Part shown: positions 1 through 64,000 of the stretch, piece by piece
Layout of the letters: each line of letters begins with the position of its first letter
Numbering within the stretch: position 1 is the first letter of the stretch
Source: Candidatus Bathyarchaeota archaeon
GTDB lineage: Archaea > Thermoproteota > Bathyarchaeia > Bathyarchaeales > Bathycorpusculaceae
DNA: 64,000 bases
Assembly (NCBI GenBank): GCA_963767735.1
Contig: CAVYES010000008.1
Coordinates: forward strand, 96,001-160,000
Reading direction: 5' to 3'
Notes under the pieces: model-generated
What the model saw: only the letters and a program-made list of their open reading frames with translations
The model's database searches: none
Told to the model about the DNA's origin: nothing
Position numbers and translations under genes: made by a program

Positions 1-2
1 GC

Positions 3-200
3 TACATCATTACAGACGAGGAAATGTTCAAAACCTTTAACATGGGCTGGGGGTTCGGCATAATCGTTGACAAAACAGAAATCGATAATGCCATGAATAC
101 GCTAGAGCAGGACAATGTAAAACCTGAAATAATAGGAAAAGTGACAGACAAACAAACCGTAGAAATAAAGCACAAAAACAAAATAATGACATTGACGTAA
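3..200 (+). CDS. purM: Phosphoribosylformylglycinamidine cyclo-ligase (AIR synthase), 3' end only
   Basis: Hand translation from nt 3: YIITDEEMFKTFNMGWGFGIIVD...IIGKVTDKQTVEIKHKNKIMTLT*; EMxxTFNMGxG is the PurM C-terminal motif; directly upstream of purS. Confidence 0.9.
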   Translation, partial: YIITDEEMFKTFNMGWGFGIIVDKTEIDNAMNTLEQDNVKPEIIGKVTDKQTVEIKHKNKIMTLT

Positions 201-258
201 AATTTTGCTTTTTTTAGTACAAAAGCGTTTAAATCTTCTAGCTTAATTTAAAGGCTTT

Positions 259-510
259 ATGAAATACCGCGCTAAAATAGAAGTTAGCCTAAAACCAGGC
301 CATAGCAATCCTGAAGGGGAAACAATAGCTCGTTTACTCAAAGAACTCAGCTACAAGATACAAGCCGTAGATGTGAGTAAAGTTTACACCCTCACCTTTG
401 AAGCGCCAACATTGCAAGAAGCCAGCGCAAAAGCCGAAGAAATGAGCAAGCGCCTTTTGGCAAACCCAACCAAAGACAATTACACGATAAATGTTGAGGA
501 GCAGAAATGA
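259..510 (+). CDS. purS: FGAM synthase subunit PurS
   Basis: 83 aa, LKPG..NPEG and LLANP motifs; stop overlaps the purL start. Confidence 0.95.
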   Translation: MKYRAKIEVSLKPGHSNPEGETIARLLKELSYKIQAVDVSKVYTLTFEAPTLQEASAKAEEMSKRLLANPTKDNYTINVEEQK

Positions 511-2888
511 ACGCTAACCTCTACATCCCCCGCAAAGCCGGGTACGCGCTCTATGAAGTTGCAGTAGCAAAAGCCAGCGACCAACAACTCATCGAAATCA
601 GCAACGAACTCGCCTTAGGCTTAAACCTGCAAGAAATGAAGAGCATACAAGCCTACTTCAAAGCGGAAGGCAGAAACCCAACAGATGTGGAACTGCAAAC
701 CATCAGCCAAACATGGTCAGAACATTGCTACCATAAAACCTTCAAAGGAAAAATCCAAATCGGCGGCAAAGAAATCGAGAGCCTATTCAAAACCTTCATT
801 GCAAAAGTCACAAAAGAAATCAGGGCGCCGTGGTGCTTCAGCGTCTTCGAGGACAACGCGGGCATTGTCCGCTTCGATAAAGGTTATGGAATAGCAGCAA
901 AAGTTGAAACACACAACCACCCTTCGGCTGTTGAACCCTTCGGCGGCGCAGCAACCGGCGTTGGCGGCGTAATTCGAGACATCTTAGGTGTCTGGGCTGA
1001 CCCCATCGCATGCACAGATGTTTTAGGTTTCGGACCATTAGACTACGATTACAACAAGCTTCCTGCAGGAGTAAAACACCCAAAATACGTTTACATGGGC
1101 GTCACCGCAGGCATCAGCGCGTATGGCAATAACATGGGTATCCCAACAGTCAACGGAGCAATATACTTCGACGAAAGCTACACAGGCAACGTCACCGTCT
1201 ACTGCGGATGCATAGGTCTACTGCCACTAAACAAATTCACTAAAAATGCCAAACCAGAACACATAATCGTTTTAGCAGGCGGAAAAACAGGACGCGACGG
1301 CATCCACGGCGTCACTTTCGCCTCCGCCGAACTAACTGAAAAATCAGAAGAAATCTCCCGTCCAGCAGTGCAAATCGCCGACCCGATAGAAGAAGAAAAG
1401 GTCAAACGTGCGATAATTGAAATCCGCGACCTACAATTGGCATCGGCAACAACCGACCTTGGCGGCGGAGGCTTGTCCTCAGCAGTCGGCGAAACCGCTG
1501 AAAAATTCGATTGTGGAACAACCATCGAGCTTGACAAGGTACCGTTGAAATATCAGGGTTTGGCGCCATGGGAAATTTACATTTCAGAATCCCAAGAAAG
1601 AATGCTCATAACAGTACCACCTGAAAACCTCGAGCGGGTTATGGCGGTTTTTGAAAAAGAGGACGTTCAAGCCACAGCAATTGGCAAACTTACAACCGAC
1701 CGCCGCTTACAGCTTAATTTTAATGGTGAGAAAGTTGCCGACATGGACATGACTTTCCTGTTTAACCCCTGCGAAAGCACGAAAACGGCAACCATCGAAA
1801 CCCCAAACTTCACGGAACCAGAGTTTCCCCAGCCAGAAAACCTAACAGAAACCCTTCTGCAGCTTCTTTCGGCTCCAAACATTGCCAGCAAAGAAAGCGT
1901 CATACGCACTTACGACCATGAGGTAAAAGGAAACACCACTCTCAAACCCCTACAAGGAGAGTACGCTGGACCAAACGATGCAGCTGTGTTGAAACCCCTT
2001 GATGATTCATGGAAAGGCTTAGTTATTTCGTGCGGAATGAACCCGAATTACGGAAAAATTGATGCTTACTGGATGGCTGCTTCAGCTATTGATGAGGCAG
2101 TTAGAAACAACGTTGCCGTCGGAGGAAGAAGAATTGCGCTGCTGGATAATTTCACGTGGGGAAACCCTGAGAAGCCAGAGCGTTTGGGCTCGCTGGTAAG
2201 AGCCTGCGAAGCATGCTATGACTATGCCAGGGCGTATAAGACCCCGTTTATCTCGGGAAAAGATAGCCTCTACAACGAGTCCCCTCTTGGACCAGTTACG
2301 CCGACACTTCTAATTACCGCCATAGGCATAATCCCCAACATTCAATTCACCACCTCGATGGATTTGAAAGCAACAGACAACCTGCTCTATATCATCGGGG
2401 ACACATTCAATGAGCTGGGCGGTTCGGAATACTATAAGCTCAAAGGCCACTTAGGCGCAAACGTGCCCAAAGTGAAAGGAGCCAAAGCTAAACGCACATT
2501 CAGAACCGTCACTAAAGCCATCGATTCAGGCTTAATCAAATCCTGCCATGACCTTTCCGAAGGCGGGTTAGCGGTGGCGACGGCGGAGATGGCGTTTGCA
2601 GGCGGATACGGCTTAGAGTTAGATTTAGATAAAGTGCCATGCAAAGAGTTAGCGCGAAATGATTTTGTATTGTTTTCAGAGTCAAACAGCCGCTTCCTTA
2701 TGGAAGTCTCAGAAACTGACAGGCAGGAATTCGAATCTTTGATGAAGGGCAAAGGCTGTTGCCAAATTGGCAAAGTAACCAAAGACCAGAAACTGCTCAT
2801 CCACGGATTAAACCAAAAAATAGTTGTGGACGCCTCACTTTCAGAGTTGCGGCGTAGTTGGAAAAAAACATTAAGCGGGGAATCCTGA
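507..2888 (+). CDS. purL: FGAM synthase subunit PurL
   Basis: QTWSEHCYHK, KVETHNHPSAVEP, GRDGIHG, SESQERM and ISGKDSLYNE motifs. Confidence 0.98.
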   Translation: MNANLYIPRKAGYALYEVAVAKASDQQLIEISNELALGLNLQEMKSIQAYFKAEGRNPTDVELQTISQTWSEHCYHKTFKGKIQIGGKEIESLFKTFIAKVTKEIRAPWCFSVFEDNAGIVRFDKGYGIAAKVETHNHPSAVEPFGGAATGVGGVIRDILGVWADPIACTDVLGFGPLDYDYNKLPAGVKHPKYVYMGVTAGISAYGNNMGIPTVNGAIYFDESYTGNVTVYCGCIGLLPLNKFTKNAKPEHIIVLAGGKTGRDGIHGVTFASAELTEKSEEISRPAVQIADPIEEEKVKRAIIEIRDLQLASATTDLGGGGLSSAVGETAEKFDCGTTIELDKVPLKYQGLAPWEIYISESQERMLITVPPENLERVMAVFEKEDVQATAIGKLTTDRRLQLNFNGEKVADMDMTFLFNPCESTKTATIETPNFTEPEFPQPENLTETLLQLLSAPNIASKESVIRTYDHEVKGNTTLKPLQGEYAGPNDAAVLKPLDDSWKGLVISCGMNPNYGKIDAYWMAASAIDEAVRNNVAVGGRRIALLDNFTWGNPEKPERLGSLVRACEACYDYARAYKTPFISGKDSLYNESPLGPVTPTLLITAIGIIPNIQFTTSMDLKATDNLLYIIGDTFNELGGSEYYKLKGHLGANVPKVKGAKAKRTFRTVTKAIDSGLIKSCHDLSEGGLAVATAEMAFAGGYGLELDLDKVPCKELARNDFVLFSESNSRFLMEVSETDRQEFESLMKGKGCCQIGKVTKDQKLLIHGLNQKIVVDASLSELRRSWKKTLSGES

Positions 2889-3703
2889 TGAACCAAGAAG
2901 AAATCAGAGTCTGCGTTTTGCGTGTCGGAGGAACCAACTGCGATGCAGAAACTGAGAGGACTTTTTTGGAGTTAGGTGTCCATGCGGAGACTTTGCACGT
3001 TAACGAGCTGATAAAACGCAAAAACCTGCTTGATTATCAGATGCTGGTTTTTCCAGGCGGCTTCTCATTTGGCGATTACGTGCGTTCAGGCGTCATTTTT
3101 GCACGGTGGCTCAGCGCCAAATTGGGCAGGGAGATTGAAACTTTTATTGATGAAGGCAGACCGATTCTGGGCATATGCAACGGCTTTCAAATACTGGTTG
3201 AATATGGTTTGCTTCCGGGCTTCGAAGGAATGAGCGCTTATCCAGAGGCGACATTGACAACTAATGAGCCAGCGGGCTTCAAGTGCCAGTGGGTTTACCT
3301 CAAAAACGAGAATAGAGGAAAATGCATGTTCTCAAGCAAAATCCCAGCTGGAAAGGTGGTGAGGATGCCGATTGCCCATGGAGAAGGCAGGTTGCTTTTC
3401 CCCAAAGAGAAGGAAAAGGAAATACTTGCAAAATTAATCGATAATGACATGGTGGTTTTCCGTTACTGCGACAAAGGCGGCAACGTTGCCGACGGCAAGT
3501 ATCCAGCAAATCCGAACGGCGCCTTTCATGACATCGCAGGCATATGTAACAAGGAAGGAAACATTTTCGGTTTGATGCCTCACCCAGAAAGAGCACTTTA
3601 TTGGTGGCAGCAACCTGACTGGACACGCCAACAGCAAATGCTACAATATGGCGACGGAAAACTAATCTTCCAAAGCATAATCGACAAACTAACCCAGAAA
3701 TGA
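2888..3703 (+). CDS. purQ: FGAM synthase glutaminase subunit PurQ
   Basis: GTNCD, PGGFSFGD, GICNGFQ, AHGEG and MPHPER motifs; the ATG at 2888 overlaps the purL stop (TGATG). Confidence 0.97.
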   Translation: MNQEEIRVCVLRVGGTNCDAETERTFLELGVHAETLHVNELIKRKNLLDYQMLVFPGGFSFGDYVRSGVIFARWLSAKLGREIETFIDEGRPILGICNGFQILVEYGLLPGFEGMSAYPEATLTTNEPAGFKCQWVYLKNENRGKCMFSSKIPAGKVVRMPIAHGEGRLLFPKEKEKEILAKLIDNDMVVFRYCDKGGNVADGKYPANPNGAFHDIAGICNKEGNIFGLMPHPERALYWWQQPDWTRQQQMLQYGDGKLIFQSIIDKLTQK

Positions 3704-4020
3704 TAAACCTGCAATGAATAATCTGAGTTATCTCGAGCACTTTTACAGGCTAATTAGCAAAAGCTAGGTCAACAAAACGATAGTTCAGCTGAAACTTAGA
3801 AGGGAAAAGTCTGGTTTTTTTTGGGCGACTCAGAATGCGCGGGCAACTCTTGCTCTTGCAGACTGAAGGATTGAATAAGACGCAACTTGTAATTTAATGA
3901 AGTGCACGTATTTAAGAGAGGCAAAAAGAGAAACAATAAAGATTTCTAGGCTTTTTTCCCTTAATCTGCGTCAACTATTTATAGTACTTTAGGCTAGATT
4001 TATGATTAGGGTGGACATGT

Positions 4021-4500
4021 TTGTCAACCAAAATTAAAGTGGGAGACAAGGCGCAGGATTTCACTCTACCGGATATCGACATGAACCCCAGAGAACTAAA
4101 AGATTTTCTAGGACAAAAAATCGTATTGGCTTTCTCCGTTGACGCGTTCACATCAAGATGCACAAAAGAGATTTGTGAGTTCCGCGATTTCATATCTCGA
4201 CTTGTTGATTTGAATGTCCAAATTATCGGAATAAGCGCAAATGATCCCTTCACAAACACCGATTTCGCAGAAAAAAATAGGGTGGTCTTTCCAGTACTAT
4301 GGGACTACAGACGGCAGGTTTCCAAAACCTATGGTTTAGAATCGGAGAATTTTGCCGTGAACGAAGGCTACTCGGTTCCTAAACGCTCAATTTTTATCTT
4401 AGACTCGAAAGGTTTAGTGCAGTATGTTTGGGCTTCAGGTAATCCAGCAGCTGAACCAAACTATCAGGAAATACAGATGAAAATAAAAGAAATCATTTAG
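4021..4500 (+). CDS. AhpC/TSA-family peroxiredoxin-like redoxin
   Basis: KVGDKAxDFTLP, FTSRCTKE (peroxidatic Cys; the Pro of PxxxTxxC is replaced), KRSIFILD..G.V.Y. Confidence 0.85.
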   Translation: MSTKIKVGDKAQDFTLPDIDMNPRELKDFLGQKIVLAFSVDAFTSRCTKEICEFRDFISRLVDLNVQIIGISANDPFTNTDFAEKNRVVFPVLWDYRRQVSKTYGLESENFAVNEGYSVPKRSIFILDSKGLVQYVWASGNPAAEPNYQEIQMKIKEII

Positions 4501-4734
4501 ATGCCCGTCGGCTATTTCCAAAAAAATGAAACATAATAAGCGATTTTCTATTGGGTTAAAGGATTTCGATCCCTGACAATTCGTAAGGTCAAATCGGGCA
4601 AGGAGTGGTAACACTCTCTCTTTTTATAGTTTAAACCGCTTCTCAGACTATTGTTGTTTTAAAGAATCCTTAAAGTGTCGGATTCTTGGACAGTCATCTG
4701 AAAAAGTTTGTTTTTTTAGAGCATTATCGAGAGA

Positions 4735-5649
4735 CTAGTAGAGAACTGTTAAATCCTTAGCGTAGGGCAAGCCTGCACGGGCACCCATCGCCGTAACGCT
4801 TCTTGAAGCTACAAAATTCCCCAGTCGTCCGCATTCGTAGAGGCTTTTTTTGGTAATTAAGCCGTAGAGGAAGCCTGCGCAGAAAGCGTCCCCAGCGCCA
4901 GTCGTGTCGACTGCTTTAACTGTGAAGGGTTCAATTCTTAGTTTCTGCTCGCCGTCTGTAACGTAGCAGCCTAGGCTGCCAAGTTTAACCGCGACAATTT
5001 TAACTCCCAGTCCAATCATTAAATCTGCGCCCTCACGGTAATCAGCTTCTCCTGATAAAAGCTCAAGTTCAACAGTGTTAGGTATCAAAACGTAAGAACT
5101 CCTAATTAATGGCTCAATAACCGCAAAACCCTTCTGTGCATACACCGAGCCAGGGTCAAAGCTGATTTTCACGGAGTTAGGTAGAGCAGCTAAGAGCTTT
5201 TTTTGTGCACGGAAAGATTTTTCGCCGACAAAAGAGGATTGATGAAGAAATTTTGTCTCAGAAAGATAACTGTAATTTATTTCTCGAGGTTCGATTGTAT
5301 CGTTGACGCCTGAGTTAACGTATAGCGCTCTTGCGCCTTTCTTATCCACGAAGCCCATTACTGAACCGCTTTTTCCATTTTTTGCCTGAATAATGCCGCT
5401 GGTGTCGACGCCTTCATTGCTAAAACAGTCAATTTGCAGTTTGCCTTCACGGTCATTGGCTACTTTGCCTATGAAACCAACTTTGCAACCGAGCCTTGCC
5501 AACCCCACAACAGTGTTTGCGGCGGAACCGCCACATGCTTCCGTATAGTCTTCTATGAAGCTTTCTTCTTCAGCGCCCGCAAGCCTTTCGGTCTTGAAGA
5601 GCATATCAACGTTAAGTGCGCCAAAACCTACAACATCAAACTTAGTCAT
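4735..5649 (-). CDS. PfkB/ribokinase-family kinase (EhaT-like)
   Basis: GGSAAN and DTTGAGDAF PfkB signatures; ATGA overlap with the upstream ftr-like gene. Confidence 0.92.
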   Translation of the reverse strand: MTKFDVVGFGALNVDMLFKTERLAGAEEESFIEDYTEACGGSAANTVVGLARLGCKVGFIGKVANDREGKLQIDCFSNEGVDTSGIIQAKNGKSGSVMGFVDKKGARALYVNSGVNDTIEPREINYSYLSETKFLHQSSFVGEKSFRAQKKLLAALPNSVKISFDPGSVYAQKGFAVIEPLIRSSYVLIPNTVELELLSGEADYREGADLMIGLGVKIVAVKLGSLGCYVTDGEQKLRIEPFTVKAVDTTGAGDAFCAGFLYGLITKKSLYECGRLGNFVASRSVTAMGARAGLPYAKDLTVLY

Positions 5650-6554
5650 GGAAACAACTCCTTTAACAATATTTTGTGTTCACCTAGTTTGCCTCCGTAG
5701 TTGCCAGCGGAAACTTTTACAACTCCGTCAATTCCGAGTATTGCTTCTATCCCGACTTTGGTGGCTTCTTTTACAGCTGCTAAGGACACGCCGTTATAAA
5801 CTATTTCGGCTATGTAGCCGACGTCTTCAGGCACACGAGATTCTTTGCCTATCTTTTTCTTTAGAGAAGGACAATAAAGATGATTTGTTGTTGGACCAAT
5901 TTTTGGAAAATGTGTTTCAGGCTTTGAGCCGGCAGAGCAGACGTCAAAGGGCGTAACTACACCAGTCACATTGTGTATGGCAACTAATGCTTTTTCTCCT
6001 GCTTGCTTTAGGGCTTGTTTTGTTTTGCACAGAACCCAAAAGTTTCCGCCCATGACACCGCGTGCATAGCCCAAGTACCGTTCAATAACGAAGTCAGGAA
6101 CCATCAAGGGAACAACGATAACCTCTCTGCCGTCGCGTTTTTCAACCCACTCGTACCCATCACCGCAGTGCCCAACAGTCTCCATCATGTCCATTTTACC
6201 TTCAGCTTTGGGCAAAGTGTCGTATACGGCGGTGAATGGCTTGACTAGGATGTCTTGGCGGATGCGGTAGGAAAGCTCAGTCTCAAATTTTCGCAGTGAT
6301 TGTTCAAAGGTTTTTTTGGGGTTTATTTCTCCCCAGAATTGCAGTATTGCACCTGATCGTTTGTCTGGGGTTTCTTTTTGGCTGAGGTATTTTTCGACGC
6401 CTCCTTCTGTTCTTCCGATCACAACAGATGGCGTTGCCGTTGAATCCTCAGCAGCCTTATGCAAAGTTTCTTCATCGTCTGCTGTGACGATTACTCGACA
6501 ATAAATTCCAGTGAAAGCTTCTGCGTACGTGTCCTCTATCTGCGCTTTTGGCAT
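5646..6554 (-). CDS. ftr: Formylmethanofuran:tetrahydromethanopterin formyltransferase homologue (Ftr paralogue, EhaS-like)
   Basis: IEDTYAEAF, E.GVEK...ETPD.R, GDGYE, GV.GGNF, SAGSK, PTTN and VSAGNYGGKLG are Ftr motifs. Confidence 0.9.
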   Translation of the reverse strand: MPKAQIEDTYAEAFTGIYCRVIVTADDEETLHKAAEDSTATPSVVIGRTEGGVEKYLSQKETPDKRSGAILQFWGEINPKKTFEQSLRKFETELSYRIRQDILVKPFTAVYDTLPKAEGKMDMMETVGHCGDGYEWVEKRDGREVIVVPLMVPDFVIERYLGYARGVMGGNFWVLCKTKQALKQAGEKALVAIHNVTGVVTPFDVCSAGSKPETHFPKIGPTTNHLYCPSLKKKIGKESRVPEDVGYIAEIVYNGVSLAAVKEATKVGIEAILGIDGVVKVSAGNYGGKLGEHKILLKELFP

Positions 6555-7637
6555 TTATCCAAGCCCCCCAATGGCTACTCCTCGCACCTTTTTTCTGAAT
6601 TCGCTACTTTCTTTTACTATTGATTCCATATTTTGCGCTGTTAATATTTGAGCGTTAGGCAACGCGTTGGGATACAAATCTGTGAGCTTTTTTACCAAAA
6701 CATCGTCGACTCCGTATTTTTTGAGCGTACCATAACTCCAAGAGCAAATGGCGCTTATTGTTTTTTCTCTTCCAAACCTGCTGAACAAGTCAGCAATCAC
6801 TGCAGTAACAAGATTGCTATCGGACAAAACGGCTACTGCAGCATTTTTTACTGCGTAACTGTTTCCGTTGAAAGATATTGTTAAGCCTTCGTTGGCTCGA
6901 ACCAGTTTGAAGGCTTCCACGTCCGTTATGCTGTCGCCCACATACATCACATCCGCTAAATCTGCGCCCAAACGCTTCACGATATCCCGGATTGCCTCCG
7001 CTTTCTGTTCCCCGCCAACCGTTACCACGTCGATAAGGAATTTGCCGATGAACATCTTGGGGATTTCAATCCAGAAAACCTCGTCAAAACGCCGAATAAC
7101 CGTTTGGTCACTGGCTGAAAAATCTTCGATGTTTTTTGCGGATGGCGGGATATCAATTAAATGCATTTGCGCAATTTCTTGTGCTATTTCTTTTAGGCGA
7201 TCTTTTTCTTTCGGAGTGATGGCGCATTTGTCGAGGCTCACTTTGGTGCAGTAAGTGTTTTTGTATGGGAAGTCGAGGGCTTTGCATAGGGCTTTGATAT
7301 AGTGTTGGTAGCTTGTGCTGACGATAAAGGCATCAGTTATGGCTTGTACATGGTGAAGGGTAGCCTGGCTGTTAGCAATTAACATGATGTTTTTGGATGA
7401 GAAATCTTCCATTTGCCGGTCGGTTATGCCGTATGCTTTGAAGAAAGGCAAAATGAGCTTTAAGGTGCTACCGGCAGAGTAACCTGGTTTGTGCAGAATA
7501 TCCGCCAATACATCATCATATTTGCTGATGTTAGCGAAAAGTTGGTCTCCATTTGGAATAAAATTTGCTGCTAACTCATAGGCATTGTCGTTTTTTGAGA
7601 TTGGCCCTTCGCAGTCGGATATGAAGATGCGCTTCAC
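6555..7637 (-). CDS. HAD-superfamily protein, EhaR/COG4030-like
   Basis: FISDCEGPISKNDNA (motif I variant), IVSTSY (II), K (III), YVGDSITD (IV), SFNGN.YA; its GTG start overlaps the purD stop. Confidence 0.8.
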   Translation of the reverse strand: MKRIFISDCEGPISKNDNAYELAANFIPNGDQLFANISKYDDVLADILHKPGYSAGSTLKLILPFFKAYGITDRQMEDFSSKNIMLIANSQATLHHVQAITDAFIVSTSYQHYIKALCKALDFPYKNTYCTKVSLDKCAITPKEKDRLKEIAQEIAQMHLIDIPPSAKNIEDFSASDQTVIRRFDEVFWIEIPKMFIGKFLIDVVTVGGEQKAEAIRDIVKRLGADLADVMYVGDSITDVEAFKLVRANEGLTISFNGNSYAVKNAAVAVLSDSNLVTAVIADLFSRFGREKTISAICSWSYGTLKKYGVDDVLVKKLTDLYPNALPNAQILTAQNMESIVKESSEFRKKVRGVAIGGLG

Positions 7638-9049
7638 GCCTTGCGCCTCAAACTGTCCATGTGGCGGATGCTTTTGGCTATATGCTGCTTTGAAGCAATG
7701 TCGTTTCGGTTCCAGAGTGCTCCGCCCGTGATTGCTTTGGCGCCTTCAAGGCTGATTTGCCGTGCTTCCTCAATGCTGCCTCCGATGCCTAAGATGCCGA
7801 CGGCGCGTGATTTGAGAGCGTAATTTTTGCCGTCTCGGATTTCCATTGAGCCGGGGTAAATGCGAATATTGTTACCGTATTTTGCTATTAGCGCTTGAGC
7901 CTTTGAAAGATCAATGGGACTGTTAATTGCTAGCTTATCAATTTTGTTTGGGAAAATGTCTGCGTAGCCTCCATAGTCCGAGGGAACTTTGTAAGTTAAA
8001 ACCGAGGCAGCGTTCTTCAATTTGACATTCGCTAGGCTGCCCTCTACCATTTCAAAGCATAACTCAACAAAATCATCCTGAATTAGCGGTAACAAATTTA
8101 TTATTTCTGGGTCGCCTGGACGACTGTTTATCTCAAGAACCTTAATGCCCTTGGCCGTATGCATAAAAGCAAGATATAATGGCACGCCTTTGAGCGCGGT
8201 GTCATCTTTGAATTTGGAGCTCCAGCCCCTGAAAATCTTATTAGCCAACGCCAACTCCTGCTCACGATCAGACACTCTTAAGAAGGGCAGTTTGTCGTCG
8301 GCGCCTTTGTATGAACCCATGCCCCCAGTGTTTGGACCCTTATCATCGTCGAATGCGCGCTTGTAATCCCGTGTGTCAGGGAGCGGCAGGAAATGTTTGC
8401 CGTCGCAGAAAGCCATGAAGCTGGATTCTTCCCCGTCGACCTTCTCCTCGATTATGACGCTACCATATTTGAAATTGGACATGAAATGCTCAAACAACTC
8501 TTCACGGTTGGCAAAATGGTCACCCCATACACCGACGCCCTTTCCTAAGGCTGGCTTATCAGGCTTCACCACTGCCTCGTTATCCAGCTCGTCTAGATAA
8601 CGGTACACATCGGCTTTAACGTCTCCATGATCCTTGTAGTCGGCTGGATTAAAAACCTTAAAGCGCGGGTTTGCCTCTGGCGCGATCTGAGCGAAAAGTT
8701 CTCGCTGTTCAACCTTGCTTACTTCTATTGCGTACCGTTGCTTGGGGCAAATGACTGGTATTCCTGTCCGTTTCTCAAGTTGGTCGCGGACGCCTTCTAT
8801 TATGGGTTTTTCTGAGCCAACAAGCGCGAAGTCGATTTTGTCCTTGTTTGCTTCTGCGAACTTGCAGATTTCCTCCACATCAAGGTTTGGTATGACGGCG
8901 TGTTTTGTCGCTTTCTCTGCGTTGAAAGGGTTGCACTGCTTGTCGGCGATGTAGAGTTCTACGTGGTATTTTGTGCTTTGTAGAAGGGCATCGACCATGG
9001 CGACTTCTCTTGCGCCGTAAGAAATGACCAGTACACCGATTTTTTCCAT
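7634..9049 (-). CDS. purD: Phosphoribosylamine--glycine ligase (GAR synthetase)
   Basis: GAREVA, VVKPD...GKGV, IEE..GEE.S, DYKRAFDDDKGPNTGGMGS and EINSRPGDPE motifs. Confidence 0.95.
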   Translation of the reverse strand: MEKIGVLVISYGAREVAMVDALLQSTKYHVELYIADKQCNPFNAEKATKHAVIPNLDVEEICKFAEANKDKIDFALVGSEKPIIEGVRDQLEKRTGIPVICPKQRYAIEVSKVEQRELFAQIAPEANPRFKVFNPADYKDHGDVKADVYRYLDELDNEAVVKPDKPALGKGVGVWGDHFANREELFEHFMSNFKYGSVIIEEKVDGEESSFMAFCDGKHFLPLPDTRDYKRAFDDDKGPNTGGMGSYKGADDKLPFLRVSDREQELALANKIFRGWSSKFKDDTALKGVPLYLAFMHTAKGIKVLEINSRPGDPEIINLLPLIQDDFVELCFEMVEGSLANVKLKNAASVLTYKVPSDYGGYADIFPNKIDKLAINSPIDLSKAQALIAKYGNNIRIYPGSMEIRDGKNYALKSRAVGILGIGGSIEEARQISLEGAKAITGGALWNRNDIASKQHIAKSIRHMDSLRRKA

Positions 9050-9109
9050 CGAGATACACCGTTATGCATAGAGAGTTGAGGAATCGCTTAATTTGCTTTG
9101 CTCAAACGG

Positions 9110-10591
9110 TTATGGCTGAACTTCGGTTGACTCGTAAATTCTTGTTTTTTCCTCGTAGCCTTCAAGGAATTTCTTTTTCATTGCGTCAGCCATTTTTTGT
9201 GCACATGGGGTTGGATACTTTCCTGTGATGCAGGCTAAACATAGCTGGTCTTCTGTTTGACCTGTAGCTTTTATTAATGCCTCAATGGATTGGTAGCATA
9301 CGTCGTCTGCGCCTATGATTTTAGCTATTTCCTGGGCGTTGTGTCTTGAGCCGACAAGTTGCCCGTAGGTTGACATGTCAATTCCGTAGAAGCAGGGTCC
9401 AATAATTCGTGGAAAAGTAACGAAGACGTAAACTTTTTTGGCACCTGATTTTCGCAGTTTATCGATAATTATTTTGGTTGTGTCGCCTCTGACTATAGAG
9501 TCTTCGGTTATTATAACTCGTTTTCCAGTAACTTTTGATCCTAAAATGTTGATTTTTTTATCGATAGTTGAGAAACGCTCAGCGTTCAGAAGTATGAAGG
9601 CTCGTTCGGTAACGTAACGGTGCCGCCTTGACGCCCGTTCCCAACGTAAACCTGATGCCTCATGGACGCCCATGGCTGGGTCATCGCCTGTTTCAGGCAC
9701 CGACAAAATTATGTCACTGTCCTTCACTATTTCGGGATATTCCTTAACGATGTTTCTCCCGAAGTCTTCACGAATCTCATAAACATATTTGCCGTTAAAC
9801 CTTGAATCAGGTCTGGAAAAATAAGCGTATTCAAAAGCGCAGAAAGCCTGATGGGGATTTGGAATAACTTGTATGCGTTTGAAGCCGTCCTTTGAAACCG
9901 TGACTAATTCGCCTGGTTTCAGTTCGAAATCTCTTACAAAACTGTTCATGTCTAAACTTACGGTTTCGGAGGAGAAAGCGTAGGTTGCTCCAGCGGGGTC
10001 GTGTCCAGCGCAGAGCGGTTTTATTCCAAGCGGGTCTTTGAAGGCGAAAAAGTCGCCGTCTCCAGTTATGCCTGTTACGGAGAATGCGCCATCTAAGCTT
10101 TCCATGACGGAGCGAACCGCGGAGGTTAAGTCTTTGCTTTGTTTAAGTCCGAGAAGCAGCTTATGACACACTAAGTCAGAGTCACAGCCGTACTGAAAGT
10201 CTTGGAAGTTTTCAGCCATTTCTTTTTTCAGTGGAGATGTGTTGACTATGTTGCCGTTAAATGAGAGGGCAAGTTTTATTCCGTTTTCGCTGGCGGTAAC
10301 TGGTTGAGTGCCTTGAATAAGTGAGGCGTCATCACATTTACCTGATGTGGTGTATCGAACGTTGCCGATGCCTATCGAACCCGGAAGCTGCCTGAACCAT
10401 TCCCGTATAGCCTCAGTTTTTAGTTTCGGAACCAAATCCAAGTTTTTGTATTCAAAAAATTGCTTGTCGCTGTACGTTAAAAAGCCGTGTGATTGGTGAC
10501 CTCGATGGTTTTGGGCTCGGAGACCCCAGTAAACATACGGAAAAACAGGTTGGTTTTCATAATTTATTACGCCAAAGATACCGCAGCCCAT
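9110..10591 (-). CDS. purF: Amidophosphoribosyltransferase
   Basis: MGCGIFG N-terminus, HRG, RYTTSG, FEYAYFSRPDS, EDSIVRG PRPP loop, and Fe-S cysteines (CAFE, PCFYGID, CLAC). Confidence 0.96.
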   Translation of the reverse strand: MGCGIFGVINYENQPVFPYVYWGLRAQNHRGHQSHGFLTYSDKQFFEYKNLDLVPKLKTEAIREWFRQLPGSIGIGNVRYTTSGKCDDASLIQGTQPVTASENGIKLALSFNGNIVNTSPLKKEMAENFQDFQYGCDSDLVCHKLLLGLKQSKDLTSAVRSVMESLDGAFSVTGITGDGDFFAFKDPLGIKPLCAGHDPAGATYAFSSETVSLDMNSFVRDFELKPGELVTVSKDGFKRIQVIPNPHQAFCAFEYAYFSRPDSRFNGKYVYEIREDFGRNIVKEYPEIVKDSDIILSVPETGDDPAMGVHEASGLRWERASRRHRYVTERAFILLNAERFSTIDKKINILGSKVTGKRVIITEDSIVRGDTTKIIIDKLRKSGAKKVYVFVTFPRIIGPCFYGIDMSTYGQLVGSRHNAQEIAKIIGADDVCYQSIEALIKATGQTEDQLCLACITGKYPTPCAQKMADAMKKKFLEGYEEKTRIYESTEVQP

Positions 10592-10969
10592 TTTCGGTTC
10601 CCCAATCGCAGTAAATGGGGATGAAGTGAAATACTGCTTTATCAGCTTTTAGTACAAATTTAAGTAAAAAGCATGGAGATTTTAACATTTTTAAGCTTTA
10701 ATGAAATGAAGAATAAGATTGGGAAAAACACCAAAAAAGGTGTGGAAAAGCTCTTTTTTTGTGGCTGAATTTTGGAGCAAAAATTAAGCAGGTCTATAGG
10801 TTAAAGCCAAACGTGTGCGTACGAGCCTACCCCATAGTCTGCTGGATAAGGCCTAATAGTCTCCAAACATGCTTTAACATACTTCAACATAGATGCAGCG
10901 CCGCGCACTTTCAACATGAAACAAGTGTTTTTGAATGTTGCAGCCGTTGATTTTATTGTAAAATAAATG

Positions 10970-11363
10970 CTATTTCTGCATGTATTCCAATAAGCCGAAG
11001 TGGTTGCCTTCAGGATCCAACGCCAGAGCCCACCAGCCCAATCCCGGAATCTCCATCTTAGGCACAACAATTTTGCCGCCCAACGCTTCAACCTTCTTGC
11101 TATACTCGTCCACTGATTCTACCCAAATATAGTTCGTTGGCTTAGCTTGACCCGGCATTGTAGCATCCTTTTTCAGAAAAAGCCCACCGTTTACGCCCGG
11201 TCGAATAGGCATCATCTTTATCATCGACTGGCACAGTTTGAAGCATATAATATTCTGTTGGTCCAGGATATTTTTCTATTTTCCAGCCGAAGAGGTCAAC
11301 ATAAAATTTTTTGAGTTTTTGGGCATCTTCAGCCGGGATTTCAAAATGCACAATTGTATGATC
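10970..11363 (-). CDS. VOC/glyoxalase-family protein, split by a 1-nt indel near 11220
   Basis: ORF 11142..11387 (HTIVHFEIPA..KFY..LFGW) joins ORF 10970..11224 (GVNGG..VESVD..GGKIVVPK..DPEGN) if one A is removed from GATAAAGATG; start position approximate. Confidence 0.85.
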
Positions 11364-11554
11364 CAAAAAAATCACCAGTAAACCCAATTCTTAAGGTAAA
11401 ATAAAAACTTGATTGAGCTGTCTGGCTTACCTAAACTTGCGCACTATAAGTTACTTATGTCCCGTAAGTAAAAAGTTTATGCCAATAAAATAGGGTTAAA
11501 TAATCTAAAAAATTTTTTACAAAAAATAAAAAATAAAGAAAGGAAAAGATTGTT

Positions 11555-12979
11555 TTATGGTTGCCATTTCTCTATGAGATACTTGGGTATCTCGCTGCTG
11601 TCGCGTGGTCCAACTTGGACTTTCCAGCCGCTAAGTTCTTCAATTTCGCCGCTTATGCGTGAGGCTTTGCCGGGGATGATGATTTTGCGATGCTTTACTT
11701 TACTTTCTATGCCTGAGACTTTGATTGCGTCTGCAACGCGTTCAGCTGTTAGTTTGCGTCCTGCGACTCCGCTGTCTATGGCTGAGCCTTCTGTTTCGAC
11801 GACGATTAGATATGCGTTGATTTTGTTGCTGTCTAAGTCTGAAGCTACAGTGTAATATGTTAGGGCGAAGTTTGTTGTGAACATGACAGGCGAGTTTTCG
11901 TCTGGGGTTCCGAACACTTTGAGTCCTGGAGCGACTGCAACGGGTTTGCGTGGGTCAGTGTAAATGTTTTGTCTTAGCACAGTTATTGGTAGCAGTGACC
12001 AGCCGTCGTTGCCGTGCATTACAAGTATGTCAGCGTACCGCACAATGAGCATTGCTGCTAAGTACGCTTCACGCCATTTGATGAGATCCTCAGCTGTTTC
12101 ACCTTTTCCTACCCAAGTAACCATCGGAACACCCATCAATGGGAATCCAGCAAGTTCTTCTCCTTCTTTTGTTGCGGCTCTTCGCAGCATCGTAAAGTTG
12201 TTAATTGTGTCGGGTAATCCTTCGTTTGCGAATGTGCCCGGGTCTAAGACCAAGTCTGTTACACCATAAGCCATCAATGTTTTGACAAGTGAAACCAGAG
12301 TGCTCATGTCGTTTGGTGCAGAAACCACCAGTGGGCAACTGTACATTAATGCGAGTTCCGCCATGTCTTTCCAGTTTTCTTTAGTAGCCGCGTAAAGTAG
12401 AGGTCTTGCTTTTGGAGCAGCCATCAACCCAGCTTCCAGAACAGTAGAGTTTAATGAACATAATACCAGGGGCAACTTGGTTGAGTCAGCAACTTTCTTC
12501 ACTGTTGCCTTGAATTTTTCGGCGTCGCCTGATGTTGAGCGGATAGCAATCATATCCAATTTCAGCGTGTTGCCGATGTATTCGAAAGTGTAGTTTTCTG
12601 TGCGCTTTACTCGGCTTTCAACTTCCTCCGCCGCCATTTCGTCAGTTACGTCAATTGCTATGGCTGTAGGGTTTACATAGGTGAATTCATGGCGGTACAT
12701 TACCAGTTTTCCGCCGAGTTTGCGTGCTTTGTCTCCGACGCCAACAATTACTTCTTTAACTGCGGGTTTCATCAGCTCTTTTAGTTTGCTGTAGGCTTTC
12801 TCGTTTTCTTTCTTTAGCAGCGGTGGACATTGGTCAATGGTCATTTCGCGGTTGACAATTTTTGTGGCGAAAGCCATGCAGTTATCGACGCCGCATTCTT
12901 TACAGTTAATTTTTGGAAGAAGCTTGTAAACGTCTATGGGGCTTAATTCTTTTAGTCCAGCTTTCTTTTTCTCAGTCAT
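11555..12979 (-). CDS. cdhE: ACDS corrinoid Fe-S protein gamma subunit
   Basis: LPKINCKECG..CMAFA..CP Fe-S motif, RQNIYTDPRKP, TTNFALTY, VGPRDSS. Confidence 0.97.
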   Translation of the reverse strand: MTEKKKAGLKELSPIDVYKLLPKINCKECGVDNCMAFATKIVNREMTIDQCPPLLKKENEKAYSKLKELMKPAVKEVIVGVGDKARKLGGKLVMYRHEFTYVNPTAIAIDVTDEMAAEEVESRVKRTENYTFEYIGNTLKLDMIAIRSTSGDAEKFKATVKKVADSTKLPLVLCSLNSTVLEAGLMAAPKARPLLYAATKENWKDMAELALMYSCPLVVSAPNDMSTLVSLVKTLMAYGVTDLVLDPGTFANEGLPDTINNFTMLRRAATKEGEELAGFPLMGVPMVTWVGKGETAEDLIKWREAYLAAMLIVRYADILVMHGNDGWSLLPITVLRQNIYTDPRKPVAVAPGLKVFGTPDENSPVMFTTNFALTYYTVASDLDSNKINAYLIVVETEGSAIDSGVAGRKLTAERVADAIKVSGIESKVKHRKIIIPGKASRISGEIEELSGWKVQVGPRDSSEIPKYLIEKWQP

Positions 12980-12992
12980 GCCAATCGACTCC

Positions 12993-14228
12993 TTAAGCTT
13001 TCACCGTTACCCAATCAGCAAATTTGGAAGCATCTGCTTTTTTGCCGCTGGTCAAGTAGTTTGTTACGTCTTTGAGTGTTTTTACGGCTGCAGGATGCAT
13101 CATCATGAATAAGTCAACGCCGGCAAGCAGAAGTGTCAGTGCAGTGGTTACTTCCCAGAGTGGACCTCGAAGCTCTCGTGGTTCCCATTCAGCAGACATC
13201 TTGAGCCAAGCTTCGCGTGCTGCCCAAGCGTTGGTTGTACCTGAAGACATCGGGTGAGCCAATTCTGCGTCGCCCATTAATCCGCTGAGCCTTGCTCGCT
13301 CCATGTTAGTGAATGCATAATCTAAACCGTAGCCTAACGCGGCAGTGGTTAAGTCCATAACGATGTCTTCTCTGCCTAAGAAGTCGTAGAGTCGCCGGTT
13401 AAGTTCCCTTGCCAAATTCAAGTCCATAGGAGTGAATGACAGTGCTGCATGCCCGTTCTTTTTAACGTATTTTGCGCAGCGTTCAACATCCATATCTCGC
13501 GTTATTGAGCTGATGAGGAAACGTTCACCTGGGAAAGCTTCACAGATTGCCTCGAAAACATCAGCGTCTTTAACCGGGTCTCCGCAGCCGCCGATAACTA
13601 GCGGAACATCAACGGCTTGCAGAACCTTTTCAACCGTTTTCACCGCGTCTTTTGGTGTAGCATCTTTGAGTAGGGGGTCAATACTGATTAAGTGAATTGT
13701 AACCATGTCTGCCTTGAACTGGTCTACTGCAAGTTTTGCCCATGCTGCTGGGTCGCCGACTACTTCTTTTACGTGCATTTTGACTGCTTTGCTAAGTGGA
13801 ACTTCCATGTCGAAGACGTCAAGAGTGATTACTGGTTTGTGAGTGGTCGGTCGCTCAAAATTGTAGAATGCGGGGGAAACTTCTCCGCCTATTGTGAATG
13901 ATCTTCCGCGTGTTCCGCCTTCCCTTTTGGTTGCCCCAAGCTTTACTTCAGTTATCTTGTTTGGATAGGTTTCGACTGGAGGTAGGAAAGCTGCCTGCAG
14001 CATGGCGGTTGGTTTTCCGCCTGCAACTGCCGCTGGAAGCTTTAATTTGGGCATTATTTTTCCAGCCATACCGGGCTCAAAAATGATTTCTAAGTCTTTG
14101 ACGTCCATTTGGAAGTCTTGTAGCTCGATTTCTTGAAATTTCGCAAGCGCTTCAAGCAGATCGTTGCTTAGTTTTAATCCTTCATTTTCTTTCTTTTTGT
14201 CTGTGTCGTTTTGGGGCGTAGAAATCAC
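12993..14228 (-). CDS. cdhD: ACDS corrinoid Fe-S protein delta subunit
   Basis: EVKLGAT..GGTR, TTAALGYGLDY, ERARL..L.GD..L..P, NAWAAREAW, MMMHP. Confidence 0.96.
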   Translation of the reverse strand: MISTPQNDTDKKKENEGLKLSNDLLEALAKFQEIELQDFQMDVKDLEIIFEPGMAGKIMPKLKLPAAVAGGKPTAMLQAAFLPPVETYPNKITEVKLGATKREGGTRGRSFTIGGEVSPAFYNFERPTTHKPVITLDVFDMEVPLSKAVKMHVKEVVGDPAAWAKLAVDQFKADMVTIHLISIDPLLKDATPKDAVKTVEKVLQAVDVPLVIGGCGDPVKDADVFEAICEAFPGERFLISSITRDMDVERCAKYVKKNGHAALSFTPMDLNLARELNRRLYDFLGREDIVMDLTTAALGYGLDYAFTNMERARLSGLMGDAELAHPMSSGTTNAWAAREAWLKMSAEWEPRELRGPLWEVTTALTLLLAGVDLFMMMHPAAVKTLKDVTNYLTSGKKADASKFADWVTVKA

Positions 14229-15640
14229 CGTTTGTCTTTGTCATCTTTGACTGTTGTTATGATTACTTTGTTAGCGTAGATTTTTGCGTCTTTAAGTATG
14301 ATTTTGAATCCGCCGGCCATTATTGGCAGTGATGCAGCTGTGGCAACGGGCATCATTGTGCCTGCTGCTTCTTCGTTAACTTGTATTGCTTGTGCTTCAG
14401 GTGTTGCTGGTGCTTCTTCAGCTGCCCATCTTGCTACTATTGGGTGATTCTTAGCTTTCAGGAATGCTTTGAGTTCATCTACGTTCTTTGCGTCTTCTTC
14501 AGTTGCAATTTTGTCAACGAGTTCTTTCGGAATAAAATCTTTGACTTTTTCTTTAACTTCTTTAGGTACCCAAACTATGCGGTTCCATCCGCCGTCTGCT
14601 GCGAAGAATTTCTTGCTTCTCATGTATTCGATGGACATTCCGTGGAAACCGTCGATTTGTCTTCCGCCTGCTGCTGAATCTGCGATTGTGCTGAATGGTA
14701 AGCCGTTTACGGTTGCGCCTTTGAAGCTTCTGTTGACCACTGCTAATCCGTCAACTTCTGGTATGTAGAAGGTTACTGCTTCGAAGCATCCGCACGAAGT
14801 GTGTGGGTGATCAAACGCTGTGTAGAGCCAGACTTGGTTGACTTCGCCCATGCTGCGTTTCTTAGCAGCTTCGTTGACGCCTGAGAATTCGCCTTTCTCC
14901 GCGTTGAGCATTTCACCTCTTGGTATTGCGAAGACTGGACCTTTGGGGTCTATGCTTGCTGAGGCTTTGCCGTCAAACCAGCTGATGGCACCGCAGTTGC
15001 TGTATCTTTGTGGTGTAATTACGCAGACGTGGCTTGGTGCAAATGATTGGCATAGAGCACAGCCGTAGAATGTGTCAACATCTTCGTCTTTGAGACCTCT
15101 GGCTTTTGCGTCGCGTGATTCGTATGCTTGGATTGCTTCGGGGGTCATTTCGTCTAGTTTTGCTGGGTCTGTTATGAAGGTAATTTGGACTTTTTCGATA
15201 ATTGGCAGTTCGCTCTTGAATAGTCTGTAGAGAACTTTGCCTATTGGTTCAAAGCTGTTTAAGCCTTTTTGGAATGATTTTTTGCCGATGCGAATCCAGA
15301 TGTCATAACGTTGGTTTAGATGCATGAAGCCTTCGATGTAGTTTAGGTAGCCGTGAATGCGTCTTTCAATGACACCTTCGAGGCCTGCATCAAGTTTTGC
15401 GCCTGCAGCTTCAACAAGAATGCCGAATGGGTATGCGCCGCCTTCCTTCAGGTCTTTTAAATCTGGGCCGATGATGGTGATTTTTCCATCTTCGATCTCG
15501 TCCATGGGTTTTACTTTTGCTAGTTCAAACTTTTGTTTGACTGTTGGGCCGCCGAGTTCTACTTGCATGTCGTTTCTTCGGATGCGTTCTCCTTCGTAGA
15601 TTACGCCTACATCAACGGGTATATCTTTAAACATTGACAT
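14225..15640 (-). CDS. cdhC: ACDS acetyl-CoA synthase beta subunit
   Basis: YEGERIR, EGVIERRIH, FYGCALCQSFAP, HTSCGCFEA A-cluster ligands. Confidence 0.97.
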   Translation of the reverse strand: MSMFKDIPVDVGVIYEGERIRRNDMQVELGGPTVKQKFELAKVKPMDEIEDGKITIIGPDLKDLKEGGAYPFGILVEAAGAKLDAGLEGVIERRIHGYLNYIEGFMHLNQRYDIWIRIGKKSFQKGLNSFEPIGKVLYRLFKSELPIIEKVQITFITDPAKLDEMTPEAIQAYESRDAKARGLKDEDVDTFYGCALCQSFAPSHVCVITPQRYSNCGAISWFDGKASASIDPKGPVFAIPRGEMLNAEKGEFSGVNEAAKKRSMGEVNQVWLYTAFDHPHTSCGCFEAVTFYIPEVDGLAVVNRSFKGATVNGLPFSTIADSAAGGRQIDGFHGMSIEYMRSKKFFAADGGWNRIVWVPKEVKEKVKDFIPKELVDKIATEEDAKNVDELKAFLKAKNHPIVARWAAEEAPATPEAQAIQVNEEAAGTMMPVATAASLPIMAGGFKIILKDAKIYANKVIITTVKDDKDKR

Positions 15641-15643
15641 TTT

Positions 15644-16186
15644 TTAGTTTCCTCCATTAAATTTTGAAGTCATTACTTTGAGGTTTGCAGCCCATTCTTC
15701 AAGGGTTGCGTTTGGGAAAGACCAGCTTGCATGTGGATGAAACAAGTTGTCTAAAGTCATGGTTTTGAGGTCTGGAGCAAAATTTTTGAGTCCACAGAGC
15801 ATTAATGATTCCATGGGGTAAGGCAGCCCTACCACCAAAACCAAGTCGGGATGACCCTTGCCATCGAGACCCTGCCATTCAGGATCAACAAGTCGGTTGC
15901 CTATGTCCATCGCAGACATGAATCCTGCTGGTTGGTAGCCGCGTTTTAGGAATTCGCCGACCATATGGGCTGTGGCCACTACCGGCACTTTTGAAGCGTT
16001 AGCGAAATCAATGAGGTATTCGATTAGCAGTTTGCCTTCCATGTACCTTTCTGTTGCATAGCTGCCTACGATAAGGATTGGGCGGGATGCTTTTTTTATC
16101 ATTGCTACTGCTACTTCGGGTTTCGTTATTTGGTTTGCTTTTTTAGTTGCGGATATTTCTGCACATTGCCAAGGTTCACATGACAT
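15644..16186 (-). CDS. cdhB: ACDS CO dehydrogenase epsilon subunit
   Basis: MIKKA.RP.L.VG, DPEWQGLDG.G..DL, ASWSFPN. Confidence 0.95.
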   Translation of the reverse strand: MSCEPWQCAEISATKKANQITKPEVAVAMIKKASRPILIVGSYATERYMEGKLLIEYLIDFANASKVPVVATAHMVGEFLKRGYQPAGFMSAMDIGNRLVDPEWQGLDGKGHPDLVLVVGLPYPMESLMLCGLKNFAPDLKTMTLDNLFHPHASWSFPNATLEEWAANLKVMTSKFNGGN

Positions 16187-16192
16187 ATCTTA

Positions 16193-18540
16193 TCACTCCT
16201 TCATTTTACGGATCATTCTTGGAAGCAACGTAGGGTCAGGAATTACTGTTTCTTTCCAGTCGTGCGCTTCAAGTATCTTTGTAAATTCGTCTTTAAGGGT
16301 CATTGGAACATCAGCCATTGTTCTCACGAAGAGATGCAGATCCTGCGGCATGCATCCGTAATGGCGTTTGTGTAAGTCGACATAGTGGCTTAGTTTTATG
16401 CTTCGTCCTTTCCAGGTGTCGTTTGGTCTTATGCATAGTTTTGCGATTGAGACCATTGCTTCTTGTGGGGTTTCAACTGTCTGGAACAGGTGCTCGGGTG
16501 CTGGACCAACGTTGACTTTGTCGCCTGTGCGGGCATCGTAAACTTCCCAATTTTCAGGCTTATCTTCTCTGCCAAGTAGCATTCGACGGTATTTTACGCC
16601 GTGTGGACCAACCAACACTGGCACGCCTAAGCGCCAGAATCCCGCTGCGATTGCCGCTGCTTTCTGTGAGTATGCACCCCAGGCTAAGCCGACTGCGCCA
16701 AGACGGTTATAGATGTAATCAGCGATTTCCTCATAGTTGCCTCTTAATGGACGCTTAGCGAAGATGTTTGCAACTTTTATGGCTGCGCCCGCAATGTGGC
16801 TGTTTGCCACGCATGAGCCTACGTTTAGAACTCCTCCAGCTTCGAATCCGCCTGGGAATTCTTCGTAGAGTGTTTTGCCTTCGCTGTTGCGGTAGCTGCC
16901 CGCTGACATGGCTGCGCATCCTGAGACTACAACTATGTATCTTCTGCTGGCGAATTCTCTGCATATATCGTAGACGTCTTTGCCGCCCTTTGGATAGTTA
17001 CTGCAACCCACTACTGCAAGGATGCCGGGGATTTCTCCAAGGACAATGGGGCTACCTACGTTTCGGATTTCAACATCTTGAACTGCGCCTCTTCCGCATC
17101 GGCACAGGTTATTTTCAGCAAGCATGAATTTCTCGCCGGCTTTCACTATCATGCTGTGCACCATTAGTTTCTGCGGGCAAGCTTCTTCACATCTTCCGCA
17201 TCCGACACAGTACTCGTACAAGTCAGTTAGTGGAGCCATGTCGCCTTCTCCGGCTGCTTTTATTGCTTGAGGAAGCTTGAGGTCTTGTGGACAGCTTCTT
17301 CGGCATAAGTTGCATTGTCTGCAGGTCTTAGCGAGTTGTTTGATCTCGTCGAAACTTGGGAGATTCTTCATCTTCTTGCGGATTGGAGCAACTTGCTGTG
17401 CCACTCTGACTGCGACTTCGCCGACCAATTCTGGGTCAAGGATTAAAACGCCGGGGATTTGCCGCTTACAAGGTCAGCAACGATTTCGTCCGCCGGGTCG
17501 TCTGTGCGATTCTTGAAGCCCATGCAATTCTTTTCTGATGCGGCAATGACTGGAGCGTGAACTTTCTGTGCTTCGTCAAAAACGTCTGTACGGACACATT
17601 GCTCGTCGAGAACGACGACATCCGCGAATCCTCCTCTTACGAAACGTAGTTGCCAGCTGATTGGACCGATGATTCTTCCACGGTTATAATATCTGGTTAT
17701 GTCATGTGCTGTGCAGCATAAGCCGACTACTTCGATTTTATCGTCAACTTTGTGGTCTTTTGCATAGTCGATGATTCCGACTGATGGAATTACGTTGTGT
17801 CCAATAGCCATGATGACTGGCTTAGACAAATCCACGCTGCCTATACCTAACGAGACGAGTGGTGCTTCAGGTTCAGCTTTGGGCATACCTAAAGTAGAAA
17901 CTTGAGCAATGTCACCAACTTCCATGCCCACGTGATCAATCATGCCAACGTGGAATGCCTTTGATTCAAAATCAAGATTGTTGCCTTCTTGGCCTGTGTG
18001 GGCTACTGCAAGGCATTGAGTAATTTCTTTTTCAGCGTATTCTAAAACGTCGTCAAGGTCGCCGAGTGTTTCAGGCTTTATTCCTGTGACTAAACGGGTG
18101 ATGGGTGCTTCAACTTTTATGTTTAAGCCGCCGATGTCTAAGGGGAATCTGCGACCGTACTTTTCAATTAGGTGATGGATCATATGGCGTGAGTGAGCGG
18201 TGTGGGTGGCAGATCCGATGCAGCAGGCTAAAAGCACGATACGAGAGGATTGAGCAGCCATGTCTATACCGCAAGCTCCGCGTTTTCCAGCTGTTAAATC
18301 GCATTTTCCAAAAGTGCAAAGACAACAAAGGTCACAATCGGGCATGTAGAAAGGCTTGTACCTGGCGAGAAGCTTCATGTCCCAATCTCGCAGGGTACTC
18401 ATGGAAGGCATTGGGGTTGGACCCATCGGTTCAGTATAGTTATCGTTTATAACCTTGCCAATGGACAATTCAAAATTTTTAATGAGACCGCTATTAGTCT
18501 GCATTTCGTCAATTTTTACATTAACGTTTTTAGTCGTCAA
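16193..18540 (-). CDS. cdhA: ACDS CO dehydrogenase alpha subunit, split by a 1-nt deletion near 17459
   Basis: N-half has CDLCCLCTFGKCDL, GHN, GLCCTAHD, DEQC; C-half has 2x[4Fe-4S], GCSNY, GSCVANSH, WGAYSQK. Adding one A to GGCAAATCCCC restores SGKIPGVLILDPE. Confidence 0.95.
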
Positions 18541-18677
18541 ATTTGAAACCTCTGTAAAGGTTTAAGTCATATCGAACATTACACAGTTTTAAACCTTTCC
18601 AGATTTCTTTGCAAAAAGATAGGGAGCAGCTACAAAAACGCAAGGTTTCTAAGAAATTGTGTAAAGGTGTCTTGTGG

Positions 18678-19442
18678 CTAAAGGTAGCCTAAGGTTTTCA
18701 GAATATTCTTTACTGAAACATATGCTTTGTTATCAGTTGGCAAGTCAAGCAGCGACTTTCCATCGAGAACATACTCGTCTAATTGTTGGTCTTCAGCGAT
18801 TTTTCCCAGAAATTTAAACTTCAAGTCAGCTTCAGCCTGTTTGCTTAGTTCTGCCGGAAAACGGTATCCGCCAACCAAGTAGAAATTGTCAAATTTAATG
18901 TCGACTTCTTTAGCTATTTTGAATGCGCGTCTCACATGGTCCTGAGACTTTTTGGAGTGGTCAAGTATGTCGAAAATATCGTTGACATTTGAGGTGATTC
19001 GCCTGTTAAGATTTTCAAGTCCTGCTGGAGAGTCAACAAGTATGTACTTGTAGTTTTTAGTTAACGATTCTAAAGCACCTTTTAATGCTGCATTAGGCAT
19101 ACAATAGCAGCCCTCAACCCACTTGGTTCCAACTGCAAGGAAATCAAAATTCTTGCTTTCATACAACCCATTTTCCCAAATCCGGCTCTCAATTCTCTCC
19201 GTCGGGGAAACTCCCACGGTTGTCCCCCCTTGCTCGATGAATGTGCTTACAAGCAGGTCAGCTATGGTTGATTTTCCAGCCTCTTTAAGGTCTATCCCAA
19301 GCATTTCGCCAAGATTCTGGTCTGGGTCAGCATCAACAAGCAACAAAGGGAATTGCCCAGCTTCAATAAAGGACTTAGCCATAAGAGCCGTGAAACTGGA
19401 TTTTCCTGTTCCGCCACGACCGACCGTTACCAGAGTTTTCAT
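18678..19442 (-). CDS. cooC: CooC/AcsF-family nickel insertion ATPase
   Basis: GRGGTGKS, DADP, GCYC, D..AGLE. Confidence 0.88.
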   Translation of the reverse strand: MKTLVTVGRGGTGKSSFTALMAKSFIEAGQFPLLLVDADPDQNLGEMLGIDLKEAGKSTIADLLVSTFIEQGGTTVGVSPTERIESRIWENGLYESKNFDFLAVGTKWVEGCYCMPNAALKGALESLTKNYKYILVDSPAGLENLNRRITSNVNDIFDILDHSKKSQDHVRRAFKIAKEVDIKFDNFYLVGGYRFPAELSKQAEADLKFKFLGKIAEDQQLDEYVLDGKSLLDLPTDNKAYVSVKNILKTLGYL

Positions 19443-19460
19443 TTGATAAACCTCAATATA

Positions 19461-20240
19461 TTATGCTTTTTTCTTTAGCAAAAGGTCGCATATATTATCT
19501 ATGGTTTTAACTGCTGGGATTTCCTTGTTTTTAAGCGGCGTTTCACCAAGCATATCGGCTTCAATAATTTTCTGATCAAAGGGCACAAAGGTGAGAAGGG
19601 ACAAGCCGTTCTTTTCTGCAAAACTGCTGATAGCTTCCTTCTGAGCCTCGTTCATAACCCTGTTTCCTACAAGATAGAGCTGCTGCATCCCGGCGGCTTT
19701 AGCCATATCATGTATGTGCTTCGCAATTTCCAAAGATTTCAGATTCGAATCTGCAACAATAAGTAATGCATCAACTTGTCTGGCAGTACCTCTGCCAATA
19801 TGTTCAACGCCAGCCTCCAAATCCAAAACAACCGCCTCGTCACGTTCCACAACCAGGTGCCTAAGTAAAGCGCGTATGACAGCGTTTGGCGCACACATGC
19901 ATCCTGCCCCCATTGATTGCACAGTACCCATAACAATCAAATTTGGGCCAAGCGGAGTGCATACGGAGTAATCGCGAACTACGTCGTCAACGGTGAACTG
20001 CAAGCGGTACACGCCCGAGTAACCCGTGCTTGTTTTAGACTCAACAAGCGCTTTGTTCTCCGAAATAGGAACGATTTTGCGAGTTTCCTCAGTTGATAAG
20101 CCTAAAGTCAAACCGAGATTTGGAGAAGAATCGGCATCAATCGCCATTGTTTTTAAACCGCGTTCAGCAAAACCGCATGCTAAACCGCCAGCTATCAAAG
20201 TTTTGCCCACGCCGCCTTTACCAGAAACAGCAACCTTCAT
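19461..20240 (-). CDS. cooC: CooC-family nickel insertion ATPase
   Basis: MKVAVSGKGGVGKT, DAD, GCMC, DLEAGVEH.GRG. Confidence 0.92.
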   Translation of the reverse strand: MKVAVSGKGGVGKTLIAGGLACGFAERGLKTMAIDADSSPNLGLTLGLSTEETRKIVPISENKALVESKTSTGYSGVYRLQFTVDDVVRDYSVCTPLGPNLIVMGTVQSMGAGCMCAPNAVIRALLRHLVVERDEAVVLDLEAGVEHIGRGTARQVDALLIVADSNLKSLEIAKHIHDMAKAAGMQQLYLVGNRVMNEAQKEAISSFAEKNGLSLLTFVPFDQKIIEADMLGETPLKNKEIPAVKTIDNICDLLLKKKA

Positions 20241-20445
20241 AATTCTCACAGTTAACAAGACTCTCGTTTCAACATTAATTTACGTTTCCTTGAGCGCGAA
20301 AGAAAACCCATGACAAAAACAGTTGGTTTCGTTGGCACTGCAGAGCAACGATGAAAAACAGGCTCCGCTTTTAGTGTTTACATACACGCTATCCCTGTCT
20401 CCTACTTTGTTAGCCGCTTTTCCGTATTTTGCACTACGTCATCTT

Positions 20446-21129
20446 TCACAAATTCTCAGACAGTTTTGAGTGTGAACCTTCTTCACCCGCACGATTTCCC
20501 GCGTTGAACTGACCCAAAACCTGTCGGCACCCAGCATTGCTTTCTGTTTTGAGCAACCTACGCAAGTCATCGACAGAATCAATATCCATAGCTACCCTCC
20601 CTGAGTAATAAAGTCTTACGCAGACACCTTTGTCTTGTGCCTCCTTGATGTGCTTTAAGAAGCTTCTCGGTCCAAAAGACGGCCGAATCAGGTTTGGCGG
20701 ACTCTGGAAAAGAGCATTTGTACCATCATCATATGAGGAAGACAACACTACGGTTTGATTTTCGCGATTGCCCAACTTAACCATCCTATCTACGTCCGCC
20801 GAAGACAACAGCGGGATATCAGCGGGCAGTACAAGAACGGCTTCTGCCCCTTGCTGTATGCACCATTCGGTTGCCTTTTCAACCGCGCAATTTAAACCGA
20901 CGATTTTCTGGGCGAGGTAATTGGCGCCGAATTTGCCTGCAATATCATGCACGTCTAAATCGTCACTCACCACAACGGTATCATTAACAATTGATGTCTG
21001 AAGTGCGCTTAAAACGTCTTCTAACATTGCTAAAGTCAGTTGCCCACGCTCCTGCGGACTTAGAACTGGAGAAAGACGCTTCTTTGAGGCGCCCAAGCTT
21101 TTGACAGGTACCACAGCATAAACATACAT
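20446..21129 (-). CDS. cofC: 2-phospho-L-lactate/phosphoenolpyruvate guanylyltransferase
   Basis: AVVPVK...K.RLS..L...R..L..AML.DVL, PADIPL, GTNAL, DID..DDL. Confidence 0.9.
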   Translation of the reverse strand: MYVYAVVPVKSLGASKKRLSPVLSPQERGQLTLAMLEDVLSALQTSIVNDTVVVSDDLDVHDIAGKFGANYLAQKIVGLNCAVEKATEWCIQQGAEAVLVLPADIPLLSSADVDRMVKLGNRENQTVVLSSSYDDGTNALFQSPPNLIRPSFGPRSFLKHIKEAQDKGVCVRLYYSGRVAMDIDSVDDLRRLLKTESNAGCRQVLGQFNAGNRAGEEGSHSKLSENL

Positions 21130-21313
21130 GCCCTAGCCGCCAGAACGCTGTGTCAAATATGGACAACTGCGTTGGTACTTCTGATTGTTCTTTGTTGCCT
21201 AAAAATATTTAGATGAAACAGAAAAGAAACGCAACTTTTTACAACTTAACTAATGCTATGCAAAAGACTTTTTAACCCAAACCCGTTTCCCCTTTAGCCG
21301 AGATGAAATCATC

Positions 21314-22039
21314 ATGAAAATACTAAACGAGTTTGTGCCAACACGCAAATTTCTAAAGCTTGCCGACGAAATTAAGGATCTAGTTGATGGATGGAACGTT
21401 ACTGACAGCGCAGCCGGTTTTCCAGCCCCCAGCGGTGTAGTTGTAAGCTGCATCCTCAAATACAAATACCCTGAAAAATACATCGTGCCAATATTCATCC
21501 TGCACTATAAAGGCCCAGTTGAAGTAGGAGGCTTAGCTTTAGCATCAGACGTCATAGGTCTAGACGGCTTAGCAGTCACCATGGGTGACAAGCCCAAGTA
21601 TGGTGAACCTATAAAAATGCTGCCGTCCTCCGAGGAAGCTCGAGACTTCATACGCAACACAGTAAAAACCAAGAACCTAAAGCTCGGCTGCTTACTAACA
21701 GCAAGACGCTCCGTAGAAGAAACTCTTGCCCGAGTAAGAGAACCATGGGACTTTATTTACTTCATGAGGCTAGAAGACAAATCCTTCCCAATCCTAGAGC
21801 AAGTAGCCGCAGAATGCAAGAAACTAAACAAGCCAATCTACGCATACTTCCTAGTTGGAACAGCCAAAAACGTAGAAACAGTTAAAATGATTGGATGGCC
21901 AACCGCCGCAACCATGGAAACAGTTGAAGAAAAAGCAGCTAAACTCAACGGACTCGTCGACGGCATCATCGCAACATGTGCAGGCGATGCTGAAGGCGAC
22001 AAACTGATGCTGCAGAAACTGCAAAAGTTCAGAAGCTAA
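21314..22039 (+). CDS. Short MetF (methylenetetrahydrofolate reductase)-like TIM-barrel protein
   Basis: NEFVP..K, VDGWNVTD..G.P and LAVTMGDKP resemble the MetF E..PPK, VDAxNVTD and LxxxGDPP motifs; the C-terminal half is divergent. Confidence 0.6.
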   Translation: MKILNEFVPTRKFLKLADEIKDLVDGWNVTDSAAGFPAPSGVVVSCILKYKYPEKYIVPIFILHYKGPVEVGGLALASDVIGLDGLAVTMGDKPKYGEPIKMLPSSEEARDFIRNTVKTKNLKLGCLLTARRSVEETLARVREPWDFIYFMRLEDKSFPILEQVAAECKKLNKPIYAYFLVGTAKNVETVKMIGWPTAATMETVEEKAAKLNGLVDGIIATCAGDAEGDKLMLQKLQKFRS

Positions 22040-22209
22040 AAACATCACACAAAACGAAAGATTTCACCATCTTTCCTAAGGTTTTTTACAAACCTTTTTC
22101 CGTTTTTCTTTTTTGAAACAGTCCATTTTACGTTAAAATTTTACTATCGAGAGATAACTTAATTTTTATCGTTTAATAAGCCATTACCAACACAATAGAG
22201 GTATGTTGC

Positions 22210-22968
22210 GTGAGCACTGTTAAAGTAATAGCTGTCGAGAATCTACCGTTAATAAAAAAAGGAGACAACATCGGGCAGCTTATCGTTGAAGCAGCAAAAA
22301 AACAAAAAACGCCCCTACAACAAAAAGATATAATTGTAGTCACCCACGTTGCCGTTTCTAAGGCTGAAGGAAACGTCATCAACCTTGACGAAATTACTCC
22401 TTCTAAAAAGGCAAAAGAAATAGCGCAACAAACAAACAAAGACCCAGCTCTAGTTGAGGTTATTCTCAGAGAAACCAAAGACATAGTTCGGATTAGTCAA
22501 AACAGCATCATAACGGAGACCAAAAGCGGGGTAATTTGTGCTAATGCTGGAGTGGACAAATCTAATGTTTCAGGCGACAGAAATGTTGTCCCACTGCCAA
22601 AAAACCCCAATGTGTCCGCGCAAAACATAAGACAAGAAATAAAACGGTTAACAGGAGCTGACGTGGCAGTAATCGTTTCTGACACTCATGGGAGACCCTT
22701 GCGCATGGGGGAAATTAATGTGGCAGTTGGCGTGGCAGGAATCAAGCCTATTAGAGACAGACGAGGCGAGAAAGACCTCTTTGGCTATGTTCTTAGAATA
22801 AAACAAACCGCTATCGCCGACGAATTGTCCTCTGCAGCGGAACTTGTGATCGGCCAAGCGAACGAAGGGATACCAGCCGCCATTATTCGAGGGTACAATT
22901 ACCGAACAACTGAGGATGTATCAGCTACTGAACTCACTAGACCCAAAGAAAAAGACCTCTTCAGATGA
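22210..22968 (+). CDS. cofE: Coenzyme F420-0:L-glutamate ligase
   Basis: LP.I..GD, VSKAEG, ANAGVD.SN, DTHGRP.R.G, ADEL..AA.LV.G. Confidence 0.94.
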   Translation: MSTVKVIAVENLPLIKKGDNIGQLIVEAAKKQKTPLQQKDIIVVTHVAVSKAEGNVINLDEITPSKKAKEIAQQTNKDPALVEVILRETKDIVRISQNSIITETKSGVICANAGVDKSNVSGDRNVVPLPKNPNVSAQNIRQEIKRLTGADVAVIVSDTHGRPLRMGEINVAVGVAGIKPIRDRRGEKDLFGYVLRIKQTAIADELSSAAELVIGQANEGIPAAIIRGYNYRTTEDVSATELTRPKEKDLFR

Positions 22969-23023
22969 GTCATTCAACAAGGTTCAATAACTTAACCTCT
23001 TGTAAAATACGAGATATTATGAG

Positions 23024-23362
23024 TTGAAAAAGATGGATGCTAAAACGCCTCAGGAATTCTTCGAAAAAACGTTGCCGCACAGATTCAAGCCTGAAAAGGC
23101 ATCGGGTGTCGATGTTGTGGCTCAATTAAACTTAACTGGCGCAAATGGAGGCGACTGGGTGGTAACTATAAAAGATCAAAAATTGCAGGTTAGAGAAGGA
23201 AAGACTTCTTCGCCCACGTTGACGTTGAAGATGGCAGATAACGATTTTATGAACGTTGTAAACGACAAATTAAGCACTGAAAAAGCTTTTTTCACGGGCA
23301 AACTGCATTTTGAAGGAAACCTGAGTTTGGCTTTAAAATTAAAGGATGCAGGCTTTCTTTAA
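23024..23362 (+). CDS. SCP2 sterol/lipid-binding domain protein
   Basis: Q..L.G..GG.W...I, AFFTGKL..EGNL.LA.KL. Confidence 0.88.
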   Translation: MKKMDAKTPQEFFEKTLPHRFKPEKASGVDVVAQLNLTGANGGDWVVTIKDQKLQVREGKTSSPTLTLKMADNDFMNVVNDKLSTEKAFFTGKLHFEGNLSLALKLKDAGFL

Positions 23363-23364
23363 GA

Positions 23365-23907
23365 TCATGTCAACCCAAGCTTTCTCACAACTGCTAAGGG
23401 CAAGTCGTCTTCACCGATTTTGAACGTGTGTGGCTCTTCAATCTTTACGATGACCCGGAGCTCCTCAGGATCTAATTCCTGGATAAGACTAGTTAATTCT
23501 TTTTTAGCTATCTCAAAGTGGTCCTTGAAGGCAGCTTTGTTACTATATAATACCCCGGCGAAACCGCAGATTTCAGCTTTTTTTAGGAACCATTCAACCT
23601 TTTTGGTGGAAAAATTAATGCCAAATGTTACGGGTCCAGCCCTGCACGTTTCAGGCTTGACGAGGTGTACCGAGCATTTTCCTGTTTCCTTGCTGAAAAA
23701 ACCGCATAAAACAAGTTCGTCAACTGTTGGATAAGAATAGTCTTCTTTAGTGAAGTGTCTTTCAACATTAATCTTCTGCTTTTCGAGGTATTCTTTTATT
23801 ATTTTTTTTCTTTTCTCGCTCAGTGGCGGTTTGGCGTCTTTGCAGCAGATAATTTTGCATTGGCTACAAACATCAAACGAGTAGGTTGCTCCATTGTTGT
23901 CAGTCAT
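23365..23907 (-). CDS. YkgJ-family (CxxCxxCC) Zn/Fe-S cluster protein
   Basis: CSQCKIICC, C.F....G.C.VH..KP..CR..P. Confidence 0.85.
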   Translation of the reverse strand: MTDNNGATYSFDVCSQCKIICCKDAKPPLSEKRKKIIKEYLEKQKINVERHFTKEDYSYPTVDELVLCGFFSKETGKCSVHLVKPETCRAGPVTFGINFSTKKVEWFLKKAEICGFAGVLYSNKAAFKDHFEIAKKELTSLIQELDPEELRVIVKIEEPHTFKIGEDDLPLAVVRKLGLT

Positions 23908-23922
23908 TAAGTGGCACCTTTT

Positions 23923-25117
23923 TTAGAAGTATGGTTGATTATCAGAGAGGCACTTAATAAGCGTTGAATAAACGTTTATGATTGCTTGATGGAAATCGGT
24001 TTTTTCCGCGCGCCTCAAGACCCTGTCCCTTATGAGTTCAGAGAGGCTGCCATTTTCTAGCCGTTTCTTAATAATCCACAGATACCTTTTCTCGTCTTCA
24101 TACGCGTATTCATGAGCCAAATTAAAGTAGCGTTGGCACACTTGCCGCGCTGTTTTACCGTTAGGGTTCGAGACTTGGGCGTTTAACCCTTTCTTGATTA
24201 CTGCGTTGAAGTCTTTGACTAGCAGGTCATGCGGTAAAAGTTCAGCCGGTAAGGTAATTAAGCCTCTGAGAGTTGCACGTATGAAACAGCTCAATGCCAC
24301 ATCGGATTTAATGCATTCCTGCTCATCCATCACGCGGACTTCGAGGGCTGAGCGGTCAAAACGGAAAATTACTCCTCTTGAATTAACCCATTCACGCGAC
24401 AGCAAAGTTTTGCCCGCGCCGGCTTTAGCTAAATCCTCTGAGTACTGACCAATAACACCAAGCTTATACTGGCTAAACGAGTTGACATATTCTGGGATAA
24501 CCTCTCCCGATAGGGAATGGATTTCTCTCTGGTTTATCTTGTAGAAGTGCAGTCGGTTGTCGACATCTGGACCAGCTTTGCCTTCATAGATTGGCGAGGA
24601 AGCAGTAATTGCTGGAAGATAAGCGCACAAGTTAACAAGCAAATTATGCGTTCGCACACCATCAGCTTCTTTTTGATATGGGAGGTTTAAGTGGAAACTT
24701 TGGATATTTAGCCAGCCATGCTGGTTTAAGTTGAAGATTTTGGCGTATTCCCGATAGATTTTTCTGTGAAAGTGAGGCCAGATGGCAGTGTCTTCTAGTT
24801 TAAGTAGAGGATGCATTCCTGTTCCAAGAAGCATCGCGCCTTGCTTGTTCACGATTTGGCTCAGCGTTGAGACCCCGTTTTGCATTGTTTCTTCGAATTG
24901 TAGGGGCGATTTGAAGGGAGAATTTGCTTTTAATTCCATTACGTGAAGCTGCATTTCTTTTCCAAAGGTAAAAGATGGAAGCTCGATGAAGTTGATGATT
25001 TTTCCACAATATGCTTTTATGATTTTGTCGGAGATGGGCAAAACTTTCAGTTCCTGGTTTACGAGCGAAAATTCGTGTTCTGGTCCAAGCACTTCAAGCG
25101 GTTTATACGTTGGCTAT
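23923..25117 (-). CDS. Glutamate--cysteine ligase family 2 (GCS2) carboxylate-amine ligase
   Basis: G.E.E..LV, E...HV.ELK, GMHP, HGW.N.QS.HLNLP, ASSP, WVNSRG..RFDR.A.E.RV.D; the true start appears to be ATG read as ATAG (extra base) at ~25117. Confidence 0.88.
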
Positions 25118-25214
25118 GCCTCTTTTTGTTTAGCGTTAATTTGGATGCGAATATAATGATAGTTAATCTTAAATATAACTGCACGAATAACGCCTTTTAA
25201 TTACCTGGTGTCTC

Positions 25215-25916
25215 ATGACCGTGTTGGTCGTCTCAAATATCGACCTAACCACTAATTCGCAAGTAATGAAGCCTGCAACGTTTTTAGATTCCACAATCAA
25301 AGAAGCCACACTCAACATCAATAACGAATACCGATACCTCAAAACAGGGTATTATGTTTCTATGCACGCTGAAATTTTAGGCAACCGTGTTATTCCATCA
25401 TGTGAAAACATTATTGACTCAAGCCGAACCCCGATTCTTCTTCTTAGAGCGGCCAAAGCTGGGGTGCCCACCTTACCCTTCCTTGTTACAGATTCGGTTA
25501 AAAAAATAACCAGCGAACTAGGCTTCCCAGTAATCGTTTTTGCCGTCAATCCTTTTATTTACGACGGCTACAAAGTCGCAAACAACAAAAGCGCGCTCTA
25601 CCGCGCCATGAAAAGCTTAGGTATGAACTACAAATTTGCCGTCTGCGCCCAACCCCTCAAAGGCGAACTCTTCGCTGTCAAATCTTTCTTCGGCAAAACA
25701 GTCAACACGGATTTGCGGATGCAGAAAATTGCAGAAAAAGTTTATGAAACCTTCAAAATACCGCTTTGCAAACTACACATACAAAAAACAGTTGACAAAG
25801 CTTATCTTTGTGGATTGCAACCCGTAAATAGAGAGGAGCTTTCCGAACAAGATTTGCAAATAATTTCAAAAGAGGTCTCGCTCATTTCTGAGCAGGGTGA
25901 ACCCTTCGGTGTCTAA
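25215..25916 (+). CDS. RimK-like ATP-grasp N-terminal (RLAN) domain protein
   Basis: N....Y.YL..GYYVS.HAE..G..V.P signature of the RLAN domain. Confidence 0.75.
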   Translation: MTVLVVSNIDLTTNSQVMKPATFLDSTIKEATLNINNEYRYLKTGYYVSMHAEILGNRVIPSCENIIDSSRTPILLLRAAKAGVPTLPFLVTDSVKKITSELGFPVIVFAVNPFIYDGYKVANNKSALYRAMKSLGMNYKFAVCAQPLKGELFAVKSFFGKTVNTDLRMQKIAEKVYETFKIPLCKLHIQKTVDKAYLCGLQPVNREELSEQDLQIISKEVSLISEQGEPFGV

Positions 25917-26787
25917 AATCGCCTGCTTTGTTGAGAAATATAATTTTACTGATCCGCGAGAGGAAGGCGCACTTCAAAACTTCAAGTTAGCCGCCGAAAA
26001 ACAAGGGCAAGAATTTCATTTCCTTTTCCGTGAAGACATATCGGACGTCGCAAAATACGACTCTGTTTTCATTAGAGCAACAACCGACCCATTAAACACG
26101 GCGTACGTTGTGTCTAAAACAGCATGGGAACTTGGCTTGAAAGTTATTGATGATCCTGAATCGATAACGATTTGCGGCAACAAAATCCATCAATATGCTT
26201 TGTTTGAGAAATATAATGTTCCATACATACCGACGATATTTCTTAGCAAAGATGAACTGCATCATAAAAAAATCAGCGACATATTCGATGCATTCGGCAA
26301 GCCAGTCGTCATAAAGGCGCCTTACACGAGTTTCTCGCGTTATGTGGAGAAGGCTGCTTGCGAAACAAGCTTCAGAGACGTCGCTAAACGGTTCTTTAAA
26401 AAATCCGACGTTTTAGCAATCCAAAAGTTTACGCCTACATCTTTCGACTGGAGAGTCGGCGTGCTAAACAATGACGTCCTCTACGTGTGTAAGTACATGA
26501 TTCCTAAGGGCAAATGGAAGCATGGCGCCAAACTGCGGGGCAAACCAACCGTGATTTGGGGCAGAACTGTAAGCCTCAAGAAACAAGAAATGCCGGCAAG
26601 GCTAAGGGAAGTAGCTTTGAAGGCGTGCAGTGTGGTTGGTAAAGGGCTCTATGGCGTTGACATCAAAGAGGTTAACGGCGACTATGTTGTGGTGGAAGTT
26701 AACGATAACCCGAGCATCTACGCTGGCTACGAAGACTCAATGGACCACGACATTTACCAGCGAATTATCAGCTACCTATCAGAATAA
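25909..26787 (+). CDS. RimK-family ATP-grasp alpha-L-glutamate ligase
   Basis: FIR.TT, VIDDP.SI..C.NK, P.V.K.P..SFS, DWRVGVL, GLYGVDIKE, EVNDNPSI. Confidence 0.9.
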   Translation: MSKIACFVEKYNFTDPREEGALQNFKLAAEKQGQEFHFLFREDISDVAKYDSVFIRATTDPLNTAYVVSKTAWELGLKVIDDPESITICGNKIHQYALFEKYNVPYIPTIFLSKDELHHKKISDIFDAFGKPVVIKAPYTSFSRYVEKAACETSFRDVAKRFFKKSDVLAIQKFTPTSFDWRVGVLNNDVLYVCKYMIPKGKWKHGAKLRGKPTVIWGRTVSLKKQEMPARLREVALKACSVVGKGLYGVDIKEVNGDYVVVEVNDNPSIYAGYEDSMDHDIYQRIISYLSE

Positions 26788-26856
26788 CCTCAACGCCGCT
26801 TTCGACACCTATTTATTATAACACACATTTTATCCAGTGCACAGGAGATTGCCATT

Positions 26857-27819
26857 ATGCCTAAAGTAGCACATAAAGAAGCAGTGAAAGATTACAAGTT
26901 TACCGAGCAGATGTCTGTAGATGAGCTTGTTAACCAGATGGATGAAGCGTGGGGTTTCACCGCGGGCAAGCTTGCGGTAGGTGTCAAGATAATGGAGTCC
27001 ATGATTAACACGAAGGGCTGCGTAAAGTTCCTATCGTTCACCGCCGACATAGTGGCCACTGGCACGCGAGGCGTAATCAAAGAACTGGTTAAACGCAAGC
27101 TAGTTGACGTTTTAATTACGACCTGTGGAACGCTTGACCATGATGTGGCACGCTGTTGGAAAGACTACTATAAAGGCAGCTTCATAATGAACGATTCTAA
27201 ACTGCACCAAGAAGGCCTAAACCGTCTGGGGAACGTGCTTGTTCCAAACGACAGCTACGGCATAATTATCGAGCAGAAAATCCAAGCCATGCTACAAGAC
27301 TTATACAAGGAAGGCCAACATGAGCTTTCCACGAGCGAACTGTGCCGTGAAATCGGTTTGCGCTGTTGCGATGAAAGCTCAATTCTTTATTGGGCAGCAA
27401 AAAACAACATCCCAGTTTTCGTACCAGGCATAACCGACGGCGCAGTAGGCTACCAACTATGGTTCTTCAGCCAAGACCACCACGATTTCCGCATTAACCT
27501 GCTTAAAGACGAAGGTGACCTCAACAACATCGTTTTCGACGCCAAGAAAAGCGGCGCCCTCATAGTCGGCGGCGGCATTTCTAAGCATCATACGATTTGG
27601 TGGAACCAGTTCAAAGACGGCTTAGACTACGTCGTCTACATAACGACAGCAGACGAGTGGGACGGAAGCCTCAGCGGCGCAAGACCACGCGAAGCGGTAT
27701 CCTGGGGAAAAATCAACGAAAAAGCCAAACGCATCATGATCGAAGGCGACGCCACAGTAATAATGCCAATAATGACTGCCTCACTTATCGATAGGCTTTG
27801 CAAAAAGAAAACCGCTTAG
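26857..27819 (+). CDS. dys: Deoxyhypusine synthase
   Basis: NR.GNV.VP, PGITDG, GGG.SKHH, DGSLSGA.P.EAVSWGK with the catalytic Lys. Confidence 0.93.
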   Translation: MPKVAHKEAVKDYKFTEQMSVDELVNQMDEAWGFTAGKLAVGVKIMESMINTKGCVKFLSFTADIVATGTRGVIKELVKRKLVDVLITTCGTLDHDVARCWKDYYKGSFIMNDSKLHQEGLNRLGNVLVPNDSYGIIIEQKIQAMLQDLYKEGQHELSTSELCREIGLRCCDESSILYWAAKNNIPVFVPGITDGAVGYQLWFFSQDHHDFRINLLKDEGDLNNIVFDAKKSGALIVGGGISKHHTIWWNQFKDGLDYVVYITTADEWDGSLSGARPREAVSWGKINEKAKRIMIEGDATVIMPIMTASLIDRLCKKKTA

Positions 27820-27879
27820 CAGCTTTATCGAATTAGCTTCGGCAACAAAGGCATTATTTTTGTTTTTCTTCAAGATTTT

Positions 27880-28293
27880 TTATGGTTCTTCTTTACCGAG
27901 TATCTGAGTAAATTCGTTTACGGATAATACCCGGATGTTACTGCAGCAAGCTATTTTAAGAAGGTGCTTGTCGCTGCTAATAATATAATCTGCTTCGCCA
28001 CAGAGTGCGGTGTTCAAAACTATATTGTCGTCAGGGTCCTCTAACACAATTTTGAGATTGGAATTCAGAGGCACAACAGTTGCTGCCTGACTAGAACGGA
28101 AATAAGCCTATCAATCTGAGCGCTTTTTAACATTAAATTTGTCTCTTGAGAGAACGTCAGCTAATTCAGCCAGCATCGGAATAGATAAAATCACGGCATG
28201 CTTATCTATTATTTTAACGACGAGATTTCTTGATTTTCCCTTTTTAAGAAATGAGGATACTAAAACATTTGTGTCAATGACCACACGAGCCAT
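27880..28293 (-). pseudogene. PIN-domain toxin, interrupted by two compensating indels at ~28085-28130
   Basis: N-half RVVIDTNVLVS..E...VL.R; C-half DPDDN..L..A..G.ADYI.S.DKHLL; in-frame TGATAG between them. May be an assembly artefact. Confidence 0.75.
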
Positions 28294-28294
28294 T

Positions 28295-28591
28295 TTACAC
28301 GCCTTTTTTGGCTCGCTTCTTAAGTCGATAATCCTGAATCTCATTCAAAATTTCTTTCTCAGAAACTTTTTTGCCCTTATTTTGTTCATCGATTTCGCTG
28401 AAAAGAGTTTTCAACTCTTCCCTCAAAGGTGGAACTTCAAGTTTAGTTACTACAAGTTTATCTCCTTGCCTGTAAACGATGAGCTTTGTTTTGGATGTTA
28501 TTTTCAGTTCTTTTCTGAGTCTTTGTGGAATAACGATTTGACCCTTCGTTCCAACGATTGCGATTTCAGGTTGAGTCTCTGCTTGGCCCAT
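28295..28591 (-). CDS. AbrB/MazE/SpoVT-family antitoxin
   Basis: VGTKGQIVIP..LRK.L.I; immediately upstream of the PIN gene. Confidence 0.88.
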   Translation of the reverse strand: MGQAETQPEIAIVGTKGQIVIPQRLRKELKITSKTKLIVYRQGDKLVVTKLEVPPLREELKTLFSEIDEQNKGKKVSEKEILNEIQDYRLKKRAKKGV

Positions 28592-28761
28592 TTTTATCAT
28601 AAGTATAATTTTCATACTTGCAGATAAGCCTTTTTAAAATACGGTAATTCTGCCAACTAGCTTTGCATATGCAGTTCCAAATTGAAGTTTTTCGCCCGAA
28701 ACTACTGTTTACTTTTTGTTAACAATTATGTTTATATTTTATGTTTACTAAATGTTGACTC

Positions 28762-28995
28762 ATGAGCGACGTAATTGCAGTCAGAGTACCAAAAAAACTG
28801 AAAAAAGAACTTCAAGAGTTGAATATGGATTACGCAGACGCCGTCAGAGAATGCCTTGAAAGAAAGGTTAAGGCTGAGAAGCTAAAGCGGGTCATGAAAG
28901 AAATTGACACATTTAGAATTGAGCTAAGCAAAAAGACTGGAACTACAGCATCATCCGCCGACATTATCAGGGAAGACCGAGAACATGGCCACTGA
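28762..28995 (+). CDS. VapB-type (RHH/CcdA-like) antitoxin
   Basis: SDVIAVRVPKKLK..L, C-terminal S..IIREDRE; overlaps the vapC start. Confidence 0.85.
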   Translation: MSDVIAVRVPKKLKKELQELNMDYADAVRECLERKVKAEKLKRVMKEIDTFRIELSKKTGTTASSADIIREDREHGH

Positions 28996-29410
28996 AGCCA
29001 TCATAGATTCATCTGTTATTGTAGCGCTTGTTACGCCCGAAAAATACTCTGAATGGGCATCAAAAAAGTTACAAAGCTACGAATATTTTCATGTTTTAGA
29101 CCTAAGCTTTTACGAAGTAGCCAACGCTATAGAGCACAAAGTCACCGGTGGACTGGATGCAAAAGATGCGACAGTCGCTTTCAAACGGGCTGAGAAAATG
29201 ATGAATCTAAATGCAGTCCACAGCTTCTCTGAAGTTGTAAGTGACTCCTTAAAAACAGCGCTAGAGCTGAAAATTGCCGTTTATGATGCCGCGTTTCTAT
29301 CGCTCGCGGACAAATTGAAAATGCCATTTTTAACTCTTGACATAAAACTGGTGAAAAGACTTGAAGGCACGAAATATAACGAACTAACTGAATATCCAAA
29401 CAAAACATAA
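28985..29410 (+). CDS. vapC: VapC PIN-domain toxin
   Basis: IDSSV, YEVANA, YDA.FL.LA, TLD.KL. Confidence 0.9.
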   Translation: MATEAIIDSSVIVALVTPEKYSEWASKKLQSYEYFHVLDLSFYEVANAIEHKVTGGLDAKDATVAFKRAEKMMNLNAVHSFSEVVSDSLKTALELKIAVYDAAFLSLADKLKMPFLTLDIKLVKRLEGTKYNELTEYPNKT

Positions 29411-29498
29411 CCAGGGCATAAAGTTTGTTGCCAAAGAAGGACACGAGTTAAGAATGAGAAACCCAATTAATTGCGTGAAAGAAAAAGAGGAATGAAAA

Positions 29499-29702
29499 AT
29501 GACTTCTGAAGTTGCAACTGTTGGAGTTCCCTTTGAAGCGTTGGTCAAGGAACTTGGCGCCAAGAGAGCTATAGAATTTATAAGTGAAATCAGAGAATGC
29601 TACGGCGATTCAGTCGTCGAATTAAGGAAAGCTACTGAAAAATTAACCATCGACCAAATTGAAGCTGAAATCAAAAAATTAAAGAAAAAAACAAAAGGTT
29701 AG
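29499..29702 (+). CDS. Small hypothetical protein, possibly an orphan antitoxin
   Basis: 67 aa with SD-like GAGG; ALVKELG...A.EFI....GD pattern recalls PIN-associated small proteins. Confidence 0.55.
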   Translation: MTSEVATVGVPFEALVKELGAKRAIEFISEIRECYGDSVVELRKATEKLTIDQIEAEIKKLKKKTKG

Positions 29703-29707
29703 AGCGT

Positions 29708-30772
29708 TTATTGGACGCCTTTGAATAGCCAGCTCATGTCTGGCGCTTTACGTTTTTCGGGTACTCTTTCGCATAGTGCGTGGGCTATTAGTGGCAGGGC
29801 GATGGTGGCGTCGCAGTAGCATACTGCTCGTGTTCCTTCTTGGCTGTTGATTTTGCCCCAGCTTATGGCTTCTTCCAGCGTGCAGCCGCTTAAGCCGCCC
29901 CACTGCTGTGAGTCTGTGGTTATTTGTATGGCGTATTTGTGGGGGTAGTAGTATTCTTGTAGTCCTTTGCGTAAGCCTCCTTTTCTGCCTTTGACTCCTT
30001 CATCACAGGTGAATGGTGAAACCGAAATCGCGATGAGCTGTGTTAAGTCTTTGGGGACGCCACCGCCGATGTAGACTACGCCGACTTCTTTGGTTTTTGT
30101 TCCTATACTGACGAATTGGTCGAATTCTTTGACGCTGTCGATGTGAACGTTGTGGCCCTGGTTTTTGGCTAAGAGGAAGGTTTCTCCGTAGGCGCTGTCA
30201 ACCATGGCGGGACTGAAGATGGGCACGCCATTGGCTGCTGCGACTGCGGATATAGCGGGGATTTTTTTCTTCCCCAGATATTTACCGAGCAGGTAGAGGA
30301 ATTCTGCTGAAGTGTAATTGTAATCCTCTTTGCAGGTCATAACAAAGTCGGTAACGACTTCCTCCATTTTACGATAATCGGTTTCTTTCCCGTAGACGTC
30401 GTAGTATCTGTTGACGTCGTCGTGAAGCAGTTGCTCATCGTTAACTGTGTGGCTGCCCTGATAGTAACCTAAGCCCATAGCGTCAACGATGTCTTCTGAA
30501 ACGTTGGCACCTGTAGAGACCAGGACATCGATAAAGCGGTTTTCCATAAGCCAATTAATAATTGTCCACTGCCCCGCCGTGCTCATGGAGCCTGCAAAAC
30601 CCATAGCAATCGTTAAGTCTTTTTCTTTAAGCATCTTTTCCCAAACATCAACTGCTTCACCAAGCTTACGCCCTTGATAAGCTGTTTTACTCATTTCCGA
30701 CAAAAGTTGTGAAATACTTTTTTGTTTAACCTTGATTGGTTCAAGTTTCTTTTTGAAGTATGAATCGCTCAT
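29708..30772 (-). CDS. Deoxyhypusine synthase-like paralogue
   Basis: AYQGRKLG, VSTGAN, NR.YDV, GGGVPK, GGLSGCTL.EA.SWGK. Confidence 0.9.
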   Translation of the reverse strand: MSDSYFKKKLEPIKVKQKSISQLLSEMSKTAYQGRKLGEAVDVWEKMLKEKDLTIAMGFAGSMSTAGQWTIINWLMENRFIDVLVSTGANVSEDIVDAMGLGYYQGSHTVNDEQLLHDDVNRYYDVYGKETDYRKMEEVVTDFVMTCKEDYNYTSAEFLYLLGKYLGKKKIPAISAVAAANGVPIFSPAMVDSAYGETFLLAKNQGHNVHIDSVKEFDQFVSIGTKTKEVGVVYIGGGVPKDLTQLIAISVSPFTCDEGVKGRKGGLRKGLQEYYYPHKYAIQITTDSQQWGGLSGCTLEEAISWGKINSQEGTRAVCYCDATIALPLIAHALCERVPEKRKAPDMSWLFKGVQ

Positions 30773-31127
30773 TAGTATGCACCCCGTTGTAGATTAATTG
30801 GCTTGTATATGAAATTTGCCATATAGAAAACCAGCAACCAAGCGCACTGACCGTTTATTGGCTTTAAATCACGTTTTCTGCCGCTTCCAAAGACATGGGC
30901 TTCCGCTTTAAACAGTTCAAAAATCCAGTTATCGAATAATTATTGCTGGAGCCGTTTATGCAGTAGTTTAAAGAAAAAATGCCTAAGCTTAATTCAAGCC
31001 TCTAATCAAAAAATCAACCCAAAATGAACCCTACACTGAAACGCTCACCTATAGACCTACTCTAATTTTTGTGACAAAAACAACCACAAAAATGTGGTGC
31101 GCACAAAAAAAATTCGCAAAACTCTCG

Positions 31128-33095
31128 CTACATTTTCTCTGGTGCTTCCACACCAATCAATGTTAAAGCGTTATGCATGACGATTTGTATGGCTTGCGTT
31201 AATGCAATGCGTGCGTCGCTGAGCTCCTGCGACTCTGCTTTTATGACGGGAAGTGCGTTGTAGAAGGTGTTGAATTTATCTGCTAACGCGTTCGTGTAGT
31301 CGGCAATCAAATTCGGCTTTAAGTATTCTGTAGCTTCGACGAAGGTGTCTGGGAAGCTTGCAAGGTTCAAGATGAGCTCACGTTCAAGCTTTTCGGAGAG
31401 CAGCTCAAAGGCCGGTTTTTCTGGTTCTCTTGCGGCCTTGCGCAAAATACTGCATGCCCTTGCATGAGTATATTGAACGTATGGTGCACTGTTGGTTTCG
31501 AAGTTTAGCACGCGCTCCCAAGTAAAGATGACTGGCTTTGAGGTGTCAACATCGACAAGCGCGTAACGCACGGCGCCTAAACCGACAAAGCTGGCGATTT
31601 TACGTTTTTCTTCCTCGGAAAGTTGTGGGGAACGCTTCGAAACTTCTTCGTAAGCACGTTGAACCGCTTCGTCGAGAACTTGGTCCAAAGTAATGTAGTG
31701 TCCTCTGCGGCTGCTCATCTTGTATCCGGGCAAAGTAACCAAGTTGTAAGCGAAATGCACTAGGTTATCGGCGTATTCGCTGTAGCCTAGTGCGTATAGT
31801 GCAAGTTTTAACTGAAGCTGTGCCAGCGACTGCTCCATGCCAATAACGTTGATGACTTTTTGGGCATGCTTGAACTTCCACAGCGTATAAGCTATGTCGC
31901 GAGTAGTGTACAGCGTGGTGCCGTCTGCACGTCCAAGCGTTAAAGGTGGAACCTCATTATTCTCGCTCAAACCTAACTTGTCCTTCAAATTCAGGACTTC
32001 GGCGACTTTTTCGGCGTCAAACTCCAGCACACCTTTTTCACTGTAAACAAAGGGTGAAGTCTTCAGTTTCTGCAAGACCTCATTTACTTGGGCGCTCCAC
32101 ACGAAGTCGCTTTCCCAATCCCACGAGTCATAAGTAACCTCAACCCTCTTCATGGTTTCCCTGAAACCTTCAAGGCACAAGTCGCTGACTTCACGAATAA
32201 GCTGTTTAGCGAGGGGTTCTCCATCCTCGTAAGCTCGGTTCAGCCTGTTTATTTCTTCCTCTGGATTTTGGTCTTCACCGATTTTAGTCATCAACGCTTC
32301 AAAGAGCACTGGGTATTTTTCTTTAAGCTCCGCGGCAATTGACATCCACTCGTCAATTTCCTTATTTGCTTTAACTAAATCGTCACTTGAATGGATCGCA
32401 ATGGCTAGTTCACGCATTTTTTTTAAACGATTAATTTCAACAAGACAACTGGTAACAGTGTAAATTTTGCCAATGAAAAGGTCTGGTTTCTCTGTTGGTT
32501 TTGGTCTGCCGAGCTTTTCGTAACCATAAGAAACAACAGATGATTGCCTGCCAACATCATCAATGTAGTAATGGCGTGAAACCTTATTTCCCCTGCACTC
32601 CAAAATGCGCGCTAAAGCGTCACCTAACATAGGATTTCTGGCTTGCCCAATATGGATTGGATGAAGCGGATTAACACTTGTGTGTTCCAAGATAATTTTA
32701 GTCGGCTCAGCAGTCTTAACAAAGCCATAATCAAACTTTAACTGCTTAACCGATCCCAAGGTTAAAGCTGAAAACTTGGGGAAGTTAACGTGAAAATTTA
32801 TGTACCCTGCACCTGCACATGAAACCTTCTCAATCAGTTTAAAGCTGGATTTATCAATTGCAGCAACAAGATGCGCCGCAAGGTCTAGCGGTTTTTGGTT
32901 TAGCTTCTTTGCCAACTCGAAACATAACGATGAAGCCAACTGACCATATTCAATGTTCGGTGTTTTACTGAGCGTTATATTTGGCGTTTTTACCTCTGGC
33001 AAAGCCTTCTTCAGCGCTTTCGCTAAAGCTGTTTGGCATTCTTGGCGAAATTGATCGAATGGATTTTCCGAAATCACTGAACTTCTCCCTGCCAT
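31128..33095 (-). CDS. argS: Arginine--tRNA ligase
   Basis: EHTSVNP.HP.HIG..RN (HIGH), R.DGT.LY..RD, KMSSRRG (KMSKS), PY.QY.HAR; start trimmed to MAGRSS. Confidence 0.96.
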   Translation of the reverse strand: MAGRSSVISENPFDQFRQECQTALAKALKKALPEVKTPNITLSKTPNIEYGQLASSLCFELAKKLNQKPLDLAAHLVAAIDKSSFKLIEKVSCAGAGYINFHVNFPKFSALTLGSVKQLKFDYGFVKTAEPTKIILEHTSVNPLHPIHIGQARNPMLGDALARILECRGNKVSRHYYIDDVGRQSSVVSYGYEKLGRPKPTEKPDLFIGKIYTVTSCLVEINRLKKMRELAIAIHSSDDLVKANKEIDEWMSIAAELKEKYPVLFEALMTKIGEDQNPEEEINRLNRAYEDGEPLAKQLIREVSDLCLEGFRETMKRVEVTYDSWDWESDFVWSAQVNEVLQKLKTSPFVYSEKGVLEFDAEKVAEVLNLKDKLGLSENNEVPPLTLGRADGTTLYTTRDIAYTLWKFKHAQKVINVIGMEQSLAQLQLKLALYALGYSEYADNLVHFAYNLVTLPGYKMSSRRGHYITLDQVLDEAVQRAYEEVSKRSPQLSEEEKRKIASFVGLGAVRYALVDVDTSKPVIFTWERVLNFETNSAPYVQYTHARACSILRKAAREPEKPAFELLSEKLERELILNLASFPDTFVEATEYLKPNLIADYTNALADKFNTFYNALPVIKAESQELSDARIALTQAIQIVMHNALTLIGVEAPEKM

Positions 33096-33175
33096 TTTCC
33101 TGGAGTCTAACTTTGTTGAGGTTATGTTTTTTAAATATGTAAGCGTACTTATCTGTCTAATGGATGCAGCAGGCG

Positions 33176-34021
33176 ATGAAAACAAAGGTAATTTATTCAG
33201 AAAAATGTTTAGGCTACGGTACATGGCACATTGAAGGACCACAACGAGTAAAAATTGCATCTGAAATCCTGAAAGCAAAAGGTTATGAGTTTTTGGAGCC
33301 AACGCCTGCAAGTGAAGAAGACTTGTTAACTGTTCATGATGCGGATTACCTTTGGAACCTAAAGAAAGGTTTGGTTGAAGATTCAGATACACCTGCATAC
33401 GACAAAATCTACGAGTTTGCCAAGCTTTCGGTTGGCGGTGCACTTTTAGCCTCAAGAATTAACGGTTTTTCGCTTATGCGTCCGCCAGGACATCATGTTG
33501 GCAGAAATGGCGCTGCTTTGGGCGTTTACACGCGTGGGTTTTGCTATCTCAACAACATTGCGATAGCTGTTAAAAAGTTGGGCAAAAGAACCCTGATTCT
33601 GGATATTGACGGACACCACGGCAACGGAACTCAGGAGATTTTTCAAGGTGACAAGAAAATCCTTTACGTTTCTCTGCATCAATCGCCAAATTATCCTGGA
33701 ACCGGCTCTTTCGCTGAAGGTAATACTGTTAATTTTGCGTTGCCAGCAAATTGTGGTGGAAAACTGTATTTGGAGACGCTTGAAAAAGCCTTAGGAACGG
33801 TTGATTTGGGCAGGTTTGAGGTGATTGCAGTTTCTGCTGGTTTCGATACGCATCTAGGTGATTTAGCATCTTTAGGCTTAATTGAACAAGATTATTTTGA
33901 AATTGGCAAAAGGGTTGCTTTGCTCGGGAAGCCCACGTTTTTTGTTTTGGAAGGAGGTTACATAGGTGAAAAGGTTGGGGTGGATATTGATTTGTTTTTG
34001 AAAGGTTACGAAGAAACATAA
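33176..34021 (+). CDS. Histone deacetylase/acetylpolyamine amidohydrolase family protein
   Basis: RPPGHH, GFC..NN, DID.HHGNGTQ, SAGFD, LEGGY. Confidence 0.92.
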   Translation: MKTKVIYSEKCLGYGTWHIEGPQRVKIASEILKAKGYEFLEPTPASEEDLLTVHDADYLWNLKKGLVEDSDTPAYDKIYEFAKLSVGGALLASRINGFSLMRPPGHHVGRNGAALGVYTRGFCYLNNIAIAVKKLGKRTLILDIDGHHGNGTQEIFQGDKKILYVSLHQSPNYPGTGSFAEGNTVNFALPANCGGKLYLETLEKALGTVDLGRFEVIAVSAGFDTHLGDLASLGLIEQDYFEIGKRVALLGKPTFFVLEGGYIGEKVGVDIDLFLKGYEET

Positions 34022-34033
34022 TTTAGGAAAAAG

Positions 34034-34654
34034 TTATTTTTGTCTTTTCGCCATTGCCTTCTTATTTAACGTTTCAAGTGTCTGTGTGACTTTTTCAGAG
34101 CGTTTCTCTGCAACTGCTAACAAGGGCTTCCAGTCTTTATTTTTGACCGTAATTGTTAGTTGGTCGCATTGACCAGGTAGTTTTTCTAGTGCGCCGTTGA
34201 AGAGTTTTTCTGCAGCTTCATCTGAATCCACTATTTCCAGTGCTTCTTCTGGGCAGGCCTCTTTGCATTTTGGTTCGCCTTGGCAGAGGTCGCATGCAAT
34301 GGCTTTTCCTGTGTCACAGTTGATGGTGATTCCGCCATGCTCACAGGCTTGTACGCACCAGTCGCAACCTTTACATTTTTTTTCATCTATGAGCAGTAAG
34401 CCCGTTTCTTCTGATTGTGATAGTGCATTTTCCGGACATGCTTTGACACATCGGGCATCTTTGCAGGCTCGACATGAAAGTGCAAAGTTGAAGAGCGGCG
34501 CCATGCGGACAACTCGGATTCTGGATTTCATTGGGTTCCAGATGCCTTCGCCTTTTTCCAGCGTGCAAGCATATTCGCAGATCCCACAGCCAATGCACTT
34601 GCCTGGGTCAACGGCTACGAATTTTCTTTTTTGTTCGGTTTTAGCGGATTGCAT
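34034..34654 (-). CDS. 4Fe-4S dicluster (DmsB/CooF-like) electron transfer protein
   Basis: Four Cys clusters: CIGCGICEYAC, CRAC..CVKACP, CKGCDWCVQAC, CDLC..C..ACP. Confidence 0.9.
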   Translation of the reverse strand: MQSAKTEQKRKFVAVDPGKCIGCGICEYACTLEKGEGIWNPMKSRIRVVRMAPLFNFALSCRACKDARCVKACPENALSQSEETGLLLIDEKKCKGCDWCVQACEHGGITINCDTGKAIACDLCQGEPKCKEACPEEALEIVDSDEAAEKLFNGALEKLPGQCDQLTITVKNKDWKPLLAVAEKRSEKVTQTLETLNKKAMAKRQK

Positions 34655-34805
34655 TTTGAATCAGCCTTTTGATGTTTGAATATTGTGCGCGCCATTAGCT
34701 TTTAACCGTTACTTATAAAAAATGATTTTTTGATGAAAAACTTGCTCTGCAAATAATTTGCATCTTATCGGCGATAAGCGTTTGAAATAAAAAAAGGGAA
34801 AGATG

Positions 34806-35516
34806 CTATAGCTGTTTTCCGCATTGGGGGCAATAAGTTGCATCTGGCTTTACTTGTGCGCCGCAGTAGGAGCAGTATCGCGCTGTTTGAGATGGCTGTG
34901 ATGTAGTTTCTGTAGTGGAAGGCTGAGTGTAACTGTAGGGTTGAGAGGTTTGTTGTTTCTGTTGCGGAGATTTCATAGCAAAAAAGCCAATTACTGCAAA
35001 TATCCAAGCGATGAATATCAGTATTAGGCCGATGCCAAACAATATTGTCAGTAATGAGCCCCACCAAAGTAGGGTGCTCGCAGTTGTAAACGAGTGTTCT
35101 CCTGATTTCTGCGCAAGCGCGTTGAAGGTTTGTTTTAGGTGCACTGCTGCAAGTACATAGAATATGAAGGCAATGATAATCCCGCCAAGGAAAACTGCTA
35201 ATCCTATTCCGAATCCTGCCGTGAGTGTAAAGCTTGAATTAAATTTAAAGCCTGTTGCGGTTCCAACGCCGATTAATATTCCTGTAATGGCTACTGCCAC
35301 AGCTATCAAAGCGATTATGTAGTATTTGACGCCTGTCAATGCGTTCTGATAGAGTTCGTTGTCTTGATAATAATTTGCAAGTTCCTTGAGTCCTCTTAGA
35401 AGCAATATTACACCGATGATTCCCAATACCCATCCGACGTAAGGAACTATACCGAGTATAAGCAGTATCGATCCTTCGCCACACAATGTTTTGCTGTATT
35501 CGAAACTTGTACCCAT
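34806..35516 (-). CDS. DUF996-family membrane protein with C-terminal zinc ribbon
   Basis: K.L.G.GSIL...P..G.VL.IIG.IL, multiple TM helices, C-terminal CSYCG...CPQCG. Confidence 0.8.
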   Translation of the reverse strand: MGTSFEYSKTLCGEGSILLILGIVPYVGWVLGIIGVILLLRGLKELANYYQDNELYQNALTGVKYYIIALIAVAVAITGILIGVGTATGFKFNSSFTLTAGFGIGLAVFLGGIIIAFIFYVLAAVHLKQTFNALAQKSGEHSFTTASTLLWWGSLLTILFGIGLILIFIAWIFAVIGFFAMKSPQQKQQTSQPYSYTQPSTTETTSQPSQTARYCSYCGAQVKPDATYCPQCGKQL

Positions 35517-35577
35517 TTGTTTTTTTCCTCCTAATTTTTGATTCCTGAAAACCATACAAGTCATAGGCGGGTTATAG

Positions 35578-35634
35578 CCCTAACAGTTAGAGTTACAGAT
35601 CCAATGTTTAGAGCTGCACCTCTAAGAGTTAGAG
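35578..35634. promoter_or_regulatory. Three tandem imperfect palindromic operators (CTCTAA-N3-TTAGAG) at 21-bp period
   Basis: ccctaa-cag-ttagag (35578), atccaa-tgt-ttagag (35599) and ctctaa-gag-ttagag (35620) in a divergent intergenic region. Confidence 0.65.
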
Positions 35635-35737
35635 TCATAAGTAAACCAGCGAATTATAGTGAAAACATGGAAAGAAAATTTAGCTGCAGAGCTTTGTTTA
35701 TCTTATCGTTGTTGGTTAGCCGGAGCAGTGGATGTAA

Positions 35738-36214
35738 GTGTCTAAGCCGCGTGGAATAAGCGCTGATATTCAATCGCCTAGAACGAAGCTGCTATACTTC
35801 ATCTATTCTGCCCCAAATAGCAGAATTAGGGCTGAACCAGGCGTTAAATCAAGCGTCTCCTCTGCATTAGGCTACAAGTCAGATGGACATTTTCATTATG
35901 ACTGGAATTACTTAATGAATGCCGGTATGATAGAGGAAAAACAAGGCTATTACCTTGTGACCGATGAGGGAAAAAAGGAGTTTGCTTTGCATTCAACAGC
36001 TTCGAGAAGTAACTCGGTGATGATTTTTCTTGGAATTGCCATTGTTGCTTTTACTTTTGGGCTTGAACTGGGAATTCTTCCCATAATAAGTGTAACATTC
36101 TTCGGGATAGCGCTAATCGCTATAGGTTCCGTGTTTCTGATTATTGACCGAAAAAAGAGACCGCAATTAACGCCTGAAGCCAAAGTTTTACTCAAAGAGT
36201 TAAATCACCACTAG
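35738..36214 (+). CDS. Putative membrane-anchored winged-helix protein
   Basis: L.NAGMIEE..GYYLVTDEGK wing motif followed by two hydrophobic TM segments. Confidence 0.65.
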   Translation: MSKPRGISADIQSPRTKLLYFIYSAPNSRIRAEPGVKSSVSSALGYKSDGHFHYDWNYLMNAGMIEEKQGYYLVTDEGKKEFALHSTASRSNSVMIFLGIAIVAFTFGLELGILPIISVTFFGIALIAIGSVFLIIDRKKRPQLTPEAKVLLKELNHH

Positions 36215-36240
36215 AACCAACACTCAGTGAAAAGAACCTT

Positions 36241-36257
36241 TGGTGCGGAGGGTGGGA
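36241..36257 (-). repeat. Displaced tRNA-Leu 3' end with CCA (outermost att-like repeat)
   Basis: tggtgcggagggtggga; 36243-36257 is identical to 39457-39471, and the minus strand reads TCCCACCCTCCGCACCA. Confidence 0.85.
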
Positions 36258-36533
36258 CATCCACCTTATTTTACTGGTAAAAAATATACCTGTATGCCGT
36301 ACGAGAGTTCCAATTTCGCTCAGGCTGCAGTCAACAGTAGTAGACATGGCTTTCAAGCTTTCGAACCAATTCTTTTTGACTTGCCCCTTAAAGGTGATAG
36401 TAGTTAGAGACTCAATGCGGTACCTTTGAATTCATGGTAGTTTGGCTGACAAAAACGCAGTACAGTTATGCAATTAGCGTGGGCTGTAACTCAGCTTATA
36501 CCTCAATTTTTACTCTGAACCGAGCACAAATAG

Positions 36534-37010
36534 TTAGGTTCGTTTCAGAAAGGCTTTGGCGACTTCATGCGCCCAGTTTTTTGTTTTCTCCAGTTCTCCG
36601 TCTTTCAGTTGCATTTGATTTATCTTGCCCTCCACGTAAGCCGTTAGGGGGGGCGAAACAATCTCGAACCCCAGTTTCCGAAGTTTGCTTTCCATTGTTT
36701 TAGTAGCACTTCCAATGCCTCCTATCCTGGATTTCACTTCTGTGTCAAAAACGGCTGCGAACTTGCCAGAAAATTCTTTATCTTTGAAACTACCAAGGAA
36801 TTCCATTATTCCTTTCGTTGCTCTAAAATACATTTTGGGCGCTCCAACGACCAGACGATCATAACTGCTGACTGTTGTCCGATTAACATTCTCAATGGAT
36901 ATAGACTCAGCCTCAATTCCTTCACCCTTCAGGATATCGCCGATAGCTTCAGCGACCTTCGCTGTTAACTTCATAGGGGAAACCGAGTCGTATACAACTA
37001 AAACTTTCAT
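36534..37010 (-). CDS. Flavodoxin-family protein (cargo of segment 1)
   Basis: MKVLVVYDS....T.KVAEAI, YD.LVVGAP, GK.AAVFDT, ELEK...WA. Confidence 0.85.
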   Translation of the reverse strand: MKVLVVYDSVSPMKLTAKVAEAIGDILKGEGIEAESISIENVNRTTVSSYDRLVVGAPKMYFRATKGIMEFLGSFKDKEFSGKFAAVFDTEVKSRIGGIGSATKTMESKLRKLGFEIVSPPLTAYVEGKINQMQLKDGELEKTKNWAHEVAKAFLKRT

Positions 37011-37139
37011 TCAACAACACCTTCCAACAATCTAGTCACTTCTCCCTTAAGAGAGTAACTAAAGCAGACCAAAGTTTCGAGCCGATCGTAAAAATCGAGT
37101 TTACTTTGCCAGATTAAGCCTGGAATAACCCTGAAATCG

Positions 37140-37178
37140 TGGTGCGGAGGGATAGGTTTACATTCACGTTTAAATTTC
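37140..37178 (-). repeat. att-like repeat 2 (tRNA 3' core plus conserved palindromic arm)
   Basis: tggtgcggaggg-at-aggtttacattcacg-tttaaatttc; 34 of 37 nt match 38279-38315. Confidence 0.85.
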
Positions 37179-37276
37179 ACACAAGAAAAGCCAATGAAAT
37201 CTAATCATCACGCCATTCTCTAAACATTGGGCAAGCTGGACCGGACTTCTCCCAAACATAGAAAACTCCGCAGCTT

Positions 37277-37497
37277 CAAGCTGAAATTGCTGCTGGAAAC
37301 AAGAAAGTCAGCGTTTTAGGAGAAGCGGTTGATCAACAATGTTTCCAGTTGAATCTAGTGATCTTGCACCAATAATCCTCGGAGAGGACATAAGATTATT
37401 TGAAAAGTTGAGTTCAAGACCAATTGAGTTGGAAAGATTTGAGGTTACCTCAATCGCTGGTGTTACAAGTCTTCAATTCAAGGTAGTAAACAGTTAG
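37277..37497 (+). pseudogene. Decayed C-terminal fragment of a DHFR/RibD_C-family gene
   Basis: Hand translation: QAEIAAGNKKVSVLGEAVDQQCFQLNLV / (frameshift) DLAPIILGEDIRLFEKLSSRPIELERFEVTSIAGVTSLQFKVVNS*; no 5' half found. Confidence 0.7.
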
Positions 37498-37584
37498 TGC
37501 GCCGTGAAAAAAGTTTAAACGCTTGGCTAAAGCTAGTAAAGTAATAAGGCAAACAATATTTTTCAAGCGCGGAAGAATGATACT

Positions 37585-38193
37585 ATGAGAAAAATTATTG
37601 TCTTATCTTTTATAACACTCGACGGCATCATGCAGGCTCCTGGTGGACCCAAAGAGGATATAAGCGGCGGCTTCAAATACGGTGGATGGGCAGTTCCGTA
37701 TTTTGACGATTTTGCGGGCAAAGTCATGAGCGAGCAGATGGGACATCCGTTTGATCTCTTGCTCGGTCGAAAGACCTACGACATCTTCGTCAACTATTGG
37801 CCTGATCATAATGACCCAAAGGACCCTGTCGGCTCCGGGATCAACAAAGCAACAAAATTTGTGGCTTCCCGCTCACTCTTCAAATCAGACTGGGCAGGCA
37901 CTGTAATGTTACAAGGTGATGTTGCTGAAGCAATAAAGAAGTTAAAACAGCAATATGGGCCGGAGCTTCAAGTTCATGGAAGCGGCAATCTCATTCAGAC
38001 GCTCCTGAAACAGGATTTGGTTGATGAATTGTGGCTCAAAATCTTCCCAATAACGCTCGGCTCTGGGAAGCGGCTATTTGCCGACGGAACAGTATCGTCT
38101 GCATTTACGCTCATAGAGTCCAAAACCTCCCCGAAGGGAGTGATTATCGCATCCTACAAGCGAGTTGGAAAGGTCGAAACAGGATCGTTTTGA
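37585..38193 (+). CDS. Dihydrofolate reductase-like (RibD C-terminal domain) protein (cargo of segment 2)
   Basis: MRKII..F.TLDG.MQAPGG, LLLGRKTY, V.GSG.L.QTL...DLVDE..L...P..LG.GKRLF. Confidence 0.9.
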   Translation: MRKIIVLSFITLDGIMQAPGGPKEDISGGFKYGGWAVPYFDDFAGKVMSEQMGHPFDLLLGRKTYDIFVNYWPDHNDPKDPVGSGINKATKFVASRSLFKSDWAGTVMLQGDVAEAIKKLKQQYGPELQVHGSGNLIQTLLKQDLVDELWLKIFPITLGSGKRLFADGTVSSAFTLIESKTSPKGVIIASYKRVGKVETGSF

Positions 38194-38278
38194 ACGAATT
38201 TAAAGTGGCAAATTTGCAATCGTGACCTATTTTTCTGAAATAGCCCATAATCAAACTCTATTTGGCGAAATGGGCAAA

Positions 38279-38319
38279 GTGCGGAGGGTGAGGTTTACAT
38301 TCACGTGTAAATTTCGCCC
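38279..38319 (-). repeat. att-like repeat 3 (tRNA 3' core plus TTTACA-N6-TGTAAA palindrome)
   Basis: gtgcggagggtg-agg-tttaca-ttcacg-tgtaaa-tttcgccc; the first 12 nt are identical to 39457-39468. Confidence 0.85.
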
Positions 38320-38365
38320 AACGAGCCGCGAGCAATTTGTCATTAATCGGAATTAATCGAAGGCA

Positions 38366-39164
38366 TCAGGAGATGCTCTTTGACTTACGTTTCCTGTTAC
38401 GAATATACAAAACCGATGCGCCAGCTGCCACAACTGCTACCACGGCTGCAACGACAACGTACATGGCAAGAGTTGTGGTTGAAAGAGTGGAAGATGGAGC
38501 AAGAGTGGCAATTGGCCCGATGGAACTTTCCTCCCACCATGCGACAGTCGAATTGACTGTTTCGACTGCCTGAGACATATCTTGTTGACTGAGTCCTCCA
38601 GAATCAGTAATCGTCTGGTTTGCCTGCAGCAAGGCGGTGCTGTTACTTGCGAGGTCTTGAACCTCAACCAAGCCCTCAATTACCATCACATTAGCGGTGC
38701 CATTCTCATATGCTGCCGCAGTAAATTCAGTTCCCCGAACCCCAACAACAGCTGTCACACCAATATCAGCATCCCAATTATCGGATCCACCAGTTGCGCT
38801 TTCGATGTATGCCCAAAACCTACCTAACCAGGAGATAAAGGAGGTGGTGAAGGCCGTGAGGGTCATTATAAGCGACAGTTGTATTCTGATCAAATACGAT
38901 TTCACCGCCTGAGAATTGGATTAACAGTACACTATTCGGTCCTGTCATAATAGTGTCCCCTAAACTTATAGTGTCAGAGGGAACTAAAGGTGCCCATTCA
39001 ATGCCTCCATTGGAGCTTATCTGGACTGTCCCAGACACCCTTTGAACGGTAATAGGTTGCTCTGTGGACCCATTAACTGCGGGTGCAAGTGCTGGAATTG
39101 ATGTGAATGCCGCCGCTACTATGATAGCCGCCATGATTAATGCCATACTATAACTGTAGCCCAC
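38366..39164 (-). CDS. Secreted FecR-domain protein with C-terminal TM anchor, frameshifted at ~38830-38880 (cargo of segment 3)
   Basis: Signal peptide, VSG.VQI, LGD.I.TG.NS...I.F (ORF 38820..39275), then AVVGVRGTEF..V.V.EG.VEV and TM + RKRK (ORF 38366..38905). Confidence 0.75.
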
Positions 39165-39457
39165 ACTTGCCCCTCCGCAAAGTTCTTCCAAGTAAAAACT
39201 TTCAATCTCTAATTTAAAACCTTTGCAAATATGCCTAAAAAGTCGGTTAGATACAAAGTTGCACAAATCAAGCAACTCAAGGTTAGCTGAGTTGCATCTA
39301 GCGTATTCAAAGCATGCTGTATCCCATTGATCAGGCGCTTGTTAGAATAAGCACATGACCCCTTGAAATCATGTCTAAACTCAGCGCGATTCGCGAAAAG
39401 GCTTTACTTTCAAAATAGGTAGCATTCAGGCTTTATTTTGCAAAATGGGGGCAAAAG

Positions 39458-39542
39458 TGCGGAGGGTGGGATTTGAACCCACGAACCCCTGCGGGATAGG
39501 AGCCTCAGTCCTACGCCTTTGACCATGCTGGGCGACCTCCGC
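39458..39542 (-). tRNA. tRNA-Leu(GAG), CCA not encoded
   Basis: GCGGAGG/CCTCCGC acceptor stem, TAGGA-CTGAGGC-TCCTA anticodon arm, long variable arm, GTGGG-TTCAAAT-CCCAC T-arm, discriminator A. Confidence 0.96.
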
Positions 39543-39826
39543 AAACATATTTTTTGCTGATTGAGGTTGGTGCGAAATATAGAATTAGTCATGACATTTA
39601 AAGACTTTACTTTGCAGGTTGACTGTTAAGTGTTAAATGTGTTTATTACTGAAAAGGTTCCATGGGCAAGCTGATATTTGTAATTTTCCTGATTACATGC
39701 GAACGCTTAACTTGGCACAGTCTTGTTAAGAACCTCAATAAGCACAAACGTTAACATTTAAGTTCGATGTTTGCAAGACGCTTCTCTTATATTCTCCGTT
39801 TTCCCATATTTGGGGAAGGGAAGAAA

Positions 39827-40885
39827 ATGACCGCAAAAGTTGACCAGTCCCGCCCGAAAGATTGCAAGGAATGTGCAGAGAAAAATCTGGAAGTTGACTG
39901 CTGGAACCCGGATAGAATGCTTGATGCATTAATGCACAATCACGATAAGGTTGAGCAGGATTGGATGGATAAAGGCTTACCGAAACTAGTAGACGAAATG
40001 ATGGCTAATTACCAAATCTTCGGTGGCATGGATCACCTTGAAGGGCGAGACTTGCCGTCAAAAAAAATAGTTACTGAAGTGTTAGAAGATTTATTCAGAA
40101 TTCTTTTCCCGGGCTATTTGGGTAAGGAAGAGATTACCAAGGCCAACGTAAAATATCATCTTGGCACGACTTTAACCTCGGTTAACACACGGCTCACCGA
40201 AGAAGTCAAGAAAAGTCTAAAGTATATTTGCCGGAAAATAAGCGGGTGCCCACAAGATGTGTGCCAAAGGAGAGCCGACGTCGTTGTTAAAGAGCTTCTC
40301 GAAAAGCTGCCTGAAATTAGGTCAATGTTAAGCGGAGACATCCAAGCCGCTTATGCAGGAGATCCAGCAGCGATAAGTATAGAAGAAGTCATTCTAAGCT
40401 ACCCATGTGTATTGGCGATAACGACTAACAGGATAGCCCACGAACTTTACCTTCAAGGCGTCCCATTGATTCCGAGGATAATGAGCGAGCATGTGCATTC
40501 CTTAACCGGCATAGATATTCATCCGGGCGCAAAAATAGGCAAAAACTTCTTTATCGACCACGGCACCGGAGTAGTCATCGGGGAAACCACAGAAATAGGC
40601 GACAACGTCAAGCTTTACCAAGGGGTAACCTTAGGCGCGCTGAGTTTTCCAAAAGATGAGAAAGGAAATATTATCAAAGGAAGAAAGAGACATCCAACGG
40701 TTGGAAGTAATGTGGTTATCTATTCAGGCGCAACTCTTCTTGGACCAGATGCAATAATCGGTGATAACGTGGTCATAGGCGGAAATGTCTGGATAACCTC
40801 ACCAGTTGCTTCAGGAACAACAATTACCATTGCTGCACCAGAACAAAACTATAAAAAAGAAAAACACTCGGAAAAATCAAACTAG
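39827..40885 (+). CDS. cysE: Serine O-acetyltransferase (long form)
   Basis: [41 protein letters not shown]; start trimmed to MTAKV. Confidence 0.92.
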
Positions 40886-41331
40886 AGAAGGCGGAAGTTT
40901 TCTTTCACCGTAGTCAAAACTACATGCGTGTTTGTTCGCTCAATAAATGGCAAAGATAACAATCGCTTAGTGAACTGCCCAAGGTCTTCTCGACTTTTAA
41001 ACTTGGCGACAATGATGGCATCCGTCAAGCCTGTCACGTCGTAGACGCAGCATACATTGGATATTTTAGCTATTTCATTTTCAGTTTCTACAAGCCTGCC
41101 CTTTGAAACCGTGATTTCAGTTACAACTGTTAATTGGTAACCAAGTTTTTCATGATCCAGCAGAACAGAGTAGCCTTTGATGAGACCTTCATCTTCCATC
41201 TTTTTAATTCTGGACAAAACTGTTCCAACAGATACGCCGACGTTTTTGGCTATTTGCCTGCTTGAAAACCTTGCATCCTCCAAAAGACTTTTGAGGATTT
41301 TTAAATCAGTTTCATTTAAATCCGTAGCCAT
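40882..41331 (-). CDS. Lrp/AsnC-family transcriptional regulator
   Basis: D.KIL..L..DAR.S..IA..GVS..TV..RI..ME..G.I.GY plus a RAM domain. Confidence 0.94.
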
Positions 41332-41551
41332 ACCCTCACCCTGCACGTTCTTTCAATTAAACCCGCTTTTTTGAAACATTATTTTAATTATCACATGATT
41401 ATATTAATAAAAGTTTAGTTTCCTCATTTGAACAATCGATATTAAAGTTGAAGAAAAATCGTTTAAAGGTTCAAAAACCTCGGCTTTGACGTGAAACTGA
41501 CAGCAATCTTAAATTACCAGCAGCTTAAACTCAATAATTTGAGCCACTGCA

Positions 41552-43103
41552 ATGCAAGCAAAATACGACACGATACTTGTACTGGATTTTGGGGGGCAAT
41601 ACTGCCATCTCATAGGCAGAAGAATCAGAGAAAACGGCGTTTACTCAGAAATTGTTCCCCACGACATCTCACCCGAAGAGATTAAGGCTCTAAACGAAAA
41701 ATTAAATGTTAAAGGCTTAATTCTTTCAGGCGGACCCTCAAGCGTCTACGAACCAAACGCGCCCAAGCTTAACCCCCGCATTTTAGAGGTAAATTTGCCG
41801 ATTCTGGGTTTATGCTATGGACATCAGCTGTTAGCACAGTTAACCAATGGCAAAGTTGAGCCGGCAGTCTGCAAAGAATATGGAACCGCACAAGTATCCA
41901 TTGACAAGCCAGTAGGCGTGCTGGAAGGCTTAAACGAGAAAGAAAAAGTTTGGATGAGCCACGGCGACACAGTTTTTGCGCTGACCCAAGAGTTTGAAGC
42001 GTTAGCTCACACGGAAAATTGCCCTGTTGCAGCGTTTAGGCATAAGCAAAAACCAATTTACGGTCTGCAATGGCATCCTGAAGTTATTCACACCGAAAAC
42101 GGCATGCGCATGCTCCGCAACTTTATATTTCAAGTATGCAAGTGCCAAGCTAACTGGCAAATGGAAGACCTGATAGGAAAAATGGTTTCAGAATTAAAAA
42201 CAGAAACTGGCGGAAGCAGAGCCATAATAGGCTTAAGCGGAGGCATAGATTCAAGCGTAGCCACCGCACTTGCAGCTAAAGCGCTTGGCGATAAGTTAAC
42301 AGCGGTTTTTGTTGACCATGGATTCATGCGGGAAGGCGAACCCGAAGCAATCCGAGAAGCGTTCCAAAAGTTCCCAATAAACTTCATAGTAGCTAATGCC
42401 CAAGAGCGTTTTATGCAGAAACTAATAGGCGTAGCAGATCCAGAGACGAAGCGGAAAATAATCGGGGAAGAGTTCATTCGAGTTTTCGAGGAAATCGCTA
42501 ATGAATCAGGCGCCGAATACCTAATCCAAGGAACCATCTATCCTGACAGGATTGAATCAGGGTTCAGAAAAAACTCTAACAAAATAAAAAGCCACCACAA
42601 CGTTGCAGGGCTCCCGGAAAAAATAAAGTTCAAGAAAATTCTGGAACCTCTGCGAGATTTATACAAAGACGAGGTGCGCAAAGTAGCCAGAATGCTTGAT
42701 TTACCCAAAGAAATAGTTACAAGGCAACCGTTCCCTGGACCTGGCTTAGCAGTTAGGATAATTGGCGAATTAACTCCTGAAAAAGTTGCAATAGCCAAAA
42801 AAGCAGATAAAATTGTCCGCGAAGAGATAGAGAGAAACAGCTTAGCTGAGAATCTCTGGCAGTACTTTGCCGTATTAACAGACACTAAGGCAACAGGCGT
42901 AAAAGGTGATGCTCAGAGCATACGGCTACGTAGTTGCAGTTAGAGCTGCAGAGAGCCGAGAAGCCATGACTGCAAGCTTCGCCAAAATTCCTTATCCCGT
43001 TTTTGAGAAAATCTCAACAAGAATCACAAATGAGATACCCCAAGTTACCCGCGTAGTTTACGATATCACCCATAAACCGCCTGCAACAATAGAGTGGGAA
43101 TAA
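41552..43103 (+). CDS. guaA: GMP synthase (fused GATase + ATPPase), 1-nt insertion near 42914
   Basis: LDFGGQY, GLCYGHQ, QWHPE, SGGIDS, KSHHNV, PFPGPGL; C-terminal [14 protein letters not shown] lies in the shifted frame. Confidence 0.96.
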
Positions 43104-43168
43104 AACATTTCCATAAGTGTTTAAATAAAAACAAGCCAATACATTACTTCTCAATAAAGGTGACACTC

Positions 43169-44259
43169 CTGAAGGCGTTGATTTTAGCAGGTGGCTTCGC
43201 AACAAGGCTACGACCACTAAGTTGCTCTAGGCCTAAAACTCTTTTTCCAATAGTTAACAAACCATTACTTGAATGGATTTTTGAAAGATTAGCCAACAAC
43301 GGCGTTGAAGAAGCCATACTGGCAGTTAACGCGTTAACACAATTTTATATTAAACAGCAGCGACCGCATAGACATGGTTTGAAAATAAAGTTTTCAATTG
43401 ACCCGCCGAAAATGCCTTTGGGAACCGCAGGACCAGTAAAAAAAGCCGAAAAACTCTTAGGCCATGATGAGCCGTTTATTGTTTTGAACGGTGACATTTT
43501 TGCGGATTTAAGCTACAGAGAACTGCTGGATACACACATTAAAACGAAGGCTTTAGCAACAATTGCACTTTGCAAAGTAGAAGACCCATGCAGGTACGGC
43601 GTGGCGGAAATAGCAAATGGCAACTGCATAAAAAGGTTCATTGAAAAGCCCCCCAAAGATAAAGCTCCGAGCAACCTCATAAACGCAGGAGTCTACGTTC
43701 TAAGCCCCAAAGTCTTCGAGTATATTCCCCGAGGAAGAGCAGTTTCCATGGAGCGAGAGGTTTTCCCCAAACTAGCGGAAGAAGGAAAACTTTACGGTCA
43801 TTTGGTTAATGGCTTATGGATGGATATAGGCAAACCAGAAGAGTACTTGGAAACAAACAAAATAATACTTGATTCACTTATCTAAAAATTTCAAACAGAG
43901 AAAGCGCAAAAAACTTTGAGTTAAAGAATCCTGTTGCCTTCGACAAGGGCGTCTCAATAGCAGAAAAGTCAGTTATCGGTCCATACGCCATTTTGGGAAA
44001 AAATGTTACAGTCGGCAAAAACGCGCAAATAAGCAATTCGGTAATTTTTCCTAATGTTGAAATCGGCGAATTTGTGTCGATAGATGGAGCATTAATCGGC
44101 GAAGGAGCACGAATCGGAAAAAATGTTAAAATCACCAGCGGTTGCATAATCGGCGACCACGCAAAAGTCAAAGATAACCTACACCTATCAGATGTGCATA
44201 CTGTCTGTCCAGCAAAAGAAGTCTCTGAAAACATTTTAAAACCCAAGACTAACTGTTAA
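43169..44259 (+). CDS. NDP-sugar pyrophosphorylase (mannose-1-phosphate guanylyltransferase-like), frameshifted near 43885
   Basis: KALILAGG.ATRLRPL...PK, LGTAG, NGD, F.EKP, WMDIG.P; hexapeptide repeats in the second frame; probable CTG start after a GGTGA SD. Confidence 0.88.
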
Positions 44260-44281
44260 GTAAGCAATGAGATGAAAATTT

Positions 44282-45651
44282 ATGAGCGAAAGAAAACTTT
44301 TTGGAACAAACGGTATCAGAGGCCTAGTCAACGTTGAATTGACGCCTGAAATGGCCATAAAAGTTGGCTGCGCAATCGGAACTTTTTTTGGAAGAAAAAA
44401 TTTACTTTTAGGATATGATGCTAGAACCAGCGGACCCATGCTTGCTAAAGCAGTGATTTCTGGTTTAACCGCTACTGGATGCAACGTGTTTTTCGCTGGG
44501 ATGGCTCCAACGCCTGCGCTGCAATACGCTGTTAAAAACCATAAGATGGATGGCGGCGTAATAATTACTGCTTCACATAATCCGCCTGAATATAACGGTA
44601 TTAAAGTAATTTGGAGCGACGGCATAGAAACGTCACATGAGCAAGAAGTCGAAATAGAGAACATTTACTTTGACAACAAAATAGTATTCGCAGAATGGGA
44701 CAAACTGGGAACGTTGCAGGAGCTGCCTGGAATTAACGATGAATACGTCCAAGCCATAAAAAATCACGTTGACCCTCAAAAAATAGCGCAAAAGCACTTT
44801 CACGTTGTGGTAGACGCGGCTAACAGCGTGGGTGGCCTCACAGCACCGCCAATTGTTAAGGGAACTTGGCTGCAAAGTAACCACTATCAACGCTAACATT
44901 GACGGCACTTTCCCAGGACGATTACCAGAACCGAGACCTGAGAGACCTCACCGATTTATCTTCAACTGTTAAAGCAATTGGCGCAGACTTAGGCGTAGCT
45001 TTTGACGGCGATGCTGACCGATCCATTTTCGTTGACGAGAATGGCGTGATTTACTGGGGAGACAAAACCTTTGCAGTAATAATAAAACAGTTCCTAATCA
45101 AAAACCCAGGCGCAAAAATAGTTACGCCTGTAAGCTCCTCTACATTAATCAAAGATACAGTAGAAGCTTACAAGGGAGAGTTAATCTGGACTAAAGTTGG
45201 AAGCGTCACGGTTTCCCAGAAAATGAAAGAGTTAAACGCTAAACTGGGTGGAGAAGAAAACGGCGGAGTTTTCTATGGTCCACACCAAGCAGTCCGAGAT
45301 GGTGCAATGACAACTGCTCTGATACTTAACATAATGGCTGAAACTGGAGAGAAACTTTCTAAACTTGTGGCTGAGCAACCGCAATACTTTATCGAGAAAG
45401 GAAAAATCGATTGCCCAGACGAGAAAAAAGAAATATTGCTGCAAAAACTGTACGAGCAAGTAAAAGGCGAAAACATCAGCACAATTGATGGCGTGAAAAT
45501 TTGGTTCAGCGACAACAGCGCCATCCTGATTAGACCAAGCGGAACAGAACCCGTGTTCAGGTTATATGCTGAGGCGAAAAACCAAGAAAAAGCATTAAAG
45601 CTAGTTGAAGACTACAGTTCACGGCTTAAAAAAATCCTCGAAACCATATAG
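44282..45651 (+). CDS. glmM: Phosphoglucosamine mutase/phosphomannomutase, two indels (~44850, ~44942)
   Basis: LFGTNGIRG, TASHNP, DGTFPGRLPEP (third frame), FDGDADR, GGEENGG, RPSGTEP. Confidence 0.9.
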
Positions 45652-45683
45652 CAAACCTATGGCGCTTTGGAGAAACCCAGCTA

Positions 45684-47018
45684 ATGCCCAATGTTCTAAA
45701 CCTAAAACCAGACGAAATTGATACAAAAGAAAAACGCTCAAAATATCTGGTTAGCGTTGTAGGATGCGGGCAAAAAGGAATCCTTTACGCTAACGCCTTC
45801 GCTGACGCCGGCTTTAAAGTTGCATGCTCAGACTCTGACCCAAGCGTGATAAAAAAATTAGCAAAAGGAAAAACACCCTTCGCCGAACAAGAAATTGAAG
45901 CTAAACTAAAAGGCTTGATCAACGCAGGTCAATTAAGCGTTACCAGCGAGCTGAAAAAAGCTGTTTCTCGAAGCGATATAATCATTATAACTGTACCGGC
46001 AAAAGTTGATGATAAGAAAAAAATTGATAACTCAGAAGCATTAAACGCTTGCAAGCAAGTTGGATCAGCACTCCATTCTGGCACGCTGGTTATTTATGGT
46101 GATGTTGCGGGTTTGGGTTTTACTGAAGGAATAATGAAGGAAACATTGGAGAACACATCAGGGCTAAAGGTTGGGCAGGATTTCGGTTTAGCCTACATTC
46201 CGATCCATAACTCAGGTGCCAAGCCCATTGAGCCGATAGCCAACTTGGAGTTAAAGGTTGCTGCAATTGGTAAACCCAGCCAAGATGCGGCTATAAACGT
46301 TCTAAAAACTATAACAAAAAACGTTAAACAAATAAGCGACGTGAAAACAGCAGAAATAGCGACGCTTTTTGAGGCGGCAAAACAGGAGGCAAACACGGCG
46401 TTAGCAAGTGAGTTGGCGGTTTTCTGTGAAAGCGCAAACATAGACTACTTTGAAGTTTTAAAATTGTTGGAGTTTAATGACCCGAGTTTTTGGCCTACAA
46501 CTGTTGAGGAAGAAAACAAAAACGAAGCATATCTTCTGCTTGAAAGCGCAGAAAACTTGAATGTTAAACTTAGGCTCCCAACGTTGGCTAGGCAAATAAA
46601 CGAAGACATGGTTAAACACGCGGTTAATTTAACCCAAGATGCTCTGCGAAGATGCGGCAAAACGTTGAGAAGAGCAAGGATTGCCGTTTTAGGCACAGTT
46701 AACCCAAGTACTGCTACGGTCGTTTTTGTTAAAATGTTAGAGTTGAAAGGCGCTAAAGCCAGCCTTTATGACCCCGCATCAAAAAGAGATGCAATAGATT
46801 TGGGAGTAGTAAAGACCAGCTTAAATGAGGCAGTGGAAGGCGCAGACTGCATAGTAATACTCACTGGAGAGGAGCAGTTTAAACACTTAAACCTACGGAA
46901 ACTTAAACCATTAACGAAGACGCCCTCAGTAATCGTAGATTTGGCAGGTGCCTTTGAGCCTCAAAAAGTGGAAACAGAAGGCTTCATATACCGTGGACTT
47001 GGAAGAGGAAACGAATAA
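45684..47018 (+). CDS. Nucleotide-sugar dehydrogenase homologue (WecC/WbpA-like) with degenerate catalytic motifs
   Basis: GCGQKG Rossmann motif, LE..SGLK.G.DF.LAY.P, ARQINE.M, YDP; lacks the catalytic Lys and GGxC Cys. Confidence 0.8.
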   Translation: MPNVLNLKPDEIDTKEKRSKYLVSVVGCGQKGILYANAFADAGFKVACSDSDPSVIKKLAKGKTPFAEQEIEAKLKGLINAGQLSVTSELKKAVSRSDIIIITVPAKVDDKKKIDNSEALNACKQVGSALHSGTLVIYGDVAGLGFTEGIMKETLENTSGLKVGQDFGLAYIPIHNSGAKPIEPIANLELKVAAIGKPSQDAAINVLKTITKNVKQISDVKTAEIATLFEAAKQEANTALASELAVFCESANIDYFEVLKLLEFNDPSFWPTTVEEENKNEAYLLLESAENLNVKLRLPTLARQINEDMVKHAVNLTQDALRRCGKTLRRARIAVLGTVNPSTATVVFVKMLELKGAKASLYDPASKRDAIDLGVVKTSLNEAVEGADCIVILTGEEQFKHLNLRKLKPLTKTPSVIVDLAGAFEPQKVETEGFIYRGLGRGNE

Positions 47019-47020
47019 AA

Positions 47021-47972
47021 ATGAAGAAACTTGGAGTAGCAGTAATCGGCACAGGCTCTTGGGGAAAAAACCATGCAAGAGTCTACAAAGAATTGCCCTC
47101 AACTGAGCTAATTGCAATTTGCGATGTGAATCCTGAAAGAGCCAAAGCCATGGCTAACCAATACGGCGTAAAAGCGTACACTAACAGCTCGCGAATGCTG
47201 AAAAACAAAGAAATAGAAGCCGTAAGCGTTTGCACATGGTCAACACACCTTGCAAAAGAAGCGCTCAAAGCACTCAGAGCAGGAAAGCATGTTCTGGTTG
47301 AGAAGCCTATGGCCACCAACACAAAGCAAGCGGAGAAGCTTTGTGAAACTGCAGAGCAAAACGGTCTTGTCTTAACCGTTGGTTTTTTGATGAGGTTTAT
47401 TCCTGGATTACAGAGCATCCGTGAGGCGGTTGAGAGCAAAAAAATCGGCGAGTTAGTCTGCGCAACCGCAAAACGCGTTTCCCAATGGCCTGAAAGAATA
47501 GGCGATGTTGGAGTAGTTAAAGACACAGCGATACATGACATAGATGTTATGCGGTTCATATCCAAACAAGACCCTATTACTGTTTACGCGAAAATGGGAA
47601 GCATGAAACACCGAAAATTCGAAGACTACGCGCAAATAATGCTAACATACAAGAGTGGAGAAAGCGCGTTCATAGAATCCAACTGGCTAACACCCTACAA
47701 AACAAGAACGTTAACGGTCACGGGAAGCGACGCCATAATGAGACTGGATTACATAACGCAAGACTTATGGATTGAACAGCAAAAAGAGACGGTGCAACCA
47801 AGATACCCATTCCAAGAACCACTTAAAATGTGAACTTCAACACTTTGCAGAATGCGTGCTTGAAAAGAAAAAGCCGCTAATAACGGGAGAGGACGGCGTA
47901 AAAGCCCTGGAAATCGCTCAAGCCGCAATGCAATCCTCAGCGAAAAACAGAGCGATACAACTTAAAAAATAA
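47021..47972 (+). CDS. Gfo/Idh/MocA-family oxidoreductase (sugar 3-dehydrogenase-like), indel near 47830
   Basis: VIGTGSWGKNHAR, HVLVEKP, D.AIHDID; C-terminal EL.HF..CV....P.ITGEDG..AL lies in the shifted frame. Confidence 0.88.
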
Positions 47973-47977
47973 AAAGC

Positions 47978-48247
47978 TTATTTTAAATTGAAGGGTTTTC
48001 CTTCAGAAACTATTTTTTCAGGGATTTTTTCCTTCCATTTCTTCATGAAAGGCAGATCTTCAGATTCTTTCCGTAATTCGTCAGGCAACATTTCTGGAAT
48101 TTCATCGCGTATGGGATACCAGCGTAAACATTTAGGGCAGACGATTAAGCCTTCAACTATCTCGTCTTTTTCTTCGAAAACGTGAAGTTCAAGTGGATGA
48201 TACTTGTCTATGGGGCAGGCCAAGATTTCCATTAATTTTCGCTTCAT
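47978..48247 (-). CDS. Trm112-family methyltransferase activator
   Basis: LMEILACP..K..PL.L, EG...CPKC.RWYPI..EIP.ML. Confidence 0.9.
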   Translation of the reverse strand: MKRKLMEILACPIDKYHPLELHVFEEKDEIVEGLIVCPKCLRWYPIRDEIPEMLPDELRKESEDLPFMKKWKEKIPEKIVSEGKPFNLK

Positions 48248-48283
48248 TTTTCTTCACGGAATAGATAGTTAACGGTTAAGCTA

Positions 48284-49151
48284 TTAAAACTTGCTTGGCA
48301 ACGAAGTTACCTGTATATCGAGAGCGGTTTGGTACCAGTTAGGGCCCGTGCTTCGAACTACTCGTGAAAAAGCAAAAATGTAACCTACGCCGAGGCTGTC
48401 AAGTTTTTGGGCTACCTTCAACTTGGTTTTTTCAACTGGTTTTTCGTTGCCCATTGCATGTTGGAAATCATAGTAGTGGATCCAACCGCCATGTTTTTTG
48501 AGCGCTGAAACTGCATAGGGCAAGTATTCAAGGGCTTTTTCAGGCAAAGGCATCAAGACACGATCAGCCGTCCCTTGCAGTTGAGCGTTAATTATGTCTT
48601 TTGAGTCGCCAAGCAAAGGAATTACTTTACCGTAAACCCTGTTGATTCTAACGTTTTCCTCCATGTATTGAACTGCAGTGGGGTTAACGTCAATCGAGAA
48701 CACTTTAGTTTGGCTCACGGCTTTAGCGATTATTATGCTAAAGCAGCCTACGCCTGAAAACATGTTAACAACCGTCTCGCCGCCCTCAACGAGACTGGCA
48801 ATCCGCGATCGCTCATACAAAAGCCTAGGTGAAAAATAACATTTTTCAAGATCAACTGCAAACACGCAACCTGATTCTTTACATTTGGTGCTTGTTTTGT
48901 CTTCACCTGCCAACAACCTTAACTCTCTAACCCTAAAATCTCCCCTGATGGGACTAGTTTGGGCAAAAACTGTTTTCACGTTCCTGTGGAGGGCCATTAT
49001 TTGGTTTGCTACTTTTTCAGCATCAACGATATTGCCGTTTGGCATTTTAATGATTGCTATGTCGCCTATTATGTCAAAAGAGCTGGTAAATTAGGTTTAA
49101 CTCTGCTGAAGAGAAGACGGCAGAAAGTTTTTTGCGAAGCCTTTTTCTCAA
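48284..49151 (-). CDS. Trm5/Met10+-family tRNA methyltransferase (short form lacking the D1 domain), indel near 49085
   Basis: TTG start LRKRL...IY/SSFDIIGDIAII (needs one base removed), G.FRVR, YFSPRL..ER, NMFSGVG, DVNP, DRVLMPLPE. Confidence 0.85.
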
Positions 49152-49230
49152 CTTTATATCCTCATTAATAGCAAGGTATTGGAAACGTTTAAAAGCAAAA
49201 TACTTTTCTTTGTAGGAAGAGGCGTTTCTA

Positions 49231-49392
49231 ATGGAAAAATCAGGAATTGTTTATGAATGCATGAGATGCGGGGCAAGAGTGCCATCCGAAGAATTAGAAC
49301 TGCGCGGCGGAGAAACCAAATGCATCATCTGTGGCTATAGAATTCTGAAAAAAGTTAAACCTCCAGTAGTTAAACGCGTTCAATCAAAATAA
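49231..49392 (+). CDS. rpoP: DNA-directed RNA polymerase subunit P (Rpo12); below the ORF-track length cutoff
   Basis: MEKSGIVYECMRCGARV...KCIICGYRILKKVKPPVVKRVQSK* (53 aa), the Rpo12 zinc-ribbon pattern. Confidence 0.93.
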   Translation: MEKSGIVYECMRCGARVPSEELELRGGETKCIICGYRILKKVKPPVVKRVQSK

Positions 49393-49448
49393 GAAGGGAA
49401 TACTCGTATTTTTAGACGAGTAATTCAGTTTTTAGTTTTTAATTTATC

Positions 49449-49739
49449 CTAATAGATTTCTTTGTCTCCGAGTTTGCGCAAAGCTTTTCCTTTAAGTCTT
49501 ATTGATTCAGCCAAGAAATCGTCATCAAGGTCTTTTTCAACAGTTTGGCGTTTGACGGTTTCGCCGCATACTCCTTCGGGCAACAACCGCCTTTTTAAGC
49601 ACATAGAATAGGTGCAGTTTGCGACATTGCACATTTCTTCGGTCTGTTTGCACCAAATGGAGTCTCGTCTATAGAAGACAGAGTTTTGACTGCACTTAAA
49701 AGAAGGGCATGTTGGAGAACAAGCTTTTGATTGAGCCAA
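49449..49739 (-). CDS. Cys-rich hypothetical protein
   Basis: CSPTC..FKC, C....C...C...C...C; probable TTG start after a GAGGTG SD. Confidence 0.7.
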   Translation of the reverse strand: MAQSKACSPTCPSFKCSQNSVFYRRDSIWCKQTEEMCNVANCTYSMCLKRRLLPEGVCGETVKRQTVEKDLDDDFLAESIRLKGKALRKLGDKEIY

Positions 49740-49853
49740 TAGATACACCTCAATTGTCAAATCAAAATATTTTTGTGATGTTTTGTTTTTTTAGTTTCTT
49801 AATGTTATTTGGATGCCATATAAACTTTTTTCTTATCAAGGATAAAATGATAG

Positions 49854-51983
49854 TTAGGTTTTAGGGGATTGTTTAGTTTTTCTTCGCCTGTAAACTTCCA
49901 CGGTAACGAGCAGAACTAAAGCTATCAATATTATGATTAGGGTTATGAAGGAACTTACTGGAATCAAGATTGATCCAAGAACAATATATCGATCAATTTG
50001 TATCGTAACCGAAGTTGGCTTATTAACGGTTAGAGTTACAGCTTGATAACTGCTCTGTGCCCCTTGAGCATATGCCACTATCTGTACGTCGCCACCAATT
50101 ACATTATTGAAAGTTGCAGTTCCGTCGCCTTTAGTCATAGCTGAAAGCTGCTCTGTCGCCGGCCCATTCAACGTGACATTAGCATTTGAAATAGGAGTAC
50201 CGAAGAAGTCAACAACTGATACAGATACTGGAATGCCGTAGAGATTGCAAATTATTTGCAGTTGGCTTGCACCGAACGCTTCGATGGTTGTTTCGTTGAT
50301 TAGAATGTTGTCCTTATAAATTTGTAATCTGTACTTTCCAAAAGTAACTTGACTCGTGACTGAGCCCGAGCTACCGGTTGTAGCAGTATAGAATAAGCCA
50401 TTTGTTAATTCAACGAGGCTTATGCTGGCGCCAGGGATTGCAGCTTCATTATAACCGACTATATTGAAGGTTAATGTTTCGTTTGGGCAGGTTATCACGA
50501 AGTCTGAGAGCGCCTGTGCCGGAAGATTGGGGGTAGTATCATTACCAGAGTTGAAAACTTGATTGTATAATGAAGCGTTTATTGTGTAGCTAATTCCTGT
50601 CAGTGTGGAGTTTAGTTGGTAGGTTCCTGAAAGGTCTGTTTGGCCTGAAACATTTCCTGTTTGAGAAGCCCCACCGTTGGTCGGTTGATATTTATATGTA
50701 ATGGCTAAATTCACAAACGGCAGTACAATTCCATTTTCGTTTTGAACTGTTATTTTAAGGTCGGTTAATTGGCATGTAAGGGTGAAAGTGCCGTTGCCGA
50801 TGATAGTTACGTTGCTTTCTCCAACGTTAACCCCGTTCCAAAACCCGGTCAAAGAACAAGCACCTGTTTCAAGATGGAAGTCGGCTATGCCAGTTACTCC
50901 GCTTGTAGCGCTATAAGTTGTGCCGCTTGCAACATCCAAAGCTTGAACCTTTATACTAGAAACAATTTGACCGCCCAGATTTACTGTTTCAACTTGAATA
51001 GAGTATCCTGAAATCGAAAAGGTCTCTACATCTTGTATCGCTTTCTGGACGCCTGTGGGAGCTATTGTTACGGTATAGTCTCCAATCGCCGTGTTTGACT
51101 GAACTTGCCACGTTGCATCGATTACGCCTTCAGACGAAGCGGTTAGTGATTGAGTGTCGACAGTTGTGCTGGTTGAATTGTTGGCGATGCTCAGTGTTGC
51201 CGCCTGATTTGGTTGGTAACCTGTTGCGGCTATTGCTACTGTGTCGCCTCTATGATATGTGGTTGCATTAAGGAAGCCAACGGAAAATTGGGTGTCCGCC
51301 AAGGAGGTAGACTGGTTAAAGTAAACGTTGTAGGTGCCTACATAATCAGTGGTGTTTCCATCCGGTTGGAAGCTACTGTTTGGATAAGTGACTTGTGCAG
51401 TTGCAGTTCCACCTGAGTTAGAGGTCCCCATCGACACTGCTTGTGTAAATGTTGAGTTATCCGGTGTAACAACTGAAACGTTCGCAGCGTAGGCTGCGTT
51501 AGCAGATCCACCAGTTACGCTGACAGTTAATGCAACGCTGCTTCCTTCCTGTATTTGTGAAGGAACAGCAGTTACAATATAATTAGTTAAGACCAGGAAT
51601 GTTTCTGGCGTGGTACCAGTGGAGTTTACGTTAAGCTTGACGTCTCTCAGAGTTAGAGGATAACTGCCGGCTGGAGTGTAGGGTACTGTAAAGTTTGCGC
51701 TAACGTAATATCCCGCTGAGGTTCCGCTTGCGACAACAGTTTGGCCGAATATTAATTGGTAAGAACTATTAGAGTAGTAAATTGTTCCATCAAGATGAAA
51801 CGCTTGACCTGCAGTCCCGTTATATTGGCTTTGTCCGTTAACGATGTTTGATGTGGTTATCGGAGTTACCTGTAGAATTTCTACACCAAGACTGTTTTGC
51901 CCAAATACTGCAACAAAAGGTGATAGCGCAACGGCTAAAGACATTAAAACTAAGAGGGTAACTGCACCAATTTTTTTATTCAA
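49854..51983 (-). CDS. Cell-surface protein with Ig-like/carboxypeptidase-regulatory-like repeats
   Basis: Signal peptide, T/S/N-rich beta repeats (G.PISNANVTL, T..DG.ATF), C-terminal TM + RRRK. Confidence 0.8.
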   Translation of the reverse strand: MNKKIGAVTLLVLMSLAVALSPFVAVFGQNSLGVEILQVTPITTSNIVNGQSQYNGTAGQAFHLDGTIYYSNSSYQLIFGQTVVASGTSAGYYVSANFTVPYTPAGSYPLTLRDVKLNVNSTGTTPETFLVLTNYIVTAVPSQIQEGSSVALTVSVTGGSANAAYAANVSVVTPDNSTFTQAVSMGTSNSGGTATAQVTYPNSSFQPDGNTTDYVGTYNVYFNQSTSLADTQFSVGFLNATTYHRGDTVAIAATGYQPNQAATLSIANNSTSTTVDTQSLTASSEGVIDATWQVQSNTAIGDYTVTIAPTGVQKAIQDVETFSISGYSIQVETVNLGGQIVSSIKVQALDVASGTTYSATSGVTGIADFHLETGACSLTGFWNGVNVGESNVTIIGNGTFTLTCQLTDLKITVQNENGIVLPFVNLAITYKYQPTNGGASQTGNVSGQTDLSGTYQLNSTLTGISYTINASLYNQVFNSGNDTTPNLPAQALSDFVITCPNETLTFNIVGYNEAAIPGASISLVELTNGLFYTATTGSSGSVTSQVTFGKYRLQIYKDNILINETTIEAFGASQLQIICNLYGIPVSVSVVDFFGTPISNANVTLNGPATEQLSAMTKGDGTATFNNVIGGDVQIVAYAQGAQSSYQAVTLTVNKPTSVTIQIDRYIVLGSILIPVSSFITLIIILIALVLLVTVEVYRRRKTKQSPKT

Positions 51984-52200
51984 ACTGCTCTGCGCTCCAG
52001 ACTGATATTGCCATCCAGACGTTTAATGACTGATGATTTGACTAAGTTGATTTTAAACTTTGCCCATAAATCTTTGGGTAAAAAGCCTGAGCCAGTGATA
52101 CAACTTGAAAAAATCTGATTTCAAACCAAAAATTTCATTTAAGCAAGGGGATTTTTAAGGGACATAAGACTCACACTATGAATAAATTCGGTGAAAAACC

Positions 52201-53163
52201 TTGGAGAAAAACGCTGCCACCGTGCTTTCAGGCGCTTTAAAGAAGCAAAAATACCATTTGGTTGGCAGTCACTCTGCGGTTAAAAGGTGTAAATGGCTCT
52301 ATGAATCTATAGTTAATGATAGACACTGTTATAAACAGAAGTTTTACGGCATAAAATCGCACAGATGCATCCAAATGTCGCCCTCCCTTTACTATTGCAC
52401 TCAACAATGTTTGTTTTGTTGGAGAGCCCAAAGCGGAGATTTGCAGGTTACTTGGGACGAGATGAAAATTCCAATGCAAGACTCGCCGGAAGAAATTATT
52501 CAGGGAAGCCTTAAGGCGCAAGAAAAAATTTTAACTGGATACAAAGGAAACCCCAAAACAAACTGGCGCAAATTTCAAGAAGCTCTAACGCCTAAGCACG
52601 TTGCGATAAGTTTAACCGGTGAACCGACGCTCTACGAGCCGCTTGGAGACTTGATTGAGGCATTTCATCAAAAAGGTTTCACCACCTTTCTTGTTTCCAA
52701 TGGCACTTTGCCAAGTAAACTTTCAAATCTAAGCCAAGAACCCACCCAACTCTACATTTCAGTATGCGCGCCAAACGAGCCGATATACAAGCAGGTTTGC
52801 CGCCCACAATTTCCCAGCGCTTGGACAAAACTGAACGAAACGCTTGGCTTATTGCAGAGTTTCAATTGTCCCTCAGTAATCCGCATGACACTTGTAAAAG
52901 AGCGCAACATGAACAATGTGGATGAATACGCTAAAATTGTTGAAAAAGCCAATCCAACGTACATCGAAGCAAAAGCGTACATGCATATTGGTTTTTCAAG
53001 CCTCCGCTTGGGCTTTGAGAGCATGCCCCGGCATAGCGAAGTGAAGGATTTTGCTGAGCAGTTAGCTGAGAAGACCGGGTACAAAATTATTAATGAAGCC
53101 TCAGAAAGCAGAGTTGTGCTATTAAGCAGATTAGAGAAGCCTATTCAGGTTGCAACCAACTAG
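52201..53163 (+). CDS. taw1: Radical SAM 4-demethylwyosine synthase
   Basis: HSAVK.CKW, CYK.KFYGI.SHRC.QM, CTQQCLFCWR, AISL.GEP, E.KAYM..G.S. Confidence 0.95.
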   Translation: MEKNAATVLSGALKKQKYHLVGSHSAVKRCKWLYESIVNDRHCYKQKFYGIKSHRCIQMSPSLYYCTQQCLFCWRAQSGDLQVTWDEMKIPMQDSPEEIIQGSLKAQEKILTGYKGNPKTNWRKFQEALTPKHVAISLTGEPTLYEPLGDLIEAFHQKGFTTFLVSNGTLPSKLSNLSQEPTQLYISVCAPNEPIYKQVCRPQFPSAWTKLNETLGLLQSFNCPSVIRMTLVKERNMNNVDEYAKIVEKANPTYIEAKAYMHIGFSSLRLGFESMPRHSEVKDFAEQLAEKTGYKIINEASESRVVLLSRLEKPIQVATN

Positions 53164-53383
53164 CTGCATTAAGTAGATGAGTTTTTTTAGCTGGTTTTTT
53201 AGTTTAGGGCTTGAATTAGAGTTAGGATGTAGCTATTTCGGTAAATTTGGGTATATAAAGGGAAAGAGTCGCTGAGGAGCGTTTGTTTGTGAGCCTGCTA
53301 TTTAGTTATCAATTAGTATACTACGCAAATTTTTGGGAAATTGAAATAAATGACCCAGCAATTCATTCTAATCAGATGATAAG

Positions 53384-54050
53384 TTTGTCCTCTTTAGAGA
53401 CTATTCTTGGAGAAGTAAAAAACGAGCTCATGCAAAAAAACAAAATTCGCGAGGAAACACATGAAAGCATGCGGAAAGCAACTAGCCTATCCAAACAAGC
53501 AATACTGCTGATTCACCAGAAAAAATATGCTGAAGCTGAAGAATATATTGGGAACGCTAAAGAGAAAATTTCAAGCCTTCAGGCGTTATCTAAGGAGTAC
53601 CCTGAGATCATTTATGGTGGCATGTTTAGTGCAGCGCTTCAGGAGTATTCAGAAGCACGCATATTTTTGATTCTAGTCAAGGAATCGCGTTTTGTTACGC
53701 CAGCTGAGATTTGCGTGCCTTCGGTTGATTATGCGCTTGGTTTAGCGGATGTTATAGGTGAATACAGGCGCTTGGCACTTGACGATTTACGGGAAGGCGA
53801 AGTTAAAAAAGCGGAAGAATGCCTAGAAATTATGGATCAAGTTTTCATCCAAATGTTAGCGCTTGATGAGGCTTATATGCTTGTTCCAGGACTCAGGCAT
53901 AAATCTGACATTGCCAGAAGAATAATCGAGGCTACACGCGGCGACGTAACGTTGGAAATTCGCAGAAAATCTCTTGAAGATTACTTAAAAAAATTTCAGC
54001 CCCTAAAACGCAGCACTGCCAAACCCAAAACCAAAAAGGCTAACATTTGA
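53384..54050 (+). CDS. Translin/TRAX-family protein
   Basis: RE, S..AI..IH, QEYSEA, Y.LGLAD..GE.RR, LR.K.D; start approximate. Confidence 0.88.
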
Positions 54051-54736
54051 GTAAACCCCGCAAGTTAATGAAGAATTTTTCAGTACAAAAAGCGCACAAA
54101 ACTCAACTTTGTTTGTCACAAAAGATTATTTTAAAGGATAGATTACCGCCTAAAATTAGAACCATTGCAGGCGTTGATGTTTCATACATTGGCGAGGTTG
54201 GCGTCGGCGCGATAGCAGTCTTAGATTATGAATCGTTGAAGATTTTGGAAACCCAAGTCGCAACCTGCGAAGTTAGGATTCCCTACATTCCCACTTTGCT
54301 GTCTTTTAGAGAACTCCCTCCCGCTATGGCAGCAATAAACAAGTTGAAGGTTCAGCCCGATGTATTCTTTGTTGATGCACAGGGAATAGCTCATCCCTAT
54401 AGGTGCGGATTTGCCAGCCACCTTGGACTTGCAATTGGAAAACCAACTATTGGCGCTGCAAAAAGCAGGTTGACTGGTCAGCCGTTGGAGAGGGATGGGG
54501 GAACCTTTTTGGTTGATAAGGGCGAAGTCATCGGTGCTGTCGTGACTACAAAGCAGGGTGCCAAGCCCATTTACGTGAGCATTGGTCACATGGTGTCTCT
54601 TGAAACAGCCGTCAATATGGTTAAACACTGTGCAAAAAGCCGAATTCCTGAGCCACTGCTGCAAGCTCACAAGTTAGCGACCCAAGAGCGAATCAGGCTT
54701 ACGCAGGAAAGCAAAGTAAATATCGCTGAAAACTAA
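54047..54736 (+). CDS. nfi: Endonuclease V
   Basis: AGVDVSY, PYIP.LL.FRE, VD.QG.AHP..G.ASH.G, PTIG.AKS, S.GH, RIPEP...AH. Confidence 0.95.
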   Translation: MSKPRKLMKNFSVQKAHKTQLCLSQKIILKDRLPPKIRTIAGVDVSYIGEVGVGAIAVLDYESLKILETQVATCEVRIPYIPTLLSFRELPPAMAAINKLKVQPDVFFVDAQGIAHPYRCGFASHLGLAIGKPTIGAAKSRLTGQPLERDGGTFLVDKGEVIGAVVTTKQGAKPIYVSIGHMVSLETAVNMVKHCAKSRIPEPLLQAHKLATQERIRLTQESKVNIAEN

Positions 54737-54750
54737 ACTATCGATAGAGT

Positions 54751-55092
54751 GTGAATTATTTGGCTGAAGAAATTTCGTTCGCTGAATTCCAAAAACTCGA
54801 CTTGCGCATAGGGAAAATAATTGAGGCAACCCCGATTCCCAACTCAAAAAAGCTAATCAAGGTAACTGTTGACTTCGGGTCGGAGAAAAGGCAGGCGGTT
54901 GCAGGTCTGCTAAAGTATTATACGCCTGAGCAGTTGGTTGGCAAAAAATGTGTTTTTCTCTTGAACCTGCAGAGGCGCATGTTGGCGGGTGTGGAGTCGC
55001 AATGTATGGTTTTAGCCGCTGAAGATAGCGAAGGAAACGTTGTGGTGCTTGTGCCAGAGAAAGATATTGCTGAAGGAAGCAAAATCGGGTAA
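54751..55092 (+). CDS. Trbp111/MetRS C-terminal-like tRNA-binding protein
   Basis: F.KLDLRIGKI, KL....VDFG.E.RQ..AG, NL..R...G.ESQ.M.LAA. Confidence 0.9.
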   Translation: MNYLAEEISFAEFQKLDLRIGKIIEATPIPNSKKLIKVTVDFGSEKRQAVAGLLKYYTPEQLVGKKCVFLLNLQRRMLAGVESQCMVLAAEDSEGNVVVLVPEKDIAEGSKIG

Positions 55093-55199
55093 AAACAAGG
55101 ATTTATTTATTCCTCCAGATTCTTTTTATGCAGCTGGGGAAAAGTTAAATTAGTAAATTAAAGCAGGTTATTGTATAATTTATTGGGAAGGTTACTTTA

Positions 55200-56198
55200 A
55201 TGGCAGTTAATGAAGAAGCGCTTATGTGGGTCGAAAAGTATCGACCGAAAAACCTAAACGAAGTCGTAGATTTACACGACATCGTTGAAAGCCTCAAAGC
55301 TTTCATGAAAAACCCCAAAACGATGCCTCACCTCATGTTCGCGGGGATACCGGGCACTGGAAAAACGACCCTTGCAATCTGCATCGCGCATGAACTTTTT
55401 GGTCCAAGCTGGAAAAGCTTCACACTTGAACTCAACGCATCCGACGAAAGAGGCATCGACACCGTACGTGAAAGAATAAAAGATTTCTCGCGTTACAGTC
55501 GGACAGGTTTTGGAGATGCCCCGTTTGGGCTCATTATTCTGGATGAATGTGACCAGATGACTGGTCCTGCTCAGACTGCGCTGAGAAGAATAATGGAAAC
55601 CAGCAGCCGCACATCCAGGTTTATTCTGATATGTAACCAATCAAGCAAGATAATTGAGCCCATACAAAGCCGTTGCGCCATATTCCGTTTTTCAAGACTA
55701 GACAAGCAAGCGATGAAGGAGCAGTTGCAGTGCATAGCTAAAGCAGAAAACGTTAACCTGTCGCCTGAAGCAGCCGAAAGAATAGTGGACTATTCCGAAG
55801 GGGACCTAAGACACGCGATAAACGCGTTGCAGACAGCCTCAGCCTACAAGGAAGGATGTGTGGACGAGAAAACAGTTTTGCTGGTCGTCGGAGAAGCTAG
55901 CCCAATGCAAGTTCAAAAAATGATAAGGAAAGCGTTATTCGGCGACTTTATTGAAGCAAGGAAAACAATGTATGAGATAATGGGGTCCTACGGTTTTTCA
56001 GGCTCCGAAATAATACGCCAAGTGCAACGGGAAATCTTCAAAATGTCTGACCTTACGCCCGAACAAAAAGCAGAAATATCAAGCGTAATCGGCGAATACG
56101 ATTTCCGCTTAACACAGGGCGCAAACAGCGACATCCAGCTAAGCGCTTTGCTTGCTCAATTCGCAAAATTCGGTAAAGCCATAGGGGAAACCTATTGA
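55200..56198 (+). CDS. rfcS: Replication factor C small subunit
   Basis: WVEKYRP, GTGKTT, ELNASDERGID, LDE.D, IQSRC; no intein. Confidence 0.96.
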   Translation: MAVNEEALMWVEKYRPKNLNEVVDLHDIVESLKAFMKNPKTMPHLMFAGIPGTGKTTLAICIAHELFGPSWKSFTLELNASDERGIDTVRERIKDFSRYSRTGFGDAPFGLIILDECDQMTGPAQTALRRIMETSSRTSRFILICNQSSKIIEPIQSRCAIFRFSRLDKQAMKEQLQCIAKAENVNLSPEAAERIVDYSEGDLRHAINALQTASAYKEGCVDEKTVLLVVGEASPMQVQKMIRKALFGDFIEARKTMYEIMGSYGFSGSEIIRQVQREIFKMSDLTPEQKAEISSVIGEYDFRLTQGANSDIQLSALLAQFAKFGKAIGETY

Positions 56199-57433
56199 GC
56201 AACAATCTTTTATGGGTTGAAAAGTATCGCCCGAAAAAGATTGAAGACGTAGTGGGCAACGAAGAAGCGAAAGTCGCCTTCGTAGAGTGGCTGAAAAGCA
56301 AGCGACGAAGCAAAAAAGCAGTTTTACTTTACGGACCGCCCGGCGTTGGAAAAACAGCGTTGGTTAACGCTGCCGCTAAAGAATTCGGGTTCACCATTAT
56401 CGAGATGAACGCAAGCGATACCCGCTCAGAAAAAGCAATTAACGAAGTTGCCAAACCAGCCACCTCCTACATTGCATTAGACAATTTCTCAGTTGCAAAC
56501 AAAGGCAAAGGCAACCTTCTGTTCCTCGACGAAGTTGACGGCATCGCAGGCAACGAGGACAGAGGCGGAGTAGGCGCAATAATAAAAATCGTTGAAGAAT
56601 CCCGAGTGCCAGTTATAATGGCGGCAAACGACCCGGACATAGACAAACTAAGACCATTAAAGAAAGTCTGTTTGCTTATACGTTTTCAGCAAACCAGAAT
56701 TCCTCTCATCATTGCGATTTTGCAGAAAATTTGTTTGCTGGAGCATGTGAAGGCAGATTTTGAGGCGCTTGAGCATATCGCCCAAAATAGCAGAGGTGAC
56801 GTCCGGTCAGCCATAAATGACCTCCAAAGTCTCAGCGAAGAAAACAAGACCTTAACGCTTCAGGACACGATGGCGTTGACATATAGAAACAAAGACATTA
56901 GCATGGATGAAACCCTCAGAGGCTTTTTCTCAGCTAAATCGGTTGCTGAAGCATCAGCTTTACTTAGCCGCTCAAGCGTCGACTATGACGAATTTATAAT
57001 GTCAGTAGCCGACAATCTGCCCAAACGATACACTGATGCTCATGAGCTTGCAGCCGCCTACGATTTTGTTTCGCAGGCTGATGTTTTTCGGGGAAGAATC
57101 GGGACAGAGCATTGGTTTCTTTTAAAATATTTCTTTAATGCGTTGTCGCGTGCAGCCGCGGTTGCGCCGCCTGAATCATATAAGCCTTTTGAGTTGATTT
57201 CGCCGCCGATTAGGATTATTACTTTGTTTTGGACGAAGGGCAAAAGAACAATGTTGGATTCGATTTGCGGAAAAATCGGTGCCCAATGCCATGTTTCTCA
57301 TTCGATTGCTAAGCATGATTTTGTTCCATTCGTCAAGGTTATGCTGCAAAACCAAAAGTCAAGCCCGCTCATTTCATGGTTCAAGTTTACGCCTGAAGAG
57401 GTTGATTTCCTAACGAAAATGAATAGGTACTAG
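56195..57433 (+). CDS. rfcL: Replication factor C large subunit
   Basis: WVEKYRP, GPPGVGKT, E.NASD.R, DEVDG, GD.RSAINDLQ. Confidence 0.95.
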   Translation: MSNNLLWVEKYRPKKIEDVVGNEEAKVAFVEWLKSKRRSKKAVLLYGPPGVGKTALVNAAAKEFGFTIIEMNASDTRSEKAINEVAKPATSYIALDNFSVANKGKGNLLFLDEVDGIAGNEDRGGVGAIIKIVEESRVPVIMAANDPDIDKLRPLKKVCLLIRFQQTRIPLIIAILQKICLLEHVKADFEALEHIAQNSRGDVRSAINDLQSLSEENKTLTLQDTMALTYRNKDISMDETLRGFFSAKSVAEASALLSRSSVDYDEFIMSVADNLPKRYTDAHELAAAYDFVSQADVFRGRIGTEHWFLLKYFFNALSRAAAVAPPESYKPFELISPPIRIITLFWTKGKRTMLDSICGKIGAQCHVSHSIAKHDFVPFVKVMLQNQKSSPLISWFKFTPEEVDFLTKMNRY

Positions 57434-57446
57434 GAAGAAAGGAAAT

Positions 57447-57785
57447 ATGGTAATAGCTTTAAATCCTAAGGGTTTCAAGCTTCCAAGGGTTGAAAAGGAA
57501 AAGTTTGTTCTCCTAATACGTCTCGGGTTAGATTACAATCAAGGGTTGGGATTGTTCTCAATTAAAAACTGCAACAACACCGAAAAACTCATAGAGACCA
57601 TCGGCGGAATTTTAAACACTGAAGTGGTTTTTCTCCAAAGCTGCACGCGCTGCGGCAAAGACTTTCCATGTTCAGACTGCAAGTACAGTGAGTTATGCAC
57701 CACCAAAGATCTTCCGTTCAGTTGCGTTTGCCCTCAATGTTTGAGAGATAAAAAGCAGTTTGAAGAATACCTCGAAAAAATCTAG
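57447..57785 (+). CDS. Hypothetical protein with C-terminal Cys-rich (Zn-finger-like) domain
   Basis: CTRC...CSDC...C...CVCPQC; starts 13 nt after rfcL. Confidence 0.7.
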   Translation: MVIALNPKGFKLPRVEKEKFVLLIRLGLDYNQGLGLFSIKNCNNTEKLIETIGGILNTEVVFLQSCTRCGKDFPCSDCKYSELCTTKDLPFSCVCPQCLRDKKQFEEYLEKI

Positions 57786-58201
57786 TGCTAACCTTGTTAG
57801 CCAAAGAGAGAAGATATTCAAGCTTCATAAGAAGCGGAATGCTGATGGAGGATCAACCAAATAGCGAAAAAATCAAATTACTCTTGCCTTGAACAGTTTT
57901 CGAAGCTAAACCGTTTGCAGTTATTTAATTTTAAATTGGTTTTCGAATCCTTTCCTTTTTCTTGGGACGACTTGAAAAGATTAAGCTTCGTTTTCTAAAA
58001 AAGACAATGATCGATTGGCGATATTAGAGCATTTAGAGTTTGCTAAGGTCTTGGACTGCTTTAGTAGATAAGAAGCGCAAAAGCTGGCTGAAGGCTATTG
58101 CTTTTCGTGAATTTGACTAGACCTTCTCAGCTCTATTTTAATCGATGCTTTTAAAAAATAAAAAAAGAAAGAGAGATTTTGGTTGTTTTATCGTTTTTGT
58201 T

Positions 58202-61200
58202 TTATGGCTTTTTCCTTAGCAAGAGCAAACCTACTATGGCTACTGCGATGATTATTACAATTATTACAGCAACAATTCCATAGGTTAGGTCTGATGCTGT
58301 TGCAAGGCCTGATACTGGTGCAGCTGTAGGCGCTGAAGTAGCTGAAGGTGCTTGTACGATCATGGCGGTTTGTGCGCTTGAGCCCCAGTAACCGTTGGTG
58401 CCTGCGAATGTTGCAGTGACTGTGTATTTGCCTGGGACATTTGGAGCTGTCCACTGTAAGCTGTATAAGCCTTTTGAATCGGTTGTAGCGCTGCCGAGGG
58501 TGACGAAGTTGCCGTTTGGATCAATAGCGGTCAATGTCACTGTTACGCCTGTGAAGTTGGTTGGTTCTGCCTGCTGCTGGTAAACGTATTCCATCCAAGA
58601 TGTCATGCTTGCGTCAGACGCGCATGGAACGCCGCTTGGGAAGTCAGCTTTCACTGTTGATTGCTGTGTGCCTGCGGAAGTATCCATAACTGTGCCCTGC
58701 AAAAGTGCGCTGTTGCCTGCTGTTACAATTGGCTGTGGTGCCTGTACTGTAGTAGCGCTGGGTCCTTGACCTAGACTGTAAATTTGGTCGTCATACCCGT
58801 TAAAGACTGTTGAATAGCCGTCTGCGATAGCGAAGCTCTGGCTTCTGAACTCGCCGGTGTAATCTAAAAGAACCGTGCCTAGTATTTCTTGTCCTGTGGT
58901 GGCGTTAAGATCCTCTAATGTTGCTCCCTTGTAAATCGGGTCAGTGATTGTGTGCTCTGAAGTAACCAAGTATACTACTCCGTTTCCGATAGCGTTTATG
59001 AAAGTTGGGTAAACACCATAAGGCGTGGTAGTGCCAGCGAAGGTACTGTTGTCTGAGCCTGGTGCGCCGTTGCCCCAAGTCCATTCTATAGCTCCGGTTA
59101 AATCGTTATAGCAATAGCATACTCCTCCGAATGAACTAACGTACAGTTTGCCGTATGCAATCTGACCGCTGAGGTATGGATAGATTTGGTTGCCGTAGTA
59201 GTCGAAGGCTGTTTCAGTTGGAGTTGGTCCCCATATTTGAGCTCCTGACGTTAAACTGTATCCTACCCATTGCATAGTTTCCGCATAGCTTAAAACGAAG
59301 ATGCCGGTAACTGGGTCAACATCGCCTTGTACGACAGTGAGGTTGCCTGCTGGTGGGTTATATGTTTGCATCCATAGTATCGAACCGAGTGCCCCCCTAG
59401 ATGCGTTAAGGTTAACAGCGAAGTATGTGAATGGAAGTTGTGGGTAGCCGGCCTGAGTGTTCGCGAAACCTACAGGAAGAGAACCGTTTCTGCAAAGCAT
59501 CAGATCACCAGTGATAGCTGCAACAATTGTTACTGGATTAGTTCCGCCTGCCGCGAGGAAGCCAGTATTGGTTCCTTGTTCAGCGGGTAGTGCTAATTTT
59601 CCTGTGACGCTGTTAAGAGTGGCCTGCAGTGGCATAGTGTTGAGCCAGGGTACCGAAACGTTCCAGTCATAAGTATATGTCGGATTAGCGCTAGATGCGA
59701 GAAGACCTTCCGCGATGCCGACGCTTCCACTAACTGTCAATGTGGAACCATAAGGAACAAAGACACTTCCGCCAGCGGGTGTGGTACCAGTTTCACCTGT
59801 GATTGGAATTGGCAGAATCGGAACGAGAACGCCGTTTGTAGCGTTTATGATTGATGGTGACAGACTTCCTCCGCCAGTGTATGGATTAATGTCGTATATC
59901 CACAGTTTAGACATGTTCCACTCAGATAAGTACCAGTTTGGAGCCGCGGCTGTGCCTGCGTTAGCGAGGACATACCTCAACTGTTCGCCAGCTGGACCAG
60001 CTGCAACTCCGTTTGTGAGAGCTACGGCTGGCTGGCCATTTACGGTTTGGCCTGTTTGTGCTGCAAATCCTGGAACGCCTGTTACGTTGAACAGTGAGTC
60101 TCCTGTGTATGCATCAAACAACTCCCATGTTGCTGGGATACCTGTAAGTCCGCCTCCTGCAGTTGCAACTAGCACTGGTGGGTATACTCCGTGCTGGTCG
60201 GGGTCCCAAAGGTCATAGATGTAGCCGAATGATAGCGCTGGTACAGTAGTGCTGCTCCAAAGAACTTGTCCTGTTTGTAGGTTAACGGCGACTGTTGGTC
60301 CACTAGTGGGACCCGTGAATGATGATGGTGCTGTGTAGTATAGGTATCCGCCAATTATTATTGGGTTAATGAATCTTTGCTGGTATGCAGAGCCTTCGAA
60401 GTAGCCGACTCCTGTATCACTGGGGAACATGTTTCCGCCGACGATTCCTCCGCTTTCAATTGGCATTGTCCACATGACGTGGCTGGTTATAGGTCCAACG
60501 GCATCTCCTGGAGCTAACTCCAAAACGGAGTTGCTGGAGAAGCTGCTAATGTAACCGGCACCTCCTGATGAAAGAACAGCTGCACCTGAGCCTAGCCAGT
60601 TTGACGAAATCGTGTACCAGTTGGTGTTCTCTCCGAATATTGGGCGTGACCAGTAATTCGTTGGTAAAGGTTCGCTAGTTACGGGCGCAGTGATTGGTGT
60701 TGACTGCACTGTGAGTGTTGTTGATGCGCTGCTTGGCAAATAAGTATCGTTAACCAATATTGATCCAGAGTAGCCATTGCCATTCGCTCCATAGGCTTGT
60801 CCTCCGTAACTAAAGGTAAGATTGTATGTGCCGACGGTTGTAGGAGTAAAGTCATAAGACTGGTCTGATGTTGAGTCTTCGCAAATAGCCCAAGTTACTG
60901 TATTTACTGTACCGTTAGGCGATGTGATGATAAGGTTGTAGTTGTGGAATCTATAATCGTTTGCAAGCAATGCTGCGCTGGCGGTGTACCCGTTCGTACC
61001 TACAGCGGCGGTTGCTCCACCGGCTGCTCCATAAACGGGGTCAAGCCACATGTAAACGATCAGTGTCTGGCCGACACCAACAGGGTTAGGTGTCGCGTTA
61101 ATGTAAGCGTAGGTTGGAATTTGCCACGCAGGTGTATGTGCACTAGCATTTGGCATAAGCAATGCAGTTCCTGACAACGAAAGGGTTAAAATTATCGCAA

Positions 61201-61237
61201 TCGCAATAGTTCCAATTTTATTTTTACTAATTTGCAT
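58202..61237 (-). CDS. Large cell-surface PQQ-like beta-propeller protein with Ig-like domains and TM anchor
   Basis: Signal peptide, PNPVGVGQ, TG...W repeats, IAYGKLY, N.YD.QIY..G.GP, C-terminal TM + RKKP. Confidence 0.82.
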   Translation of the reverse strand: MQISKNKIGTIAIAIILTLSLSGTALLMPNASAHTPAWQIPTYAYINATPNPVGVGQTLIVYMWLDPVYGAAGGATAAVGTNGYTASAALLANDYRFHNYNLIITSPNGTVNTVTWAICEDSTSDQSYDFTPTTVGTYNLTFSYGGQAYGANGNGYSGSILVNDTYLPSSASTTLTVQSTPITAPVTSEPLPTNYWSRPIFGENTNWYTISSNWLGSGAAVLSSGGAGYISSFSSNSVLELAPGDAVGPITSHVMWTMPIESGGIVGGNMFPSDTGVGYFEGSAYQQRFINPIIIGGYLYYTAPSSFTGPTSGPTVAVNLQTGQVLWSSTTVPALSFGYIYDLWDPDQHGVYPPVLVATAGGGLTGIPATWELFDAYTGDSLFNVTGVPGFAAQTGQTVNGQPAVALTNGVAAGPAGEQLRYVLANAGTAAAPNWYLSEWNMSKLWIYDINPYTGGGSLSPSIINATNGVLVPILPIPITGETGTTPAGGSVFVPYGSTLTVSGSVGIAEGLLASSANPTYTYDWNVSVPWLNTMPLQATLNSVTGKLALPAEQGTNTGFLAAGGTNPVTIVAAITGDLMLCRNGSLPVGFANTQAGYPQLPFTYFAVNLNASRGALGSILWMQTYNPPAGNLTVVQGDVDPVTGIFVLSYAETMQWVGYSLTSGAQIWGPTPTETAFDYYGNQIYPYLSGQIAYGKLYVSSFGGVCYCYNDLTGAIEWTWGNGAPGSDNSTFAGTTTPYGVYPTFINAIGNGVVYLVTSEHTITDPIYKGATLEDLNATTGQEILGTVLLDYTGEFRSQSFAIADGYSTVFNGYDDQIYSLGQGPSATTVQAPQPIVTAGNSALLQGTVMDTSAGTQQSTVKADFPSGVPCASDASMTSWMEYVYQQQAEPTNFTGVTVTLTAIDPNGNFVTLGSATTDSKGLYSLQWTAPNVPGKYTVTATFAGTNGYWGSSAQTAMIVQAPSATSAPTAAPVSGLATASDLTYGIVAVIIVIIIAVAIVGLLLLRKKP

Positions 61238-61593
61238 TTTTCTTTTCCTTCTTTTTTCTGTGAGCCAACCAATGGGTCAAAACTATTTATAAATGTGTCG
61301 TAGCAAGTTACCTGACCACCAACTTCGACCAAGAACCAGAAAACTTTAGGAAAAACATTTGTGAACGTACTGACAAAAAGCAAATACTTTTCGACCGGGC
61401 AGTTCGCTTTGTACGTACAACAATTAGCGGGTAAAAAACGAACTAAACAACCATGTAACAAAGATGACCCTCTCAGGGTGGCTGGAGACAAAGGGGCGGT
61501 ATACAAAAGCATCAACCAAACACACAAAAACGCGCGAAGGCAAATCTTATCTAGCCATTCTTAATTAACAATTATTGTCAGAAGGACTCGTTT

Positions 61594-62844
61594 ATGGCTG
61601 AAGAACATACACCATTAACCGTTGCACTTTCCCAACTTAAACTGGCTTGCAAAAAATTACAGTTGGATTCTGGCATGCATAAGATGCTCAGCCAGCCAAA
61701 ACGCTCCATCAGCGTCAGCATCGACATCCGAATGGACAACGGAACCGTCGGCGTATTCAACGGCGTCCGAGTGCAACATTGGGATGCGCGCGGACCATTC
61801 AAAGGCGGAATCCGCTACTACCCAAACATTACCCTTGATGAAGTCACCGCGCTGGCAATGTTGATGACTTGGAAATGCGCCATCGCCGACATACCATTTG
61901 GCGGAGCAAAAGGCGGCGTTTGCGTTGACACTAAAAAAATGAGCAAACATGAGCTTGAAAGATTAACAAGAAGATACGTCAGCTTAATCTTCGAATATTT
62001 GGGACCACACCGTGACATTCCTGCGCCAGACATGTACACTGACGCGCAAACCATGGCTTGGATAATGGACACCTACAGCCAACTGAAAGGCTACAGCATA
62101 CCCGAAAGCGTCACCGGCAAACCCGTTGAAATCGGAGGCTCATGGGGCAGAACCGAAGCCACAGGCAGAGGAGTAATCCACTGCGTAAAACAAGCGGCAG
62201 AAAACAACAGCCTAAAACTCAAAAACGCCACCGTAGCCATCCAAGGCTTCGGCAACGTCGGCTACCACGCAGCAGTGGCAGCGCAAGAAGTAGGCTGCAA
62301 AATAATAGCCGTAAGCGACTCCACAGGAGGAATCTACTGCCCAGACGGCTTAAACCCACCTGATGTTCTTGCGCATAAAGAAAAAACCCAATCTGTCCAG
62401 AACTACAAGGACTGCAAAAACATAACCAACGAGGAACTACTTGAATTGCCCTGCGACGTGCTGATTCCTGCAGCGCTGGAGAACCAAATCACCTGCAAAA
62501 ACGCCGACAAAATCAAAGCAAAAATGGTTGCTGAAGCAGCAAACGGACCAACAACACCTGAAGCTGATAAGGTATTGTATGAAAAAGAAATCTGCCTAAT
62601 CCCAGACATCCTTGCCAACAGCGGCGGAGTAACAGTGAGCTATTTTGAATGGGTACAAAACTTAACCCGCGAGCAATGGCCACTGGAAAAAGTCAACAGC
62701 AAACTTGAAGACAAAATGACCAAAGCATTCAACGACGTAGTCGCTATTGCGGAGAAGGAAGAGAGCGACATGCGCACAGGCGCGTTAATGCTGGGTGTAG
62801 GAAGAGTGGCTAACGCCATAAAAACACTAGGACTTTGGCCATAA
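61594..62844 (+). CDS. gdhA: Glutamate dehydrogenase
   Basis: RGPFKGGIR, MTWK, GGAKGG, DIPAPD, TGKP, QGFGNVG, EAANGP, N.GGVTVSYFEW. Confidence 0.97.
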   Translation: MAEEHTPLTVALSQLKLACKKLQLDSGMHKMLSQPKRSISVSIDIRMDNGTVGVFNGVRVQHWDARGPFKGGIRYYPNITLDEVTALAMLMTWKCAIADIPFGGAKGGVCVDTKKMSKHELERLTRRYVSLIFEYLGPHRDIPAPDMYTDAQTMAWIMDTYSQLKGYSIPESVTGKPVEIGGSWGRTEATGRGVIHCVKQAAENNSLKLKNATVAIQGFGNVGYHAAVAAQEVGCKIIAVSDSTGGIYCPDGLNPPDVLAHKEKTQSVQNYKDCKNITNEELLELPCDVLIPAALENQITCKNADKIKAKMVAEAANGPTTPEADKVLYEKEICLIPDILANSGGVTVSYFEWVQNLTREQWPLEKVNSKLEDKMTKAFNDVVAIAEKEESDMRTGALMLGVGRVANAIKTLGLWP

Positions 62845-63018
62845 ACACGAAACAAAGCATGAAGATGAGTTAAAGAAAGGCAGAGGATCTCTCCGAGCAG
62901 TAGAGGCAAGCTTTCTTTAGCATTATTTGTTTCTAGTGCAAACGCTTAAAACTGTTCTTGCTATATCTGTTGAACCCCACAAAGGGGAAAATAATCGGAC
63001 TTGGAAGGGAAAAGGGAG

Positions 63019-63574
63019 TTGGCAGCGAAAATTGGCACGTTAGATTTCTGTTATGAGAACTCGCTGGTTAAAATTGTGGCAAACAGGAACTGCCCTGAAA
63101 TTAAGCTTGCTGGATTAACTGTTGGTCCCTTTGATGAAGGAAATGAGTATGAAGTTTATTTTTGGGTGGCAAAAGAGTTAGCGAATGCAGGAATGGTTCA
63201 TTTCCGAGAAGACGACGTTTTCGATGCAACCAAACTGTTTCAAGGTGCAATGGAAAGAAGGCGTACAAATCCCAGGACAAATATCCGAGCTTTCAGATGA
63301 TTTTTATCCTAAACTTCGCAGGTTTATCTCCGACTTGAAAGATCAAGCCTCAAAGCAATCGGAAAAATACCAAGAATACGATAGAGCAAAGCAATTAGCA
63401 CGCGACATCGTAAATTCTAGGCTAAAAAAAATAGTTGCCCTATCTTCTGCTCCAACCCAAAGTGAGCAGGTTCTAAAAAAGTTTACAAGCGAGGAAAAAA
63501 TTCTCTATGAACAACTAGTCAAAATAATCTCTGAGTGGAAAACAAAGATTCTAGAAAGTGAAGGAGAAAAGTAA
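63019..63574 (+). CDS. gins: GINS23-type replication protein, indel near 63240
   Basis: N-half (GP...G.E.EV..WVA..L...G) plus C-half (L...FY, RL.KI..L.....T.EE..LY); directly upstream of mcm; start approximate. Confidence 0.8.
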
Positions 63575-63576
63575 AG

Positions 63577-64000
63577 ATGACTAACGAACAGGTAACAGTG
63601 GATCCGCAGCAGCGTTTTCAAGAGTTCTTTAAGAAAGAGAAGTACCGCCAAAGAATCGCGCAGTTAGCCATCACTGGAAAAGGATCAGTAACAATCGATT
63701 TTGAAGAACTTTATGGATTTGACCAAGCACTCGCTGAACAATTACTCAACAAACCAGAAGAATACTTGCAGCATGCAGGAAAAGGAGCCTACGAACAACT
63801 CCGCATAGAAGATGCAGAATACGCTGAAAAAATAGAAAAAATTAATGCCAGAATCGTGAAGCTTCTTGGAAAAGAACAGCTAAGAAAACTCGGCTCAAGA
63901 CAAATGGCAAAACTAGTCATGGTTGAAGGCATAGTAGTCAGAGCCACACCAGTCCGACCGATGGTCTTGCAAGCAGCCTTCAAATGCAAACGCTGTGGAA
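63577..64000 (+). CDS. mcm: MCM replicative helicase, N-terminal part (runs off the window)
   Basis: Hand translation: MTNEQ...RFQEFF...IDFEEL..FD..LAE.L...P...LRKLGS....KLV.VEGIVVRATPVRP....AAFKCKRCG. Confidence 0.93.
   Translation, partial: MTNEQVTVDPQQRFQEFFKKEKYRQRIAQLAITGKGSVTIDFEELYGFDQALAEQLLNKPEEYLQHAGKGAYEQLRIEDAEYAEKIEKINARIVKLLGKEQLRKLGSRQMAKLVMVEGIVVRATPVRPMVLQAAFKCKRCG

Follow-up and report, generated by a model that had tools for sequence, protein, structure and literature searches.

The stretch of DNA analyzed here (hereafter the window, 64,000 nucleotides) belongs to a metagenome-assembled genome of the Bathyarchaeia that is 94.9% complete. On its minus strand, purF, purD, a gene for an EhaR-family HAD protein, a gene for a divergent paralogue of the formyltransferase Ftr (Ftr2) and a gene for a PfkB-family kinase form a single run, with the open reading frames and protein families that an initial annotation of the sequence had given (Table 1). 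The tight gene junctions of that annotation were likewise recovered on the minus strand: the purD stop codon and the GTG start of the HAD gene overlap as GTGA, the TAA of the HAD gene is followed directly by the ATG of ftr2, and the ftr2 stop codon overlaps the pfkB ATG start as ATGA. A gap of 58 nt separates purF from purD on this strand. Convergent with this run, and also as annotated, are the plus-strand genes for steps 4 and 5 of purine synthesis, purM-purS-purL-purQ, of which the AIRS-family purM ORF (L138:9095-10201, corresponding to C8:95094-96200 of the genome) ends at window position 200. A cdh operon adjoins the pur operon.

Table 1. Purine genes and associated module in the window.
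Feature	Position	Strand	Family evidence
purF, amidophosphoribosyltransferase (step 1)	9110..10591	-	TIGR01134 310.7 bits, full-length match but under the equivalog cut-off (350); GATase_7/6 domains
purD, GAR synthetase (step 2), divergent EhaR-accompanying type	7634..9049	-	GARS_N/A/C; TIGR00877 240.9 bits (below the cut-off of 288)
EhaR-family HAD protein, 360 aa	6555..7637	-	weak HAD Pfam matches
Ftr2, divergent Ftr paralogue	5646..6554	-	PF01913 + PF02741; NF002554 337.7 bits (cut-off 297)
PfkB-family kinase	4735..5649	-	PF00294 175 bits
purM, AIR synthetase (step 5), 3' end	1..200	+	AIRS + AIRS_C
purS-purL-purQ, FGAM synthetase (step 4), genes converging on the module	259..3703	+	NCBIfam scores above cut-offs
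purS	259..510	+	TIGR00302 70 bits, above cut-off
purL	507..2888	+	TIGR01736 694 bits, above cut-off
purQ	2858..3703	+	NF002252 319 bits, above cut-off

The absence of purN and purT, which the initial annotation had noted for the window, was found to extend to the remainder of the 94.9%-complete genome, where neither PurN nor PurT was detected. The purine set of this genome comprises purF, purD, purSLQ, purM and two purP genes that stand in tandem. The annotation had also treated the window ftr as a paralogue, and a second, canonical copy (Ftr1) does lie elsewhere in the genome with 311-317 bits to the solved Ftr structures. The genome also encodes FwdA and Mch; therefore, both possible formyl donors exist in this organism.

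Ftr2 retains the two-lobe FTR plus FTR_C architecture over its full length (PF01913, 150.4 bits; PF02741, 180.4 bits), and both lobes correspond to those of the Ftr enzymes of M. kandleri (1FTR/2FHJ), A. fulgidus (1M5H) and M. barkeri (1M5S). Its TIGR03119 score of 235 bits is below the cut-off of 292.6 and, at 162-179 bits against 1M5H/1M5S/1FTR, it reaches only about half the score of Ftr1. By phylogenetic tree, Ftr2 of the window was placed outside the clade of characterized Ftr proteins, with 99-100% SH-like support for the split, the outcome that favors the initial annotation. Residue E250 aligns with the glutamate of the Y-E-I-V motif of 1M5H and is invariant in 26 Ftr2 sequences; this is the position of the glutamate that acts in catalysis in Ftr (Glu245 of the M. 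kandleri enzyme). In FhcD the catalytic residue is Glu252 (PMC6926001). Unlike Ftr, Ftr2 carries a clade-specific insertion of five residues at 76-80 and the clade-specific residues W74, R48, R99, C130 and E213, and is located in a purine operon. We propose that Ftr2 is a formyltransferase of GAR (or GAR riboside). Its predicted chemistry would be of the same kind as that of Ftr, with the formyl group moved between the N5 of a pterin and an aminomethyl group that is a primary amine, whereas the acceptor would be GAR or its riboside instead of methanofuran.

The closest solved relative of EhaR is AF1437 of Archaeoglobus fulgidus (1Y8A), a structural-genomics protein with no assigned function, both by sequence (E 6e-31, identity about 25-35%) and by fold (TM 0.79/0.90, from an EhaR model of HAD fold with pLDDT 92.8); phosphoserine phosphatases rank next by fold. 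Residues D8, E10, S107/T108, K212 and G234-D-S-I-T-D239 are invariant across 24 EhaR sequences from three lineages and include the nucleophilic Asp of HAD motif I, the Ser/Thr of motif II, the Lys of motif III and the acidic pair of motif IV. The phosphoryl-transfer residues are thus intact, although the general acid/base (Asp+2) position of motif I is an invariant Glu in a D-x-E-G-P motif that EhaR has in common with AF1437. Because this Glu replaces the second Asp of HAD phosphatases, EhaR may not be a plain phosphatase. We propose that it handles the 5'-phosphate that the ribosyl acceptor carries. The PfkB protein, with a GAGD motif and an N-terminal N-x-D visible in alignment with 3hj6, is the proposed 5'-kinase of the formylated riboside; its best NCBIfam match is ribokinase TIGR02152 (168.4 bits, cut-off 299.65), followed by ribose-1-phosphate kinases at 125-135 bits. 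PurD of the window also belongs to a distinct group, being 51-81% identical to EhaR-linked PurD proteins and 24-33% identical to canonical ones. This low-scoring type (220-272 bits) recurs in EhaR-bearing genomes, while most genomes with PurN or PurT have PurD proteins of 300-505 bits.

The distribution of the module was examined in a hand-tallied sample of 151 Bathyarchaeia genomes, 132 of which have purD. EhaR was found in 65 of the 151 genomes, and none of these 65 encodes a canonical PurN (over the cut-off). The purD-bearing genomes comprise 62 with EhaR, 22 with PurN over the cut-off, 10 with a PurT-like protein and 35 with only a sub-threshold PurN-like protein; three have neither EhaR, PurN, PurT-like nor PurN-like protein. 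All three solutions (EhaR, PurN and PurT) occur within one family (f11), in different genomes. The purine linkage that the initial annotation expected to recur was observed. Of 62 Bathyarchaeia-labelled loci with sufficient flank, 59 have purD immediately upstream of the HAD gene; Ftr2 follows the HAD gene at a distance of no more than 2.5 kb in 48 of 56 loci. This arrangement is not due to chance. The counts given here and below nevertheless overstate independence, because related genomes are non-independent. In EhaR-less relatives, the distance between purN and purD does not exceed 1.4 kb in 19 of 22 genomes, and the same holds for purT in 4 of 10. The trio occupies exactly the slot in which its relatives have their gene for GAR formyltransferase and is therefore a strong candidate for the purine step long missing from many archaea. 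Two genomes depart from strict complementarity, one (G115) having EhaR and Ftr2 together with a 100.7-bit PurN-like protein of intact phosphate loop and the other (G001) having EhaR with a 175-bit PurT-family match.

These comparisons bear on a reading by which Ftr2 is a second Ftr isoenzyme, PfkB and EhaR are a ribokinase and a sugar phosphatase that feed ribose-5-phosphate/PRPP to PurF, and GAR is formylated by a PurP paralogue using formate and ATP. The tandem purP genes, the ribokinase match of PfkB and the neighboring cdh operon are compatible with such a scheme, as are PurP-like clusters without known function mentioned by Brown et al. (PMC3261824). Across the genomes compared, however, PurP copy number bears no relation to whether PurN/PurT are absent: two tandem copies are found in four PurT genomes (G016, G064, G091 and G005) and a PurN genome (G053), one copy in module genomes G011, G013, G007 and G025, and none in the module genomes of family f8 or in G027. 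PRPP supply, moreover, would not render the module exclusive of PurN/PurT, and Ftr2 is far from the characterized Ftr enzymes that Ftr1 so closely matches. We consider this explanation very unlikely.

Among 20 Bathyarchaeia loci sampled, four have a divergent Formyl_trans_N protein in the place of Ftr2. Neither canonical PurN nor PurT is present in Bathyarchaeia genomes with this replacement. PurN is both the best NCBIfam match and the best PDB match of this substitute, with scores of 51-77 bits compared to a cut-off of 150.1. The PurN-like enzymes of the module retain the catalytic residues of PurN (Asn, His and Asp, in the N-x-H-P and Asp motifs). The N-terminal SGxG[ST]N loop of PurN, which binds the 5'-phosphate of GAR, is intact in all eight canonical or sub-threshold PurN proteins aligned; it is lost in all five module-linked PurN-like proteins, which have SGRD[EA]AAR at this site (SGRDRDAL in L023). 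Thus, the formyltransferase slot of the module is interchangeable, being filled by Ftr2 in some genomes and by a PurN-like enzyme of divergent sequence in others.

The same substitution was observed outside the Bathyarchaeia. Counted irrespective of the capacity for purine synthesis, a sample of 101 genomes of the Thermoplasmata class includes 21 that have an EhaR-like gene, adjoined by a divergent PurN-like enzyme in place of Ftr2; these 21 have no PurN above 77 bits and no PurT, and PurN of at least 126 bits is present in 79 of the 80 EhaR-less genomes. On the same basis, all 18 genomes examined from a class that bears the label Deltaproteobacteria have EhaR with a divergent PurN-like enzyme alongside it instead of Ftr2, and none of the 18 has PurN or PurT. 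The anti-correlation with PurN/PurT that had been forecast thus holds as a complementary distribution in three separate lineages (Bathyarchaeia, the Thermoplasmata class and the Deltaproteobacteria-labelled class), with exceptions to strict complementarity. PfkB is non-adjacent in 8 of 12 Thermoplasmata-class loci, and in five genomes of this class that carry the PurN-like/EhaR pair a close PfkB is lacking; therefore, the kinase step is not universal.

It could also be argued that the module acts on a different ribosyl or sugar compound with an amine group, such as one in methanofuran, methanopterin or other cofactor synthesis or salvage, and merely travels with pur genes while a different enzyme formylates GAR. 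The missing phosphate loop would be in keeping with this, as would the phosphoserine phosphatases that are the nearest characterized folds of EhaR and the lack of an adjacent purD in Methanomassiliicoccales-labelled and Deltaproteobacteria-labelled loci. In addition, the Methanothermobacter trio is, according to Kaster et al., co-transcribed with the Eha hydrogenase genes ehaA-Q and not with pur genes (PMC3087415). Such a role would nevertheless leave unexplained why the module is confined, in three lineages, to genomes that lack canonical PurN and PurT, why purN or purT takes the same slot beside purD, and why the substitute formyltransferase is closer to PurN than to any other solved structure. 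We regard it as unlikely.

The link to an ehaR-ehaS-ehaT trio made in the initial annotation was substantiated by two sources. Close relatives of the HAD protein are named 'energy-converting hydrogenase A subunit R' by JGI, and Kaster et al. (2011) describe EhaS as Ftr-like and EhaT as ribokinase-like (PMC3087415). Compared by family description, EhaR-EhaS-EhaT of Methanothermobacter represent the same three families as the window genes (HAD-like, Ftr-like and ribokinase-like) but belong with a hydrogenase operon and have no assigned role, whereas the window trio is fused into purF-purD. The JGI name and the co-transcription could be taken to mean that the trio encodes accessory subunits of an energy-converting hydrogenase. 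No hydrogenase gene, however, was recognized beside the module in the window or among the annotated neighbor genes of related loci; the module is present in Deltaproteobacteria-labelled and Methanomassiliicoccales-labelled genomes, and all three proteins are of soluble-enzyme families with catalytic residues intact. Hydrogenase subunits are thus scarcely credible.

The gap itself has been documented. Brown et al. (2011) reported several purine-prototrophic archaea without a recognizable GAR formyltransferase, with PurN and PurT missing from Archaeoglobi, Methanobacteriales and M. kandleri (PMC3261824), and Chadwick et al. (2022) widened the gap to ANME-1 (PMC9012536). A divergent Ftr2 is reported in the same taxa, namely Archaeoglobi, Methanobacteriales, M. 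kandleri and ANME-1, and ANME-2a/2b form an exception to strict complementarity with both Ftr2 and PurN reported (PMC9012536). Brown et al. also pass on the opinion that formyl-H4MPT lacks competence as a formyl donor for purines; the compound meant is N10-formyl-H4MPT (PMC3261824). Full-text literature searches turned up no publication in which Ftr2 or EhaRST is connected with the formylation of GAR, and the literature searched still names no GAR formyltransferase for these archaea.

Taken together, every computational test put forward in the initial annotation favored its suggestion that the Ftr paralogue trio is a candidate GAR formylation route. EhaR, a formyltransferase and usually PfkB probably replace PurN/PurT for the conversion of GAR to FGAR, as judged from sequence comparison. 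With substrate, formyl donor and order of steps as we infer them, the minus-strand operon would cover steps 1 to 3 of the de novo purine pathway. GAR would be made by PurF and PurD, and Ftr2 would act as Ftr in reverse, transferring the formyl group from N5-formyl-H4MPT (or, less likely, formyl-methanofuran) to the H2N-CH2- of the glycinamide moiety, which would stand in the place of methanofuran as acceptor. EhaR and PfkB would both work on the 5'-phosphate of the ribosyl acceptor; most likely, EhaR would strip the phosphate from GAR, Ftr2 would formylate the riboside and PfkB would rephosphorylate it with ATP. Where PfkB is absent, EhaR may keep the phosphate on its own aspartate and then give it back. 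The module would thus resemble PurN and PurT in pathway step, in position beside purD and, with PfkB, in an ATP cost equal to that of PurT, and its distribution is, the above exceptions aside, mutually exclusive with theirs. It differs in that Ftr2 is unrelated in sequence to either enzyme, in that the donor would be H4MPT-bound formyl instead of 10-formyl-folate or formate plus ATP, and in that two extra proteins, the HAD protein and the kinase, would be needed.

A broader generalization, which we offer tentatively as possible but doubtful, is that these genes represent a third and widespread type of GAR formylation. An EhaR-type HAD protein would be combined with an interchangeable formyltransferase (H4MPT-type Ftr2 or folate-type PurN-like) and usually PfkB, acting on the dephosphorylated glycinamide riboside or on GAR whose phosphate is meanwhile held by the HAD aspartate. 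Such a route would close the purine gap known since 2011 in Archaeoglobi, Methanobacteriales, Methanopyrus and ANME-1, and likewise in Bathyarchaeia, Methanomassiliicoccales-type Thermoplasmata and one bacterial class; it would link the H4MPT C1 pool directly to purine C8 and account for ehaRST riding on the operon of the anaplerotic Eha hydrogenase. The locus and its relatives place three concrete candidate genes on the GAR formylation step. If the proposal is correct, purine C8 would come straight from the methanopterin-bound C1 pool in these organisms. A missing reaction could then be added to the metabolic models for methanogens, ANME and Bathyarchaeia, and 'EhaR/S/T' and 'Ftr2' annotations would need correction in hundreds of genomes.

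A pairing of PfkB kinase and HAD phosphatase similar to that of the module is found in ADP-heptose synthesis, where HldE (PfkB-family kinase) and GmhB (HAD phosphatase) alter the phosphorylation state of sugar intermediates in one pathway; their substrates are different and no formyltransferase is included, so the likeness is one of analogy only. Where the module is split, purD stays with EhaR and Ftr2 stays with PfkB. This gene pairing follows the proposed reaction order and, like the lost phosphate loop of the PurN-like enzymes, would fit a route of dephosphorylation, formylation and rephosphorylation of the riboside.

The purine gene cluster of the window is real and conserved, and ORF and family calls returned the five minus-strand genes that the initial annotation had described. 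The HAD-like protein was named EhaR based on the JGI label of its close relatives ('energy-converting hydrogenase A subunit R', in sequences labelled 'Candidatus Bathyarchaeia archaeon'). In minus-strand reading, GTGA is common to the purD stop and the HAD start, the ftr ATG follows directly upon the HAD TAA, and ATGA is common to the ftr stop and the pfkB start; a gap of 58 nt separates purF from purD. The purS, purL and purQ genes are on the plus strand, convergent with this run, and are preceded by purM, an AIRS-family gene whose 3' end is at window position 200. No hydrogenase gene was recognised among the window genes next to the module or among the annotated neighbours in related loci; thus, a function of the module proteins as subunits of a hydrogenase lacks support here.

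Minus-strand purine genes and module genes of the window
Gene	Product	Position	Strand
purF		9110-10591	minus
purD		7634-9049	minus
ehaR	EhaR, HAD-like, 360 aa	6555-7637	minus
ftr2	Ftr2, 302 aa, both Ftr lobes	5646-6554	minus
pfkB	PfkB kinase	4735-5649	minus

The absence of purN and purT, initially noted for the window, was found to extend across the genome (10 contigs, 3.04 Mb, 94.9% complete), with no match to PurN and only weak ATP-grasp matches (47 bits or less) to the PurT model. The AICAR-formyltransferase domain of PurH was likewise not found in the genome, and FwdA (793 bits) and Mch (388 bits) were present. A search for a second, canonical ftr located one on contig 5. The contig-5 protein matched three solved archaeal Ftrs at 311-317 bits compared to 162-179 bits for the window copy, and based on these scores the former was designated Ftr1 and the latter was considered a divergent paralogue, Ftr2. 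The genome also encodes two tandem PurP (DUF1297) paralogues (loci L006 and L007, contig C7:109925-111564), and a PurP paralogue could in principle be the missing GAR formyltransferase. This explanation is not supported, as PurP copy number does not track the presence of PurN/PurT or of the module, and tandem PurP genes are frequent among Bathyarchaeia irrespective of the type of GAR formyltransferase.

To place these absences in context, 151 genomes of Bathyarchaeia with a completeness of at least 85% were searched with EhaR, PurN, PurT, Ftr, PurD and PurP and tallied by hand. EhaR was detected in 65 genomes and PurN above cut-off in 22, with no genome common to both, as anticipated for a module that replaces PurN. 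Similarly, none of the 10 genomes with a PurT-like protein (224-303 bits) carried EhaR. One EhaR genome (G001) has a weaker PurT-family match of 175 bits, and one clear exception (G115) combines the module with a PurN-like protein of 100.7 bits. The purD gene was present in 132 genomes, including 62 with EhaR, 22 with PurN and 10 with the PurT-like protein; the others had a sub-threshold PurN-like protein alone (35 genomes) or none of these (3 genomes). Genomes with none of the three candidates in families f10, f14, f16 and f19, together with G014, were also without purD, and in family f11 all three solutions were found, each in different genomes. Ftr matched twice in EhaR genomes, with the lower-scoring match located next to EhaR, and once in most of the other genomes. 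The sub-threshold PurN-like proteins (270-315 aa, 90-105 bits) form a subfamily that is represented by L112, L113 and L115 (families f18, f15 and f24) and has an internal insertion and an intact SGSGTN loop; the SGxG[ST]N loop was intact in 4 of 4 aligned members. This subfamily is the sole GAR-formyltransferase candidate in the 35 purD-bearing genomes.

The gene arrangement was found to recur widely. Among 20 loci fetched from different Bathyarchaeia families, EhaR was followed by Ftr2 in 16 and purD was immediately 5' of EhaR in 15 of these 16; convergent purSLQ genes were frequent. An EhaR alignment provided 80 named loci, 73 of which were labelled Bathyarchaeia or Bathyarchaeota. In 62 loci the upstream flank covered 1.5 kb or more, and purD was immediately 5' of EhaR in 59 of these, in agreement with the recurring pur-gene linkage that had been predicted. 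For the 56 loci in which the downstream flank reached 3.5 kb or more, Ftr2 was within 2.5 kb after EhaR in 48 and PfkB was present in 46. When five genomes with purD-EhaR only were searched, the Ftr2-PfkB pair was retained on another contig in four; therefore, the stable pairs are purD with EhaR and Ftr2 with PfkB. Among the EhaR-less genomes, 19 of 22 had purN no more than 1.4 kb from purD, and 4 of 10 had the PurT-like gene adjoining purD. Thus, the slot after purD is filled by PurN, PurT or the EhaR module.

Two deeply different types of PurD, with a mutual identity of 24-33% (loci L116-L125), were detected in the Bathyarchaeia sample. The low-scoring type occurs with EhaR (and in family f15 and G029) and the high-scoring type with PurN/PurT. 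We considered the divergent PurD as a sign of altered substrate and dropped this idea, as this type occurs without EhaR in f15 and G029 and a canonical PurD adjoins EhaR in G025; it is treated here as lineage history and not as evidence.

The Ftr paralogue of the window was examined by two trees of full-length cluster representatives. Ftr1 grouped in a clade of 38 (99-100% SH-like support) that was set apart from the clade of the window copy. The Ftr2 clade had 25 rows in the second tree (95% support), and among its members were sequences with source names beginning Methanocellales, 'Candidatus Methanospirare...', 'Candidatus Syntropharchae...', Hydrothermarchaeota, Altiarchaeota and 'Candidatus Pyrohabitans'; two of these named members reached only 190-212 bits against the solved Ftrs. 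This clade agrees with the 'Ftr2' group that is described, in the section of Chadwick et al. 2022 (PMC9012536) on this protein, for ANME-1, ANME-2a/b, Archaeoglobales, M. kandleri and Methanothermobacter. Ftr2 has a five-residue insertion and clade-specific residues, and retains a Glu that aligns with the catalytic Glu of Ftr, for which an oxyanion role is described in the pertinent passage on FhcD (PMC6926001).

EhaR was modelled with confidence (pLDDT 92.8) as a HAD protein with large caps. Its closest solved structure is AF1437 (1Y8A), of unknown function, followed by phosphoserine phosphatases and ThrH. The nucleophile Asp, motif II Ser/Thr, motif III Lys and motif IV GDSITD were invariant among 24 sequences from three lineages, and the Asp+2 position was Glu throughout. 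PfkB carries a GAGD motif and a ribokinase-like N-x-D, and reached no equivalog cut-off in NCBIfam. Prediction of an EhaR-Ftr2 complex (score 0.00, mark 0.32) was neutral as to binding. One EhaR match (L027, G040:C1:1527439-1528203), in a single-contig genome, starts at residue 106 with no purD nearby, which may reflect truncation or decay of this module copy.

Ftr2 was found to be interchangeable with a PurN-like enzyme. In family f8 and G027, Ftr2 is missing and a Formyl_trans_N protein of 278-330 aa is encoded between purD and EhaR or beside purD. Its best NCBIfam match is PurN (51-77 bits compared to a cut-off of 150), and the eight best PDB matches of this replacement are GAR transformylases. 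These genomes are also without PurP, which suggests that they use folate-type C1 chemistry. A trio of PfkB, PurN-like protein and EhaR was also found in loci labelled Methanomassiliicoccales and Deltaproteobacteria; in those genomes the PurN-like gene of the module is the only PurN-family match that is not Fmt-like, and PurT was not found. The module-linked PurN-like proteins retain the Asn, His and Asp of PurN and read SGRD[EA]AAR where PurN has its N-terminal SGxG[ST]N loop, which we take to be the binder of the GAR 5'-phosphate.

Both of these lineages were sampled further. The class of the Methanomassiliicoccales-labelled genome was sampled with 101 genomes; an EhaR-like gene was detected in 21, none of which had a PurN match above 77 bits or a PurT. 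The other 80 included 74 with PurN above cut-off (G239, flagged unpublished, among them), five with PurN at 126-149 bits and one with none. At 12 EhaR-like loci of this class, the PurN-like gene adjoined in nine and was 2.7 kb away in one, and PfkB adjoined in four; a close PfkB homologue was not found in five genomes that had the pair only. In the class of the two Deltaproteobacteria-labelled MAGs, all 18 genomes at the sampled completeness had EhaR and none had PurN above cut-off or PurT, and in 15 the PurN-like gene was on the same contig, no more than about 1 kb away. Thus, the modular system is present in at least three lineages. Genes beside the Methanomassiliicoccales- and Deltaproteobacteria-labelled modules and the purD-EhaR-only loci included glycosidases, MFS and AI-2E transporters and NUDIX, and gave no further clue to function. 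In two Bathyarchaeota loci, purD and EhaR are separated by an inserted gene for a family-4 glycoside hydrolase (L032:5221-6594 and L034:4248-5621), and an AI-2E family transporter gene immediately follows EhaR in two Deltaproteobacteria-labelled loci (L084:4638-5789 and L099:2152-3219).

Taken together, four observations, namely that the module and PurN/PurT exclude each other, that they share a slot, that a PurN-like enzyme takes the place of Ftr2 in some genomes and that the module is part of the operon, indicate that the module probably carries out the conversion of GAR to FGAR. This interpretation, first put forward from the window, passed every computational test set for it; as a prediction from genome comparison, it makes the module a candidate third type of GAR formyltransferase. 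Action on a different formylated riboside or on a cofactor step is a conceivable alternative, but would leave the exclusion of PurN/PurT and the shared slot unexplained.

For the conversion of GAR, the initial annotation proposed that EhaR would dephosphorylate GAR, the transferase would formylate the riboside and PfkB would rephosphorylate the product, a route that would cost one ATP, the same as PurT. This route fits the purD-EhaR and Ftr2-PfkB pairing, the gene order and the loss of the phosphate loop from the PurN-like proteins, but leaves the lineages without PfkB unexplained. For the latter, we speculate that EhaR might retain the phosphate group as aspartyl phosphate and hand it back once formylation is complete, much like a mutase, and that the Glu at Asp+2 could serve this function. 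In either form, the riboside route is a tentative and rather doubtful proposal. The formyl donor would be N5-formyl-H4MPT, since the glycinamide amine would replace methanofuran in the reverse Ftr reaction. The link to eha in Methanothermobacter would be understandable if Eha tops up formyl-level C1 units that are drawn off for biosynthesis.

For Methanobacteriales, Archaeoglobi and Methanopyrus, the argument is based on published work (PMC3087415, PMC3261824 and PMC9012536). PurN and PurT are reported there as missing from two Archaeoglobi, four 'Methanomicrobiales' (the species named are Methanobacteriales) and M. kandleri (Brown et al. 2011, PMC3261824), and likewise from ANME-1 (Chadwick et al. 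2022, PMC9012536), where Ftr2 is treated in another section that draws no tie to this gap. The corresponding part of a 2023 survey (PMC10025317) lists purT in all Methanococci examined and again none in M. kandleri. EhaS and EhaT were judged unlikely to be a formyltransferase or ribokinase in the passage of Kaster et al. 2011 (PMC3087415) that concerns them. A link of Ftr2 or EhaRST to GAR formylation was not found in the searchable full-text literature, which excludes most subscription journals and supplements.

Additional features were detected around the purine genes. The genes immediately 5' of purF, in the same orientation, form an archaeal CODH/ACS (cdh) operon (11555-18540, minus strand) with two CdhD-family genes, CdhC and CO_dh epsilon. 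Its alpha subunit appears split or frameshifted, as two adjacent ORFs (16193-17428 and 17443-18540) are each a partial match to the Prismane/CO-dehydrogenase family. Beyond these genes, two P-loop ATPases (CooC/ParA-like) and a guanylyltransferase of F420 synthesis (CofC-like) are encoded (18678-21129, minus strand). The sole tRNA gene of the window is tRNA-Leu(GAG) (39457-39542, minus strand). A polyphosphate gene cluster just before the window (L138, C8:86000-96300) encodes Ppx/GppA, PPK2 and an 852-aa CHAD-metallophosphoesterase-Ppx fusion. In metatranscriptomes, where uncovered parts and the small word shares of the other runs carry no weight, RNA-library contigs from two peat runs of a single study overlap PfkB, the junction of EhaR and purD, purD and purF, with a likeness of 90-99%.

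Follow-up and report, generated by a model that had tools for sequence, protein, structure and literature searches.

Small recombinase-free units with conserved ends, probably integrative, stacked at the 3′ end of a tRNA-Leu(GAG) gene in a soil archaeon of the Bathyarchaeia

The window analysed here is a 64-kb stretch of genomic DNA from a soil archaeon of the Bathyarchaeia. ARAGORN recognised one tRNA gene in it, a tRNA-Leu(GAG) on the minus strand at 39457-39542 (Rfam tRNA, 52.5 bits), which serves as the integration target, and an Rfam scan of positions 34500-40000 returned nothing besides this gene. One 10-mer, GTGCGGAGGG, which is complementary to the 3′ end of tRNA-Leu(GAG), occurs exactly on the plus strand at 36243, 37142, 38279 and 39457, and the spacing of these cores gives units of 899, 1137 and 1178 bp (units 1, 2 and 3), as a preliminary description of this DNA had stated. 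The repeated core covers the acceptor strand, the discriminator and C74 of the tRNA. A scripted count on both strands found four copies of the 10-mer in the whole 3,044,997-base genome, all of them at this locus. At the far borders, the repeats of the tRNA 3′ end are co-oriented with the tRNA, with similarity over 30 nt at 80-83%. A hexapeptide transferase gene (by Pfam) lies on the 5′ side of the tRNA gene, and beyond it are open reading frames that, judged by eye, resemble an Lrp/AsnC-type regulator and GMP synthase.

Each of the three units carries different cargo. Unit 1 (36243-37141) contains a flavodoxin gene on the minus strand (36534-37010; Flavodoxin_1, 27.8 bits at a cut-off of 25), and unit 2 (37142-38278) contains a RibD_C gene for a DHFR-fold reductase on the plus strand (37585-38193; 81.4 bits). 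Unit 3 (38279-39456) contains a frameshifted gene for a FecR-like membrane-anchored protein, read on the minus strand in two overlapping frames (38366-38905 and 38820-39275). The flavodoxin and DHFR-like genes of the preliminary description were therefore borne out by Pfam, as was the mixed orientation of the cargo (strands minus, plus and minus), whereas the FecR domain scored 18.4 bits, below its cut-off of 24, in a broken gene. A homologue in another species (G052) is an intact 264-aa open reading frame that scores 23 bits against the same cut-off of 24.

Units 2 and 3 share both of their ends. The distal end of unit 2 (att copy B, plus strand, 37142-37190) consists of the 10-nt core followed by an arm, here called arm B (GGTTTACATTCACGTTTAAATTTC...; nhmmer E 8e-10), and the distal end of unit 3 (att copy C, plus strand, 38279-38327) has the same arrangement of core and arm B (nhmmer E 1.4e-8). 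Arm B includes an imperfect inverted repeat around a 6-nt spacer, which reads TTTACA..TGTAAA in copy C. These left ends match at 88% over 43 nt (37142-37184 and 38279-38321), and three differences were counted over the 37 nt for which a 34/37 match had been claimed. The tRNA-proximal ends, termed type-2, lie on the plus strand at 38231-38278 (...TATTTGGCGAAATGGGCAAA) and 39407-39456 (...TATTTTGCAAAATGGGGGCAAAA); about 55 nt before each core are alike, with one 3-nt gap and approximately 70% identity by eye, in close agreement with the similarity of ~55 bp reported earlier. Att copy A (plus strand, 36243-36284) is different. Because its match to the tRNA 3′ end is limited to 15 nt, after which it continues into another arm, designated family A (with TTTTACTGGTAAAA), unit 1 stands outside the family of units 2 and 3, and the cassette family proposed for the array has to be restricted to the latter two. 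Units 2 and 3 belong to the main (arm-B) family, and unit 1 has a family-A distal end. The family-A arm type recurs on contig C6, beside four displaced end copies that stem from another tRNA, and the junction at att copy A has near-identical matches in about 12 genomes of the genus (query positions 1470-1528). Among the loci of the family, cores of distal copies carry point changes. Such mutated distal cores, and the frameshift in the FecR-like gene, are as expected of decaying DNA.

Comparison with relatives revealed the empty site. In six of them (G002, G010, G022, G012, G020 and G011), the conserved left flank ends at window positions 34721-34767 and the tRNA follows 75-684 bp further on. 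The insert had been thought to start at 36241; the relatives place its start near 34770 instead, and the inserted DNA is approximately 34770-39456. The block at 34770-36242 is an older insert distal to units 1-3, containing a gene for a DUF996/zinc-ribbon membrane protein on the minus strand (34806-35564; Pfam DUF996, 85.1 bits) and one for a 158-aa membrane protein on the plus strand (35738-36214). No recognisable att remnant was seen at its left edge, and G062, G052 and G050 have the same gene pair on the distal side of their tRNA-Leu arrays. Among the relatives, 15 loci contain the tRNA, and 11 of these showed a single core copy at no more than one mismatch. The tRNA gene ends in ..GCACCA in the empty-site genomes versus ..GCAC followed by a type-2 end in this genome, G003 and G004, so that the type-2 end of unit 3 stands in place of the encoded CCA. 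Like the repeats, the empty site is a direct observation.

Cassette content at the same tRNA differs between species, and entire units reappear in other genomes, bounded in the same way. A copy of unit 2 in G063 is 90.9% identical over 1192 bp and directly adjoins tRNA-Leu(GAG), with flanks at 75-81%, and a copy of unit 3 in G052 is 91.35% identical over 1237 bp, with flanks at 80-85%; both alignments stop at the junctions. Variation was also found in a soil sequencing run (X3), in which a 252-nt contig joins 38275 to 39454 and skips 1178 bases, exactly unit 3. This contig has no mismatches on 38113-38275 and only 15 ambiguous letters at the joint, although the joint is a single short contig at low depth (5.18), and the same run also contains pieces of unit 3. 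The joint could alternatively have originated by recombination between two similar junctions. Both the whole-unit copies in other species and the variant without exactly unit 3 are established directly by these comparisons. No circular junction was seen among the assembled contigs of public runs.

The ends of units 2 and 3 are not confined to this locus. Of 61 genomes of the genus, 23 contain arm B, the distal end common to both, at 58 places in total, and the reversed pattern, used as a control, had no occurrences in the same 61 genomes. Among genome contigs (genome_contigs), arm B was found in 39 stretches, 37 of which were titled Bathyarchaeota or Bathyarchaeia, and 93 stretches were found in metagenome contigs; viral contigs yielded no copy. 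In all there were 148 distinct arm-B junctions, with acceptor-stem cores from tRNA-Ser(GCT) (92), tRNA-Leu(GAG) (27) and a Leu(TAG)-like tRNA (8). The neighbouring end was type-2 at 31 of the 148 junctions (20 times on Ser cores and 8 times on Leu(GAG) cores) and type-1 at 30. Twenty arm-B loci were fetched, and nine had a tRNA-Ser(GCT) and two a tRNA-Leu(GAG) whose orientation and side agree with the model; these tRNA-linked loci hold 1-3 units each, of 0.8-6 kb. The search for end motifs at other tRNAs and in relatives, suggested in the preliminary description, thus uncovered a family of small integrase-free units with conserved ends well beyond the tRNA-Leu(GAG) locus. This family, its ends and the presence of differing cores on the same arms are observed directly.

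Family members range from 0.66 to 7 kb and often contain a single gene. None of 30 cargo proteins scanned had a recombinase domain, and this lack of recombinase genes is likewise established. Other Pfam families were matched by 24 of the 30, among them ABC transporters, flavodoxins, pirin, YceI, CDGSH, SnoaL, MFS and HSP20, and the functions seen were mostly in redox, stress and transport. The cargo is unrelated from unit to unit, as an all-against-all BLASTP of 82 open reading frames formed only six small clusters. A 7-kb unit in G003 contains genes for a peroxidase, AhpC/TSA, FUR, a Rieske protein, a DDE transposase and PNPOx, and no integrase.

We also searched for a recombinase that might act on these units. 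The statement that the window has none was upheld: no PF00589 match of this genome lies on contig C8, and tblastn of 14 integrase open reading frames of this genome against the 64 kb gave no match at E <= 0.01, nor any integrase fragment at either end of the cassettes. No integrase was found at tRNA-Leu(GAG) in this genome or in the loci of 15 relatives. In the six genomes with complete PF00589 lists (G000, G003, G055, G052, G044 and G018), no match lay within 25 kb of an arm-B site, and among the 150 listed of 325 matches genus-wide only one was within 10 kb of arm B. G076 and one metagenome contig (L158) have a 295-aa tyrosine integrase (PF00589, 53.9 bits) in an array with arm-B units, and its start codon falls inside the tRNA-Ser core. 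This genome has 16 PF00589 matches, including a relative 62% identical to the G076 integrase. One integrase frame in this genome is open through a tRNA 3′ part. The G076-type integrase superfamily (E <= 1e-25) was present in 20 of 23 arm-B genomes versus 31 of the 38 that lack arm B. It was absent from G052 and G012, both of which have arrays; its distribution does not track arm B. No helper integrase for arm-B units was identified among the candidates examined. Large integrase-bearing relatives with the same ends, which according to the preliminary description would make the units eroded remnants, were not found. The sole trace was a 58-aa integrase C-terminal fragment in one unit of a metagenome contig; autonomous elements are therefore the source of some units at least.

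We interpret the region, with a probability of roughly 0.6, as a stack of small, recombinase-free, site-specific integrative units that were inserted successively at the 3′ end of tRNA-Leu(GAG), are non-autonomous and are mobilised in trans. Read in the sense of the tRNA, a unit of the main family begins, right after C74, with a proximal end conserved over about 45 nt, continues with one to several cargo genes, and closes with a similarly long conserved distal end (arm B, about 45 nt) running into a 10-11-nt copy of the tRNA acceptor strand. In a circular form, both ends would meet at the core and create an attP that mimics the tRNA 3′ end. Through strand exchange inside this core, catalysed by a tyrosine integrase encoded elsewhere, the tRNA would be restored and the earlier 3′ end displaced outward together with any earlier units. 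Since earlier units would be displaced outward, the newest unit should adjoin the tRNA, and the X3 strain variant, which misses exactly the tRNA-proximal unit, is consistent with this order. What we infer from this arrangement is an intermediate in circular form, a crossover inside the core and the role of a tyrosine integrase in trans; mobilisation in trans has only this standing because neither a helper integrase nor a circular form was seen.

It is unlikely, in our judgement, that the units are instead inert relics of larger integrase-bearing elements, no longer mobile after internal deletions, with strain and species differences arising via homologous recombination between similar junctions and allelic replacement after DNA uptake. 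The unit skipped in run X3 is indeed bounded by junctions alike over ~55 nt, but exact identity of the junctions flanking unit 3 extends over only ~16 nt, which is short for homologous recombination. Decay is suggested by the mutated distal cores, by the frameshifted FecR-like gene of unit 3 and by the abundance of tRNA-end duplicates and broken integrases in this genome, together with integrase fragments in one 4-kb unit of a metagenome contig and in one family-A unit of G009. However, both ends are conserved on units whose cargo is unrelated and mostly intact, and the same arms occur with the cores of three or more tRNAs, a pattern that deletion by itself leaves unexplained. Between species, units 2 and 3 also keep 91% identity, compared with 75-85% for their flanks, and the similarity ends at the junctions. 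Use of a chromosomal housekeeping recombinase, or of a recombinase outside PF00589 and PF00239, would make a mobile helper unnecessary, as for the bacterial IMEX elements that exploit XerCD at dif, and would fit the arrays of G052 and G012, which have no G076-type integrase, the lack of an integrase near arrays, and the inverted repeat of arm B with its 6-nt spacer, which resembles a recombinase core site. We consider it quite improbable: arm B occurs in only 23 of 61 genus genomes, whereas a host site would be expected in all of them, the units sit at tRNA 3′ ends, which element-borne tyrosine integrases classically target, and this genome yielded no serine recombinase.

The likeness to an integron array, raised in the preliminary description, holds as an analogy only. 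Shared features are arrays of short cargo-only cassettes, here single-gene units of ~1 kb that lack a recombinase; in both, the latest arrival lies at the insertion site and the recombination function comes from elsewhere than the cassette. An integron-like platform in the strict sense, having attC-type sites that fold, its own adjacent integrase and a common promoter, is hardly credible and is contradicted by the fold, integrase and gene-orientation tests. Single-strand DNA folds of the four junctions were no better than those of shuffled sequences (z = -1.75, +0.81, -1.11 and -0.78), giving no attC-like hairpin; the 64-kb window has no integrase; the genes point both ways; and the repeats are copies of a tRNA end, itself the target, rather than attC sites.

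Several other systems resemble the arrangement that we favour, non-autonomous units mobilised in trans. CIMEs (cis-mobilizable elements), known together with site-specific accretion in streptococcal ICEs, are att-flanked, lack recombination genes, and stand in tandem beside an integrase-bearing element at the same site, on which they depend; they are bacterial, larger, linked to conjugative elements and few per site. Set against this general description of CIMEs, arm-B units share the att flanks and the lack of recombination genes, but no conjugation genes were seen in them and the same ends occur with several tRNA cores. IMEX elements of bacteria also have no recombinase of their own and form tandem stacks, at dif, where they use the host XerCD. 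From what is generally known of them, the likeness lies in the missing recombinase and the tandem stacking, and the difference in the dif target and the host Xer recombinase. In archaeal integrases of the SSV type ('suicidal'), the att site is inside the int gene. The integrase of G076 and L158, which begins in a tRNA-Ser core, is similar to these, whereas the cassettes have no int fragment at their ends. Suicidal archaeal integrases are the subject of a paper entitled 'Pervasive suicidal integrases in deep-sea archaea'. Islands placed at tRNA 3′ ends by tyrosine integrases (Islander, archaeal elements) likewise have a displaced tRNA 3′ fragment at the far end, a regenerated tRNA and a re-used site. 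The Islander paper counts 125 tandems with at least two members and 4 with at least three in a set of 3919 islands, with an integrase required for the definition of an island, and a paper on Thaumarchaeota describes arrays of tyrosine-recombinase elements formed through re-use of one site. Prochlorococcus tycheposons, as described in a preprint, are cargo elements at a few tRNAs, with neighbours separated by partial tRNAs, and in tRNA islands newcomers push older elements inward and degenerate remnants are scattered; the stacking in tRNA sites, the partial-tRNA separators and the displacement are similar to what we describe. The islands of the Islander kind each carry their own integrase, while here no recombinase was seen among 30 cargo proteins, and units of 0.66-7 kb often have just one gene.

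That elements integrate at tRNA genes, and that such insertions can form arrays, is textbook knowledge. What is unusual is a family of very small units, often of one gene, that are recombinase-free yet keep both specific ends. These units have cores of several tRNAs and an identity between species above that of their surroundings, and they far outnumber integrase-bearing relatives in the data examined. A literature search on such elements in Bathyarchaeia and other archaea, in which subscription journals were thinly covered, found no description. Integrase-based island tools such as Islander would miss these units. We can imagine, though we lean against it, that soil Bathyarchaeia possess a gene-cassette system that is an archaeal counterpart of integrons, in which the two arms recruit a trans-acting integrase and a swappable core of ~10 nt picks the tRNA. 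Were this so, cargo-only cassettes of 0.7-7 kb would be targeted to Ser-GCT, Leu-GAG, Leu-TAG or other tRNAs, one machinery would build and reshuffle accessory-gene arrays at several tRNAs, and single genes would be passed between species. To our knowledge, little is known of gene transfer in soil and peat archaea of the Bathyarchaeia type. A variable core joined to conserved arms would amount to natural retargeting of a tyrosine recombinase site, and the units, if mobile, would offer a concrete route for single-gene exchange in these uncultured, abundant archaea of soil and peat.

We examined the repeats at the 3′ end of tRNA-Leu(GAG) (39457-39542, minus strand), the sole tRNA in the window. 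The 10-mer GTGCGGAGGG, which is the complement of the acceptor 3′ strand, discriminator and C74 of this tRNA, occurs exactly at 36243, 37142, 38279 and 39457. These are the only four copies on either strand of the 3.04-Mb source genome (10 contigs), and on this count a chance repeat was dismissed as the origin of the core copies. With the tRNA as the reference copy, those at 37142 and 38279 are 83% and 80% identical to it over 30 nt, respectively, and 88% identical to one another over 43 nt; the copy at 36243 has 15 nt in common with the tRNA and diverges beyond. The ~55 nt preceding the core at 38279 are also similar to the ~55 nt preceding the tRNA. A flavodoxin and a RibD_C protein are encoded as cargo, together with a FecR-like protein, the gene for which is interrupted by a frameshift. 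The preliminary description of core repeats and cargo stacked at this tRNA is therefore borne out, with corrections to the family of unit 1, the extent of the insertion and the state of the FecR-like gene. The FecR-like gene is in two overlapping frames at 38820-38905 and is a single 264-aa ORF in the relative G052; a contig of soil run X3 lacks one base at 38831, within the gene. The split may reflect a genuine pseudogene or a mistake in the assembly. A 54-aa frame at 37333-37497 was considered as a remnant of a second RibD_C gene, and this was discarded because it had no BLASTP match to the neighbouring gene and no Pfam match at E ≤ 10.

The extent of the inserted DNA was defined from relatives. 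The hexapeptide transferase gene on the 5′ side of tRNA-Leu(GAG) has counterparts in 24 of 24 sampled genus genomes, and 20 of these 24 loci were fetched; tRNA-Leu(GAG) was found in 15, and three of the remaining five were truncated by contig ends. The empty site was found in six relatives (G002, G010, G022, G012, G020 and G011): their conserved left flank ends at 34721-34767, past the gene for a 4Fe-4S protein, and only 75-684 bp separate it from the tRNA. Therefore, approximately 34770-39456 is inserted DNA; the three proposed units are present, but the insertion begins 1.5 kb beyond the span originally claimed. In the empty-site genomes the CCA is encoded by the tRNA gene (..GCACCA), whereas in the source genome, G003 and G004 the tRNA reads ..GCAC and continues into TTTG.., the start of the neighbouring unit's end. 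Unit content at tRNA-Leu(GAG) varies between species. The closest relative, G004, has kept a junction resembling that at 37142 and has one 2-kb unit, which encodes a secreted repeat protein of 529 aa. A single unit is present in G018 (629 bp) and in G005 (702 bp), and G009 has two. The G003 locus holds a tRNA duplicate of 60 nt and an arm-B junction (arm B being the distal end of units 2 and 3), together with two units: one of 739 bp with a PIN gene, and one of 6959 bp with genes for peroxidase, AhpC/TSA, FUR, Rieske, a DDE transposase and PNPOx and no integrase. At the distal end of the insertion, a DUF996/zinc-ribbon gene and a gene for a 158-aa membrane protein (34806-36214) occur as a pair in many genus genomes at 64-84% DNA identity. 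Since this pair is distal to tRNA-Leu arrays in some genomes and at other places in others, it may itself be an old mobile unit.

Evidence bearing on movement came from a DNA search with 34770-39456 against 61 genus genomes. The whole of unit 2 (37142-38278) is present in G063 with 90.9% identity over 1192 bp (window 37125-38296), compared to 75-81% for the flanking chromosome, and this copy stops at the tRNA-Leu(GAG) 3′ end, making it the proximal unit there. Similarly, the whole of unit 3 (38279-39456) is present in G052 with 91.35% identity over 1237 bp and an intact FecR-like ORF, with flanks at 80-85%; it lies against a tRNA-Leu fragment of 54 nt, at a second site in inverted orientation and 13 kb from the real tRNA. 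The real tRNA-Leu(GAG) of G052 (L044/L101, C1:277135-290280) carries a 1-kb arm-B unit, and the 54-nt fragment with the unit-3 copy lies inverted beyond the conserved flank, an arrangement that looks like an inversion between two att sites. A SnoaL cassette that is tRNA-proximal in both G052 and G055 was set aside as evidence of transfer, as the genes are alike (78%) but the borders differ. Logan contigs of four public soil runs (X1-X4) were also aligned to 34500-40000, a comparison in which uncovered parts are uninformative. One 252-nt contig from run X3 matches 38113-38275 without mismatch and resumes at 39454, skipping 1178 bases, exactly unit 3. This joint has 15 ambiguous letters and comes from one low-depth contig, and unit-3 pieces are also present in the run. 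Exact identity common to both unit-3 junctions is ~16 nt, which is shorter than the 31-letter assembly words, and the joint should therefore reflect reads and not a collapsed repeat. No circle junction was listed among the assembled contigs of the four runs over this interval. The variable unit 3 in X3 and the proximal position of unit 2 in G063 agree with the proposal that the newest unit lies next to the tRNA.

The ends of the units proved to be widespread. Arm B, the sequence after the cores at 37142 and 38279, consists of GGTTTACAYYCACGTTTAAATTTC and ~15 nt further, and is found with other cores elsewhere in the source genome on contigs C4 (three copies), C5, C6 (three) and C8 (C8:191506). 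Allowing ≤3 mismatches, the pattern occurs at 58 places in 23 of the 61 genus genomes (0 for the reversed control). An exact-match scan yielded 39 stretches among 185,579 species genomes, 37 of them titled as Bathyarchaeota or Bathyarchaeia MAGs from soil and peat and the other two as Acidoferrum and Nanoarchaeia MAGs, and a further 93 stretches in metagenome contigs. A viral or plasmid source was rejected on 0 matches in viral contigs in the exact-match scan. Among 20 loci around genus arm-B matches, nine had tRNA-Ser(GCT) and two had tRNA-Leu(GAG); at all 11, the tRNA has the side and strand expected under an integration model, and one to three arm-B copies are present at intervals of 0.8-6 kb. 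Pooling the sequences gave 148 distinct 120-nt junctions with arm B, whose cores are those of tRNA-Ser(GCT) (92), tRNA-Leu(GAG) (27), a Leu(TAG)-like tRNA (8) or other or degenerate (21). The suggested check for the end motifs at other loci and tRNAs was therefore positive. On the opposite side of the core from arm B is the end of the next unit, which was type 2 at 31 junctions, type 1 at 30 (..GGCTGAATTTGGAAA), one of two rarer types at 11 and unclassified at 76. The type-2 end, ..CTCTAATTGGCAAAAGGAG, is the tRNA-proximal end seen at 38231-38278 and 39407-39456. Ser cores adjoin it in 20 cases and Leu(GAG) cores in eight, and it starts directly after C74 for both tRNAs.

The idea that all units form one family holds for units 2 and 3, which share arm B, but not for unit 1 (36243-37141), which has a different arm at 36243 and therefore belongs to another family. 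This family-A arm contains TTTTACTGGTAAAA and is common to the four displaced ends of another tRNA on contig C6 and to junctions in ~12 genus genomes. Many tRNAs of the source genome (on C5, C6 and C7) have displaced 3′-end copies downstream, and stacking of integrations is thus general in the source genome. The tRNA at C6:573019-573130 (minus strand) has four copies, at 571132, 557780, 537971 and 528835, all with the family-A arm; tRNA-Arg at C5:74218 has two displaced copies, and for tRNA-Pro at C7:67829 a copy is just 0.83 kb distant. Att-like junctions also form a second cluster outside the window, at C8:191316-191541, where a family-A junction 95% identical to window 36246-36284 is followed 190 nt on by an arm-B junction with a tRNA-Ser core; tRNA-like fragments are nearby at C8:194344 and C8:197292. 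Only fragments, and no intact tRNA-Ser(GCT), were found in the source assembly: the first 20 nt at C10:20013-19994, directly followed by a 445-aa integrase ORF (region C10:18589-20013), and positions 33-61 at C4:7246-7272, close to the array of three arm-B copies with which C4 begins. Either a gap in the assembly or an insertion within the tRNA may have disrupted this locus.

We also searched for a recombinase. The reported absence of such a gene from the window was confirmed: none of the 16 PF00589 matches in the source genome is on C8, the contig that holds the window (C8:96001-160000), and tblastn with 14 of its integrase ORFs returned nothing at E ≤ 0.01 in the whole 64-kb window. Integrase remnants in the array were rejected, as the same search gave only noise (E ≥ 0.14) in 34001-40000. 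The serine recombinase family PF00239 had no match in the source genome. Of 30 cargo proteins from nine arrays, 24 match Pfam families and 0 of the 30 scanned have a recombinase domain; the families include ABC transporters, GNAT, metallophosphoesterase, flavodoxins, YceI, CDGSH, pirin, SnoaL, PNPOx, cupin, MFS, alcohol dehydrogenase, MrfA-like helicase, PAS histidine kinase, HSP20 and glycoside hydrolase. Comparing 82 ORFs with one another by BLASTP gave six small clusters and no shared gene. PF00589 was absent within 25 kb of any arm-B site in G003, G055, G052, G044 and G018, and genus-wide one match lay <10 kb from arm B among the 150 of 325 matches listed. Integrase-like matches were present at four of 80 metagenome loci, as full or near-full genes in L152 and L158 and as fragments in L130 and L179. 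The tRNA-Leu(GAG) contig L130 carries two units with type-2 ends, one of 1083 bp and a larger one of 4015 bp that contains a C-terminal integrase fragment of 58 aa. In G076, the unit next to the tRNA in a tRNA-Ser array encodes a tyrosine integrase of 295 aa (PF00589, 53.9 bits), and an arm-B unit is present in the same array; L158 repeats this layout with a 0.66-kb arm-B unit (integrase gene at 2193-3077). A relative of the G076 integrase with 62% identity lies beside another tRNA on C6 of the source genome, in an array with two arm-B junctions. A phyletic link between arm B and the G076-type integrase was rejected (20 of 23 arm-B genomes vs. 31 of 38 without arm B); the superfamily is too widespread to be informative, and is missing from G052 and G012, both with arrays. 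Two integrase genes start inside the att core: in G076 (L105, C13, 3131-4018) the GTG start and the initial codons are complementary to the tRNA-Ser 3′ end, and at C6:582001-582927 of the source genome the frame is open through the tRNA 3′ part in the sense direction. Integration therefore parts the gene from its upstream region, the same separation as for SSV-type integrases. Identical 481-aa ORFs with a weak PF00589 match (24 bits, below cut-off) lie ~3 kb from the starts of two source contigs (C5:3082-4524 and C6:3080-4522), and similar 480-508-aa ORFs are near contig ends in G055, G052 and G044; these are probably a multi-copy element breaking assemblies.

The anatomy is that of tyrosine recombinase integration at a tRNA 3′ end. 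Crossover would occur inside a 10-12-nt stretch identical between site and element, so that the true T arm would stay on the tRNA side and the far side would bear the mimic supplied by the element. Each new integration would enter the regenerated tRNA, building a stack with the newest unit closest to the tRNA. Because the units lack a recombinase, the enzyme must come from elsewhere, and we infer that it is supplied from outside the units. Streptococcal CIMEs are integrase-free elements that rely on a neighbour's integrase. A host-encoded or unrecognised recombinase might instead act on the units, in an IMEX-like arrangement. The units could instead be immobile relics whose variation arises by homologous recombination, a view with which the mutated distal cores, the FecR-like frameshift and the rare integrase fragments are consistent. 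However, conserved paired ends on unrelated intact cargo and the switching of cores fit poorly with relics, as do whole units that are more identical than their flanks. The preliminary description likened the array to an integron, a likeness that goes no further than analogy: folding of the four junctions was in no case better than that of shuffled sequence, no integrase is adjacent and the genes are in mixed orientation, and a true integron is excluded on these grounds.

Elements integrated at tRNAs, their arrays and their decayed remnants are familiar from earlier work, including the Islander paper, the Thaumarchaeota paper and the tycheposon preprint. A search of the literature on archaea and Bathyarchaeia found no description of such elements, and the portion seen of one Bathyarchaeia paper mentions solely a provirus and islands. 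What is new is the combination of cargo-only units that are very small yet keep two conserved ends, a single family on several tRNA cores, units that far outnumber their autonomous relatives, and an archaeal host among soil and peat Bathyarchaeia. In arm B, two TAAAC motifs lie roughly one helical turn from each other and a TATA-like TTTAAA is also present, and copy C (the core and arm B at 38279) has a short inverted repeat. The occurrence of the same arms on at least three tRNA cores suggests that the core decides the target and that the arms are the part recognised by the recombinase or its accessory proteins. On the boldest reading, held tentatively and with a probability of about 0.3, these units may represent a tRNA-based cassette system with a programmable core.
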